Shown here: piece by piece, positions 1 through 47,034 of the stretch
Layout of the letters: the number at the start of each line of letters is the position of its first letter
How positions within the stretch are numbered: the first letter of the stretch is position 1
Notes under the pieces: generated by a model
The model's database searches: none
Seen by the model: the letters and a program-made list of their open reading frames with translations, nothing else
Told to the model about the DNA's origin: nothing
DNA from: Macrostomum lignano
Taxonomy: Eukaryota
Assembly: GCA_002269645.1 (NCBI GenBank)
Contig: NIVC01004402.1
Coordinates: 1 to 47,034, forward strand
DNA: 47,034 bases
Direction: 5' to 3'
Program-made: the position numbers and the translations under genes

Positions 1-291
1 ACGCTATAAAAATAAACTGCCTAGCCCGATCGTTCTACAGCTTTCTACACACAGACACAGCAACACAGGGATGCAGTGCGACATCTATAGTCAAAAAGGT
101 TCAGTAGATAAACCGTCAATACATGTACAGCAAATTTGACATAAATAGTGTGTTAAAAAGCATTTTAATCACTCTTTAGCATATAATTGCATCCAAGTGT
201 TAAGAAACCTGCCAGATGCCAAGCTTTGATTAGTACAGGCGTACGGATTCGAGAACGAAGCCGCAATGGCTAGATCGACTTGAGCGTTGAA

Positions 292-343
292 CCAATGAGA
301 GCAGGGAGCGGAGCAGGCAGGTTTACAAGATCGGCTATTTAAG
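292..343 (+). promoter_or_regulatory. Putative CCAAT box (292-296) and TATA-like TATTTAAG (336-343) of the lectin gene
   Basis: Motifs have canonical order and spacing upstream of ATG 511. A possible 68-nt 5'UTR intron lies at 410-477 (GTAACG...CTAAT...CCGCAG). Confidence 0.35.
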
Positions 344-510
344 TTGCGCCGACGCTGGCTGAATGCGCTTTAACTCGTTGAGGTCGCCAGAGTTGCGCCT
401 TGAGCATTGGTAACGTTTGCCGGAGAGTAAAGGGAAAATTATCCTTAGAAACTATTTTCTAATTCGGAAAACCGCAGAAGAGCATCCGATCTAGAATTTG
501 CGAAAAATCA

Positions 511-1223
511 ATGATGCAGCCATTGCTGCTGCTGCTGCTGCTGCAGTCGCAGGCCCTGCCGTGTCCCGCACCGTTCACCATGCAGGCCGGTCTGTGCCTG
601 TTCGTGAGCACAGCTCACAGCCACAGCTGGTGCTCAGCCAATCGGCAGTGCGCATCGATCGGAGGCGAGCTCGTCAACTCGCACAGCTCCATCAAGAAGT
701 TTCGCATGGGGAAAATCCCCAGTGCCATCTGCAGCTGCGACCTGTGGGTCGGACTGAGCGACCTGGCCGATGAGAGAAACCAGAACAGAGCCGGCTGGCG
801 GAGGGTCAACGGAAACGGCATCTTCCCGGAGGACGGCAGCCTGTTTCACACTGGTGAGCCGAATGGTGGAGTTACCGACAACTGCCTCCGACTGCGCGCA
901 GGCAAGACCCTGGCTGACTTCAACTGCAAATTGAGCTTCGGATTTGCCTGTGAGTTCGCGGACGATACCCGACCGCCGACTGCCGGCGTCTGGACGGCCG
1001 CTGCCTTCAAGCGCCAGAGCTTCAACTCCGAGTACTGCTTCACTGATGTGCGAATGTGAGCAGCGATTTTGAGTGCGTTGCAGCCGCTATGATTGACGCC
1101 AGCTGCAGACACGTGCTGTACAACAGCAAGCTGAGAGCCTGCCGCCTGCTGCTGTTCACCGACGCTCAGGTGGAGGCGGAGATCGAGACGAGCGCCGACT
1201 GGGTCAAGTTCCGGCTTGAGTGA
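511..1223 (+). CDS. Secreted C-type lectin with C-terminal PAN/apple-like domain (1-bp frameshift at ~1053-1056)
   Basis: Signal peptide MMQPLLLLLLLQSQA. CTLD with C..F...GLC, W..A...C...GGEL, LWVGLSD, GEPNGG (EPN) and NCL...DFNC...FACE. After R-M-stop (1057-1059) the -1 frame 1056-1223 reads VSSDFECVAAAMIDASCRHVLYNSKLRACRLLLFTDA...KFRLE*. Confidence 0.8.
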
Positions 1224-1947
1224 AGACAGAAGCCCAGGACCTTGAATTACCGACCCGAAGCCAAAGCCACTTGAGCAATGAGAGTTTCTCTCACCAACTG
1301 AAAAAATCGAATTCAAAATACAGTTGGGTCAAAGCATAGCAAAAGAAATCGGATGGCGCTTCTTCTTTTCTCAGTTATAAAACGGATTCTAGAATTGAAA
1401 AAGGACATTGCAAGCACAGTCACGTTAAAGCAGTGAATCAGTGTATTTCTGATGGTTTTCAAAGGTCATTGTCGGTACAATAGTTCCGAGTTGTAGGCAC
1501 AGGAAATCCGCAACATAAACTGAGATGCTCTCAACACTCTAGCTGCACAGTCACAAGCCTCGTTATAAAGTTTTCGAGTTGAGTGATAATGCCAAAATCA
1601 ATTAGTCATGCCTGTAATTAATTAAAGTGCGCTACTGCTCAATTAAAGCATAAAAATTGACAAAGCGGCGAAATTAGCAGCTGATTAAAATGAAAAGGAG
1701 TTAAAAACGCATTAAGTAAGGCAGTAAGTTAAATAAAATCATTGAAGCGGCGAATTAAAAATCTACTTTAACTTACCAAAACAATAGACATACTACTGCT
1801 GCATGTTAGTAATAAATATATAGAGTAACAATATATCAGATTAGACAGTGATTACACGGCTGCAGAATCATGCAACAAGAAGCGTAAATACTTGGATATT
1901 TTTATTGTGCTCTGACAGTCATTGGTTAGAGAATAATTGCACGCCAT

Positions 1948-2640
1948 GGAGAAGGGGGAAGAAGGGGAGGTAGGGGGAGAGGGAAGAGGAGAAGCGAGGA
2001 AAGAAGGAAGGGAGAGAAGGCGAGGGGCAGAGTGGAGGGCGCCTCTAATTTCAAGCGCTGACAAGGTGAAAGGATTAATAGAAGATTATTTAGTTTAAGT
2101 TGCTAATATTTCGAGTTAAGTTACCCTTCACCAGGGCAGTAGGAGGAGGGAAGGTGAGAGAGGAAGAGGAGAGAGGGAGAGATGGAGAGGGAGAGAGAGG
2201 GAGGGAAAGAGGGAGAGAGAGGGAGGGAAAGAGGGAGAGAGAGGGAGAGGGAGAGAGGGAGAGAGGGAGAGATAAAGGGGGGAAAGGGAGAAGGAGAGAG
2301 GGAGAGGGAGAAAGAGAGAGGGAGAGGGAGAGGTAGAGAGAGGGAGGGAAAGGGAGAGGGAGATAGGGAGAGAAAGAGAGAAAGAGGGAGGGAGAGGGAG
2401 AGGGAGAGGGAAAGGGAGAGGGAGAGAGGTAGAGGGAGAAAGAGGGAGGGAGAGGGAGAGGGAGAGGGAGAGGGAAGGGAGGGAGAGGGAAGGGAGGGAG
2501 AGGGAAGGGAGGGAGAGGGAAGGGAGGGAGAGGGAAGGGAGGGAGAGGGAGAGGGAGGGAGAGGAAAGGGAGGGAGAGGGAGAGGGAGGGAGAGGGAAGG
2601 GAGGGAGAGGGAGGGAAAGGGAGGGCAGGGAAGGAACGGA
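1948..2640 (+). repeat. Polypurine (GA/GGA-rich) low-complexity tract
   Basis: Almost pure G/A sequence. The ER-rich and PLSL-rich ORFs here are artefacts. Confidence 0.95.
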
Positions 2641-2818
2641 GAAAGGATGCGACAAGGTGGTCAAAAAACTGACTCAACATATTATTAATGAGAAATCTAT
2701 TGACGTATCAAGTTATAAAAGTAAGGTAAATTTTCTAATGAAAATTCCATAAATCTGAGCAAGCAGTTCATACTACTATTAGTAACGGTACTGATTGAGT
2801 CAAGTTCAACAACAAGCA

Positions 2819-5800
2819 TCACACCATCATATGCGACGGACACTTGATTTCGGACAGTTCATGCGCCGTATACCTGGGCGATCTCATGTGACAGAACTCC
2901 AATAGATTATTAACGATGCCGCGATCGAACGGATTGCGGAAATTGCCATTTGAATCTTTCAAGTAGGTGTAGCGCTTCTTGTTCATGCTCTCGTTTGTGG
3001 TCATGTTGATTGCGGCGTGGTACCACTGAAGATTATTAGGCAGGAAAATAATTAAATCTAGCATTGTCCTACTTTAGCTACTTATATCTAGATACTAAGT
3101 AGTACAAATTTGCTTCAAGATTTAAGAAAAGTGCAAAAAGGTGCAGTGAATTTGTGCGTTTCTGCCAAGAATCGTAATACTGTGCTTAAATTATCTCTAT
3201 GAAAAAACTCACATGGAAGTGAAAAAACAGGCAAATAGAATCACATTGAACAAGTATTAAAAAGGTAATTTGTACACTGCGGTTAGGAAGGCGACTGGCT
3301 GGGGCCAGTGTGTACACTGAGGTTAGGGAGGGGTTATGGGCTGGGGCCAGTGTGTACACTGGGGTTAGGGAGGGGTTATGGGCTGGGGCCAGTGTGTACA
3401 CTGAGGTTAGGGAGGGGTTATGGGCTGGGGCCAGTGTGTACACTGGGGTGAGGGAGGGGTTATGGCTGGGGCCAGTGTGTACACTGGGGTTAGGGAGGGG
3501 TTATGGGCTGGGGCCAGTGTGTACACTGGGGTTAGGGAGGGGTTATGGCTGGGGCCAGTGTGTACACTGGGGTTAGGGAGGGGTTATGGGCTGGGGCCAG
3601 TGTGTACACTGGGGTTAGGGAGGGGTTATGGCTGGGGCCAGTGTGTACACTGGGGTTAGGGAGGGGTTATGGGCTGGGGCCAGTGTGTACACTGGGGTTA
3701 GGGAGGGGACTGGCTGGGGCCAGTGTGTACACTGGGGTTAGGGAGGGGTTATGGGCTGGGGCCAGTGTGTACACTGGGGTTAGGGAGGGGTTATGGCTGG
3801 GGCCAGTGTGTACACTGGGGTTAGGGAGGGGTTATGGGCTGGGGCCAGTGTGTACACTGGGGTTAGGGAGGGGTTATGGGCTGGGGCCAGTGTGTACACT
3901 GGGGTTAGGAAGGGGTTATGGCTGGGGCCAGTGTGTACACTGGGGTTAGGGAGGGGACTGGCTGGGGCCAGTGTGTACACTGGGGTTAGGGAGGGGACTG
4001 GCTGGGGCCAGTGTGTACACTGGGGTTAGGGAGGGGACTGGCTGGGGCCAGTGTGTACACTGGGGTTAGGGAGGGGTTATGGGCTGGGGCCAGTGTGTAC
4101 ACTGGGGTTAGGGAGGGGTTATGGGCTGGGGCCAGTGTGTACACTGAGGTTAGGGAGGGGTTATGGGCTGGGGCCAGTGTGTACACTGGGGTGAGGGAGG
4201 GGTTATGGCTGGGGCCAGTGTGTACACTGGGGTTAGGGAGGGGTTATGGGCTGGGGCCAGTGTGTACACTGGGGTTAGGGAGGGGTTATGGCTGGGGCCA
4301 GTGTGTACACTGGGGTTAGGGAGGGGTTATGGGCTGGGGCCAGTGTGTACACTGGGGTTAGGGAGGGGTTATGGGCTGGGGCCAGTGTGTACACTGGGGT
4401 TAGGGAGGGGTTATGGGCTGGGGCCAGTGTGTACACTGGGGTTAGGGAGGGGACTGGCTGGGGCCAGTGTGTACACTGGGGTTAGGGAGGGGTTATGGGC
4501 TGGGGCCAGTGTGTACACTGGGGTTAGGGAGGGGTTATGGCTGGGGCCAGTGTGTACACTGGGGTTAGGGAGGGGTTATGGGCTGGGGCCAGTGTGTACA
4601 CTGGGGTTAGGGAGGGGTTATGGGCTGGGGCCAGTGTGTACACTGGGGTTAGGGAGGGGTTATGGGCTGGGGCCAGTGTGTACACTGGGGTTAGGGAGGG
4701 GACTGGCTGGGGCCAGTGTGTACACTGGGGTTAGGGAGGGGACTGGCTGGGGCCAGTGTGTACACTGGGGTTAGGGAGGGGTTATGGGCTGGGGCCAGTG
4801 TGTACACTGGGGTTAGGGAGGGGACTGGCTGGGGCCAGTGTGTACACTGGGGTTAGGGAGGGGTTATGGGCTGGGGCCAGTGTGTACACTGGGGTTAGGG
4901 AGGGGACTGGCTGGGGCCAGTGTGTACACTGGGGTTAGGGAGGGGACTGGCTGGGGCCAGTGTGTACACTGGGGTCAGGAAGGTGACTGGCTGGGGTTTT
5001 TATACTTGGATTATGGGGCTGTATAGAGGGCAGAAGAAACACGTAATAGAAGCAAGAAATCAATAATGCAAAAGAAGACGCAAGTCAAGGCGAGTACACG
5101 AATCTCTTACGCCAAAGGGATTCAATACTAATAGCAGCGCACCAAAGGCCATCTGGAGCACTACGCCAATTAAATAGTGATAGCGCGCTGGGGAGCCTTC
5201 GACGCGCCACACAACATAAGTAATAAGCAGCGACAGAACTCCGGCCGCTGTTAGAAATGTTGTGAACAACAGAAAGCTGTGTCTGCGAGGCCAGCGTACC
5301 GGGTTGGTGGGGAGGCAGCAATGTAGGGGATAGATGAATATGAAAACACTGCTACTTTGGCGTTGTGTAACATAAATTAATACTTTGCCGATAACATAAC
5401 AAAGCATATTGAGACGCAGTAATGGGCAATTGAGAGGGCAGAGCGATGAAGGGTAGTATTGATGAAGGGAAGTATAGATGAAGGGAAGTATAGATGAAGG
5501 GAAGTGGGGGATGAAGGGAAAGAGGGATGAAGGGAAGCGGGGGATGAAGGGAAGTGGGGGATGAAGGGAAGTGGAGATGAAGGGAAGGAGGGATGAAGGG
5601 AAGTAGGAGTGAAGGGATTATTTAAAGTGAAAGAGAGTTAGAAGTGAAGGATGTAACAGAAAAGGGAAATTCAGAACTTAAACAGCAATACGTACGAATA
5701 CCAGATTAATTAAAAAAAGTCAATTTAAGCTAAAAAATAGACATTTACAGAAAAACATTTGGCGTATCAACAAATGCAGTACAAAAAAGAAAAGCAAAAC

Positions 5801-8800
5801 GTGCCAAAAATAGTTGTTATGTCAAATATGCCAAATGAGTATTTTCTAAACTCAAAATGCAGGTATGCGTACCCACTACCCCAATTAGTTAGAGGGGGGG
5901 GGTAAAAGTGCAGAATTTTTATCGAAATCTGGCAGAAACGCGCACAAATTAACGGCACTGCTTGAAACTTGAAGCAAGATTTTCAGCTGAATATTGCTAA
6001 AGCTGCAAATATTCCTTAATCCTAATTGAGACTTCTACCTAATCAGTGGCTCTCGCTGAGCTCCCTTTGTCTCTTCAATGCTCCCTACTTCTCCCCTTCT
6101 CTCCTCGTCTCTCCCTTCTTCTCCCCTTCTCTCCCTGTCTCTTCCTTTTTCTCCCTGTCTCTCCCTTCTTCTCCCTGTCTCTCCCCTCCTCTCCCTTTAT
6201 CTCCACTTCTCTCCCTTCTTCTCCCCTTCTCTCCCTTCTTCTCCCTTTCTATCCCTTCTTCTCCTCTTCTATCCCTTCTTCTCCCCTTCTCTCCCTTCTT
6301 CTCCCCTTCTATCCCTTCTTCCCCTTTCCCTCCCTTCTCCCTGTCTCTCCATTCCCTGTTTAGCTCCCTATCCACAGCCCACTCCTAACTGCAGCCCTCT
6401 CTCCCCCCTGAACAGGGCAGCCAGGCGGTCTCACCACACAGGAGGACACAACGGAGCCAACAGTCAGACCGAACGTGGCAATGACGGTGCCAAGCAGGAC
6501 AATCCAGTCCATGCCGCCAAGCCAGAGAGTGGCTGCGGCCAGCACCATGGTCATGCCGCCCAGCGTCATCAGCGTGACAGATAATACGGCGAATGCAAAT
6601 CTTTGAACAGAATAAGATTTATTAACGGCAATGTGTTTCAGCTAGCGGCTTGCAGAGATTAAAAAAATTACGAGCATAGTTAAAAGAAAAAAGGATGAAA
6701 AGTTTTCCAAAAAAACCTAGCGTAACACAACTTGCATAACACTATCTGATCATAACACACCTTGCATAACACTATCTGATCATAACACACCTTGCATAAC
6801 ACTATCTGATCATAACACACCTTGCATAACACTAACTGATGATAACACACCTTGCATAACACTATCTGATCATAACTCCCTTGCATAACACTATCTGATC
6901 ATAACACACCTTGCATAACACTATCTGATCATAACACACCTTGCATAACACTATCTGATCATAACACTTTGCATAACACTAACTGATCATAACACCCTTG
7001 CATAACACTAACTGATAATAACACCCTTGCATAACACTATCTGATCATAACACTAACTGATCATAACATCTAGGAATAACACTAACTGAGCATTTAACAT
7101 CTTACATAACACTACCTGATCATAACATCTTACATAACACTATCTGATCATAACATCTTGCATAACTCTATATCATCATAACACCCCGCATAACAATATT
7201 TGATCATAACACCTTGGAATGACACTAACTAATCATAACACCCCGCACTGCAGCATACCTATTATTCTTGCCAATGCAGTTGTAGATGTACGGGCAGTGA
7301 TGGTCCATCTCTAACACGCAGCGATCGCACACTCGGCAGTGCTTAGCTCGAACAGGTTTCACGCAGCGGCAGGTGTGGCACAGCCTCTCTAACGGGTTGC
7401 CCATCCGGCCCAAGCCGATATCGGCAGAGTTCACCCCGGCCTGCTGGATAGCCCTATCGTATTCTGGGACATTCCTCGGCAAGAATCCCGGATCTGAGGT
7501 GTTGGCGTGATAGAAAGCGAACCACATCAACGCGTTGAGCAATAGGAAAGCCCAGTGCAGCCAGGGGAACAGGTGAAAGGTGAGCGGCACGGCTTTGATC
7601 ACGTAGGTCGGATAGCCCCAAACCAGTATGCAGAACAGCAGGAACAGCATGGGAGCTTTGCTGTTGCCGGGCGGCCCGAATATCAGGTGACTCCAGCGGA
7701 AACGGGCGCCGAGCATGGAGGCTCGGGATCGAATCTCCGCCTTGAGGAAGCGCTCAACCTGATCGTGCCTGCGGCCGGCTGCCAGCATCAGCGGCGTCTT
7801 GCCGTTCTTGTCCGCCACGTTCAGCTCAACCTGCGGGGCAGCATGGGGACGGGCTGGGGATTGAGTCACCCTCCACCTCAGGTGTCAACACCCATCAACC
7901 TCAGGTGTCAACACCCATCCACCTCAGGTGTCAACACCCATCCACCTCAGGTGTCAACACCCATCCACCTCAGGTGTCAACACCCATCCACCTCAGGTAT
8001 CAACACCCATCCACCTCAGATGTCAACACCCATCCACCTCAGGTGTCAACACCCATCCACCTCAGGTGTCAACACCCTCCACCTCAGGTGTCAACACCCA
8101 TCCACCTCAGGTGTCAACACCCATCCACCTCAGGTGTCAACACCCATCCACCTCAGGTGTCAACACCCATCCACCTCAGGTGTCAACACCCATCCACCTC
8201 AGGTGTCAACACCCTCCACCTCAGGTGTCAACACCCATCCACCTCAGGTGTCAACACCCATCCACCTCAGGTGTCAACACCCATCCACCTCAGGAGTCAC
8301 ACCCAATCCACCTCAGGAGTCACACCCAATCCACCTCAGGAGTCACACCCAATCCACCTCAGGAGTCACACCCAATCCACCTCAGGTGTCAACACCCTCC
8401 ACCTCAGATGTCAACACCCATCCACCTCAGGTGTCAACACCCATCGACCTCAGGTGTCACACCCTATCCACCTCAGGAGTCACACCCAATCCACCTCAGG
8501 AGTCACACCTAATCCACCTCAGGAGTCACACCCAATCCACCTCAGGAGTCACACCCAATCCACCTCAGGAGTCACACCCAATCCACCTCAGGAGTCACAC
8601 CCAATCCACCTCAGGAGTCACACCCAATCCACCTCAGGAGTCACACCCAATCCACCTCAGGAGTCACACCCAATCCACCTCAGGAGTCACACCCAATCCA
8701 CCTCAGGAGTCACACCCAATCCACCTCAGGAGTCACACCCAATCCACCTCAGGAGTCACACCCAATCCACCTCAGGAGTCACACCCAATCCACCTCAGGA

Positions 8801-9830
8801 GTCACACCCAATCCACCTCAGGAGTCACACCTAATCCACCTCAGAAGTCACACCCAATCCACCTCAGGAGTCACACACCCTCTACCTCAGGAGTCACACC
8901 CAATCCACCTCAGGAGTCATGAAAGTGAAATTCGCAGTGAGTGTTGGTTGAAAGCATGCGGGAGGATCGACAGTCCATGCTGACCTTGTCCACCCGGCAC
9001 AGGTCCCTGACAGCGTTAATGTTTCCAGCAATGCTGGCCAAGTGCAGCGGCGTCTGGCCGAAGGCGTCCCTCTGGTGCGGGTTGAAGCCGGAGTACACCA
9101 GCAGGCGCATGAGGTCCGGCTGGCCTTTGAACGCGGCCCAGTGCAACGGCGTGTCGCCTTCGTTGTCGCCGGCGCTGGTTCGATTCGCCCCCCTGCTGAG
9201 CAGGTAGCCGGCTGTCACAGTCTGGCCGTATTGGCAGGCGATGATCAGCGGCGTGGCGCCTTTGGCATCGCGAACGTCGATATCAACCGAGCAGCGGTCG
9301 AGCAGGAATTCAACAACTGGCACGTGACCGTTCACGCAGGCCCAGTGAATCGGGTACTGCGCCAGTTCGTGACTGCTAGCACGATGGCAAAGGTTAATGA
9401 CGCCTTTGCTATTGGAGCTGACCTCCGCTAGGTAGGCGACAACATCCAGGTGACCGTGTAGGCAGGCCCAGTGAGCCACCGTGTGGCCGGACGAGTCCCT
9501 GACTGCCAGACCTTCGATGCCGTCAACTGCAGCCGAGCGCAGGAACTGCATGTCGTCATTTCTCGCCGCGTCGAATATTGTCTTTGGCGGCGGCGGCGGC
9601 GGCAGCGGCAGCAGGGGCTGCTGACTGTGGGAGTTGCCGGCTGTGGAAGGGCAGGCTCCATTGGGGCCGTGGCTGTGCCCGTGCTGGCTGGCCGCCTGGT
9701 CAACCTGACTATCGGCAACTCCAGGCGGATGAAAGAATTTCTCCTGCCTCCAATTCCGATCCCGAAGGCCCATCTCGTTGGCTGCAGTTTTGTACACTTC
9801 GTAGAATGAGTCCATGATGGCGCCGGCCAT
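2819..9830 (-). CDS. Ankyrin-repeat DHHC palmitoyltransferase (ZDHHC17/ZDHHC13/HIP14 family, Patsas-like); ~596-598 aa
   Basis: Exons 9830-8985, 7830-7259, [6600-6435 or 5282-5111] and 3025-2819. All junctions are GT-AG and phase-compatible. About 7 ankyrin repeats (e.g. GDTPLHWAAFKGQ, GQTPLHLASIAGN), DPG motif, Cys-rich domain with DHHCPYIYNCIG, TTNE (TTxE) motif and NPFDRG. An in-frame upstream ATG at 9881 is also possible. Confidence 0.92.
3292..4975 (+). repeat. 40/41-bp G-rich minisatellite (~41 copies), one TTAGGG per unit
   Basis: Unit GGCTGGGGCCAGTGTGTACACTGGGGTTAGGGAGGGGTTAT(G). Lies in the last ZDHHC intron. Confidence 0.97.
5111..5282 (-). CDS. ZDHHC alternative exon 3B (TM3-TM4 variant B)
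   Basis: CCTCGCAG acceptor and GTAAGA donor. 172 nt, phase 2 to phase 0. Encodes (R)HSFLLFTTFLTAAGVLSLLITYVVWRVEGSPARYHYLIGVVLQMAFGALLLVLNPFG. Confidence 0.8.
5459..5612 (+). repeat. Short purine-rich tandem repeat (GATGAAGGGAAGT core)
   Basis: About 8 imperfect copies. Confidence 0.85.
6081..6355 (+). repeat. Polypyrimidine (CT) low-complexity tract
   Basis: CTCCCTTCTT-type repeats between exons 3A and 3B. Confidence 0.9.
6435..6600 (-). CDS. ZDHHC alternative exon 3A (TM3-TM4 variant A)
   Basis: TTCAAAG acceptor and GTGAGA donor. 166 nt, phase 2 to phase 0. Encodes (R)FAFAVLSVTLMTLGGMTMVLAAATLWLGGMDWIVLLGTVIATFGLTVGSVVSSCV. Confidence 0.75.
6722..7245 (+). repeat. ~30-bp minisatellite
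   Basis: Unit CATAACACACCTTGCATAACACTATCTGAT, degenerating rightwards. Confidence 0.95.
7866..8918 (+). repeat. 23-bp minisatellite, family CCACCTCAGG(T/A)GTC(A)ACACCCA(A)T
   Basis: Fills ZDHHC intron 1. Two unit variants are arranged in blocks. Confidence 0.97.
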
Positions 9831-9989
9831 GACTGATGAGCGAGTGGGTGCTGATGCTGCCCTTGCTGCAGCTGCGGGCATCGGGAATGAACTGTGCTAT
9901 GTACGTTCAGGAATCTAGTGAGATCCTGCACTAGTATGAATATGCGTGAACCCTATTTTGTAGCTTGGTCTCAAGCATAAATTCAAGAG

Positions 9990-11225
9990 CTTGGATCCCA
10001 TTCTCCCATCCACTCTATAATCCCATTCTCCTATCCACTTTGATCCCATTCTGCAATATACTTTGTGATCCCATTCTCCCATCTAATTTGTGATCCCGTT
10101 CTCCCACTGATCCCATTCCCCCATCCACTTTGTGATCCCATTATCCCATCTAATTTGTGATCCCATTCTCCTATCTAATTTGTGATCCCATTCTCCCATC
10201 TAATTTGTGATCCCATTTCCCCATCTAATTTGTGATCCCATTGTCCCACCCACTCTATAATCTCATTCTCCCATCCACTTTGTGATCCCATTCTCCCATC
10301 TAATTTGTGATCCCGTTCTCCCACTGATCCCATTCCCCCATCCACTTTGTGATCCCATTATCCCATCTAATTTGTGATCCCATTCTCCCATCTAATTTGT
10401 GATCCCATTCTCCCATCTAATTTGTGATCCCATTTCCCCATCTAATTTGTGATCCCATTGTCCCACCCACTCTATAATCTCATTCTCCCATCCACTTTGT
10501 GATCCCATTCTCCCATCTAATTTGTGATCCCGTTCTCCCACTGATCCCATTCCCCCATCCACTTTGTGATCCCATTCTCCTATCTAATTTGTGATCCCAT
10601 TGTCCCATCCACTCTATAATCCCATTCCCCCATCCACTTTGTGATCCCATTCTCCCATCTAATTTGTGATCCCATTCTCCCATCTAATTTGTGATCCCAT
10701 TCTCCCATCTAATTTGTGATCCCATTCTCCCATCTAATTTGTGATCCCTTTCTCCCATCTAATTTGTGATCCCGTTCTTCCATCTAATTTGTGATCCCAT
10801 TCTCCTATCTACTTTGTGATCCCATTCTCCCATCCACTCTATAATCCCATTCTCCTATCCACTTTGATCCCATTCTGCAATCTACTTTGTGATCCCACTC
10901 TCCCATCTACTCTATAATCCCATTCTCCCATCTACTTTGTGATCCCATTCTCCCATCCACTCTATAATCCCATTCTCCCATCTACTTTGTGATCCCATTC
11001 TCCCATCCACTCTATAATCCCATTCTCCCATCTACTTTGTGATCCCATTCTCCCATCCACTCTATAATCCCATTCTCCCATCTACTTTGTGATCCCATTC
11101 TCCCATCCACTCTATAATCCCATTCTCCCATCTACTTTGTGATCCCATTCTCCCATCCACTCTATAATCCCATTCTCCCATCTACTTTGAGATCTAATTC
11201 TAACATCTACTTTGTGATCCCATTC
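9990..11225 (+). repeat. ~25-bp minisatellite with higher-order units (TTTGTGATCCCATTCTCCCATCTAA)
   Basis: Tandem array between the ZDHHC start and the 3' end of the L1-like gene. Confidence 0.95.
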
Positions 11226-11822
11226 TGTATTTAAACATAGCTATAACATCCTCTTATACTACTTACACTACAAATTAGCAGTAGTATAAATATAGACAAG
11301 CAATGAAGCAGACGATATTTACAGAAAAAACATTAAATAAATTTGTGTATTTGACTTAAAAAAAGCATAATTCAAAACACAATACGGAGTTTAACTTGCA
11401 GACACAAATTCATTTAAATCGCATAGTTCAATAAAAATAGCAACTCACTAATGCACTCACAAGTGACTAGAAAAAGGAACTGCTGATTGCATGTTTCGGA
11501 ATGAATTCAAAGGCTGGATTAGGAATATAGATATGGTAGATAGAAAAACTATAAAACAGCAGTAGGGAGACAATCGAAAACTACTCATAACCAGTAGTTA
11601 AGTAAGTAAAAAGCGAGATTTTCTTTTTTTTCAAAAACTTTTTGATATGATAAAAGGTATTTACCATGCTATAGACAGCCGTATTTACAGATACTTGGAT
11701 GGATTGTCTTGTTGATTAAGGGCTAAAATAAAATAAAATAAAATAAAACTGTGCTTTATAAAGTTGATTGTCAAAAATGTATAATTTAACTAAAATATGC
11801 AAATAAGACTACTAGCGTTAAT

Positions 11823-14800
11823 TTAGACTCTAGTCTGATAGGGGAAGGCAAATGACGGGCCACTGCTTGACAATGATGCTGCATTTGATGAAGTTGCTTG
11901 CGGAGTTGTTTTCCTGTTGGGAAGCTGAGTTCCACGTACATCTGTAATTTTAGCACAGATATACAGGTGCATTTGGGGAAAGGTGTGAGAATCCTGTATA
12001 AACTTGTATAAAAATCCTGTTTTAGCCTAAGATCTACTCTAATCCTGTAACCCCATCTACTCTAATCCTGTGACCCATCTACTCTTTTCCTGTAACCCCA
12101 TCTACTCTTTTCCTGTAACCCCATCTACTCTTTTCCTGTAACCCCATCTACTCTAATCCTGTGACCCATCTACTCTTTTCCTGTAACCCCATCTACTCTA
12201 ATCCTGTGACCCATCTACTCTTTTCCTGTAACCCCATCTACTCTAATCCTGTGACCCATCTACTTGAATCCTGTGACCCCCATCTACTCTATTCCTGTGA
12301 TCCCATCTACTCTAATCCTGTGATCCCATCTACTCTAATCCTGTGACCCATCTACTCTATTCCTGTGATCCCATCTACTCTAACCCTGTGACCCATCTAC
12401 TCTAACCCTGTGATCCCATCTACTTGAATCCTGTGATCCCATCTACTCTAATCCTGTGATCCCATCTACTCTAATTCTGTGATCCCATCTACTCTAACCC
12501 TGTAACCCATCTACTCTTTTCCTGTAACCCCATCTACTCTAATCCTGTGACCCATCTACTCTTTTCCTGTAACCCCATCTACTCTAATCCTGTGACCCAT
12601 CTACTTGAATCCTGTGACCCCCATCTACTCTATTCCTGTGATCCCATCTACTCTAATCCTGTGATCCCATCTACTCTAATCCTGTGACCCATCTACTCTA
12701 TTCCTGTGATCCCATCTACTCTAACCCTGTGACCCATCTACTCTAACCCTGTGATCCCATCTACTTGAATCCTGTGATCCCATCTACTCTAATCCTGTGA
12801 TCCCATCTACTCTAATTCTGTGATCCCATCTACTCTAACCCTGTAACCCATCTACTCTTTTCCTGTAACCCCATCTACTCTAACCCTGTAACCCCATCTA
12901 CTCTAATCTTGTGACCCCAACTAACCTCTGCTGTGATTCGCCAGCAACGCAGCTTCAAGCAGTTCAACTCGACCCTGCCGACTGCGGCCATTGGATTCGA
13001 GCATTCGTTGCCTCCTTGGAAACTCGTTTTCGAATCGGCCAGTCGCAGACTGTCGAGCTGCCACTCTGGCTCCAGATGAGCGATGGGCATCCCCGTTGCG
13101 ATCTGTTGAGGAAGTTCACGGAAGAATGAAGTTGCAGATGAGTTGGGATCTTGGAATTCTGATATTACAGTTGAAATAAAACATTTTATTGAAATTGAAG
13201 TAAAGAGTGTGCCATGGTTGCAGTTGCAGGTGGAATAGGATGATTGGAATACAATGGATGGGATAATTAGAATCCAGGAAGATGGGATAATTAGTTATCC
13301 AGGTAGATGGGATGATTAGAACCCAGATAGATGGGATAATTAGAATCAAGGCAGATAGGATAATTAGAATCCAGGTAGATGGGATAATTAGAATCCAGGT
13401 AGATGGGATAATTAGAATCCAGATAGATGGGATAATTAGAATCCAGATAGATAGGATAATTAGAACCCAGATAGATGGGATAATTAGAACCCAGATAGAT
13501 GGGATAATTAGAATCCAGATAGATGGGATAATTAGAATCCAGATAGATGGGATAATTAGAACCCAGATAGATGGGATAATTAGAATCCAGGTAGATGGGA
13601 TAATTAGAACCCAGGTAGATGGGATAATTAGAATCCAGATAGATGGGATAATTAGAATCCAGATAGATGGGATAATTAGAATCCAGATAGATGGGATAAT
13701 TAGAACCCAGATAGATGGGATAATTAGAATCCAGATAGATGGGATAATTAGAATCCAGATAGATGGGATAATTAGAATCCAGGTAGATGGAATAATTAGA
13801 ATCCAGATAGATGGGATAATTAGAACCCAGGTAGATGGGATAAAAAGAACCCAGGTAGATGGGATAAAAAGAACCCAAGTCCATATCCCCAGCCAGCTAC
13901 CTTCGCCATCCAGCAAGCCCATGGGCTCAGCCTCAGTCTCCGGTCGCTGTACAGCACCATCGCTGCCAGCTGGCCGCGGCGCCGAGGAACCGGCGGCGGC
14001 CCGGCGCCGGAGGCCGCACAGGCAGGCCACGCAGGCGGTGGTGCCGACAAGCAGCAGACAGAGGCTGATCAGCCAGGCACCGCGGCCATTCAACAGAGCA
14101 GCGGCTGCGGCTGCGGCGTCCGAGTCTCCGCCATCGTCGTCGCCAACGCCGGCGTTAACGCCAAGGTCCGAGGTTCGAACCCGGGCCCAGTTGGCGAAAG
14201 CTACGCCGCCCGGAGTGGCGACGCGAACCTCGTACCACGCACCGGGCTCGAGGCCGTCAATCAGCAGCCAGGAGCGCCGGCTCTCGCGCCTGGTCTCCAG
14301 CCAGCGATTCGAATCTTTCTTAGTAGAATCGCTATTTATACTACTGCCGACACTTGAGCCGGGCAGTAGTAGCCGACGATACTGCACTAGAAAGGGCCGC
14401 TGAATCAAATTGGTGACATTTAGACCGCCGTTTGGCAGGGCGGCCACAGAAAAAGACGGAGCCCCTGGAGGCAGCAGCGAGTCGCCGACTGTCCGAACGT
14501 CCAGCCAGGAAGGCGGACCATCGCCGGCCAGTGTCCGAGCTGTCAGGTAGACCCTGTAGGCGGAGCCCGGACTCAGGTCGGACAGAGTGGCCCGGCTCTG
14601 CCAGGGATCCGCGATTGGCGGCAGCTGGACCAGCTGGAGCAGGCGGAGGCCTCGGATCTGCAGGGGTTGGAGGAGAGCTTGATGGACTTAGTTTGGCGCG
14701 TATCTGATTAGTTTGGCGCGTATCTAATTAGTTTGGCGCGTATCTGATTAGTTTGGCGCGTATCTGATTAGTTTGGCGCGTATCTAATTAGTTTGGCGCG

Positions 14801-17800
14801 TATCTAATTAGTTTGGCGCGTATCTGATTAGTTTGGCGCGTATCTAATTAGTTTGGCGCGTATCTAATTAGTTTGGCGCGTATCTGATTAGTTTGGCGCG
14901 TTTCTAATTAGTTTGGCGCGTATCTAATTAGCTTGGCGCGTATCTGATTAGTTTGGCGCGTATCTAATTAGTTTGGCGCGTATCTGATTAGTTTGGCGCG
15001 TTTCTAATTAGTTTGGCGCGTATCTAATTAGCTTGGCGCGTATCTGATAAGTTTGGCGCGTATCTGATTAGTTTGGCGCGTATCTGATTAGTTTGGCGCG
15101 TTTCTAATTAGTTTGGCGCGTATCTAATTAGTTTGGCGCGTATCTGATTAGTTTGGCGCGTATCTAATTAGTTTGGCGCGTATCTGATTAGTTTTGGCGC
15201 GTATCCGATTAGTTTGGCGCGTATCTGATTAGTTTGGCGCGTATCTCATTAGTTTGGCGCGTATCTAATTAGTTTGGCGCGTATCTGATTAGTTTGGCGC
15301 CCCCGTATCTTAGCGCCCCCCGCATCTAATTAGTTTGGCGCCTCGCGTATCTTAGATTAGCGCCTCTCATAGCTTAGTTAGGCGGCTCGCGTATCTTAGA
15401 TTAGCGCCTCTCATAGCTTAGTTTGGCGCCTCGCGTATCTTAGATTAGCGCCTCTCATAGCTTAGACTGGCGCCTCTAAAATCTTAGTTTGGCGCCTCTC
15501 ATATCTCAGATAAGCGCCTCTCATAGCTTAGTTTGGCGCCTCTCATATCTCAGATTAGCGCCTCTCATAGCTTAGACTGGCGCCTCTAAAATCTTAGTTT
15601 GGCGCCTCTCATATCTCAGATTAGCGCCTCTCATAGCTTAGTTTGGCGCCTCTCATATCTCAGATTAGCGCCTCTCATAGCTTAGACTGGCGCCTCTAAA
15701 ATCTTAGTTTGGCGCCTCTCATATCTCAGATGCGCCTCTCATAGCTTAGTCTGGCGCCTCTCATATCTCAGATTAGCGCCTCTCATAGCTTAGTTTGGTG
15801 CTTCTCATATCTCAGATTAGCGCCTCTCATATCTTAGATTGGCGCCACTCAAAGCTTAGTTTGGCGCCTCTCTAGTTTGACCCGCTGATGCCTACTAAAT
15901 GCTTCAAAAAGCTAAAAAAATCGCTCAAAAAACTGCCTCAGCCTCCTCACCTCGCTCCAGGCCAGCGAGAAGCCCAGCAACCGGCCGTTGGTCCTGGCCG
16001 GTCTGGTCCAGGCCAGCTCCAGCCGATCGGCACCTGCCGCGCCCAACAGAGCGAATTCGCCGACCGGCCCCGGCCGAGCCTCTCGAGTCCGCAGCGTCAG
16101 CAGCGCCGCCTCGGACGCAGCCAGTCCGGCCGAGTTAACCGGCCGCAGTCGCAAGCGCAGCCAAGTGTCGCCAGGCAGTCCGGTTACTTTAGCGCAGTAG
16201 CTACTACTGCTGGCATTAGTAGTATCGAGCCTGTACACTTGGTCAACTAGAATATCAACAGACCCGGCTAGGCTGGCCTCAATAGTTTTGAATTTTTCAT
16301 ATCGACCGAGCGGTGCCAGCAAATCCTGACAGTCTGCCTGAGCAGCGGCTGCGCACCAATCGACTCGGTAGCCGCGGAATTCGCCGTTCATGCGCTGGTC
16401 AGTCTGGGGATTCTGATGGGTTTTTAGGCGAGAGGGGAGACGTAATTAGCGCCAATATTAGCGTCACATTTAACACCAAAAAGCTTCACATTTGCGCGTC
16501 AAAAAAACGTCAAAATTAACACCAAAAAGCGACACAATTGGCGCCAGGATTAGCGTCACATTTTGCACCAAGATAAGCGTCACATTTGGCGCCAAGATAA
16601 GCGTCACATTTGGCACCGGGATTAGCGTCACATTTGGCGCCAGAATTAGCGTCACATTTGGCGCCAAGAAAAGCGTCACATTTGGCGCCGGGATTAGCGT
16701 CACATTTGGCGCCGGGATTAGCGTCACACTTTGCGCCAAGATAAGCGTCACATTTGGCGCCAAGATTAGCGTCACATTTTGCACCAAGATAAGCGTCACA
16801 TTTGGCGCCAAGATAAGCGTCACATTTGGCACCGGGATTAGCGTCACATTTGGCGCCAGAATTAGCGTCACATTTGGCGCCAAGATAAGTGTCACATTTG
16901 GCACCGGGATTAGCGTCACATTTGGCGCTGGGATTAGCGTCATATTAGGCGCAAAAAAGCATCTCATTTGGCGCCAGGGTTAGCGTCACATTTGGCACCA
17001 GGGTTAGCGTCACATTCGGCGCTAGGATTAGCTTCACATTTGGCGCCAGGATGAGCGTCACATTTTCCGCCAGTATTAGCGTCACATTTAAAGTATTCTT
17101 ACCATTGGCATATCCCAGGCGAGCCACACATCGGCGCCTTCGCTAGGCTCCACTTGTTCTGCTTTCACTTCGGCAGTAGCCGGTGCCATTTGCAGCTGCC
17201 GCAGGCGTTTTGGCGCCACTTCAGGCGCTGTTTCACTGCTACGACCTGAGGCAGAAGCTGTTGCAGCAATCTTGGATGCCGAATTAGTGCAGCAGTTGCC
17301 CAGGTTGTTTACAGAGAGAATCTAGGGCCGAATAGTGGTTCAATAAGTGAGCCATATAGGAGGTAGAGATAGAGCGGAGTGGAGTCGGTGCAGAGCGGAG
17401 TGAGGTGGGTACAGAGCGGAGTGAGGTGGGTGCAGAACGGAGAGAGGTGGGTACAGAGTGGAGTGAGGTAGGTGCAGAACGGAGAGAGGTGGGTACAGAG
17501 CGGAGTGAGGTGGGTACAGAGCGAAGTGAGGTGGGTGCAGAACGGAGTGAGGTGGGTACAGAGCGGAGTGAGGTGGGCACAGAACGGAGTGAGGTGGGTA
17601 CAGAGCGGAGTGAGGTGGGCACAGAGCGGAGTGAGTTGGGTGGAGAACGGAGAGAGGTGGGTGCGTAGCGGAGTGAGGTGGGTGCAGAATGGAGTGAGGT
17701 GGGTGCAGAACGGAGTGAGGTGGGTGTAGAGCGGAGCGAGGTGGCTGCAGATTAGAGTGAAGTGGTTGCAGAGCGGAGTGAGGTGGGTACAGAGCGAAGT

Positions 17801-20800
17801 GAGGTGGTTGGAGAAATGAAAGTTTATTAGATAACTCACCTCGACACGATAGGTGCGATAGGCCTCAATAGGATAATCTTTGCCGTCAATTTCCAGACTA
17901 TGCAACACTAAACAGTCCTGTTGAAAGCCGTCGATTCGAGTCGCATATTGCTGGCCAATAGGAGCGGAGCGACAATCTTCGCATGCGACAGTCAGGCTAT
18001 AGGCAAATCCTGGCCCATTGATGGCCAACGGAGACACCGGCCGCCAGCGAATCCGCAGGCGAGGTGGTTGTCCTAAAATTTCGACGTTGTGGCAGCTGCC
18101 GCCGTCAACTCGAAGCTCGGTTGGATTAGCGGAGGGGGGCTTCGGTTCGGAGCGACAATCAGAGTCCGATGTCACGTCCAGCGGCGGACTGGGTGGGACG
18201 CGGGGTTCGGAGGTTAGGATAGCTCACCCACAATGACAAAGACTCATTGACACGATAGCCTACAATGACAAAGACTAACTGACACGATAGCCTACAATGA
18301 CAAAGACTAACTGACACAATAGCCTACAATGACAAAGACTAACTGACACGATAGCCTACAATGACAAAGACTAACTGACACGATAGCCTACAATGACAAA
18401 GACTAACTGACACGATAGCCTACAATGACAAAGACTAACTGACACGGTAACCTACAATGACAAAGATTAACTGACACGATAGCCTACAATGACAAAGACT
18501 AACTGACACGGTAACCTACAATGACAAAGACTAACTGACACGGTAACCTACAATGACAAAGTCTAACTGACACGATAGCCTACAATGACAAAGACTGATA
18601 CGATAACCCACAATGACAAAGATTCATTGACAGATAGCCTACAATGACAAAGACTCATTGACACGATAGCCTACAATGACAAAGACTAACTGACACAATA
18701 GCCTACAATGACAAAGACTAACTGACACGATAACCCACAATGACAAAGACTAACTGACACGATAACCCACAATGACAAAGACTAACTGACACGGTAACCT
18801 ACAATGACAAAGTCTAACTGACACGATAGCCTACAATGACAAAGACTGACACGATAACCCACAATGACAAAGATTCATTGACAGATAGCCTACAATGACA
18901 AAGACTCATTGACACGATAGCCCACAATGACAAAGACTAACTGACACAATAGCCCACAATGACAAAGACTCACTCAGACGGCGGTCCGGCCCCCGCTAGG
19001 TTAAGCGCCCGAACTCTGAATTTGAGCGCCAAACTGGGCAGCAGACGAACTTCACAGCGCAAATCGGTAACACTGCCGCAGTGCTCTACCGCATGCCATC
19101 TTGTGTAGCTCGAATATTGCTCGGAAAATTCAACCGCGTAACTAGTAGCAACACTATTGATAACGTTAGCATTCGCTGCAGTCTCATTAACAGACTCCGA
19201 CGGCGATGACCAAGCCAGTGTGGCCAGGCCAGAGTTGCAGCCAATTAGCAGCAATTTCCTGGGCGCTCTCGGCGGCTCAACAACTCGCAACAAGCCGGTG
19301 TAGCTTGTGTCGCCCGGATCGGCGGATCTCATACTAGTTACCATGGCAACGGCTCCTGCCGAGCAAGCGTATCTGCCGGCGTGTTGAGGTTGAACAGGTG
19401 ACAGCACCAGCCAGTCTTCAAACTCTAAAAGTTCCGCTTTCGCATCGGAGCTGTCAATCTTGCGAGTCAAAGTTGTTGACGAGGGCGTCAGCGCCAGGCC
19501 GTCTTTGAGCCAGCTGATACTGACTGAGACAACCCCGTTGCTACCCGGAATTGTTGCTAGGCGCGAATCCACGGCTACTCGACAGGGCAGGCGGAGCTCT
19601 TCGGCTTCAGCTGGGTAGGCCCGGCCGTCGGCCAGGGCGTCGGCTGGACCGGCCAGGACACGGGTGGGTTGAAGCACAGTCAGGTTCTGCTGTACAGATG
19701 CCGAGCCTGCGGTGGGTTTGGTGCGTGAATAAATCAGCGAGTAAATATGTGCAGTGTACATCAGGAGTCGGAGCTTATTATAGCGGAGGTGGGGTGGGTG
19801 CAGTGTACATCAGGAGTCGGAGCTTATTATAGCGGAGGTGGGGTGGGTGCAGTGTACATCAGGAGTCGGAGCTTATTATAGCGGAGGTGGGGTGGGTGCA
19901 GTGTACATCAGGAGTCGGAGCTTATTATAGCGGAGGTGGGGTGGGTGCAGTGTACATCAGGAGTCGGAGGTTATTAAAGCGGAGGTGGGGTGGGTGCAGT
20001 GTACATCAGGAGTCGGAGCTTATTATAGCGGAGGTGGGGTGGGTGCAGTGTACATCAGGAGTCAGAGCTTATTATAGCGGAGGTGGGGTGGGTGCAGTGT
20101 TCATCGGGAGTGAGAAATGATTATAGCGGAGGTGGGGTGGGTGCAGTGTTCATCAGGAGTGAGGGAGCTGATTATAGCGGAGGTGAACTGGGTGCAGTGT
20201 ACATCAGTAGTCGGAACTGATTAAAGCGGAGATGGGGTGGGTGCAGTGTTCATCAGGAGTGAGAAATGATTATAGCAGAGGTGGGGTGGGTGCAGTGTTC
20301 ATCAGGAGTCGGATTATAGCGGAGGTGGGGTGGGGCAGTGTACATCAGGAGTGAGATTATAGCGAGGTGGGGTGGGTGCAGTGTACATCAGGAGTGAGCT
20401 TATTATAGCGAGGTGGGGTGGGTGCAGTGTACATCAGGAGTGAGCTTATTATAGCGGAGGTGGGGTGGGTGCAGTGTACATCAGGAGTCGGAGCTTATTA
20501 TAGCGGAGGTGGGGTGGGTGCAGTGTACATCAGGAGTCAGAGCTTATTATAGCGGAGGTGGGGTGGGTGCAGTGTTCATCGGAGTGAGAAATGATTATAG
20601 CGGAGGTGGGGTGGGTGCAGTGTTCATCAGGAGTGAGGGAGCTGATTATAGCGGAGGTGAACTGGGTGCAGTGTACATCAGTAGTCGGAACTGATTAAAG
20701 CGGAGATGGGGTGGGTGCAGTGTTCATCAGGAGTGAGAAATGATTATAGCAGAGGTGGGGTGGGTGCAGTGTTCATCAGGAGTGAAAATGATTATAGCAG

Positions 20801-23800
20801 AGGTGGGGTGGGGCAGTGTTCATCAGGAGTGAAAAATGATTATAGCAGAGGTGGGGTGGGGCCAGTGTTCATCAGGAGTGAGAAATGATTATAGCAGAGG
20901 TGGGGTGGGTGCAGTGTTCATCAGGAGTGAGAAATGATTATAGCAGAGGTGGGGTGGGTGCAGTGTTCATCAGGAGTGAGAAATGATTATAGCGAGGTGG
21001 GGTGGGTGCAGTGTTCATCAGGAGTGAGCTGATTATAGCGGAGGTGGGGTGGGTGCAGTGTTCATCAGGAGTGAGAAATGATTATAGCAGAGGTGGGGTG
21101 GGTGCAGTGTTCATCAGGAGTGAGAAATGATTATAGCAGAGGTGGGGTGGGTGCAGTGTTCATCAGGAGTGTGAACTGATTAAGCAGCGGAGGGTGGGCC
21201 AGTGTTCATCAGGAGTGAGAAATGAGTTATAGCAGAGGTGATGGGCAGTGTTCATCATGAGAAATGATTATAGCAGAGGTGGGGTGCAGTGTTCATCAGG
21301 AGTGAGAAATGATTATAGCAGAGGTGGGGTGGGTGCAGTGTTCATCAGGAGTGAGAAATGATTATAGCAGGAGGTGGGGTGTGCAGTGTTCATCAGGAGT
21401 GAGAACTGATTATAGCAGGAGGGGTGGGTGCAGTGCAGTGTACATCATCGGAGCTGAGAAATGAGATGGGGTGGGTGCAGTGTTCATCAGGAGTGAGATT
21501 TATAGCAGAGGTGGTGGGTGCAGTGTTCATCAGGGTGAAAAATGATTATAGGCAGAGGGGGGTGGAGGCAGTGTTCATCAGGAGTGAAAATGATTATAGC
21601 AGAGGTGGTGGTGGGTGCAGTGTTCAGGTAGTGAGAAATGATTATAGCAGAGGTGGGGTGGGTGCAGTGTTCATCAGGAGTGAGAAATGATTATAGCAGA
21701 GGTGGGGTGGGTGCAGTGTTCATCAGGAGTGAGAAATGATTATAGCAGAGGTGGGGTGGGTGCAGTGTTCATCAGGAGTGAGAAATGATTATAGCAGAGG
21801 TGGGGTGGGTGCAGTGTTCATCAGGAGTGAGAAATGATTATAGCAGAGGTGGGGTGGGTGCAGTGTTCATCAGGAGTGAGAAATGATTATAGCAGAGGTG
21901 GGGTGGGTGCAGTGTTCATCAGGAGTGTGAGCTCACCAAACTGGTTAATCAGGCGGCAGCGGTATTGACCCCCGTCGCTAAGCTGCAACTTGTCAACAGT
22001 CAAATCCGTCAGTCCGCCCCACTCCAGGCCCAGCAGCTGATAGCGGCCTCCATTGAGAAAGTCGACCTGCTTGCTGGGAGTCGCACTGCTCACGCGAGTC
22101 CATTCTACCTTAGCCGGCCGAGGCTCGGATCGACACGGCAGAGTGAAACTGGCGTTAGCCCAGGCCCAGTGGGCCAACTGTTTAGTTCTAATCTTCGGCC
22201 GCCTAGCAACTACATTCACGTAGGCATTGGCGTAGAGATAGGCGCCTGGCAACCCACTCGTGCAGTTGCACTGGTACACCGCCCTATCGGCGTAGCTGGC
22301 ACTATCCGTAACCATGACAACCGATTCTGTTGTTGAACTGCTGTTCAATTTCAAACTGACGCCATTTCTACTAATCCACTGACAGCGCTGCGCATGATCC
22401 GCTTGGCAACGCATCACTAGCCGGTCGCCAATGGCAACGACAGCGTTGGACGGCGGGCGACCGCGGGAGACCAAATTGGAGGCAGCACAATTTGCAGGTG
22501 AAAATCTGAGAACGCAACGACGCCACTGTTGCTCGTGGCAACGCAACGATAGCGGCCTGCGTGGTTGCAGGTAGTGAAATATGTGTCAACAGATTGCGTA
22601 GTTTTTCAGTAATGAAAATAATTTTTGACTTCTGTGCTCTGCTATTTAAGTCAGAGATGGGAGCAAGGGGCTGTGTGCATGGCGCACAAGAGCATCGCCA
22701 TCGGGGGACACACAGGGGGGGGCATGCCAATGCTTTGTCCCCCCCCACATCACTTTGTGACCCGTTGTGGAAATCAATGATTTTGCTTTGCGGCGCCAAA
22801 ATGAGTTGCCTGTATGCGGCGCCAAAATGAGTGCCTGTGTGCGGCGCCAAAATGATTGCCTGTGTGCGGCGCCAAAATGAGTTGCCTGTATGCGGCGCCA
22901 AAATGAGTGCCTGTGTGCGGCGCCAAAATGATTGCCTGTCTGCGGCGCTAAAATGAGTGCCTGTCTGCGGCGCCAAAATGAGTGCCTGTCTGCGGCGCCA
23001 AAATGAGTTGCCTGTATGCGGCGCCAAAATGAGTGCCTGTGTGCGGCGCCAAAATGATTGCCTGTCTGCGGCGCCAAAATGAGTGCCTGTATGCGGCACC
23101 AAAATAATTGCATGTATGCGGCGCCAAAATGAGTGCCTGTCTGCGGCGCCAAAATGAGTGCCTGTCTGCGGCGCCAAAATGAGCGCTAACAACACCGATT
23201 CTTAAAATCATATACATGTACACGTCATGTACGTACAATGTAGAATACTTGACTTTGCCCCCCCCCCTGGCGCACTTTAAGCGACATTGTCGCACAACCG
23301 GCGAGAGGCATTACTGCTCATTTCGCCGACTCCCCTGAGCAGTCATAGGCACAGACACACTCACACAGGAGTGTACAGCGGCCCTAACTTTATTTTATCG
23401 TTAGGCATGTACACTTCACTGTGCCTTGGGGGTTAATTGCACAAGCAGAGCCAAGCCGAGATTCCAATTCAGCCCCAAATTAACGTGACTGCACTTGGAA
23501 TCGAGCCTGGGCCGCTGGCACAGCAGACCACTAGACTACGGCATCCAAAGACGTTCATTATTTAAAGATAATTGAATAACTTGAAAAATAATAATTACCC
23601 AGACGGTTGCCAATGTCAGCCCTGATTTTCAGCACCAGTCCGGTGCCTTGGTCAACAACCCGACGCTCAACGCCATCGCTAGCGGCATCATCTACTGGCA
23701 AAAACTGCCCATCCGACTCGCTACTAGAAGCAACTTGCCAAGCAATAGTTGGCGGCGGATTGCCTGAAAAGAAGCAGAACAGCATCAGAGTGCTGCCCGA

Positions 23801-26800
23801 GAAAGCTGTCGCCGGGTTTGCTGCAGACGTATCGGCCGGACTCGCTGACATCAGGCCGACTGTCGAAGAATATTGACTGTCGGTTGAGGACGAGGTCCCG
23901 GGTTCGAGTCGGCCAGGCGGCAGCACGGAGAGCCGGTAAGCCAGGCGGTCTTCAATAATTCTCCGCAGGCCGGGGTCGCGCCAGCCGCACCTGTAGACGC
24001 CGCTGCCGTCGCTTTGTCGAACCGAGGCGAACAGCAGGGCGCCGTTGCTGGGGTCGATGCCCATTCGAGCGGCGCCTGCGGGAGCAGGTTGGCCAGGGTG
24101 ACTTCTACGTACGCGGAGGCAACACAGAGGGTCTACAGACTTTCTCCTCGACAGGAGTGTCAGGAATGAACCCCAGTTAACTCAAAATGCACGAGTCACA
24201 TTCTAATTACACCCTATTCAACTCAGGAGTCACACCCAATCCACCTCAGGAGTCACATCCAATCCACCTCAGGAGTCACAACCCATCCACCTCAGGAGTC
24301 ACACCCAATCCACCTCAGGAGTCACACCCCATCCACCTCAGGAGTCACACCCCATCCACCTCAGGAGTCACATCCAATCCACCTCAGGAGTCACAACCCA
24401 TCCACCTCAGGAGTCACACCCAATCCACCTCAGGAGTCACATTCCATCCACCTCAGGAGTCACACCCATCCACCTCAGGAGTCACATCCAATCCACCTCA
24501 GGAGTCACACCCATCCACCTCAGGAGTCACACCCAATCCACCTCAGGAGTCACATTCCATCCACCTCAGGAGTCACACCCCATCCACCTCAGGAGTCACA
24601 TCCAATCCACCTCAGGAGTCACACCCATCCACCTCAGGAGTCACACCCCAATCCACCTCAGGAGTCACACCCCATCCACCTCAGGAGTCACACCAATCCA
24701 CCTCAGGAGTCACACTCCATCCACCTCAGGAGTCACACCATCCACCTCAGGAGTCACACCCCATTCACCTCAGGAGTCACACCCCATCCACCTCAGGAGT
24801 CACACCCAATCCACCTCAGGAGTCACACCCCATTCACTCAGGAGTCACACCCATCCAATATCAGGAGTCACACCCCATCCACCTCAGGAGTCACACCCCA
24901 ATCCACCTTAGGAGTCACACCCATTCAACTTAGGAGTCACACCCCAATATCAGAAGTCACACCCCATCCACCTCAGAAGTCACACCCAATCCATCTTAGG
25001 AGTCACACCCCATTCGACTTAGGAGTCACACCCCCAATATCAGGAGTCACACCCCATCCACCTCAGGAGTCACACCCAATCCACCTTAGGAGTCACACCC
25101 CATTCAACTTAGGAGTCACACAGTAGCTTCACAATCGCAAGTTCGAATAATAAAACAAATAAGACAATGCAAGTCGAACCTTCGGTTGCCATGGGAACGG
25201 TGTGCAGCCGGCCAGTAGCGCTAATCAATTTGTGCCATGTAAACAGGCCGCCCATCAAACGCAGGTGAGAAGAACCACCTGAATCAGTGAGCGCGGCTGG
25301 AGCAGCTTTGCATGGCAACCGCAGGCTGTCGCCCGCTCTGCTGCTCACAGTAATTATCGGGGCAGATTGAGCAGCTTCCATGGTTGTTACTATGGCAACG
25401 TCTGAGACGGCAACGCCCAGGCTATTGACGGCGAGGCAGCGGTAGACTCCAGGCGAAATTGCCTCAAACGAGCTGTTCACTGAAAGTGAGTCAACATTAA
25501 TATATTCTTGGTTACTACAAAGGTCAGACTAAAAATTTCACAATAAAGATGCTCAAGATTTTCACCCTTAGCACTTCGAGCATTTACTCTTTAAAATCCA
25601 AAAGAAATAAGGGACTTATTTATTTATCCCCCAGCTTATTTTATTGCAAGATCTAATAAAATCAGATAAAAATTGACAAAAATCTGCTCACCATAGAAAG
25701 ATTTGTTCCGGCCAAGACTACTATTAGTAGCGATAACTTGACCGTCTCGATGCCACACTAAATTAGGCGGCGGATCGCCGAATGCGCCGCATTCCAGAGT
25801 CACGTGATCGGGCTTCAACAAGATCACGTGACGTTGAGAAGCCGGCCAATGGATAAAAGTAGGCGGCGTGCCCTCGTCTGATATCGGTCCTAAAAAGTGA
25901 ATTAGGCAGACGAAACTAATTTAAAAATAAATTCACCCCAGAATACACCACAGTCCCCGACCCCACAACACACACCCCACTCCCCGACCCCACAACACAC
26001 ACCCCACTCCCCGACCCCACAACACACCCACTCCCCGACCCCAGAAACACACACCCACTCCCCGACCCCAAAACACACCCCACGAACCCGACCCAACACA
26101 CACCCCACTAGAACACACGACTCCCCGACCCCAAAACACACACCCCACTCCCCGACCCCAAAACACACACCCCACTCCCCGACCCAAAACACACACCCCA
26201 CTCCCCGACCCCAAAACACACCCCACTCCCCGACCCCAAAACACCCCACACACCCACTCCCCGACCCCACACACCCCACACACACCCCACTCCCCGACCC
26301 CAAAACACATACCCCACTCCCCGACCCCAAAAGACCCCACTCCCCGACCCCAAAACACACACCCCGACTCCCCGACCCGATGCACACACCCACTCCCCAC
26401 CACGTGACGTTGAGGCCAATGGATAAAAGTAGGCGGCGTCCCCCATCCTAAACAAGTGACCCCCCCAGAATACACCACAACCCCCGACCAACACGACACA
26501 CACTCGACCCCAACTCCCCGACCCCAAAACACACACCCCACTCCCCCCCAGAAAACACACACCCCACTCCCCGACCCCAAAACACACCCCACTCCCCGAC
26601 CCCAAAACACACACCCCACTCCCGACCCCAAAACACACACCCCACTCCCCGACCCCAAAACACATACCCCACTCCCCGACCCCAAAAGACCCCACACCCC
26701 AAAACACCCAAAAACACACAGACCACACACACTCCCCGACCCAGAACACACACCCCACTCCCCGACCCGAAAACACACACCCCACTCCCCGACCCCAGAA

Positions 26801-27185
26801 CACACACCCCACTCCCCGACCCCAGAACACACACCCCACTCCCCGACCCGAAAACACACACCCCACTCCCCGACCCCAGAACACACACCCCACTCCCCGA
26901 CCCCAGAACACACACCCCACTCCCCGACCCCAGAACACACACCCCACTCCCTGACCCCAGAACACACACCCCACTCCCCGACCCCAGAACACACACCCAA
27001 TCCCCGACCCTAATTCAGACCTTAAAACAAGCAGTCCCTAGCAGGGACCATACAACAGAACACCACACTATTACTTTAGCAAAGCAGTTCAATAATTTAC
27101 CTGTTCCGTCACAAGATGCGACAAGTACGCTTGCAACAATCCAACTTAGTTTCCAAATCCAGGCCAGATAAAACACTAGTAGCAT
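11823..27185 (-). CDS. L1-CAM/neuroglian-family cell adhesion molecule (signal peptide, 6 Ig, 5 FN3, TM, cytoplasmic tail); ~1495 aa; 1-bp frameshift at ~22471
   Basis: 12 exons: 27185-27101, 25889-25692, 25479-25180, 24075-23599, 22556-21937, 19706-18974, 18188-17840, 17321-17103, 16403-15951, 14657-13901, 13102-12926 and 11941-11823. All are GT-AG and phase-consistent except exon 5, which is 620 nt (621 needed). Signal peptide MLLVFYLAWIWKLSWIVASVLVASCDGT. Six GxYxC Ig motifs, FN3 W...Y.V patterns (e.g. DLSPGSAYRVYLTART), TM AWLISLCLLLVGTTACVACLCGL, C-terminus ...PYQTRV*. Confidence 0.88.
12040..12905 (+). repeat. ~23-bp minisatellite (CCTGTGATCCCATCTACTCTAAT)
   Basis: Last intron of the L1-like gene. 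Shares the TGTGATCCCAT core with the 9990-11225 array. Confidence 0.95.
13255..13878 (+). repeat. 24-bp minisatellite (GGGATAATTAGAATCCAGATAGAT)
   Basis: Intron 10 of the L1-like gene. Confidence 0.95.
14690..15875 (+). repeat. 20-bp minisatellite (GTTTGGCGCGTATCTGATTA) grading into a GCGCCTCTCAT-type array
   Basis: Intron 9 of the L1-like gene. Confidence 0.95.
16440..17090 (+). repeat. 24-bp minisatellite (GCGTCACATTTGGCGCCAAGATTA)
   Basis: Intron 8 of the L1-like gene. Confidence 0.95.
17365..17812 (+). repeat. 21-bp minisatellite (CAGAGCGGAGTGAGGTGGGTA)
   Basis: Intron 7 of the L1-like gene. Confidence 0.95.
18225..18968 (+). repeat. ~32-bp minisatellite (CTGACACGATAGCCTACAATGACAAAGACTAA)
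   Basis: Intron 6 of the L1-like gene. Confidence 0.95.
19748..21930 (+). repeat. ~49-bp minisatellite (GCAGTGTACATCAGGAGTCGGAGCTTATTATAGCGGAGGTGGGGTGGGT)
   Basis: Intron 5 of the L1-like gene. Two unit variants, with an error-rich zone near 21150-21650. Confidence 0.95.
22790..23185 (+). repeat. 25/26-bp minisatellite (GCGGCGCCAAAATGAGTGCCTGTCT)
   Basis: Intron 4 of the L1-like gene. Confidence 0.95.
23330..23545 (-). mobile_element. Possible tRNA-derived SINE head/remnant
   Basis: Minus strand GCCGTAGTCTAGTGGT (A-box-like, 23527-23542) and GGCTCGATTCC (B-box-like, 23497-23507). The spacing is too short for a real tRNA. Confidence 0.35.
24222..25112 (+). repeat. 22/23-bp minisatellite CCACCTCAGGAGTCACACCC(A)AT, same family as 7866-8918
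   Basis: Intron 3 of the L1-like gene. The unit is identical to the right-hand block of the ZDHHC intron-1 array. Confidence 0.95.
25935..27010 (+). repeat. C-rich ~27-bp minisatellite (CCCCACTCCCCGACCCCA(A/G)AACACACA)
   Basis: Intron 1 of the L1-like gene. Contains an embedded copy of the exon-2 start at ~26401-26455. Confidence 0.93.
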
Positions 27186-27707
27186 TGCCAGTGCAGATTG
27201 AAAAAATCTACTGCTATCCAGACTACTGGGCTAGTAGCCACTTAAGATTAGCGATTGCTTAGGATGCATGGGCTGAAATGTGTATTTTTAGTGAGGTTAT
27301 CAGAGTTTTGATAAAAACAATAAATACCATGAATGTTTCAAATGAAATAAACAAACAAAATACAGATTCTATTCTACATGTCATCGAATATATTTTATTA
27401 TTGAGAAAAACTAGACAAAATATAAGCAATTTAAGGCAAGGCCTGCTTGAAAAAACAATGGATTTTATGTTCAGAAAAAATTATTTAATCAACGAACACA
27501 CGCTACGTGTCAATATACACTTTAAACCAAATGTTTTAAATAAAAAATGGACGGAATTAATTTAAAACAAATACGGTGACAAGCAAGCTAAATAAAAGCG
27601 ATTAAAATTGTACTACAAGCTACTTACAGTGGTTGCATTAGGCAACGTGTTTGTATCAAATTTCAACAAATTAAAACTATTAACAAACCGCACAACGGTT
27701 GTTTGTT

Positions 27708-28120
27708 AGTAGTAGGGCGAATTATGACACCGCCGCACCAGCACCGGCGAGACAGGCGGCAATGCAAATGCACAGGGAAAAATACACTGCGGAGATATGA
27801 GCCCTATCTCTGTGCATTGGGGACGGCTAAGCACTGCAGAGATATGAGCTCTATCTCTGTGCATTGGGGACGGCTAAGCACTGCAGAGATATGAGCTCTA
27901 TCTCTGTGCATTGGGGACGGCTAAGCACTGCAGAGATATGAGCTCTATCTCTGTGCATTGGGGACGGCTAAGCACTGCAGAGATATGAGCTCTATCTCTG
28001 TGCATTGGGGACGGCTAAGCACTGCAGAGATATGAGCTCTATCTCTGTGCATTGGGGACGGCTAAGCACTGCAGAGATATGAGCTCTATCTCTGTGCATT
28101 GGGGACGGCTAAGCACTGCG
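27708..28120 (+). repeat. Left TIR including seven 47-bp tandem units
   Basis: Reverse complement of 43999-44244. Units GAGATATGAGCTCTATCTCTGTGCATTGGGGACGGCTAAGCACTGCA at 27792-28120. A degenerate internal copy of the TIR tip lies at ~28137-28250. Confidence 0.95.
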
Positions 28121-28467
28121 GAGATAGAGGCGATTCATGATACTGCCGCACTAGCACTGGCGAGATAGGCGGCAAAAAGGATATAGGAAAAATACACTGC
28201 GGAGAGGATCCTATCTCTGTGCATTGGGAACGGCTAAACATTGCAGAGATAAGAGGGGTGGCCAATCTCTGTGCTCTGTGTTAGGGTAAGGTTATAAAGT
28301 TTTACAACTGCACAGAGGACGGCTGGTGTTGCTTACCTGGATAAGGGGACGGGGGGATACACTAATTACAGCCGGTGGCCTCTATAACGGTAAAGTAATT
28401 ATTACCTGAGCATGGCTGGATGTTCATATACGATATGATAAGGAGAGGGCATGCATGTACAAATTAC

Positions 28468-28475
28468 TATATAAG
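28468..28475 (+). promoter_or_regulatory. TATA box TATATAAG of ORF1
   Basis: About 103 nt before ATG 28578. The same octamer precedes the ORFs starting at 43638 and 36709. Confidence 0.6.
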
Positions 28476-28577
28476 CAGCCACGCAAGTACAAATAAACAA
28501 ATAGACAAAAACAAAATTGTATAAAAGGATTTTTAAAAACCTTACTACTTCTAAAAAACAACTCTTTCTCTTTCAAA

Positions 28578-29873
28578 ATGAAAACTTTTAAAAGTTGTCA
28601 TAGAGACCTCTATGAGGTCTGTATAAGCTGCGAAGTGTGCCTGCTTGGAGGCGTGTCCCCAAGACACCACGAGAATGAGAACTGTCTGGTCTCATGCTGG
28701 TTGGCATGCGACCAGTGCGGCACCGTCGAAGCTCTGCAGGAGGGAAAAATTCCAGCATATCATCGAGGACACAGGATCGTCAGCGATGACAAGAAAAAGC
28801 AAGAAAGTAACCGCTGGAAAGTAATCCGCGCCATCAAAAAGAGCAACGAGAGAGAAAAGAAGATCCAGCAGAAAAAGGGAGCCAGCAGGAGTCTGCTATC
28901 AGCTCACTTGAGTCAAGTAATTGACTCTACATTGAAGAGGATGAGGCCAAGCGGGTCTTCAGCAGCTGCAGAATTTGAAGTTGAGCTGTCTGCTGGAGTC
29001 GAGGCTGCTGGAGTCGAGGCTGCTGGAGTCGAGGCTGCTGGAGTCGAGGCTGCTGGAGTCGAGGCCGCTGGAGTCGAGGCTGCTGGAGTCGAGGCTGCTG
29101 GAGTCGAGGCTGCTGGAGTCGAGGCCGCTGGAGTCGAGGCTGCTGGAGTCGAGGCTGCTGGAGTCGAGGCTGCTGGAGTCGAGGCTGCTGCTGTCATAAA
29201 CTTCATAGAGGAAGATGTCCTGGATCAGTTCCTCAGGGAATTCAACGCTGGTCAGCAGCAGCAGCAACCTGTCTCTTCGGTTCCGGTGATTGCTGGAAAA
29301 CAACTTCATCTAATTGAAGACGACCACGAAATGGAAATCCTAGAAGAGGAGGGCAGCGACAATGAGTCGCATAATGCAATTGTGCCACCTGCAGCTCCAG
29401 CCGCCCCAGCTGCTCTGGCCGCCCCAGCTGCTCTGGCCGCCCCAGCTGCTCTGGCCGCCCCAGCTGCTCTGGCCGCCCCAGCTGCTCTGTCCGCCCCAGC
29501 TGCTCTGGCCGCCCCAGCTGCTCCAGCCGCCCCAGCTGCTCTGGCCGCCCCAGCTGCTCTGGCCGCCCCAGCTGCTCCAGCCGCCCCAGCTGCTCTGGCC
29601 GCCCCAGCTGCTCCAGCCGCCCCAGCTGCTCTGGCCGCCCCAGCTGCTCTGGCCGCCCCAGCTGCTCTGGCCGCCCCAGCTGCTCCAGCCGCCCCAGCTG
29701 CTCTGGCTGCCCCAGCTGCTCCAGCCGCCCCAGCTGCAGCCTCTACAATTCCAGCTTCTCAATCCGAAACTCCACCCGTGCCAGCTGGAGTTGCCTTCTT
29801 TCTGCCTCCTGTCGGCGGGGCTGGGTACGAGGTAACGATTTTCGAAAATCGTATTAGAATTGTGCCGCTGTGA
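28578..29873 (+). CDS. Polinton accessory ORF1 (431 aa): Cys/His-rich N-terminus, basic NLS-like stretch, EAAGV and AAPAAL repeat blocks, acidic/Gln segment
   Basis: Intact ATG-stop ORF with a TATA box. The 15-bp and 18-bp repeats both keep the frame. Confidence 0.75.
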   Translation: MKTFKSCHRDLYEVCISCEVCLLGGVSPRHHENENCLVSCWLACDQCGTVEALQEGKIPAYHRGHRIVSDDKKKQESNRWKVIRAIKKSNEREKKIQQKKGASRSLLSAHLSQVIDSTLKRMRPSGSSAAAEFEVELSAGVEAAGVEAAGVEAAGVEAAGVEAAGVEAAGVEAAGVEAAGVEAAGVEAAGVEAAGVEAAGVEAAAVINFIEEDVLDQFLREFNAGQQQQQPVSSVPVIAGKQLHLIEDDHEMEILEEEGSDNESHNAIVPPAAPAAPAALAAPAALAAPAALAAPAALAAPAALSAPAALAAPAAPAAPAALAAPAALAAPAAPAAPAALAAPAAPAAPAALAAPAALAAPAALAAPAAPAAPAALAAPAAPAAPAAASTIPASQSETPPVPAGVAFFLPPVGGAGYEVTIFENRIRIVPL

Positions 29874-30758
29874 CTAAGCAATTTTTGTACTTTTTTGCTT
29901 TCTGTGTGGAGTGAGAAATCTACCCATTTATTGCAATTATTGCTAAAACTTTATTTCAACTAGCTTTTTAAAGTTGAAAGTAGGTACATTAATTAATGAT
30001 TTGATCATCTCATAACTCTGTATTCGCTTCTAGGAATCTTGCTTATAAGTTTTCAGTTTTCATTTCCAAATTAGTTTTAAAAAAAGCTCGTAGCTCGTAG
30101 TGGCAACCAATATTTTTTTGGTATCCGAGGTAAAAAAAATTATTTGAAAAGTAGGTGAAACATTATACAGTTGAATTTAACAAATTAAAATCAACATAAC
30201 ATACTTTCAATAAATTGGTGATGGTTTCGTATGCTTGGTGCGATTGATTAGGTATAATTTTCTTTCTACTGCTTTGACGCGGTGTTTCCTCATTCTTTAA
30301 TTATTGAACTTTTCAGCTATATTTCTGCTTCTAAACTCTCGTCTGTATTTTTAATTCATTGTTCCATGCATTGTTTATTGACTATGATTGCACCATGTGA
30401 ATTCGATAATTTTTTAAAAAAATATATACATATAATGTCAGCATTTTTCCACTCGGTGATTGGTTTGTTAATTAACTATTGGCTTCATTTTGCATTTTTT
30501 ACCGATTGAGTCTGCGTAGGAGGCAAATAGAAACGAACTTTTACGAATAGGGATCAATAGAATATGCATGCAGAGAGCTAGCTTAAGGGAGAACCAAAAA
30601 AATATAACCAGCATCTACTAGCTTGTAAGTGTGGATATTGTACCAGTATTGCAGCAATAAAGACTTACGAAAAAGATTTCCAATATTCACTCCCAGTTGC
30701 TTATGACACTCAGTTGCAGCCAGTAAACACTGTCAGCTTTTAACTGCTTGCCTTTTCT

Positions 30759-33700
30759 ATGGTTGAGCACTCCTGGATGGAGCAGGAGAATGACCACTCA
30801 TGGATGGAGAATGACCACTCATGGATGGAGAATGACCACTCATGGATGGAGAATGACCACTCATGGATGGAGAATGGCCACTCGTGGATGGAGGATGACC
30901 ACTCGTGGATCGAGTATGACCACCCTTGGGTGGACCATGACGTCAGCAGCGAGTCAGCAGCCAGCAGCGAGTCGGCAGCCAGCAGCGAGTCGGCAGCCAG
31001 CAGCGAGTCGGCAGCCAGCAGCGAGTCAGCAGCCAGCAGCGAGTCAGCAGCCAGCAGCGAGTCAGCAGCCAGCAGCGAGTCAGCAGCCAGCAGCGAGTCA
31101 GCAGCCAGCAGCGAGTCAGCAGCCAACAGCGAGTCGGTGACTGATGCACACCAAGGTAAGTGCCTTTATTTATCCTTTTCAACTTACTTAAAAATTTTCT
31201 TATCAATGCGATGTATATTATGCAGTCTAAAATTTTAGTCCAAAGAATGGGAGAAGGGGAGATAAAAGACTTTATACCGGTAGGGTTGTACATGTATGCT
31301 TGGGTACAGACGTTTAGTTTAGTATCTTTGATATTTGAAACTATAGGCAGCAAAAAACAAAAATATTATCCTAAAACCACAAACCAGGTTCAACAGTCAG
31401 CTTCAGCAGAGTTGCCCAAGCCTATGATCAATCACTGGAAATACTGAGGCTCAGATCGAGTCACCCAGACACGCTTCCGTCAGAATTTTTTGTCCAAGCT
31501 GGAGACAAAATTATTGAGGCAGTTCAGCAAAGAATTTCAAGACATCATTACAAAGTTCAGCTAAAGGCGAATATTCGAATGGTCCGAATAAGAGATGGGG
31601 AGATGCTTGCCGAAGAGGACAGATGGATAAGCTGTAAAATGCAGGCCCTAGACCTAGGTGGTGAAGCAGGCCGTTTAAACAACTGGTTGATTGAGCAGGA
31701 GCAGGAGTTGGAGAGGATCTGTAGTATGATTAATACGAACGGCAGTGGCTGGACAATTAAACAAATTAATTTTCTAGACATCAACCTTGCCAGGTACAAT
31801 CCAATTCGATTTCGCCAGGGCAGAGCCGTTAGATTCAATCTTCCTGCCAGTTTGAAGAACAAAAAGGCTGTTATCAATCCACCGAGCACAGGCAAAGACT
31901 GTTTCCTGTACGCCTGTCTCGCTGCACTGCACAGCGCCGATCCGAAAGTTCAGAAATCGCCCAACAGAATATCCTCTTACGATGAATGGTTGCGTGAGCT
32001 GGACTTTGCAGAAATCTCCATGCCAGTGAGTGTCGCTGATATCGATCGCGTCGAGTCTAACAATCCAGGAATTTGCATTTCTGCGTTCTCTTGGCAGCAG
32101 GGCAGTGTGACTCTTCTCCGTCGCCGCAAGCATGAGTCAGATGACCGAAGACACCTCATGCTTTTGCTAGTTAAAGACAGCTACGGATCGGAGCACTGGT
32201 GTGCAATTACTAATTTTGACAGGTTAATGAACAGTCGTAATGGTCCCGCCATGAGGAAGTGGTGCACGAAATGTTTAACATCATTTTATAGCAACGAGAG
32301 GCTTCAAGAGCACAGGAACGAATGCAGCATTACTGCAGAAAATCCTGTCAAAGAAACGCTTCCAGTTCCAGGACAGAATGAAATAAAGTTCCGAAACTGT
32401 CAAAACACTGTCAGTCCACCATTCGTTGCCTATGCCGACCTGGAAGCCATTTTGCGAGCGAACACAGACCCTGCTAACCTGATCTCAAAGCATGAACCAT
32501 GTGCAGCAGCTTTTCTTGCAGTGCCTCGTGAAGGCATGACAGGACCTCCGCTTAGGCCAGAAGGAGACATGTACAAGGTCTTTTGCAATGCGGACCCTGA
32601 TGAGTGTATCCTTGGTTTTCTCAAATCTCTTGAAAGCCTGGCTCAGGATATATTTCACTGGAACCAGAAGCATAGCCACCAGCCGGCTGACCGATCATCC
32701 GCGACCGTCATGGATGATTTCAATTCTGCTGAGGTATGTCACTACTGCAAGAAGAACTTTAAAAGTTCTACAGATAAACATTTTGACCACGATCATTTAA
32801 ATGGACAGTACAAAGGTGCAGCATGTCAAGAATGCAACCTGCGAGCACAGCTCCGACGCCGGTTTCTGCCCCTGGTTTTTCACAACTTAGGCGGCTACGA
32901 CCTTCATCTTCTACTTTCCACTGCGCTTGGGAGCATGAAAAATTGGAAACTTAGTGTTGTTCCGCAATCATCCGAGCGATACTTGTCACTAAGGGCGGAA
33001 TTCCCTGTTGCAAGTTACGTAAAGAACGGAAAAGTTGTGCCAATCATGTTTACAATTCAGTTCATCGACTCGCTCTGCTTTTTGAAGGGAAGTTTGTCCA
33101 ATTTGTTTGCTAATCTTCCCGAAGCTGAATGCAAGCTGACAATGCAAATGCTTGAGTCAAGACCACATCTTTCAAGAGAGCTACTTCGAAAAAAAGGGAT
33201 TTTCCCATATGATTACCTCACAGGATTTGAGATTCTCGAGCAGTCGGTTTTGCCACCTAAAGATGCTTTTTTTAATCGACTTTCCGATAGGGGAATTTCC
33301 GACGACGACTACAATAGAGCAAGAGCGGCATGGGCGGCATTTCAATGCAAAAGTTTGAAGGATTATATGCTCGCCTATCTTGAAATGGATGTAAGGCAGC
33401 TGGCTGACATTTTCGAGACATTCCGACAGGCCAGTCTGAAAGAGGACGGATTGGATCCGGTACACTACTTTACTACTCCTGGTTTGTCTTACGACTCAGC
33501 TCTAAAGTCGACTGGAGTGGTTCTAGAGCAGCTGACTGATGCTGACATGTATCATCTGTTTGAGAAGGGAATACGAGGAGGCATGTCCTTCATTAATGTG
33601 CATTGCGTCAAAGGTAATAATCCTAGCTTGCCAGGTTATGATGATCAGCAAGAGAGTGTAAGCCTCATGCCGATCGATATGAACAACTTGTATGGCTTTG

Positions 33701-35037
33701 CCCTGTCGCTTCCGCTTCCATGCAGGGAATTCAGGTGGGTACCGGAACAGGAAATCCAGTTCTGGGACTCCAATCGGTTTCTGTCACTCAATCCAGAAGC
33801 CGAGATCGCCTACCTTGTTCAACTCGATCTAGAATACCCAGCTGAGATTCACGATTCGACTCAGGAGTTACCGTTTGCACCTGAAAAATCAAAACCACAG
33901 CCAGATCAATTCTCGCCGTACATGGCCGAACTATGGAAAGAGATTGCTGAACAGCGAACTGGCAATGCTGAAGCTAAGTTTCAAGCAACGGAGAAGCTTC
34001 TACTCACCTGTACCGACAAGGATTCTTACGTAGTTCACAGCACCGTTTTAAGATTTTACCTGCAACACGGAATGCGGATCAAGTGCGTCAAAAAAATGAT
34101 TTCGTTCAAGCAGGAAAATATTTTCGCGCCGTACATTGCCAGCAACAATGAAAAAAGAGCTTTGGCAACTTCCGAGTTTGCTAAGGATTTTTACAAATTG
34201 AAAAACAATTCTCTCTTTGGAAAAACTATGGAGAACGTTCGAAAAAGATGCGATGTTCGAATTTGCACTAACCAGACTCAAGCAGAAACTTGCGCCTCTC
34301 GACCAAACTGTGCCGCATTCTCGATTATCAATGAGTCGTTGAGCATTTTTCAGCTCAAAAAAGATAAAGTCACGCTTGACAAGGCCATTTTCGTTGGCCA
34401 GGCAGTTCTCGATCTCTCTAAGATGGCCATGTACAGCCTACTATATGACAGGCTCCGACCGCTGTTCTGTCATTCAGACGGTTCCAGAGACATGATGCTT
34501 TGCGGAGGTGATACTGACTCATTTTTTCTAGCTTTCAAGAATCATGATTTAACATCGGAGGTAATCCCGAAGCTTAGAGAGGAAAAAATACTTGACACAT
34601 CCAACTATTCTCGAGACCATCCGCATTTCTCTGAAGAGTTAAAAGGAAAGCTGGGCTGCGTTAAAGATGAATCTGCTGGTGGAATTTACCAGGAGTGGAT
34701 TCTTTTGCGTCCAAAACTTTATTCGTTTCTCCCTGCCGAGAATTCGAGTGCAAAGATCAAGAAAACTGCCAAAGGCGTGAAGCAGTCAGTAGTAAGACAG
34801 CAAATTTCGCATGCGAACTATGTCGACGCGTTCGAGTCCAAGCAAGAGCAGATGGTTGCCATGACAGCGATTGTTTCCAAGAAACACGAAATCTTCACGT
34901 CGGTCATGGAGAAAAGAAGCCTATCGGTGTGGGAGGATAAGCGAGTGTGGCTTAGCAGTAATCGAAGCCTGCCCTACGGACACTATGCGCTGACGCCCGC
35001 ATCCCACGATCAGCTGAAGCGCATCCGACTGGTCTAG
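30759..35037 (+). CDS. polB: Protein-primed family B DNA polymerase (pPolB); spliced model 30759-31155 + 31388-35037 = 1348 aa (unspliced ORF 31579-35037, 1152 aa)
   Basis: DCFLYACLAALH, C2-type Zn motif, ExoI YADLE, endonuclease-VII-like CHYC..HFDHDH..ACQECN, FHNLGGYD, FIDSL, KGIFPYD, IRGG, DMNNLYG, KLKNNSLFGK, GDTDS and KTAKGV. Intron 31156-31387 is GTAAGT...CTAAAAC...CCAG, phase 1 to phase 1. Confidence 0.95.
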
Positions 35038-35618
35038 TGCGGGTGTTTAACAGACTGTTTAGTACTTTTTCTTGCTTTTAGAGTTGTTTAAATTGCCAAA
35101 TTCTGTTTTAAATGTAGTGACTTGCATGTAGTAACTTTTACAAATTTGTATGCTTGGCTAATTGCGCTAGATTTAGCTGTCAATTTGTTTTTGCGGCGTG
35201 AAATATTGATATCAATTTAAGTTTTACTTTTTATAAAGCTGTGGCAAGTGCGCTCATACAATATTAATTCATTTTTGTTTGCTTTGTGTACTACTTGTTT
35301 AAAATGTGTTTTTGGTTTTTATCTGACATAAATTGTTCCTGTAAATTCAATCAGCGTTTTAATCATATTTTCTCTATCACTTTTCTATTTCTCTTCTCTC
35401 GGTGCACATCGTTTGTTATAACGATGGTAGTATTGTTTACTTTCGGATTTGATATGCGTTTTGCGATACTTTTGGTGATGGGCTAAATACGTTTTTGAAG
35501 TGTTCCATAGCTGTCTGCCTGGGAAAATGAATGTAAAGAATACTAAGTTTATCCTTTTATTCACTTTTCACTAATCATTGAAATATTTGCGGCAAATTGC
35601 TTGACTTGACTTTTATTT

Positions 35619-36190
35619 TTATTCAATGGAAAGAACTACATTGAGTAGACGCATGCTATCGGTATGCAACTGATTCAAGGACCGAGCTCCACTGAGAACA
35701 AAAGAGCCGCTGTGAAAAAGCAGACATTTACAAAAGTTTAAATTGAAAATTAAAGCAGAAAAGGATTCTGGTTCATATTCGGCGTTTGGGATAATTGATT
35801 TTAACATTAATAAGGAAAGTGCGGAATGAACTGGGAGCTGTCCATGAGCAGTAATAGTTTTAATTCGAACACAAATTGTTTGATGAGGCAGCAGTTGAGC
35901 CGGCACTCTCCGATGCAGCATAGCCACGAAGCGACGGGCAGCCCTTTTGGCGTCTGCGTGGGTCTTGGCACCGCAGATGCTCAGTTGCCCAGTAGGGTAG
36001 AGTAGCAGAGTCACTCTGGGAATCGCATCCGCTTGATGAGCACCCGGGGCCAGACGGGCCGGTAGATCACATGAGCCATGCTGAGAGCCAGTTCCCGTAG
36101 AGGCAGCTGAGCGCCCCTGCCACCATCCAGTCTCAGATCTACTCCGCCAACCAGATTGGTCACTCTTAGGGCTGTAGCTGGTGGGCTCAT
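35619..36190 (-). CDS. TATA-binding protein (TBP)-like protein, ~190 aa after restoring one base at 36018-36020
   Basis: Repeat 1: LRVTNLVGGVDL...LPLRELALSMAHVIYRPVWPRVLIKRMRF[P]RVTLLLYPTGQLSICGAKTHADAKRAARRF. Repeat 2: RIKTITAHGQL...NAEYEPESFSALIFNLNFCKCLLFHSGSFVLSGARS. Both match TBP core patterns (QNIV, YNPKRF, TALIFSSGKMVCTGAK, RLAARKY, YEPELFPGLI, LLIFVSGKVVLTGAK). Confidence 0.88.
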
Positions 36191-36224
36191 TTCGATCGTC
36201 AACTTCTTCACCAAATCTGCTTCT

Positions 36225-36709
36225 GCCAACTTTACTGCTCGTGTGCCACGGACACTGCTCGCTTCTTAAGTTGATGCAGAACTTTGGCTTAAGCCAACTG
36301 TAGTGCAGCAACGAATTTCTCACTGCACAGCCAGTATCTGAATCTTCAGTCGAGGGTGCTCCCAAATCTTCTAGGTTATAAACCTGTCTTCCAAGCAGCT
36401 CAGTCAGAAAAATCGACTTCCTTTCCCCATTTGACCAGATCGGACCACTGGCAATGCTCAGAATGTCTTCCGCCAGTTCCATGTACGGACGGGTTCCATC
36501 ATTCCACTTAAACTGGTGCAGACTCTTAGATAGCTGTCTGTAGTAAACTCGCATGTCAGGTGAGACTCTCTCCCATGGATACGGAGGTGCGTACACATGG
36601 TGAGCAATGCGGTAGCTCCCCGCTCTGATTTGAACAACTGCCAACTCCTTCACAACAAATTTTTTGCTTGTGCTGTTGCACGGAATCCTTGGAAGTCAAT
36701 GTAGTTCAT
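36225..36709 (-). CDS. Polinton accessory protein, probably RNase H-fold/DEDD-exonuclease-like (3' end uncertain; frameshift at 36660-36665)
   Basis: MNYIDFQGF...[K]KFVVKELAVV...APPYPW...LHQFKW.DG..PY...I...G..K..FL......LEDLGAP...CA.RN resembles the small conserved IDxQGF/FxxKELA protein recalled from invertebrate Mavericks. As assembled it runs through into the TBP C-half. Confidence 0.55.
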
Positions 36710-36750
36710 GATGCAGCTTTCCTTCGAAAATTTCGGAGTCAGTCCACCTT

Positions 36751-36758
36751 CTTATATA
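36751..36758 (-). promoter_or_regulatory. TATA box TATATAAG upstream of the exonuclease-like/TBP pair
   Basis: 42 nt before ATG 36709. Confidence 0.55.
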
Positions 36759-36809
36759 CTTTTCTGGCAGGCAGTTTCAGCCAGGCTGTGTTGCTCCCGT
36801 ACCCCTTGA

Positions 36810-37429
36810 CTAGACTCTCCTGTTCTTTCTCCAGTTCACCCCTCTGCTGGTTGCCATTTTCTTCTTAACTGATTTACCAATAGCGGAAAGCGGAACATTA
36901 AGCTTTTTCTGCTGCAGAAAATCGATGAACTCGTTCCACCCAACTGGTTCACGCTCACATGGCGAATCCCTCACTGCGTGCTGAATCAAGTCCAGTATGT
37001 TTGAGGAAGGGATTGACGTGCCTGCGATTTCCACCTCCCCGTTTTCACAAACTCGAATCAGCTCTGGATTGGTGGACAGGATCGTCCACAGACTGCGAGC
37101 CCTGGTTTTGAATTTCTGTGGCACCGACTTGCTGATCTTCTCTTCCCAGGTGTTATCTGGGGTGTCTCTGTTTTCATCAACTTGGCTTCAGTATTTCGTG
37201 ATCCTTCTTTTCCAGCGTGCTTGCGCTTGGCCAGCAAACTTTGCATTGCACTTTGGTACATGGCGGTTTTCACATCTTCTGGACAATCCTCGGCATACAA
37301 GATGTCATCGCATTTCTTCTGAGCCTGCTTCAAGTCAGCTTCAGTGGTAGTCTCATTTGGCTTCAAATTCTGCATCAACATCTCATACTCTGCTTTAGGA
37401 ATCAGAACCATTTCTGAAAATTTGTTCAT
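36810..37429 (-). CDS. Conserved Polinton hypothetical protein (~206 aa; two track ORFs joined by a 1-bp frameshift at ~37140-37185)
   Basis: C-half CENGEVEIAGTSIPSSNILDLIQHAVR...PVGWNEFIDFL...NVPLSAIG matches a recalled Maverick-conserved pattern (GEV.I.G..IPGSNI.DL...P.GW). Confidence 0.65.
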
Positions 37430-37732
37430 TTTGCTTCTTCTTCTTTACCAGCTTAAGCAGAATCGGGAGTATTTTGATGAAGCCAGCCTTCAACAAGTCT
37501 GTCTTTCTTCTTTTGTGAGTAATTTTTCGAATTATCTCTTTTGACTTTGCAAGAACAGCTTTTTCATCGAGCGAAAACGATAGATTGTTTTGTAAGAGAT
37601 TATGGCAGGCCTCGACAAGAAAATAACGCACTTCTTTTGGACAATTTTTTATCAACAGCCGCTTGAAGCGCACGGTATATTTAGGTGACGCAAGAACCGC
37701 AAAAAACTTGCATGTGAATCAAGCACTTCCAT
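37395..37732 (-). CDS. Small basic Polinton protein, putative virion core protein (~112 aa; frameshift at 37680-37682)
   Basis: MEVLDSHASFLRFLRHL[K]YTVRFKRLLIKNCPKE..LVEACHNLLQNNL.....K..L.K.K.IIRKI....LLKAGFIKILP resembles the Maverick E(C/A)ALN.L.GN...GGFL family. Confidence 0.6.
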
Positions 37733-38454
37733 AGCGATGAAAACAATAGCTGATAAAAACAAGCTTCACTTTCACTTTCAAATACAAGATGGGGTCGCTG
37801 GTTGGGCAAAATTCTGGCCCGCACTCGCAGCTCATCGGGAGTTGATGGGTGAAAATCCAGGAACAGGTAAGCTCCCCTGCCCTGCGCGGTCACGTGCTTG
37901 AACACTGACAGCAGAAAGCCGGGCTTCTCTGTAAAGCACTGCCTGCCCAGTGCTGCAATCTGCAGCTGGTCTCTGGGGTTTTTCAAGATAGCTAAATACA
38001 TTACATTCAAGCTCATTGTTCGCGACTCTTTTCCCTTGAAAAATATATTCTGAGTCAGCATCACCAAGAAGCACGGCAAGTGATGTGCGATTCCTGTGAA
38101 AAAATTTCGCATTGAAGCAGAGTTTGAAGTTTCCTCTATTAAGTCATCGAAAACAACCAGGTCATTGGGCCTAAGTGCTGCCTCGATGTTGGTGGGAAAT
38201 CCCTGGCGCAGCTGCACACCTAGGCTGCTCAGTTCTGCATGGCCTGCCTGTGAGATCCCATAGTACCACAGAACTCTGCCAGGCTTCACATCAAACATGA
38301 CGTCTCTGTACTGGATCAGGTGTTTGACAAAGGTTGTTTTTCCTGCATTGGTGGGCCCGCAGACAATCATGCAGCTTCCCTGCCTGAGGCGGATATCGTA
38401 GCAAACTTGCTTTTCTCCCATGTTTAATGCATAAATATTAGAAATCACGGACAT
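37681..38454 (-). CDS. A32/FtsK-like genome packaging ATPase
   Basis: Walker A GPTNAGKT, Walker B LVVFDDL, LTQNIF and RTMSLN..Y..ILKNPRD. Confidence 0.95.
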   Translation of the reverse strand: MSVISNIYALNMGEKQVCYDIRLRQGSCMIVCGPTNAGKTTFVKHLIQYRDVMFDVKPGRVLWYYGISQAGHAELSSLGVQLRQGFPTNIEAALRPNDLVVFDDLIEETSNSASMRNFFTGIAHHLPCFLVMLTQNIFFKGKESRTMSLNVMYLAILKNPRDQLQIAALGRQCFTEKPGFLLSVFKHVTAQGRGAYLFLDFHPSTPDELRVRARILPNQRPHLVFESESEACFYQLLFSSLWKCLIHMQVFCGSCVT

Positions 38455-38956
38455 CTTTTTCTTAAGTTGGCTTCAAACCTCTGTAAGATTCTATCATTCA
38501 AATGATTTTTTCATTAGCATGCAAATGCTTCAAAATCCCCTCAAATGACCGATTGAACAGAAACTTTTGATAAGCAAAATAGATGCAAAACACTCCGCAT
38601 TTATTAGAGTTAGCACATTGAACTCTGTTTATATTGCTTCGGAGCCAAAAGCCAGTTGTTTTAATCTCTCGAAACAAATTATAAACCAAAGATAAAATTT
38701 CAGGTTCCCAGCCGAGGGAGTTGAACAACTCAATGCGATTTCCTTGCCCAACATAGCACACCACCCAGTGACCAAATGAGCCATTGTGCTGAAGTAGGAC
38801 AAAAACAAACTTGTTTTCAAAGGAAATTGATGATCTAAATTTTCTTTTTACATTCAAGGGCAGAGAATTTTTATAGCGCAAATGTAAAGTAACTATGAGA
38901 AATTTTTGGTAAGGCAAAAATTTTCTGGCGAGATTAAGTAGTTGAATTGCATCCAT
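38445..38956 (-). CDS. Adenain-like cysteine (maturation) protease; C-terminus continues after a 1-bp loss at 38506-38511
   Basis: GHWV, ELFNSLG and RVQ...SNKCGVFCIYF. The corrected tail is NEKNHLNDRILQRFEANLRKRCP*. Confidence 0.9.
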
Positions 38957-38961
38957 GTCAA

Positions 38962-40244
38962 TTAAGATGAATAGTCCAGCAAAAGCTCTCGGTGCTTGGT
39001 GACCTCAATCAGCGAGTCATACAGGCACATAGCAATCAGGGACACCGCTTCATTCAGAGCCTGTTGGAAGCGAATCTCCAGCCGCAGGTTGCCCTCCTTC
39101 TGTCCGTACCACAGAGCCGCTCCCTCGGGTGTGAGATCGAATGCAAACACCGTGCTGTTGTTGGAGAAGAGCTGGTAGGGGATCCACGGACCGAGTTTGT
39201 GTGGCTTGCAGATTGACAGCTTTTCAGGTAGTGCAAGTATTCTCTTACAAAGGAATTGTTTTCAGGTGTGAAGGCGCCGTGGCACACGGTTTCCCCACCT
39301 TTCTTTAGAGCCAATCGGCTAAGGTTGAAGCTCTGGAACTGGAACGGGCTCGCGTGATGATGACCGTTGAATGCTCGGTGGCTCACGAAGGCCAGCATGA
39401 TAAACTTCGGCAATTTTCCATGAGTGAATCCTTCAATGTTTTTTGACTGAATACCCTGGGGTAGGATGAAGTTCTGCATTTCAGTTCGCTCGATGGGATA
39501 CAGTGCATTTTGGTTTGTCAGCCCCTGCTCATGGGCCAGGCTGATGTGGGGCATCACTTTGACTCGGCGAAGATGCAGAATGCTGTGAGAGATTTCCATT
39601 CGGTATGCCGCGTTGTTTGCATTCGGGGTTCTGATGGCAAAGGCCCCATCGCTGGGGACCAGTTTGATGTGCAGGTGCAGATTGCTTAGCAGAAACACTG
39701 GGCACTGGAAAACATCGCTGAAGAGCGGCCCCGCATACTCCATCCATTGGGATTCCCTGTGGCTCTCCGTGTGCTCTTCAGCTGCCGAGTTCGGCTCCAG
39801 GAAGCCAGCAGGGTAAAGTTTTAGTTGCTGGGCATCGGATGAGCTCATTAGTGCTTTGAAGTACGCATGGTAGGGATAGAGCTGGTCTCCACCAGACACC
39901 ACTCGCTGGTTAATGCTCACAATTACATCTGAGAAGGCTGTAGACAGAACAAAATTTTCTGGGTGCACGTCACTGTCTCTGCGCTCGGTGATGATGCCAT
40001 CTCCATCTCGAACATCCTCCCTCAGCAAACCCCCATCCAGTCTCACAAGGCGGCAGCGAATATAAAGAAAAGAATTCAGCAGATCTGTGTATTCATCGGC
40101 AGATTGGTGGCAGTCAAATTCAATGGGAGAGTTTGCAACAATGGAATTAACTGGGTGAATATCAACATAAGTAGCTTTTTCAATGCAGGTTTGTAGAACG
40201 GGCGTCTTAAATAAATCAAGTCTGGGATTGAATCCGTAAGCCAT
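38962..40244 (-). CDS. Major capsid protein (double jelly-roll, Polinton PY), ~427 aa; 1-bp frameshift at 39221-39224
   Basis: LDLF..P..QT.IEK, PIEF, YTDL.NS.L, F..V.V.IN, GKLPKFIMLAFV..AF.G, PFQF..FNL. The C-terminal VFAFDLTP..GNLRLEIRF..AL...V..I....YDS.IE lies in the -1 frame. Confidence 0.92.
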
Positions 40245-40246
40245 GT

Positions 40247-40624
40247 CTATGACAGAGAGTCGAGCACGCGTTTCACAGTTTTCTTGCTGACTTTTTGCTT
40301 TCGCTTTCCTCCGCCTGCTCTATTCTTCTTTGCTTTCGTCTTCCTATTCTTAAGCTTTTTCCCACTAGCCTTGCTCGACCTCTTACTGCGATTTCCACCA
40401 GTTGCCTTTCGGGTGCCCTTCTTTTTCTTCAATCGTTTCGGACTTGCTTCAGTATTTCTTTTGCGCCTGACGTTGCTAAGCGTCGAGGCTGATGATGATG
40501 ATATAGCCGCTGGCGGAGGCTGGTATGTCATGATCCCTGGGAAGCTCCCACAGCCATAGAGTGCAGGCTTTTCGTGTCCTGTCCTCACCCCCGAATATTG
40601 CTGGATTAGCTGCTGGTAGTTCAT
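40247..40624 (-). CDS. Lys/Arg-rich putative DNA-condensing core protein (~125 aa)
   Basis: ATG 40624 overlaps the penton stop (ATGA). LYGCGSFPG motif followed by a highly basic C-terminus. The stop abuts the MCP ATG. Confidence 0.65.
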   Translation of the reverse strand: MNYQQLIQQYSGVRTGHEKPALYGCGSFPGIMTYQPPPAAISSSSASTLSNVRRKRNTEASPKRLKKKKGTRKATGGNRSKRSSKASGKKLKNRKTKAKKNRAGGGKRKQKVSKKTVKRVLDSLS

Positions 40625-41430
40625 TGAATGCGTTTCTCCTGAATTTGAACTGTAAGCAGAACAGGGCTGTGAGTCTGTGCAATCAGTGGGCAACCATAGA
40701 TGTCACGGAGCTGAACTCGAATGCTGTGAAGAAGACTGATTCGTTGAATCGGGAAGAATATTGTTTTCTTAAATATTTTTGTTTGATAGTTGCCCCATTC
40801 AATGCCGGCTTTCATTCCAACTGTTCTCAACAAGGAGCTCCAGTTGCAATTAGTTGACTCAACGATACTGCAGTGCACATTGATTAAGCTGGTGCGCGGG
40901 CAGCCAATGCAATGCTCGGACACGCGGCTCCCTGGCTGGATTTTCACAGCCTGGTTTCCAAATCCCAGCCAATGCAGAATTTTACTAGATGGAAGAAACA
41001 GCTCTGCTCTCGCAGTGTTGTTGTGCACCACAGTTCGTGAGTTGTGGATTTCGAACTTCATACCGAATTCCCTGTTGCCACTACGCCCCATCAGGCCGGA
41101 CTCATCAGCCTCCATCTCAGACTCCCTGTCACTCATTGCATCAAAGAACAGCGAATCAGAGTTGGCCAGCAGCTCATTCAGGCGCTCCACCAGCTCCTCC
41201 ACTCTAGCAAAGCGTCCGGGTTGAAGAACCAGGGCCTCATGCTCTCTTCCATCTGAGACAGTGAAGCAGTAAGGCTCGTCAACATTGAACCATGCAGCAG
41301 GCAGATGGATTTCAGCCAGACCTGCCTCATAGTCCACATTTCGATCCAAGTAAATAGGTGAAGGCAGGTAAAAATTAAAGTCACTAGGAGTACCTTCAGC
41401 ATGCTCACTGTTAATCAAAATAGTTCGCAT
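40621..41430 (-). CDS. Minor capsid (penton, single jelly-roll; Polinton PX)
   Basis: GTPSDFNFYLPSPIYL...YEAGLAEIHLPAAWFN and INVHCSIVE...LLRTV...SIRVQLRDIYGCPL. First ATG is at 41430 (the track start at 41448 is TTG). Confidence 0.85.
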   Translation of the reverse strand: MRTILINSEHAEGTPSDFNFYLPSPIYLDRNVDYEAGLAEIHLPAAWFNVDEPYCFTVSDGREHEALVLQPGRFARVEELVERLNELLANSDSLFFDAMSDRESEMEADESGLMGRSGNREFGMKFEIHNSRTVVHNNTARAELFLPSSKILHWLGFGNQAVKIQPGSRVSEHCIGCPRTSLINVHCSIVESTNCNWSSLLRTVGMKAGIEWGNYQTKIFKKTIFFPIQRISLLHSIRVQLRDIYGCPLIAQTHSPVLLTVQIQEKRIQ

Positions 41431-41467
41431 TATAATGATAAACTTCAAGATGAGGGATGTGCCAAAG

Positions 41468-42538
41468 CTAAACCTTTCTTAAGTCTTTTTCATCCACCCA
41501 GCCAGTCGAGTCGTAGCCCGCTCATTTCACCAGATAGCGAATTTTTCCCTTCCGCTTCTCCGTTTTCAGGATCTTCTCAATCACATACAGCCGCTGTGAG
41601 TCCGGGACAGCCTGCAGCTCGTGCTCATGGAAGAGTCCTCGAATCTCTTGCCCCCGCATGTCTTTAATCTTGTACATGTAGGGATAATGTTTTGGGGCTC
41701 TGCTCACCACGGTGTACACTTCCTCACTCCAGCTCGCTTTGTATCCCTTTTTGAATAGCCGTGGAGCATTGGAAATTCTCACTGACTGGTTTTCAGCGAA
41801 TTTAGGCTTCCTTAATTTTTCTAGAGTCTCGACTGCTTTTCCGTCGTACAGGTTCATCCACACTTCAGATTCATTCTCTTTGCAGACACTAGTGGGTGCC
41901 ATTTTGATGCTTCTGTGGTAGGTATTGTTGTAGGATTTTACCAGCTTAGGCAGCACATCAAGCCAGTGCAGTGTGCTCTTGTAGGTGAAGTAGCGCCACA
42001 TTCTACTTTTCAGAGTCCGATTCCATCGCTCAATGACAGCCGCCTTCTGCTCGCTGTTAGTTGGGAAAGCCAGAATCCCTCTGTCAATGCAGTATTGACG
42101 GAAAGTGGAGTTGATAAATTCCTTCCCCTGATCTGTGCGAACTGTGCGCGGCTGTCGCTTTGAACTTCTCAGTATGCTCTCGAATGCTGACTTCACTTCT
42201 GCAGCAGATTTATTTTTCAGTGCCTTGGCCCAAGCACATTTTGAGAGCACGTCAATGCATGTGAGAATATATTTGTAGCCTTTATTATGCTTTGCAAATG
42301 GAATCATTTCCACTAAGTCAAGTTCCCACTGATCATCGATTGCGCGCACTATGATTGGGGCCCTTGGATATCGCCTCCTAGCTGGCTTGTGCAGAGTGTG
42401 CACTGGCTGCTCGCTGAGCCACTGCTCAATGCTCTTTGCAGATATTCGATCACCTCTTTGCCTCACTTCATGCAGCAACTTTGAGGCACAAGAAAAACTA
42501 GCCGGTTGCTCAGGTTTCAAATAAATTTTCTCCATCAT
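41468..42538 (-). CDS. int: Retroviral-type (c-INT/rve) DDE integrase with C-terminal chromodomain interrupted by TGA at 41522-41524
   Basis: QWELDLVEM, YILTCIDVLSK, VRTDQGKEF and IERWNRTLK. Tail YVIEKIL..EKRKGKIRYLVK*AGYDSTGWVDEKDLRKV*. Confidence 0.95.
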
Positions 42539-42864
42539 GGGTTTATCAAGATACGTGCCTATCCACCTGCTCTAGCTGTACAGTATTTTTTCTTAAGTAG
42601 AAATTTATATTCCAATTAAATGATAGAGAAACGAGTGGCAAATTAATTTATTACTGTCAGATTGAAACCTCTAACATCGTAACAGTCGGTGTATTTTCCG
42701 AAAGCAAACAATCCATAAAAACGAACACTAAAACACTCGCACACCAGCATTTCAGAAATAGCAGAGATAAAAAACAGCATAGTGCCGTCAGATATAGGCT
42801 GGATAATCATGTGCAAGCTAAAAGTAATTTAGTTAGTCCAATGCATTCAAAGCATTCTAGCTGT

Positions 42865-43638
42865 TCAGTTATCAAAGCGAACATTGGGCAGCCTCATCGC
42901 GTCCTGCCGACGAAGTTGAAATGGCAGCTTTCGCTTCCTGCTGCTGCTGCTCACCGTCGAAGCCGCTGCATGCGCCCTGAACTGATACCACACCGGATCT
43001 TCCTCAAGGTTGGTGTCCCGCTGCGGAAGCAGTCCAGCATCAGAATCAACCAAAGGTATCGGTGTGGATGTGATAGGCTCAGTCACAATGCGCGGCCTTG
43101 TGGGCGAGCTAACGTCCTCGTCATCAGCATGCTCTCCGCCCTCATCAGTCTCCATTATGGGCTTCGTGTCCTGGTCAGCCTCCAACTTGAGCTTCTTGTC
43201 CTCTTCCTCCTCTTCCTCATCAGACTCCAGCTCGTACTGCATTGAGTTCCTCAAGGGAGCCACCAGCTGACCGTCGATCCAGGAGGCGATTTTCCAGAGC
43301 TTCTGCCACAGCGGCGGAGTCAGTGGTACGGCGTTTCGTCTCAAAAACTCCTCGCAGCAATCTTCCGGCAGCCGTTTGAGCCAAATGATGCCGCCTTTGA
43401 CTTCCACAAACTTATCGAAGCCGAGTTTCACGACCTTGGGCTCGTTGTTGCGTGCAGAAATCACAAGTGAGCGTTTCACCTCCTTCAATTTCTTCCATTG
43501 GTGAACATTCAGGTTGAATCCTGGGACGCCTGGCTTCAGACTTGCCGTGCTGCCGTGTCGGTAAAACTTGCGAATAGCGATAAATTTTTGTCCTTCAAAC
43601 TCCTGGACTTGTGCCTTATAGCCTTCACAGATGTCCAT
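42865..43638 (-). CDS. PC4/Sub1-like ssDNA-binding/coactivator protein with two tandem PC4-like repeats and an acidic tail (257 aa)
   Basis: KAQVQEFEGQKFIAIRKFY....SLKPGVPGFNLNVHQWKKLKE matches PC4 YVSVRDFKGKVLIDIREYW...[20 protein letters not shown]. A weaker second repeat is LGFDKFVEV..IIWLKR...AVPLTPPLWQKL...ID. Confidence 0.8.
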   Translation of the reverse strand: MDICEGYKAQVQEFEGQKFIAIRKFYRHGSTASLKPGVPGFNLNVHQWKKLKEVKRSLVISARNNEPKVVKLGFDKFVEVKGGIIWLKRLPEDCCEEFLRRNAVPLTPPLWQKLWKIASWIDGQLVAPLRNSMQYELESDEEEEEEDKKLKLEADQDTKPIMETDEGGEHADDEDVSSPTRPRIVTEPITSTPIPLVDSDAGLLPQRDTNLEEDPVWYQFRAHAAASTVSSSSRKRKLPFQLRRQDAMRLPNVRFDN

Positions 43639-43742
43639 TTTCCTTTCGCAATTGAAAACTCACAAAAGTTAAAAGCTGAGGAAAAGTTCGGATGAAATTT
43701 TGGATTTGAAAAATTGAGAATTCTTTCTTGTCAGTTTCGGGG

Positions 43743-43750
43743 CTTATATA
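43743..43750 (-). promoter_or_regulatory. TATA box TATATAAG of the PC4-like gene
   Basis: 105 nt before ATG 43638, mirroring the left-end ORF1 promoter. Confidence 0.6.
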
Positions 43751-43998
43751 CCCTCGACCGAACCACCCCAAACCACCCATCCCACTCCGGGCTCTGTGAT
43801 TGGCTCTTTCGCAAACATTATTTCCAATTACATAGATTAACATTCATTCAGCTAAGCTAACCCACTCCATCCTATCTCTGCAGTGTTAACCACCCCCAAT
43901 GCAAAGAGATAGGCCGCCTCTCCTCCTATCTCTGCAGTGTTAACCATCTCCAGTGTAAAGAGATAGGCCGCCTCTCCTCCTATCACTCCAGTGTTAAG

Positions 43999-44244
43999 CA
44001 GAGATAGAGCTCATATCTCTGCAGTGCTTAGCCGTCCCCAATGCACAGAGATAGAGCTCATATCTCTGCAGTGCTTAGCCGTCCCCAATGCACAGAGATA
44101 GAGCTCATATCTCTGCAGTGCTTGGCCGTCCCCAATGCACAGAGATAGGGCTCATATCTCCGCAGTGTATTTTTCCCTGTACATTTGCATTGCCGCCTAT
44201 CTCGCCAGTGCTAGTGCGGCAGTATCATAATTCGCCCTACTACT
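43999..44244 (-). repeat. Right TIR including ~3.5 copies of the 47-bp unit
   Basis: Reverse complement of the left terminus. Seven C/T differences were seen in the first ~140 bp. Confidence 0.95.
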
Positions 44245-44339
44245 GTAGGCGAAAGTAGCTTGTTGTTGTTGTTGATGTCTCTCTCTTGCACGCAAATGTG
44301 CTGAGCTGGTTAATGAACCTACATATGAAGCTACATGTA

Positions 44340-44630
44340 GTGAGAAGATCCTCAAAGTCTCAGGGCGGTTGAACAAAACGATGTTAGTCCCTGAACAGCG
44401 AGTGAGGAGGATTTGGGTTCTGCTTGACATGAAGAAGCCTCTGGTTAGGTACTTTGTATTGAGAGAGCTCCATCAAGCCAGAGCAGAGACAAAACTTTTG
44501 TCAGCCTAGTGGAACAATCTTGAAGGCGAAACCGACATGCTGGAGTTGATACAACTAGTGTTTTTTGGATCTTTGAGCCAGAGAGCAAGAAGTCGCGAGC
44601 CTGTTATATTTTTACCGTAACGAGCTAGAA
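44340..44630 (+). pseudogene. Possible degenerate BEL/Pao LTR-retrotransposon pol fragment
   Basis: ILKVSGRLNKTML...PLVRYFVLRELH...FWI...C loosely resembles the pre-integrase LRVGGRL...HLTKLIIRHYH...FWI...C region. Contains stops and frameshifts. Confidence 0.3.
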
Positions 44631-45234
44631 ACTGACGTCAATTCAAACTCGCGCTGAGATCGTAACGTACTCTAGACCAAGAACCACTGAAGAAACGATA
44701 CTTACGTCCTTAGCTCAAACATGAAAAAATACACTTGACCAAGTAGGTGTGGTAAATTTGTTTATTGCACTTTGCAAACAGGACAAGCCTGGGCTAGTCA
44801 TGTGAAGAAAAAACACAACTGAATGTCGAGAACAAGGACCAAAATGGAGCGGAGTCAGGCAGGGGAGACGGAGACAAAAGGCACTCAGGCAACCAGCCGT
44901 ACGGGCAGGGGATGTGGAGCTGCAGCTCAGACCTGAGGGTTAAGAGAAGGCTGCTCATGCCTATAATGGCCATGCCAGTAGTCTCGCTGAGCATAGGTCG
45001 TAATAATTCTAGTAGCAACTACGAGCCAAGTTTTCCGGATTCAAATAAAAGCAGGCCCCAAAAATCTCCAGTCTTAGGGCCCATAGAAAACATCTGACAG
45101 GTTTGAGGCAGAGATCGGCAAACTCCGGCCCGCGGGCCCTACGCGGCCATCGAAACCTCTCTATCCGGCCCTCGGGTCCTTTGAAACTTCGCAATGGCAA
45201 TCCGGCCCGCTCAAGGTTTGTGTCTCTGCTCAGC

Positions 45235-46240
45235 TCTTTCTCTTCTCTCTCTTCTCTCTCCTCTATCCCCTCTCCCTTCTCTTCTCTCTCCTCTCTCTTA
45301 TTCTCTCTCCCCTCTCCCTTCTCTTATTCTCTCTCCTCTCTCTTATTCTCTCTCCTCTCTCCCTTCTCTTCTTCTCTCTCCTCTCTCTTATTCTCTCTCC
45401 TCTCTCCCTTCTCTTATTCTCTCTCCTCTCTCTTATTCTCTCTCCTCTCTCTTATTCTCTCTCCCTTCTCTTATTCTCTCTCCTCCCTTTTATTCTCTCT
45501 CCTCTCTCTAATTCTCTCTCCCTTCTCTTATTCTCTCTCCTCCCTTTTATTCTCTCTCCTCTCTCTTATTCTCTCTCCTCCCTTTTATTCTCTCTCCTCT
45601 CTCTTATTCTTTCTCCTCCCTTTTATTCTCTCTCCTCTCTCCCTTCTATTCTTCTCTCTCCTCTCTCTTCTTCTCTCTTCTCTCTCTTCTTCTCTCTCCT
45701 CTCTCTTCTTCTCTCTCCTCTCTCTTATTCTCTCTCCTCTATCTTATTCTCTCTCCTCCCTTTTATTCTCTCTCCTCTCTCCCTTCTCTTCTTCTCTCTC
45801 CTCTCTCTTCTTCTCTCTCCTCTCTCTTCTCTCTCTCTCTCTCTCTCTCTTCTTCTCTCTCCTCTCTCTTCTTCTCTCTCCTCTCTCTTCTTCTCTCTCT
45901 CTCTCTTCTTCTCTCTCTCTCTCTTCTCTCTCTCCTCTCTCTTATTCTCTCTCCTCCTTTTATTCTCTCTTCTCTCTCTTCTTCTCTCTCCTCCCTCTTC
46001 TTCTCTCCCCTCTCCCTTCTCTTCTTCCCCCTCTCCCATCTCCACTCTCTTCTTCTCTCCACTCTCTTCTTCCCCCATTCTGCCCTCTCCCCTCTCTTCT
46101 TCTCTCCCCTCTCTCCCCTTTCCTCTCACCCCTCTCTTCTTCTCTCCCCTCTCTCCCCTTTCCTCTCACCCCTCTCTTCTTCTCTCCCCTCTCTCCCCTT
46201 TCCTCTCACCCTTCTCTTCTTCTCCCCCCTCTCTCCCCTC
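45235..46240 (+). repeat. Polypyrimidine (CT/CTT) low-complexity tract
   Basis: Almost pure C/T sequence. The overlapping SL-rich and ER-rich ORFs are artefacts. Confidence 0.95.
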
Positions 46241-46632
46241 ATGCAAATACACAATGCGAACAATTTACTATGACCTTCATTATATTTAAGTTGTATATTA
46301 CATCGGGTTAGAAATAAAAATAGATTCATGCGGCCATTTTTGAACTTAACGAAAGTCGTTGATGTTAACCTACAAAAAGTGCATTTCTCGCCTCTTTCGC
46401 AGTCTCATCCTTTTCCCGAGGAACAACAACTTCTATGGTAATTTATCGGTTGTAGGAGGACTGAGAACCATTTCTCAGTCCCCAAACGAGGCCTGAGAAA
46501 TAGTTCTCAGTCCTGCTATAAACAGTTGTATTTAACAAATGTAAACCAACAACAGGAAGTTCAAATAGTAAGATTTAGAAGCGTCTTGTAAGCACTCACT
46601 CAAAAACGATTTCAACGGTGTTGGTGTTACCA

Positions 46633-46815
46633 TTAAATGCAGCATCCAATGCCATTCTTGCATCCCTGCGTATTTGGTGGGATAGCAGCGTCCAGCTTCC
46701 CTTGTTTTTCGTCAGTCGAGAGCGTAGCGAATCGATCACTACCAGCAGCAGGATTCGTTGCAGCGGATTCTTTACTTTCAAAATATCGTAGCACTAGATC
46801 TAAGTCGTCTTCCAT
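46633..46815 (-). pseudogene. Possible Crypton-type (tyrosine recombinase/DUF3504-associated) N-terminal remnant
   Basis: DRFATLSTDEKQGKLDAAIPPNT resembles the recalled RF..LS.EE...L....P.NT N-terminal motif. The frame closes immediately afterwards. Confidence 0.3.
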
Positions 46816-47034
46816 GGTTCTATTATATATGCAAATGGATGGACTGCTCAGTGCTCCATCTAGGTAGACGATTTATAACACTTTAGCCAGTCAGTCACAT
46901 AGCTTGTGCCATAGACTAACTGTACTGGATATTGATGCGTATTTTGCTTTCAGTAGGTTAATATTTTCTCCTCCTTTTTCCAAATATGTCTATGGAAAAG
47001 AAAGTCCTCGATGATATTCTCAAGGCATCGGCTT

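What the first reader, a model, noticed from the sequence alone, without database searches (positions are those of the whole stretch)
5111..6600. Mutually exclusive exons swap the whole TM3-TM4 hairpin of a DHHC palmitoyltransferase
Seen: two exons (166 and 172 nt) lie between the DHHC exon and the TTNE exon. Both enter in phase 2 (completing the Arg of KNNR), both exit in phase 0, and each encodes two hydrophobic helices with very different sequence. Including both or neither breaks the frame. Established: TM3 lines the acyl-CoA cavity, and a single TM3 residue (zDHHC3 Ile182 vs zDHHC7 Ser185) sets acyl-chain-length preference. Inference: one gene makes two enzymes with different lipid or substrate selectivity. 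I know of no such switch in this family.
Basis: partly seen in the sequence, partly recalled or inferred. Interest (0 to 1): 0.75.

Follow-up and report, generated by a model that had tools for sequence, protein, structure and literature searches.

The report
Alternative membrane-hairpin exons in a palmitoyltransferase
A flatworm gene for a protein-lipidating (DHHC) enzyme carries two interchangeable exons that each encode the third and fourth membrane helices, and the same exon pair sits in the same place in molluscs, a ribbon worm and a brachiopod, so one gene has probably made two enzyme versions for over half a billion years.

Summary
The window is a Macrostomum lignano contig. On its minus strand lies an ankyrin-repeat DHHC S-acyltransferase of the Patsas type. 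Between the DHHC exon (ends 7259, phase 2) and the TTNE exon (starts 3025) lie exon A (6600-6435, 166 nt) and exon B (5282-5111, 172 nt). Both have AG/GT splice sites. Each alone gives a full-length protein; including both or neither shifts the frame.

Both versions match the whole Pfam DHHC model and human DHHC20 through TM3-TM4, and AlphaFold2 models a confident hairpin for each.

The pair is ancient. The same A-then-B order, with exons of exactly 166 and 172 nt, occurs in Patella, Mya and Lineus; a Lingula pair has slightly different sizes. RefSeq or GenBank isoform pairs in Haliotis, Pomacea, Gigantopelta and Patella caerulea differ only by this exon. Amphioxus and Drosophila have a single exon.

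In M. lignano only exon A is in the transcript-derived annotation, so use of exon B is inferred. The evidence is an intact frame and splice sites in two gene copies, pN/pS of about 0.09, and a strong match to a B-type profile built without flatworm sequences.

A difference in lipid selectivity between the two forms remains untested. I found no paper describing this switch.

The parts
8985..9830 (-). Coding exon 1. ATG at 9830. Disordered N-terminus plus most of the ankyrin repeats.
   Evidence: Pfam Ank families. Identical to the annotated protein P0121.
7259..7830 (-). Coding exon 2: last ankyrin repeat, TM1, TM2 and the DHHC cysteine-rich domain. It ends ...KNN + AG in phase 2.
   Evidence: The same phase-2 'AA[TC] AG|gt' end is seen in Patella, Lineus, Lingula, Mya and Branchiostoma.
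6435..6600 (-). Exon A (166 nt, 'A-type'). It encodes (R)FAFAVLSVTLMTLGGMTMVLAAATLWLGGMDWIVLLGTVIATFGLTVGSVVSSCV, an alternative TM3, short loop and TM4. It is the form in the transcript-derived annotation.
   Evidence: AF2 helices 485-513 and 517-546 of P0121 have pLDDT 91-97. Between the two gene copies there is one substitution, synonymous.
6085..6350 (-). Purine-rich tandem-repeat tract (R>=0.94) in the A-B intron. It starts about 85 nt downstream of the exon A donor.
   Evidence: It is predicted to pair with the pyrimidine tract at 5650-5450.
5450..5650 (-). Pyrimidine-rich tandem-repeat tract in the A-B intron. It ends about 170 nt upstream of the exon B acceptor.
   Evidence: The same two tracts occur in the second gene copy, L001.
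5111..5282 (-). Exon B (172 nt, 'B-type'). It encodes (R)HSFLLFTTFLTAAGVLSLLITYVVWRVEGSPARYHYLIGVVLQMAFGALLLVLNPFG, an alternative TM3, longer loop and TM4. It is not annotated in M. lignano.
   Evidence: B-type HMM: 38.9 bits and E=5.6e-10 in the window. pN/pS 0.09. AF2 helices 473-500 and 507-535 have pLDDT 83-97.
2819..3025 (-). Shared last coding exon: end of TM4, the TTNE motif, the NPFDRG C-terminal motif, and the stop codon at 2821-2819.
   Evidence: It is the only TTNE-type exon in the window.

Best explanation
The locus is the Macrostomum lignano gene BOX15_Mlig010271g1. It encodes a Patsas-type ankyrin-repeat DHHC protein S-acyltransferase. It contains an ancient pair of tandemly duplicated, mutually exclusive exons.

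Shown:
- Each exon encodes a complete alternative TM3-loop-TM4 hairpin.
- The hairpin fits in frame between the constant DHHC exon and the constant TTNE exon.
- The same A-then-B arrangement is conserved across spiralian phyla, and in three species with the same exon sizes.
- In gastropods, annotated isoform pairs differ only by this exon.
- Exon A is the form in M. lignano's RNA-based annotation.

Inferred:
- In M. lignano one exon is chosen per mRNA. Exon A is the major form and exon B a minor or cell-type-restricted form.
- This gives two enzymes with identical ankyrin substrate-recruiting and catalytic domains but a different membrane-embedded half of the acyl-chain cavity and a different lumenal loop.
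- The B-type arose by duplication of the ancestral A-like exon before the spiralian phyla diverged.
- In the Macrostomum lineage the gene then triplicated. One paralog kept only B, another kept only A, and this gene kept both.

Speculative: the switch changes acyl-CoA chain-length preference, or some other membrane-dependent property such as localisation, partner binding or stability. How exclusivity is enforced in M. lignano is unknown.
For: - Gene model and frames.
- Both isoforms match Pfam DHHC positions 5-133 of 133 (81.7 and 99.1 bits). Both match human DHHC20 through TM3-TM4-TTxE (71.8 and 82.2 bits).
- AF2 gives confident TM3/TM4 helices for both.
- Organism and annotation: P0121 is the window's own protein and uses exon A. 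The annotation is StringTie/TACO RNA-seq based, run with --isoform-frac 0.75, which discards minor isoforms (PMC5730564).
- Conservation of the order DHHC, A, B, TTNE: a second M. lignano copy (L001), Patella vulgata (A 18707-18872, B 18914-19085), Lineus longissimus, Mya arenaria and Lingula anatina. Sizes of 166 and 172 nt are identical in four of these.
- Isoform pairs differing only in this exon: four Haliotis species, Pomacea, Gigantopelta and Patella caerulea.
- Exon B is B-type by a profile trained without flatworm sequences: 38.9 bits, against 10.3 for the A profile. The expressed paralog P0002 scores 45.3.
- Constraint on exon B between the two copies: 4 synonymous substitutions and 1 conservative change (L to I), no indels, while the flanking introns carry indels. 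pS 0.088, pN 0.008, Fisher p=0.012.
- Outgroups have one exon: Branchiostoma and Drosophila willistoni. All non-spiralian hits whose segment could be extracted are of the 56-aa A-like class; about 50 hits, mostly vertebrates and tunicates, were not parsed.
- Paralogs: L002/L003 have B only and L004 has A only. The three M. lignano genes are monophyletic in 98 of 100 NJ bootstraps.
Against: - No transcript, EST or protein in any collection I could search contains exon B of this gene, or of its near-identical copy. Use of exon B in M. lignano is therefore unproven.
- The selection test rests on only 5 substitutions. Exon B's overall divergence (2.9%) is no lower than that of the neighbouring intron.
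- The exon B acceptor has a rather weak, C-rich pyrimidine tract.
- Transcripts with both or neither exon have their stop in the last exon, so the frame rule alone would not remove mis-spliced mRNAs by classical NMD. No exclusivity mechanism was identified for the 1152-nt A-B intron.
- Exon A is so derived that it matches the A-type profile only weakly: 12.3 bits, E=0.035 in the window.
- The functional claim about acyl selectivity has no direct support.
Confidence: 0.75

Rival explanations
1. Exon B is a silent relic in M. lignano. The ancestral gene used both exons, but after the paralog Mlig002723 (B-only) took over the B function, this gene expresses only exon A. Exon B has not yet had time to decay.
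For: - Both annotated copies (P0001, P0121) and the UniProt models (P0122, P0123, P0005) contain only exon A.
- A B-only paralog exists.
- Exon B's nucleotide divergence between the two copies (2.9%) is similar to that of the intron.
- Its acceptor pyrimidine tract is weak.
Against: - The reading frame, the AG acceptor and the GT donor are intact in both copies.
- 4 of the 5 substitutions are synonymous and the fifth is L to I (pN/pS 0.09, p=0.012).
- Exon B's score against the B-type profile (38.9 bits) is close to that of the expressed paralog (45.3 bits). This argues against long neutral decay since the old duplication, given 58% constant-region identity.
- The annotation pipeline discards isoforms below 75% of the major one, so absence from the annotation is uninformative.
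Confidence: 0.18
2. The two exons belong to alternative 3' gene ends rather than to a strict cassette pair. This is the bivalve arrangement, where each TM3-TM4 exon has its own TTNE/C-terminal exon.
For: In Mya arenaria exon B joins a proximal TTNE exon and exon A joins a distal one. Dreissena, Mercenaria, Ruditapes and the scallops show the same coupling at protein level.
Against: - The window contains only one TTNE-type exon.
- P0121 joins exon A to it.
- Exon B ends in phase 0 with a GT donor, and the only compatible downstream coding exon is the same one.
- Gastropods, Lineus and Lingula also have a single TTNE exon.
Confidence: 0.03
3. Exon B is a chance open reading frame or an assembly artefact, not an exon.
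For: An open frame of 57 codons has a chance probability of about 0.065 in random sequence. The region is full of tandem repeats.
Against: - Profile match E=5.6e-10, unique within the window.
- 52% identity to the paralog's exon.
- Present in two independent contigs.
- Same position, phase and size in three other phyla.
Confidence: 0.01

Closest known systems
Drosophila Patsas (CG6618) and the 'probable protein S-acyltransferase 23'-named ANK-DHHC clade, treated in the fly literature as the HIP14L/zDHHC13 counterpart (PMC12795455)
   Same: Same architecture: N-terminal ankyrin repeats, TM1-2, DHHC-CRD, TM3-4, TTNE and an NPF-type C-terminal motif. These are the best database hits (39-52% identity). 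The fly protein is a Golgi-resident palmitoyltransferase.
   Different: The fly gene has a single TM3-TM4 segment fused to the DHHC exon, with no alternative exon (L009). The spiralian genes, including this one, carry two.
The zDHHC3 / zDHHC7 paralog pair, where one TM3 residue sets acyl-chain preference (Greaves et al. 2017, cited in PMC9913408 and PMC7586229), and human DHHC20 structures 6BML/6BMN
   Same: Variation in TM3 and TM4, which form the acyl-chain 'tepee' cavity, is an established way to change fatty-acid selectivity. Both isoforms here align to DHHC20 across TM3-TM4. The position 25 residues after the catalytic Cys corresponds to I182 in zDHHC3 and Y181 in DHHC20 by my own ungapped counting. 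It is Leu in isoform A and Ala in isoform B.
   Different: There the variation lies between separate genes and comes down to single residues. Here a whole two-helix hairpin plus the lumenal loop is swapped within one gene by splicing. No biochemical data exist for either isoform.
Classical tandem-duplicated mutually exclusive exons that swap membrane segments. From my own knowledge, not tested here: CaV1.2 exons 8/8a, SLC25A3 exons 3A/3B, the Drosophila Mhc and Dscam1 clusters.
   Same: Adjacent exons of nearly equal length, in the same phases, encode the same structural element. Exactly one is used. The origin is exon duplication, with deep conservation.
   Different: This is the first case I can find in a DHHC acyltransferase. 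The pair has diverged so far that pairwise similarity is undetectable. In bivalves the choice has become coupled to alternative C-terminal exons.
C. elegans dhhc-4 alternative non-triplet cassette exon (PMC13247117)
   Same: Regulated, cell-type-specific alternative splicing of a DHHC enzyme.
   Different: It changes only a disordered C-terminal tail by moving the stop codon. It does not touch the transmembrane core and is not a mutually exclusive pair.

Membership tests
DHHC (zDHHC) protein S-acyltransferase, ankyrin-repeat subfamily | DHHC cysteine-rich domain above the Pfam gathering score, with the catalytic D-H-H-C motif | tested here: met
   PF01529 scores 81.7 bits (isoform A) and 99.1 bits (isoform B) against a cutoff of 28.7, covering model positions 5-133 of 133. 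The motif MDHHCP is present in exon 2.
DHHC (zDHHC) protein S-acyltransferase, ankyrin-repeat subfamily | N-terminal ankyrin-repeat domain | tested here: met
   Ank_2 E=4e-42, plus other Ank families. The AF2 model's top structural matches include the HIP14/DHHC17 ankyrin domain (3eu9, 5w7i; TM-score about 0.85-0.87 relative to the target).
DHHC (zDHHC) protein S-acyltransferase, ankyrin-repeat subfamily | Two TM helices before and two after the DHHC-CRD, followed by TTxE and a C-terminal NPxxxG-type motif | tested here: met
   AF2 helices in isoform B: 341-366 and 371-393 before the CRD, 473-500 and 507-535 after it. The equivalent helices appear in isoform A. TTNE and NPFDRG lie in the last exon.
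DHHC (zDHHC) protein S-acyltransferase, ankyrin-repeat subfamily | Autoacylation and transfer of a fatty acyl chain to substrate cysteines | not testable with these tools
   This needs a biochemical assay.
Mutually exclusive exon pair from tandem exon duplication | Neighbouring exons of similar length with identical entry and exit phases and canonical splice sites | tested here: met
   166 and 172 nt. Both enter in phase 2, exit in phase 0, and have AG...GT sites.
Mutually exclusive exon pair from tandem exon duplication | The two exons are homologous and encode the same structural element | tested here: met
   There is no pairwise BLASTP hit. However, both align to the same Pfam DHHC columns and to TM3-TM4 of DHHC20, and both are modelled as helix-loop-helix. 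Homology is therefore at profile and structure level only.
Mutually exclusive exon pair from tandem exon duplication | Joint inclusion or joint skipping is incompatible with a functional product | tested here: met
   A+B and skip-both both shift the frame and lose TTNE and the C-terminus. Note that both resulting stops lie in the last exon.
Mutually exclusive exon pair from tandem exon duplication | Mature transcripts contain exactly one of the two exons, and each is used | tested here: inconclusive
   Exon A with the shared last exon is in M. lignano's RNA-derived annotation. No sequence with exon B of this gene was found. In gastropod orthologs both single-exon isoforms are annotated.
Mutually exclusive exon pair from tandem exon duplication | Conservation of the pair in other species | tested here: met
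   Patella, Mya, Lineus, Lingula and a second M. lignano copy.
Steric-hindrance type of exclusivity (intron between the pair too short to splice) | A-B intron shorter than about 50-60 nt | tested here: not met
   The intron is 1152 nt in the window and 1244 nt in L001. The feature is met in Patella vulgata, where the intron is 41 nt.
Competing RNA-structure (docking/selector) type of exclusivity | Conserved intronic complementary elements that select one exon | tested here: inconclusive
   A 266-nt purine tract and a 200-nt pyrimidine tract in the A-B intron are predicted to pair. The cofold energy is -217 kcal/mol, against -188 +/- 7 for shuffled sequence. Most of this is explained by composition, and no cross-species test was possible.

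The most novel reading that the evidence does not exclude
The A/B exon choice is an ancient, regulated switch, dating to before the divergence of flatworms, molluscs, nemerteans and brachiopods. It retunes the lipid-binding cavity of a Golgi ankyrin-DHHC enzyme, or how the enzyme fits into the membrane. The same substrate-recruiting ankyrin domain would then attach different fatty acids, or act in different membranes, in different cell types. On this reading, two later events are evolutionary read-outs of the same functional split. One is the coupling of each exon to its own TTNE/C-terminal exon in bivalves. The other is the resolution into A-only and B-only paralogs in Macrostomum.
Probability: 0.25. 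Interest if true: 0.8.

Novelty: new member of a known kind. Interest (0 to 1): 0.6.

Why it matters
DHHC enzymes are usually thought to gain diversity through gene duplication; humans have 23 genes. How much the transmembrane core, as opposed to the cytosolic domains, determines what an enzyme does is still being worked out.

Here evolution has kept two versions of exactly the TM3-TM4 half of the acyl-chain cavity inside one gene across several phyla. Everything else in the protein is identical. That makes it a ready-made, naturally validated domain swap. Comparing the two isoforms would test directly what TM3 and TM4 contribute: chain-length preference, localisation, stability or partner binding.

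It also adds a clear example of two evolutionary points. First, alternative splicing and gene duplication can be interchangeable: Macrostomum has a both-exon gene plus A-only and B-only paralogs. Second, the membrane helices appear to co-evolve with the C-terminal helix that packs on them, since bivalves couple each exon to its own C-terminus.

Practically, exon B is missing from the M. lignano annotation.

Tried and rejected
- Homolog search with a 170-aa exon-B-centred query returned nothing, because the word index found only 46 candidates. A 316-aa query worked but found no M. lignano protein with exon B. Exact-sequence look-ups of both window isoforms were negative.
- Gene look-ups failed for Mya isoform X2, Owenia and Acropora. 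As a result no annelid or cnidarian locus was examined.
- The fold search of the full-length model against the PDB was swamped by ankyrin-repeat hits and said nothing about the membrane domain. A second fold search, for isoform A, was submitted but not collected for the same reason.
- phmmer alignments to DHHC20 place a 6-residue gap inside TM3, so I did not trust them for residue mapping. I used ungapped counting from the catalytic Cys instead.
- The idea that the I182-equivalent position is the type-defining difference was rejected. It is Leu versus Ala here, but it varies within both types across species.
- NMD as the enforcer of exclusivity was rejected as a sufficient explanation, because the frameshift stops fall in the last exon.
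- A steric short-intron mechanism was rejected for M. lignano (1152 nt), although it fits Patella (41 nt).
- The purine/pyrimidine tract pairing is mostly a composition effect and stays as a note only.
- The original Greaves et al. paper (PMC5338407) is not held. That claim is cited second-hand.

Full report
**What is in the window**

The window is an entire 47,034-bp contig of the Macrostomum lignano Mlig_3_7 assembly. Its annotated protein BOX15_Mlig010271g1 (P0121) sits on a contig of exactly that length, and it equals my gene model plus 12 N-terminal residues.

The gene lies on the minus strand:
- exon 1: 9830-8985
- exon 2: 7830-7259
- exon A: 6600-6435
- exon B: 5282-5111
- last exon: 3025-2819

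Pfam finds ankyrin repeats and a full-length DHHC domain. The closest relatives are the Patsas-type proteins, often named 'S-acyltransferase 23', of invertebrates and non-mammalian vertebrates. In Drosophila, Patsas is a poorly characterised Golgi palmitoyltransferase (PMC12795455).

**Check of the observation**

- Exon 2 ends AAT AAT AG|gt, in phase 2.
- Both candidate exons follow an AG acceptor and supply the last base of the Arg codon.
- Both end in phase 0 before a GT donor (gtgaga for A, gtaaga for B).
- They are 166 and 172 nt long.
- A alone gives a 596-aa protein and B alone a 598-aa protein.
- With both, or with neither, the frame shifts and the TTNE motif and C-terminus are lost.

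**Are both real TM3-TM4 segments?**

The two peptides have no pairwise BLASTP similarity. Even so, each isoform matches Pfam DHHC across model positions 5-133 of 133: 81.7 bits with A and 99.1 bits with B. Each also aligns to human DHHC20 (6BML/6BMM/6BMN) through TM3, TM4 and TTxE, at 71.8 and 82.2 bits.

AlphaFold2 models with family alignments show a confident helix-loop-helix in both.
- Isoform B: helices 473-500 and 507-535, 10-residue block pLDDT 83-97.
- Isoform A (P0121 numbering): helices 485-513 and 517-546, pLDDT 91-97.
- The loop is about three residues in A and about six in B.

**Conservation, which is the decisive evidence**

I mapped DHHC, TM3-TM4 and TTNE segments onto orthologous loci with tblastn. 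The same order (DHHC exon, a 56-aa 'A-type' exon, a 58-aa 'B-type' exon, TTNE exon) appears in all of the following:
- a second M. lignano copy (L001)
- the limpet Patella vulgata (A 18707-18872, B 18914-19085)
- the nemertean Lineus longissimus (A 17443-17608, B 20108-20279)
- the clam Mya arenaria (A 30251-30416, B 31030-31201)
- the brachiopod Lingula anatina, with slightly different sizes

The exon sizes of 166 and 172 nt, the phase-2 entry after '...AA[TC] AG', and the phase-0 exit are identical in Macrostomum, Patella, Lineus and Mya.

At the protein level, RefSeq or GenBank holds isoform pairs that differ only in this segment and by exactly two residues. These are four Haliotis species, Pomacea and Patella caerulea; Gigantopelta differs by three. 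In bivalves (Mya, Dreissena, Mercenaria, Ruditapes, scallops) each exon is coupled to its own TTNE/C-terminal exon. This is interesting because the C-terminal amphipathic helix packs against TMD3 and TMD4 in DHHC20 (PMC7586229).

Amphioxus has a single exon in this position, and Drosophila willistoni has none separate from the DHHC exon. The deuterostome, arthropod and cnidarian hits whose TM3-TM4 segment my pattern could extract are all of the 56-aa class. The pattern failed on about 50 of the 120 hits, mostly vertebrates and tunicates, so those remain unclassified. Those tested score better against the A-type profile. The B-type is therefore most simply a spiralian duplicate of an A-like ancestor. 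This inference rests on limited outgroup sampling.

**Orthology of the Macrostomum exons**

I built HMMs from non-flatworm spiralian sequences only.
- Exon B scores 38.9 bits against the B profile and 10.3 against the A profile.
- Searched against all 999 six-frame fragments of the window, the B profile finds exon B at E=5.6e-10 and nothing else below 0.1.
- Exon B keeps the B-type hallmarks: R-x-S-F at the start, the Gly after position +25, and the E-G...R...Y..G loop.
- Exon A is assigned to the A-type by its position, its exact length and its G-x-D-W loop. It is otherwise highly derived: 12.3 versus 10.8 bits, and 9% aromatic residues against 23% typical.

**Is exon B used in M. lignano?**

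This is the weak point. Every M. lignano protein for this gene or its near-identical copy contains exon A (P0001, P0121, P0123, P0005). I found none with exon B.

The annotation is derived from RNA-seq, so the A isoform has transcript support. It was built with TACO using '--isoform-frac 0.75', which removes minor isoforms (PMC5730564). Absence of a B isoform from it is therefore uninformative.

The indirect evidence favours use.
- In both gene copies the frame, the acceptor AG and the donor GT of exon B are intact.
- Of the five substitutions between the copies, four are synonymous third-position changes and one is Leu to Ile. This gives pS 0.088, pN 0.008 and Fisher p=0.012.
- The flanking introns carry indels.
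- Exon B matches the B profile about as well as the expressed B-only paralog does, 38.9 against 45.3 bits. That is hard to reconcile with long neutral decay.

Caveats: five substitutions is a small sample, exon B's total divergence (2.9%) is intron-like, and its pyrimidine tract is weak.

**Paralogs**

M. lignano has two further genes of this family. Mlig002723 (P0002) has only a B-type exon, and Mlig022279 (P0042) has only an A-type exon. On the constant regions the three flatworm genes group together in 98 of 100 NJ bootstraps. The simplest reading is that a both-exon ancestor duplicated within the Macrostomum lineage and two copies each lost one exon.

**Mechanism of exclusivity**

The frame rule makes double inclusion and double skipping non-functional. 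However, both resulting stops lie in the last exon, so classical exon-junction-dependent NMD would not remove such mRNAs. Some control at the splicing level is therefore expected.

In Patella the A-B intron is only 41 nt, which is too short to splice, so exclusivity there is steric. In M. lignano the intron is 1152 nt.

That intron contains a 266-nt purine tract just after exon A and a 200-nt pyrimidine tract before exon B. In the predicted minimum-energy fold, 158 of the purine-tract bases pair with the pyrimidine tract. The cofold energy is -217 kcal/mol, but shuffled pyrimidine tracts still give -188 +/- 7. The effect is thus largely compositional. Every intron of this gene holds some tandem repeat. 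I record this as an observation, not a mechanism.

**Function**

Reviews state that the four TMDs form a tepee-like cavity for the acyl chain, that TMD3 and TMD4 contribute to acyl-chain specificity (PMC7586229), and that I182 in a TMD of zDHHC3 sets its acyl-CoA preference (PMC9913408). The original paper was not available.

I counted without gaps from the catalytic Cys. This is my own mapping, and it assumes a continuous helix from the conserved F at +15. The I182/Y181-equivalent position (+25) is Leu in isoform A and Ala in isoform B, and +18 is Leu versus Phe.

Across species, +25 is not type-specific. The consistently type-specific features are:
- W (A-type) versus S (B-type) at +14
- the end of TM3
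- the lumenal loop: G-W-D-W in A, and a two-residue-longer E-G...R-x-D-Y in B

A change in acyl selectivity is therefore plausible but unproven. Differences in localisation, membrane fit, partner binding or stability are equally open.

**Novelty**

Full-text searches combining mutually exclusive exons, exon duplication or alternative splicing with DHHC, zDHHC, palmitoyltransferase or Patsas found no description of this switch. The nearest item is a C-terminal cassette exon in C. elegans dhhc-4 (PMC13247117).

The mollusc isoforms already exist in RefSeq, but apparently without comment. Exon B is unannotated in M. lignano. This is a new member of a well-known kind, the tandem-duplicated mutually exclusive exon. 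It is notable for its age and for what it swaps.

**Verdict**
- The structural interpretation, a mutually exclusive swap of the TM3-TM4 hairpin, is strongly supported for the gene family and probable for this gene.
- The functional interpretation, different lipid or substrate selectivity, is an untested hypothesis.

Noticed in passing
window 31375-43659: A Maverick/Polinton-like element. It has a 1220-aa ORF with protein-primed DNA polymerase B and endonuclease VII domains (31375-35034, + strand), an rve integrase ORF (42571-41525, - strand) and a Walker-A ORF that is probably a packaging ATPase (38472-37684, - strand). Unusually, it also has ORFs with TBP-like (36695-35622) and PC4-like (43659-42868) domains.
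   Followed up: partly
window about 11000-25600, minus strand: A large immunoglobulin/fibronectin-III gene lies directly upstream of the DHHC gene on the same strand. It shows Ig_3, I-set and fn3 hits. In L001 the neighbouring annotated product is 1498 aa.
   Followed up: no
window 6350-6085 and 5650-5450 (A-B intron): A long purine tract after exon A and a long pyrimidine tract before exon B are mutually complementary. They are predicted to form a roughly 160-bp interrupted stem that loops out the middle of the intron. Both tracts are present in both gene copies. Most of the predicted energy is compositional.
   Followed up: partly
window 2145-10800: Every intron and flank of the gene carries its own distinct tandem-repeat array: periods of 42, 16/33, 20, 30, 23 and 25 nt, with up to 41 copies. 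These arrays account for the length differences between the two gene copies.
   Followed up: no
L001 (NIVC01000010.1) versus window 2800-10800: A second, co-linear copy of the whole gene exists (Mlig017494g3). Its exons are 99.3-99.5% identical, apart from exon B at 97.1%. This is consistent with the known duplicated genome fraction of the DV1 line. Exon B's synonymous divergence (0.088) is several-fold higher than that of the other exons (0.015-0.022).
   Followed up: partly
L005 18873-18913 (Patella vulgata): The intron between exons A and B is only 41 nt (gtaagcactatacctatgtccttttcttcttatcgtttcag). This is too short to be spliced out, so it gives a built-in steric guarantee of mutual exclusivity.
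   Followed up: yes
L006 30251-33010 (Mya arenaria), and bivalve proteins: In bivalves each alternative TM3-TM4 exon is paired with its own TTNE/C-terminal exon in a nested arrangement: A, B, TTNE-for-B, TTNE-for-A. The whole C-terminal half of the enzyme is therefore alternative.
   Followed up: partly
L002/L003 and L004 (M. lignano paralogs): Paralog Mlig002723 retains only a B-type exon and paralog Mlig022279 only an A-type exon. All three flatworm genes are monophyletic. This looks like resolution of an alternative-splicing pair into separate genes.
   Followed up: partly
window 6435-6600 (exon A peptide): The expressed exon A is unusually poor in aromatic residues (9%, against about 23% in other A-type exons) and rich in Gly, Ala, Ser and Thr (44%). 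It has lost the otherwise near-invariant Trp at the start of TM3.
   Followed up: no
protein cluster of P0016: A 42-aa 'Klebsiella pneumoniae PIN-like domain-containing protein, partial' (P0195) clusters at 90% identity with clam DHHC proteins. It is probably a contaminant or a mislabelled record.
   Followed up: no

Follow-up and report, generated by a model that had tools for sequence, protein, structure and literature searches.

The signal that recurs ahead of gene starts in a Polinton/Maverick of Macrostomum lignano is a strand-specific 8-mer, (C/T)(A/T)TAAGAA (YWTAAGAA), which resembles a TATA box and carries G at its position 6. The element also encodes a TBP-like protein, and the same non-standard box together with an own TBP suggests that the capsid-module genes are switched on with a private factor. 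The element lies within the window, i.e. the whole stretch of 47 034 nucleotides that was analysed (contig NIVC01004402.1); its features are collected in Table 1.

Table 1. Features of the element, in window coordinates
Feature	Position	Strand	Remarks
Left terminal inverted repeat	27708–27953		246 nt, 97% complementary to 43999–44244
Canonical TATA TATATAAG	28468–28475	+	110 nt before ORF1; kept in 18/18 aligned copies
Second canonical TATA TATAAAAG	28520–28527	+	58 nt before ORF1 ATG
ORF1, repeat-rich protein	28578–29873	+	TATA class
CTTAAG before polB	30582–30587	+	without the AA of the box
polB, protein-primed	30759–35037	+	putative first ATG; intron about 31154–31385
TBP-like gene	35619–36190	−	Pfam TBP; frameshift near 36020 in the window's copy
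Exonuclease-like gene	36190–36709	−	frameshift near its start in the window's copy
Box CTTAAGAA	36263–36270	−	80 nt before TBP, inside exonuclease-like gene
Incidental CTTAAG, Leu-Lys codons	36288–36293	−	lost in diverged copies
TATATAAG overlapping box TATAAGAA	36749–36758	−	47–49 nt before exonuclease-like gene
Incidental CTTAAG, Leu-Lys codons	37452–37457	−	lost in diverged copies
Packaging ATPase	37681–38454	−	likely start 38421
Place of an eighth box, ATPase 3' end	37770–37778	−	absent here; present in 33/40 aligned family loci
Box CTTAAGAA	38459–38466	−	45 nt before ATPase Met 38421
Adenain-type protease	38498–38956	−	without box
Major capsid protein (MCP)	38962–40244	−	frameshifted in the window's copy
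Core-like gene, small, Lys/Arg-rich	40247–40624	−	
Box CTTAAGAA	40347–40354	−	110 nt before MCP, inside core gene
Penton/minor capsid protein	40621–41430	−	
Box TTTAAGAA	40766–40773	−	149 nt before basic core-like gene; missed in the original prediction
Box CTTAAGAA	41476–41483	−	53 nt before penton, at integrase 3' end
rve integrase	41522–42538	−	early end in the window's copy
Box CTTAAGAA	42590–42597	−	59 nt before integrase, intergenic
PC4-domain gene	42865–43638	−	TATA class
Canonical TATA TATATAAG	43743–43750	−	112 nt before PC4; kept in diverged subfamily
Right terminal inverted repeat	43999–44244		pairs with 27708–27953

Membership of the Polintons rests on a protein-primed polB and an rve integrase (Pfam DNA_pol_B_2 and rve), accompanied by a morphogenesis module of ATPase (called by homologues), adenain protease (Pfam Peptidase_C5), major capsid protein (32% to an outgroup Polinton MCP) and minor capsid protein (penton, called by position and family comparison only). 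These genes and the terminal inverted repeats are shared with animal Polintons/Mavericks/adintoviruses. The gene next to TBP is one that we take to be exonuclease-like, after the original prediction and a motif; it had no match in a Pfam search. The repeats have AGT-repeat ends, in agreement with PMC8097293, and the flanks of the window's copy differ, without a 6-bp target site duplication. Of four scans of viral contigs, three gave no relatives and the fourth gave one.

On the minus (coding) strand of the element YWTAAGAA occurs exactly seven times, each time upstream of a start (integrase, penton, core, MCP, ATPase, exonuclease-like and TBP, at distances of 45–149 nt), and the majority of the boxes sit inside the upstream gene's coding sequence. 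The original prediction had proposed the palindrome CTTAAG as the upstream motif. All eight of its positions were correct (30582, 36265, 36288, 37452, 38461, 40349, 41478 and 42592), as were the four minus-strand copies of the 9-mer ACTTAAGAA and the lack of CTTAAG in the polB coding exon (none in exon 2); the 30.5 kb outside the element contain a single copy, at 27241. Taken by themselves, the raw counts are weak evidence: eight against 2.57 expected has a nominal P of 0.005, but CTTAAG ranks first among 64 palindromic hexamers, and a count of four is also reached by two further 9-mers. The result is carried by position and conservation. TTAAGAA is found 15–160 nt ahead of 7 of the 10 starts (P = 0.005, corrected for the maximum that any 7-mer attains at random positions). 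The motif WTAAGA, a pattern set after families A and B had been inspected and with some start codons picked by hand, occurs 9 times in sense and once in antisense in family A, and 8 times against 0 in family B, where all 8 sense matches fall in the upstream windows that make up 21% of the region.

The five CTTAAGAA sites were kept in 15/15, 21/21, 17/17, 44/44 and 44/44 aligned family loci; near-identical copies are counted among these loci, as is the window's own stretch. In a subfamily 74–79% identical, the box is kept at 7/7 alignable genes with different flanks, and in family B, whose ATPase is 45% identical, it stands ahead of 7/10 genes. The predicted signal near starts is thus real, but its definition as a palindrome is not: CTTAAG is lost at 37452 in 8/49 and at 36288 in 8/44 aligned family loci, both copies being incidental and devoid of the box's AA, and family B uses ATAAGAA. 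The copy at 30582 is unproven as a promoter box; its near-identical copies are uninformative, an alignment with the diverged subfamily was not obtained, and in each of the 21 loci read the surrounding frame is closed. Another site, at 36868 (GTTAAGAA), was set aside as incidental, with G at position 1 and loss in 5/40 loci. NK2- and GATA-type host sites, judged by their consensus, were also rejected, as they do not fit the variable flanks.

Two promoter classes had been proposed, with TATATAAG ahead of ORF1, PC4 and exonuclease-like/TBP, and these three copies were found at distances that fit those quoted. The division stands for TATA before ORF1 and PC4 versus the TAAG box before capsid-module genes, but the exonuclease-like gene is not a pure TATA gene. 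There, TATAAGAA (36749–36756) overlaps TATATAAG (36751–36758) and the TAAGAA part is the conserved one: the canonical TATA is lost in 5/46 loci, WTAAGAA kept in 46/46. The box differs from canonical TATA (TATAWAWR) by G at position 6 in all cases, C/T at position 1 and T/A at position 2. In family B, canonical TATA precedes the polB N-terminus, the g123 gene and TBP. Ahead of the ATPase, TATAWAW is present in 20/28 elements outside the clade of TBP-bearing elements versus 5/26 inside it, which indicates that the box takes the place of canonical TATA. Against a reading as a capsid programme, the box is absent from protease and g123 in family A, and it is present before non-capsid genes (integrase, exonuclease-like and TBP).

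The TBP-like protein matches Pfam PF00352 (E = 8e-25) in two stretches, as the two-repeat saddle of TBP would, and the fold predicted for another copy (pLDDT 82) resembles TBPs in Foldseek (TM 0.75–0.82). Its DNA face is changed from that of TBP, which has four intercalating phenylalanines, two asparagines, P191 and a hydrophobic surface. With yeast numbering assigned by motif and the residue list of PMC12529657, F190, F207, N69 and V71 are kept, while F99 is changed to W/H, F116 to Y, N159 to T, V161 to T, V122 to S, V203 to K and P191 to S/N. V122 is listed as a DNA contact and is polar in KSHV ORF24 (PMC12529657); the residue at this place is S, S, T, Q and Q in five groups with a G6 box, and I, H or R in non-G6 groups. 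P191 is said to demand T at position 1 of TATA (PMC1636458), and in families A and B, where boxes frequently start with C, it is replaced by S/N. However, the TBPs of L086 and L090 retain P191, yet 7/18 boxes of that group start with C, which counts against such a relation. A search of the TBP profile against 1.8 billion representatives gave mostly cellular-type TBPs, without context.

Four families of this one host (A, B, C and F) each combine a TBP-like gene with a repeated box of their own: YTTAAGAA in A, YATAAGAA in B, TATAAGCA in C (YWTAAG 7/9, 4/7, 5/9 and 5/9) and TATAAATA in F (5/7 and 5/7). The TBP of family C was searched for only once its box had been seen, and the TBP-like gene of family F is weak (Pfam E = 1e-4, under the cut-off; no match of its profile to the PDB). 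Family F moreover pairs this gene with a canonical TATA readable by host TBP, which counts against a private reader. In three further TBP-bearing elements (L094, L080 and L091) YWTAAG is not enriched (0/9, 2/8 and 2/6); a different motif found post hoc, AYGCAAA, precedes 15/56 ORFs in 8 loci versus 2.9 expected. More distant Polintons have mostly canonical TATA and no TBP, the lack of TBP outside the clade being judged from 8 partial contigs of 6.6–14 kb. In the ATPase tree every TBP-bearing row falls within one clade, so that the TBP gene and the repeated box may go back to a single, shared event.

We consider it fairly probable that the element's TBP recognises the upstream box and works with host Pol II, in the manner of herpesvirus vTBP and TATT. 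YWTAAGAA would be the core-promoter element of the integrase-to-TBP gene block, situated like a TATA some 30 nt ahead of the transcription start, and the TBP-like protein would read it and recruit host RNA polymerase II. The canonical-TATA genes (ORF1 and PC4) could be started by host TBP alone, as could a transcript reaching TBP from the overlapping TATA at 36751; once made, the element's TBP would activate the capsid-module promoters, and the resulting nested transcripts would share one end, after the TBP gene. As to geometry, 37/39 boxes lie at least 35 nt upstream of the ATG, and out-of-frame ATGs number 8 in 851 nt at +8 to +29 versus 4 in 1435 nt beyond +31 (nominal P = 0.037), while a search for an initiator consensus near +30 gave no peak.

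An unlikely alternative is that a host factor, TBP/TFIID or another, reads the box as a weak TATA, that late expression results from template amplification, and that the element's TBP has a different role, for instance as a competitor of host TBP. PDB titles list wild-type TBP solved on TATA boxes with one change, at position 2, 6 or 7, with G(−26) and T(−30) crystallised as 1qn5 and 1qna; the boxes TATAAGAA and TATAAGCA of families B and C are one or two places off TATA, family F uses TATAAATA, and of the two asparagines and four intercalating phenylalanines of TBP, the element's protein lacks one each (N159 to T, F99 to W/H, F116 to Y). But CTTAAGAA deviates from TATAWAWR at three places, the accessible text of PMC1636458 reports no G at position 6 from wild-type TBP selections, and G6 is kept at every orthologous site in family A, the diverged subfamily and family B, where a weak site drifting should often revert to A; nor would host TBP lead one to expect four different boxes in four families of one host. 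We think it very improbable that transcription instead starts within TAAG, as at a baculovirus initiator, through the polymerase of a nudivirus-, nimavirus- or baculovirus-like helper or some other factor. The baculovirus parallel had been drawn in the original prediction and the letters fit: the box core is (A/T)TAAG, the late promoter (A/G/T)TAAG, both stand before structural genes, and protist Polinton-like viruses have promoters in common with their helper giant viruses. The mechanism probably does not fit, since TAAG is where AcMNPV viral polymerase transcripts start (PMC9786725), whereas the element's ORFs include no RNA polymerase gene and the boxes are spaced as a TATA would be, keeping clear of the 34 nt next to the ATG; in family B, three have out-of-frame ATGs 7–9 nt downstream. 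Sister families have TATAAAC, TATAAATA or AYGCAAA at the same places, which argues for a TATA register.

Still less probable is an RNA-processing signal, a branch point or trans-splice acceptor resolving a polycistronic transcript. The genes are packed as in an operon, M. lignano uses SL trans-splicing for about 30% of its genes (PMC8629364) and TTTCAG follows one family B box, but the host acceptor is YTNCAG (PMC8629364) and the box has neither CAG nor a pyrimidine tract; 8/26 boxes have no YAG between box and ATG, and other elements have canonical TATA at the orthologous place. An accident of coding or composition (A-rich gene ends with codons for Leu-Lys and Leu-Arg and with TAA) does account for 37452 and 36288, and most boxes are coding, but as a general explanation it is largely refuted and the least credible of all. 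A synonymous shuffle of the whole region gave P = 0.04 (A), 0.012 (B) and 0.26 and 0.27 (L086 and L090); it was underpowered, broken and overlapping frames having stayed fixed, and was dropped for per-site probabilities. By these, synonymous choice would yield all six coding sites of family A with a probability of 2e-8 and all five of family B with 3e-5, and comparable amino-acid contexts elsewhere make the motif in 2/40 cases. Frames and residues of the box differ from family to family, so that it is not codon-driven; the diverged subfamily has intergenic boxes with unrelated flanks, and the sense-strand bias of WTAAGA is likewise against an accident.

A reading of the box by the element's own TBP has its closest parallel in beta- and gammaherpesviruses, whose late promoters (TATT, TATTWAA) are read by a viral TBP mimic (KSHV ORF24, EBV BcRF1, HCMV UL87; PMC6541308, PMC12529657). 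Common to both are a TATA in modified form (some 30 nt ahead of the start in herpesviruses, a distance predicted here), a virus-encoded TBP (PMC6541308, PMC12529657) with a more polar DNA face that includes the V122 position (PMC12529657), and, as proposed for the element, capsid genes as targets and the use of host Pol II. The element differs in having G at position 6 where the herpesvirus box has T at position 4, and its TBP is a stand-alone saddle of 190 residues without the Pol II-binding and C-terminal domains; among its ORFs no homologues were found of the other five activators of the six-protein herpesvirus complex. Poxvirus VITF-3, an atypical TBP/TFIIB pair, is another virus-encoded TBP fold for stage-specific promoters (PMC12917281); it works with viral RNA polymerase in the cytoplasm, and no TFIIB-like partner was identified in the element. 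Mavirus and Polinton-like viruses likewise repeat one motif before the capsid-module genes of a polB/integrase element. Their promoters are read by a giant virus's polymerase, whereas the candidate reader in M. lignano is encoded by the element itself.

A description of such a box/TBP system was not found in the literature searched. Figure legends by Starrett et al. (10.1101/697771, PMC8502044) name a TBP-like gene; the main text of these two papers and of PMC10748475 is without the word 'promoter', which PMC8097293 uses twice, for other matters. The accessible text of these papers describes neither a box nor a TBP-driven programme. We advance with somewhat more doubt than belief a wider interpretation, namely that one Polinton clade has its own late switch, in which the DNA face of a captured TBP drifted with a private TATA variant (TTAAGAA, ATAAGAA, TATAAGCA, TTAAGC, AYGCAAA or TATAAAC, by family). 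Families within one genome would then keep separate capsid programmes, and the switch would be a one-protein equivalent, of independent origin, to the herpesvirus late complex. The TBPs would form a natural series of altered specificity, with the V122 position setting G6 tolerance. Matched TBP/box pairs would show a natural change of preference in a nearly invariant transcription factor. The box bears on how Polintons express capsid genes and whether a helper virus is dispensable, and could serve as a marker for cells running the capsid programme. A defined box with a candidate reader is testable in M. lignano, which has many copies and transcribes at least polB: in four RNA runs, represented by contigs without start sites, strands or levels, one contig of run X4 skips the polB intron.

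The original prediction had placed a recurring palindrome, CTTAAG, upstream of gene starts in the element, and its positions were right for 8/8 CTTAAG, 4/4 ACTTAAGAA and 3/3 TATATAAG sites. CTTAAG exceeds expectation (8 observed versus 2.57 expected), but this count is weak when taken alone since it is the best of 64 palindromes; two 9-mers other than ACTTAAGAA are also present four times. The positional enrichment that had been suggested was found for TTAAGAA: of the 10 gene starts in the integrase-to-TBP block, 7 have this 7-mer 15–160 nt upstream (p = 0.005 compared with the top-scoring 7-mer when positions are randomised). On its minus strand the element has seven sites, and no more, that fit YWTAAGA(A/G), each of them before a gene (see table); 33/40 aligned family loci have an eighth box where the ATPase gene ends, which the window copy lacks. 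Two signals escaped the by-eye scan: a second canonical TATA 58 nt upstream of ORF1 (28520-28527) and, 71 nt upstream of the integrase and adjoining its box, a TATAAA at ~42609.

Extent of the Polinton and location of boxes in the window
Feature	Coordinates	Strand	Description
Polinton/Maverick	27708-44244		bounded by 246-nt inverted repeats
Box before integrase		minus	59 nt upstream
Box before penton		minus	53 nt upstream
Box before core-like gene		minus	149 nt upstream
Box before MCP		minus	110 nt upstream
Box before ATPase (Met 38421)		minus	45 nt upstream
Box before exonuclease-like gene		minus	47 nt upstream
Box before TBP		minus	80 nt upstream

Conservation was scored in the aligned members of 54 family A loci, a set that includes near-identical copies as well as the stretch in the window itself. 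The five CTTAAGAA sites were kept in 15/15, 21/21, 17/17, 44/44 and 44/44 aligned loci and the core-gene site in 19/19, while the CTTAAG sites at 37452 and 36288 were lost in 8/49 and 8/44. Before the exonuclease-like gene, WTAAGAA was kept in 46/46 aligned loci whereas the canonical TATATAAG was lost in 5/46. In a diverged subfamily (2 copies, 74-79% identical) the box precedes 7/7 genes whose upstream region is present, with flanks often unrelated to those in the element, and the canonical TATA before PC4 is kept. The CTTAAG at 30582, before polB, did not align to this subfamily. Family B (12 loci; ATPase 45%, MCP 40%) has the same gene order, TBP included, and carries CATAAGAA, TATAAGAA or CTTAAGAA upstream of 7/10 orthologous genes, the box-to-MCP distance being 107 nt versus 110 nt in family A. 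All 8 sense matches in family B fall inside windows making up 21% of the region and there are no antisense matches (p = 0.0003, the pattern having been fixed after both families were seen). In family B, the genes preceded by canonical TATA are TBP and g123, and so is the N-terminal part of polB. Codon use was rejected as the origin of the box: frames and residues differ between families A and B, per-site probability products are 2e-8 and 3e-5, and the motif is made in 2/40 comparable contexts elsewhere; a cruder test of codon use, a shuffle over the whole region, gave a marginal result. In family B copies L059 (minus strand, ~1075-1600) and L062, polB is a short N-terminal piece between terminal repeat and integrase, and in one copy the exonuclease-like/TBP block is inverted.

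Two further Polinton families of M. lignano, C and F, have repeated motifs of their own. Family C repeats TATAAGCA, and YWTAAG, fixed beforehand as the test pattern, was found in 7/9, 4/7, 5/9 and 5/9 cases (p = 0.001, 0.015, 0.054 and 0.015, respectively); family F repeats TATAAATA (5/7 and 5/7). The family C TBP, sought only once its box had been seen, lies ~7.7 kb from the ATPase (profile E 9e-14); its top-ranking PDB entry is a TBP (E 8e-4). The TBP-like gene of family F gives a weaker match.

In TATA register the box reads Y-W-T-A-A-G-A-A, with G at position 6 and positions 1 and 2 relaxed. The box-to-ATG distance is at least 35 nt for 37/39 boxes from six elements, and distant Polintons have canonical TATA before the ATPase at like distances (34-73 nt). 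Out-of-frame ATGs are commoner near the box (8 in 851 nt just downstream versus 4 in 1435 nt past +31; nominal p = 0.037, sites not independent). The boxes showed no initiator peak after them. The TBP-like protein of the element is predicted to form a complete saddle (pLDDT 82, TM 0.75-0.82 versus cellular TBPs). Aligned with host TBP (yeast numbering, assigned by motif), it leaves N69, V71, F190 and F207 unchanged and carries V122 -> S, N159 -> T, V161 -> T, V203 -> K and P191 -> S/N. According to the accessible part of PMC1636458, residues 194, 203 and 205 determine position 2, P191 requires T at position 1, the 3' half of the box is read by the N-terminal repeat, and G at position 6 was never recovered in wild-type TBP selections. 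V122 is listed among the DNA contacts and has a polar counterpart in KSHV ORF24 (accessible part of PMC12529657). From the two-fold symmetry of TBP, we would place V122 over base pair 6. The residue at this position is S, S, T, Q and Q with G6 boxes, and I, H and R without G6; the P191 rule holds in families A, B and C and fails in L086/L090. Another gene of the TBP family is present in the host (L176, G000:C350; three copies in the assembly), and we take it to be TRF2-like.

We consider it fairly probable that the box is a TATA-position element which the element's TBP would read together with host Pol II, much as vTBP reads TATT in herpesviruses (accessible part of PMC6541308). The chief rival, in which host TBP reads the box as a weak TATA, is rather improbable but has to be weighed because there are crystal structures of wild-type TBP on single TATA variants at box positions (PDB titles) and because the family F box is canonical. 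The baculovirus late-promoter comparison of the original prediction probably does not carry over, as such an initiator would need an RNA polymerase (a requirement stated in the accessible part of PMC9786725) that is absent from the element; we judge it very unlikely. A trans-splicing signal is very unlikely too: the box differs from YTNCAG, the acceptor used by the host (accessible part of PMC8629364), and YAG is missing between box and ATG in 8/26 boxes. From gene content, the box genes may be labelled 'late'; the box also precedes the integrase, exonuclease-like and TBP genes, and the protease and g123 are without it.

TBP-like genes were found in 8 of 85 compared loci (80 from a metagenome scan, in 59 clusters, plus 5 added). 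A tree of 56 ATPase rows, from which short rows and those lacking a start were excluded, places 9/9 TBP-bearing rows in a single clade (99/94). Outside this clade 20/28 rows have TATAWAW 20-100 nt upstream of the ATPase, versus 5/26 inside (nominal p = 1.5e-4, rows related). Inside it, YTTAAGC is repeated in L086, L090 and L093 (6/8, 6/7 and 6/8 genes; p = 0.0013, 0.0013 and 0.042) and TATAAAC in L152 (7/9 genes, corrected p = 0.005). TATAAAC precedes the ATPase in 9/26 TBP-clade rows (L152, L073, L096, L115, L118, L127, L137, L148 and L149) versus 1/28 outside. YWTAAG was not demonstrated in TBP-bearing L094, L080 and L091 (0/9, 2/8 and 2/6), which instead repeat AYGCAAA, a post hoc motif; together with L075 and L083 they form a metagenome TBP-bearing clade with an octamer-like T-Y-A-Y-G-C-A-A-A, also post hoc, 29-72 nt before genes. 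Among outgroup loci, all partial contigs, no repeated 6- or 7-mer was found in six long ones (p >= 0.93) and no TBP match in eight. TBP-like sequence also occurs beside a Polinton polB (L199:5073-6389, minus strand), where a C-terminal fragment is joined to a P-loop domain, presumably deoxynucleoside kinase-like from its motif, and in P0034, a 415-residue protein in which a TBP-like domain is fused to a Polinton packaging ATPase. Four Polinton contigs (L151-L154) lie within bacterial metagenome-assembled genomes, probably through binning contamination.

Herpesviruses already illustrate the principle of a viral TBP with a modified TATA; in Polintons it appears undescribed, as do the family-specific box/TBP pairs. 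A literature search of text and legends in largely open-access papers found no promoter box or TBP-driven programme for Polintons, nor did the accessible parts of 10.1101/697771, PMC8502044, PMC8097293, PMC10748475 and 10.64898/2026.06.19.733378, among which adintovirus figure legends contain a TBP label.

The element encodes Pfam-type polB, rve integrase, adenain protease, PC4 and TBP domains, together with a packaging ATPase and capsid genes. Close copies are numerous in the host genome (148 scored ATPase matches); in the window copy, which has no flanking target site duplication, several genes are broken (integrase end, MCP, exonuclease-like, TBP). In run X4, a contig lacks the GT..AG intron of polB (31153-31386), which shows transcription of the family in one sample or more. 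Downstream of PC4 (42652) and TBP (35623, 35617 and 35561) there are polyadenylation hexamers, with three others within genes, a placement that would fit nested transcripts sharing one end. The terminal repeats carry a tandem 47-nt unit (27785-28126, ~7 copies, left; 43999-44167, 3-4 copies, right). Before polB exon 1, a reading frame at 30433-30740 is closed in 21/21 loci read, and its Cys/His spacing is reminiscent of zinc-finger remnants. Left of the element (1-27000) lie host genes for an ankyrin/DHHC palmitoyltransferase, an Ig/FN3 adhesion protein and a C-type lectin piece, their introns filled with minisatellites.

Follow-up and report, generated by a model that had tools for sequence, protein, structure and literature searches.

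A Polinton of Macrostomum lignano Encodes a TATA-Binding Protein Homologue That May Read a Promoter Box of Its Own

Introduction

The control of capsid and packaging genes in animal Polintons is an open question, and the locus described here raises it in a specific form. In a 47,034-nucleotide stretch of Macrostomum lignano DNA (hereafter, the window), a preliminary description recognized a Polinton that carries a gene for a TATA-binding protein (TBP) homologue. What would such an element do with a TBP: which DNA would the protein read, and to whose polymerase would it bring that DNA?

The preliminary description knew of no report of TBP in Polintons, a statement that proves too strong, since the legend to Figure 5 of Starrett et al. 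(PMC8502044) applies a TBP label to MELD viruses with adintovirus-like PolB. Those viruses resemble the present case in that a midsize linear dsDNA virus, or an element related to one, combines this polymerase type with a TBP-like gene; they differ in that the gene appears as a label, in a section on non-animal datasets, and the available text carries no promoter, residue, or selection analysis. Term searches found no other precedent: TATA and TBP terms are absent from the available text of the Polinton surveys PMC11161782, bioRxiv 2023.08.22.554363, bioRxiv 2026.06.19.733378, and PMC8097293 (main text), and in that of PMC10675990 TBP is mentioned solely in mirusvirus-like elements. In the literature joining Polintons or Mavericks with TBP, Starrett et al. 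alone was relevant, and subscription papers, Repbase, figures, and supplements could hold a prior report; a search linking Macrostomum and Polintons returned nothing relevant. A published hint exists for TBP genes in such elements, and a rebuilt DNA face paired with its own box is absent from the searchable literature.

Results

The element and its genes

Positions 27,708-44,244 of the window are a Polinton of approximately 16.5 kb (Table 1). The Polinton context given in the preliminary description was borne out: the pPolB, the rve integrase, the protease, and the terminal inverted repeats that are hallmarks of Polinton/Maverick elements are all present, together with a PC4 gene, and the ATPase is recognized through weak matches. 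Inverted repeats of 246 nt, 97% complementary, bound the element; the flanks of the window copy differ and carry no target-site duplication, which may reflect assembly. A Pfam search for jelly-roll capsid genes gave no match, and the names capsid, core, and minor capsid are assigned from size and position. There is no RNA polymerase gene among the ORFs of the element.

Table 1. Genes, terminal repeats, and candidate promoter boxes of the element, in window positions
Feature	Position	Strand	Basis or remark
Left terminal inverted repeat, tandem subrepeats inside	27708..28255	+	Bounds the element
Canonical TATATAAG preceding 431-aa left-arm ORF	28468..28475	+	
DNA polymerase B, protein-primed type	31579..35037	+	PF03175
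TBP-like gene (open sister copies: 190 aa)	35619..36190	-	Frameshift near 36,020-36,030 in window copy
ORF upstream of TBP, 283 aa in sister copies	35860..36709 (end approximate)	-	Covers TBP codons 1-111 in a different frame
CTTAAGAA, 80 nt before TBP start	36263..36270	-	In 26/26 distinct family-A coding sequences
Composite TATATAAGAA, 47 nt before upstream ORF	36749..36758	-	Canonical TATA overlapping variant box
A32-like packaging ATPase	37681..38454	-	Weak Pfam matches, Walker A motif
CTTAAGAA before packaging ATPase	38459..38466	-	12 nt to first ATG
Adenovirus-type protease	38498..38956	-	PF00770; without upstream box
Putative major capsid protein	39054..40244	-	Size and position; no Pfam match
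Basic core-like ORF	40247..40624	-	Putative
CTTAAGAA, 110 nt before putative major capsid gene	40347..40354	-	
Putative minor capsid protein	40621..41430	-	No Pfam match
TTTAAGAA, 149 nt before basic core-like gene	40766..40773	-	0.3 probable from amino acids alone in A2
CTTAAGAA, 53 nt before putative minor capsid gene	41476..41483	-	
Retroviral-type integrase	41522..42538	-	PF00665
CTTAAGAA, 59 nt before integrase	42590..42597	-	
PC4/p15 coactivator-like protein	42865..43638	-	PF02229
Canonical TATATAAG before PC4	43743..43750	-	Candidate early promoter
Right terminal inverted repeat	43999..44244	-	Bounds the element

Several other features of the element deserve mention. The PC4/p15 coactivator-like gene is a second general-transcription factor gene in the element, with a canonical TATA ahead of it in all three families. 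Residues 384-422 of PolB match an Endonuclease VII-like Pfam family. Upstream of PolB, a repeat-rich ORF (30,759-31,579, plus strand) finishes at a probable splice donor near 31,147, which suggests that spliced exons could encode the N terminus of PolB. For the ORF at 35,860-36,709 on the minus strand (L004:1191-2042), the best Atlas clusters are unnamed and mostly arthropod (0.94-0.96), and a Maelstrom/DEDD-like assignment (Atlas score 0.88) is a lead only; a nuclease fold in this 283-aa overlapping ORF, if real, could bear on small-RNA silencing. Comparison of the window with L071-L074 and L077-L080 reveals a fixed cassette with shuffled arms, PolB and PC4 exchanging sides between the two TBP-bearing families (A and B, below), and in C38 TBP is directly followed by the left-arm ORF. 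To the left of the element, the minus-strand stretches 7,225-9,881 and 15,912-24,064 hold a host gene resembling an ankyrin/DHHC-type palmitoyltransferase and a second of the Ig/fibronectin cell-adhesion type with tandem-repeat introns (both named by eye).

The TBP gene and its predicted fold

The window copy distributes its TBP core between two frames of the minus strand, one with the N-terminal and the other with the C-terminal part, from a start at 36,190 to a stop at 35,619 with a break near 36,020-36,030. The preliminary description had joined these frames into a two-repeat TBP core, and we find the same. The 311-aa ORF at 35,619-36,554 matches Pfam PF00352 in two stretches (E = 1.6e-18), as does the 190-aa protein of an open sister copy, more strongly (E = 7.9e-25; 87 bits against a cut-off of 22.9); of 20 near-identical loci fetched, 18 have a single open 190-codon frame, the broken copies being the window and L002. 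The break in the window is probably an assembly artefact, because contigs from all four sequencing runs carry an indel relative to the window at that point, further indels (12 of 15 viewed, mostly single-base) are scattered across the element, and the target-site duplication is absent. The alternative is a real decayed allele, and the artefact is probable rather than proven.

AlphaFold2, given an alignment of 53 rows that included cellular TBPs, modeled the open sister copy with a pLDDT of 96.3 and a pTM of 0.87. TBPs were the best matches in a structure search with the model (Z = 20.5, rmsd 1.8, 173 residues aligned; best non-TBP match, Z = 8.2), at identities of 23-28%, and their N-terminal extension is absent from the element protein. 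The predicted fold is the two-repeat TBP saddle; the preliminary description had named both Pfam and AlphaFold as checks. NCBI holds a 99%-identical Macrostomum lignano protein, labeled hypothetical protein.

Copies, selection, and descent

The gene recurs in sister copies and in a second Polinton family. Among the 150 matches listed in a protein search of the genome, we counted approximately 93 stop-free, near full-length matches of 74-100% identity (family A); a second family (family B) gave approximately 17 such matches by our count. Host TBP and TRF2 are each found in triplicate, so these counts include duplicated haplotypes. The TBPs of families A and B are 36% identical. Family B TBP resides in a distant Polinton at the same gene position, overlapping the end of the nuclease-like ORF, and a TBP match lies within 5 kb at 22 of 25 family-B capsid loci (by eye). 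No TBP match is listed beside 20 loci whose capsid families are more distant (34-36% identical to family B); the search scored 150 of its 183 candidates and did recover host TBP, TRF2, and the two element families. These further Polinton families, with 34-36% capsid identity, a different gene order, and apparently no TBP, include G000:C2158, C4948, C137, C297, C84:1,077,352, and others. One incomplete stretch of 9.4 kb from such a locus yielded no TBP profile match.

As judged from substitution ratios, the element TBP is under purifying selection, in agreement with the preliminary description. The median dN/dS is 0.24 (range 0.16-0.57; Nei-Gojobori, 36 pairs of nine family-A subfamily representatives), with values of 0.17 in the overlapped first 111 codons (35 usable pairs) and 0.19 in the free, nonoverlapping part (26 usable pairs, 10 of 36 being saturated); bootstrap intervals for three pairs never rise above 0.61. 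Between L003 and each of L041, L037, L051, and L053, dS is 0.07-0.12 in the first 111 codons and saturated or nearly so in the C-terminal repeat, a pattern that points to a mosaic gene in which within-gene recombination may have swapped the stirrup-bearing repeat, the overlap also lowering dS in the first part.

In a careful tree of 27 rows, a branch supported at 100/99 sets the six element-type proteins apart from host TBP and from TRF2. An AU test rejects their grouping with host TBP, marginally and in the presence of long branches (p = 0.038); it covered the host TBP grouping alone, and the trees contain no herpesvirus or NCLDV TBPs. A larger set of 85 rows, every second non-element match with a full core, was given a quick tree only. 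Long branches meet in the 27-row tree, so it does not point to a donor of the element TBP.

Viral contigs scanned with TBP, capsid, and integrase queries yielded no relatives with context. A metagenome scan gave 32 loci at 23-33% identity, none of the 16 inspected having another gene of the Polinton set, and most looking archaeal or cellular. Close relatives (P0002-4, P0009, P0014, P0159-61) lie on contigs of approximately 3 kb or shorter. An F207-H208 signature is common to P0012, P0020, P0031, P0074, P0119, P0125, and P0132, short unnamed TBP-fold proteins that could possibly be the TBPs of other mobile elements. Divergent TBP genes, single or in tandem, also occur at L081:7432-8577, L083:8401-8802, L110:3279-3827, and L112:4093-5339, where they adjoin large helicase- or restriction-like ORFs on prokaryotic-looking contigs.

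A rebuilt DNA face and a conserved stirrup

Residues are numbered by host TBP (L021), which agrees with the yeast residues of Table 1 in PMC2265533. All 15 element-type sequences keep the host-like residues N69, V71, T112, L114, E186, P187, E188, F190, and F207, so that by sequence the TFIIB stirrup, E186-P187-E188-F190, is invariant; all 15 likewise share the changes T73G, F116Y, T124C, Q158K, and N159T. P191 is lost from every one of them, replaced by S, T, or N, and T215 is S, C, or A. The wedge phenylalanines depart from the canonical set of four, F190 and F207 being kept, F116 becoming Y, and F99 becoming P; likewise, of the central N69/N159 and T124/T215 pairs only N69 is kept. An invariant lysine falls at 203 when placed by the strand register of the model and at 201 when placed by MAFFT, S stands at 189 in many family-A members, and K120, R196, and K211 are lost or mostly lost.

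The preliminary description had anticipated most of these states correctly (E186, E188, F190, F207, and N69 kept; F116 to Y; N159 to T) and erred on two points. Its change of F99 to W reflects a one-residue misalignment, ungapped HMMER and MAFFT alignments giving W98 and P99 in family A, with P99 retained in 11 of 12 rows of an element-only alignment; and the alteration of the DNA face is not limited to one side, fixed changes occurring in both repeats. A suggested A100P/P191 swap was dropped, the ungapped alignment giving P at 99 and R at 100.

Invariant positions are concentrated on the DNA face: 11 of its 32 positions, by a list of our own choosing, are invariant, compared with 17 of the remaining 141 (p = 0.006), and five of those 11 are fixed on non-host residues. 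By these comparisons the DNA face is under selection for a new state. In TBP the basic patch of helix 2 contacts Brf1 and TFIIA; family A keeps this patch (K133 partly, R137, R138, and R145), within the doubly coded overlap, and family B has lost it.

According to the available text of PMC1636458, the 5′ half of the box in TBP-DNA complexes is read by the C-terminal repeat; P191 is proposed to bar all bases except T from position 1, and position 2 lies opposite residues 194, 203, and 205. In the element proteins P191 is lost and 203 is probably changed, and the commonest element box, described below, starts with C-T rather than T-A; the N-terminal repeat, reader of the 3′ half, is altered at the place where G is fixed at position 6 of the box.

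The YWTAAGAA box

In both TBP-bearing families a sense-strand YWTAAGAA, mostly CTTAAGAA, lies 12-155 nt upstream of the integrase, putative capsid, ATPase, and neighboring genes. Sense and antisense counts are 7/0 in the window copy of the element, 7/1 in A2 (L077), and 5/0 in each of two family-B copies. None of 300 shuffles per element reached the observed count (shuffle means 0.45-0.77), and among 8-mers CTTAAGAA ranks highest. The cassette alone carries the signal: the count over the whole window is unremarkable (9 versus 6.7), and no box occurs inside PolB on either strand. Within A2 coding frames, five boxes compare with 0.85 expected under synonymous codon resampling (0 of 3,000), although the amino acids by themselves make two of these 0.3 probable. 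Boxes lie no more than 150 nt from a start in 7/7, 7/7, and 4/5 cases, against a background of 0.20, the fifth of the last set resting on an uncertain start. The distance to the start is at least 42 nt for 16 of 19 boxes measured in A1, A2, and B; two boxes stand just 12 nt from the first ATG, and for one of these, before the ATPase, the Met matching the A2 sister protein's start in the alignment lies approximately 45 nt away. These statistics rest on four elements and one control. Because the pattern was defined after the upstream regions had been viewed, and because A1 and A2 are related and their counts not independent, family B and the positional test carry most of the weight.

The box is not universal. 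In family A it is missing ahead of the protease and of a 230-aa ORF, and it precedes TBP in none of three family-B sequences, a canonical TATAAAAG standing there in the two B copies inspected. Canonical TATATAA boxes lie ahead of PC4 and the left-arm ORF. The approximately 5.4-kb cassette of the apparently TBP-less stretch has no sense box, and TATAAG precedes two of its genes. A TATAAAC box is not enriched before genes of these elements, nor is there enrichment of plain TAAG, the baculovirus-type motif, and we found no literature precedent for an adenovirus TTAAGA promoter.

The stretch is present in 20 of 24 sequencing runs, whose status as RNA is a guess. In four runs every bin over 31,400-43,800 is covered at similar depth, the gap between PolB and TBP included, as carried-over DNA of a multicopy element might also produce.

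Discussion

We consider it somewhat better than an even prospect that the element TBP is a re-specified factor that reads YWTAAGAA as a late-gene switch and recruits host TFIIB and RNA polymerase II. First, host TBP would read the canonical TATA boxes standing ahead of PC4 and the left-arm ORF and, either itself or through read-through, serve the TBP region. In a second step the element TBP would bind YWTAAGAA before the integrase, capsid, core, ATPase, and neighboring genes and present its intact stirrup to host TFIIB, through which host RNA polymerase II would be recruited; in family A, where the TBP gene itself stands behind a box, positive feedback would result. DNA binding, TFIIB binding, and the early/late order are what we infer in this model. 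The stronger proposal, a natural orthogonal TBP-TATA pair with a DNA face rebuilt for CTTAAGAA, host TFIIB docking kept, and a two-stage cascade with feedback, seems to us evenly balanced between true and false.

The model is favored by the fold, the selection, the fixed new residues of the DNA face, and the placement of the boxes; by the retention of the gene in the same place by two families 36% identical; by the loss of P191 in all 15 sequences, given that the commonest box starts with C; and by distant capsid families without a TBP match, one partial copy of which lacks a sense box. The preliminary description had likewise proposed a captured, re-specified TBP. Re-specification has gained a candidate target in YWTAAGAA and the fixed DNA-face changes, whereas recent capture from the host is disfavored by the AU test.

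Several observations count against the model. F116Y, the lysine at 203 (or 201), and S189 correspond to the yeast DNA-binding nulls F116Y, V203K, and L189S (PMC2265533, Table 1); K120, R196, K211, and the F99 wedge are lost or mostly lost; and the protease and 230-aa ORF lack the box while family B TBP lies behind TATAAAAG. These substitutions and the loss of basic DNA contacts beside an invariant stirrup would also suit a protein that binds DNA poorly, its stirrup sequestering or delivering TFIIB or titrating inhibitors of TBP, while to host TBP the box would serve as a weak variant of TATA. Because the cavities of wild-type TBP admit G at position 6 (PMC1636458), host TBP might indeed read copies of the TATAAGAA type. 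We judge this decoy or helper role unlikely: rather than drifting, the concave face has settled on new residues that families 36% identical hold in common, the single apparently TBP-less copy examined lacks the box and has TATAAG before two genes, and G at position 6 is absent from the wild-type selections cited in the available text of PMC1636458.

Less probable still, the box may have another reader, such as a host protein or, from the element, PC4 or the nuclease-like ORF that overlaps TBP, or may be an RNA-processing signal, for instance a trans-splice acceptor, with TBP performing a separate job. The cassette is tightly packed and runs in one direction, other ORFs in it are uncharacterized, the box contains AG, and two boxes are only 12 nt from the first ATG; but a pyrimidine tract is missing ahead of most boxes, the predominant spacing of at least 42 nt is what a -30 element predicts, and, weakly, no joints are listed in the run contigs. 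Service to another polymerase or to replication, as in Pol III initiation or binding of the terminal repeats, strikes us as very improbable: the helix-2 patch of family A, with its Brf1/TFIIA contact, would fit, but family B has lost the patch, in family A it is doubly coded, and the box stands before protein-coding genes. Least credible is a nonfunctional relic kept through its overlapping frame alone, a reading encouraged by the 111 overlapped codons and the broken window copy and largely refuted by the dN/dS of the nonoverlapping part and approximately 110 stop-free matches in two families.

If the re-specified TBP is real, how does it compare with known systems? With cellular TBP and TRF proteins (PF00352) it shares the two-repeat saddle (Z of approximately 20 to archaeal, yeast, plant, and human TBP) and the residues N69, V71, L114, E186, E188, F190, and F207, and it differs in its 23-28% identity, the missing N-terminal extension, a clade of its own, and the fixed changes of the DNA face. 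The TBP fold is also common to the TBP-like factors of large viruses, namely those of NCLDVs, mirusviruses, and the herpesvirus ORF24/BcRF1 class, the last of which acts at late promoters. A search of BFVD structures returned 45 viral matches at E ≤ 0.001, including a Heterosigma virus TBP, an asfa-like B263R homologue, and EEHV4 U58; these are 7-20% identical and mostly larger, whereas the present protein has a cellular-type TFIIB stirrup and belongs to a 16.5-kb element with no RNA polymerase ORF. For mirusvirus TBP, see PMC10132985. The engineered yeast pair TBPm3/TGTA (PMC1636458) similarly matches changes in the C-terminal repeat to a changed 5′ half of the box; the element pair, known here from its sequence, would be natural, with far more changes and in both repeats. 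Promoter motifs of virophages and PLVs offer a further parallel: in PgVV (bioRxiv 2022.07.28.501842) the genes of a Polinton-like element share an upstream motif, one taken over from a helper giant virus, whereas in the present case it is the element that encodes the candidate reader.

If the proposal is correct, silent virion genes would depend on one small gene, an answer to the question of their control that can be tested, and the viral-TBP strategy of large DNA viruses would extend to a very small nuclear element. The natural variants of the protein and its box would constitute a set for decoding TBP specificity and possibly an orthogonal core-promoter pair for the control of transgenes. 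In a larger context, the evidence suggests that this element runs a private on-switch on the transcription machinery of its host.
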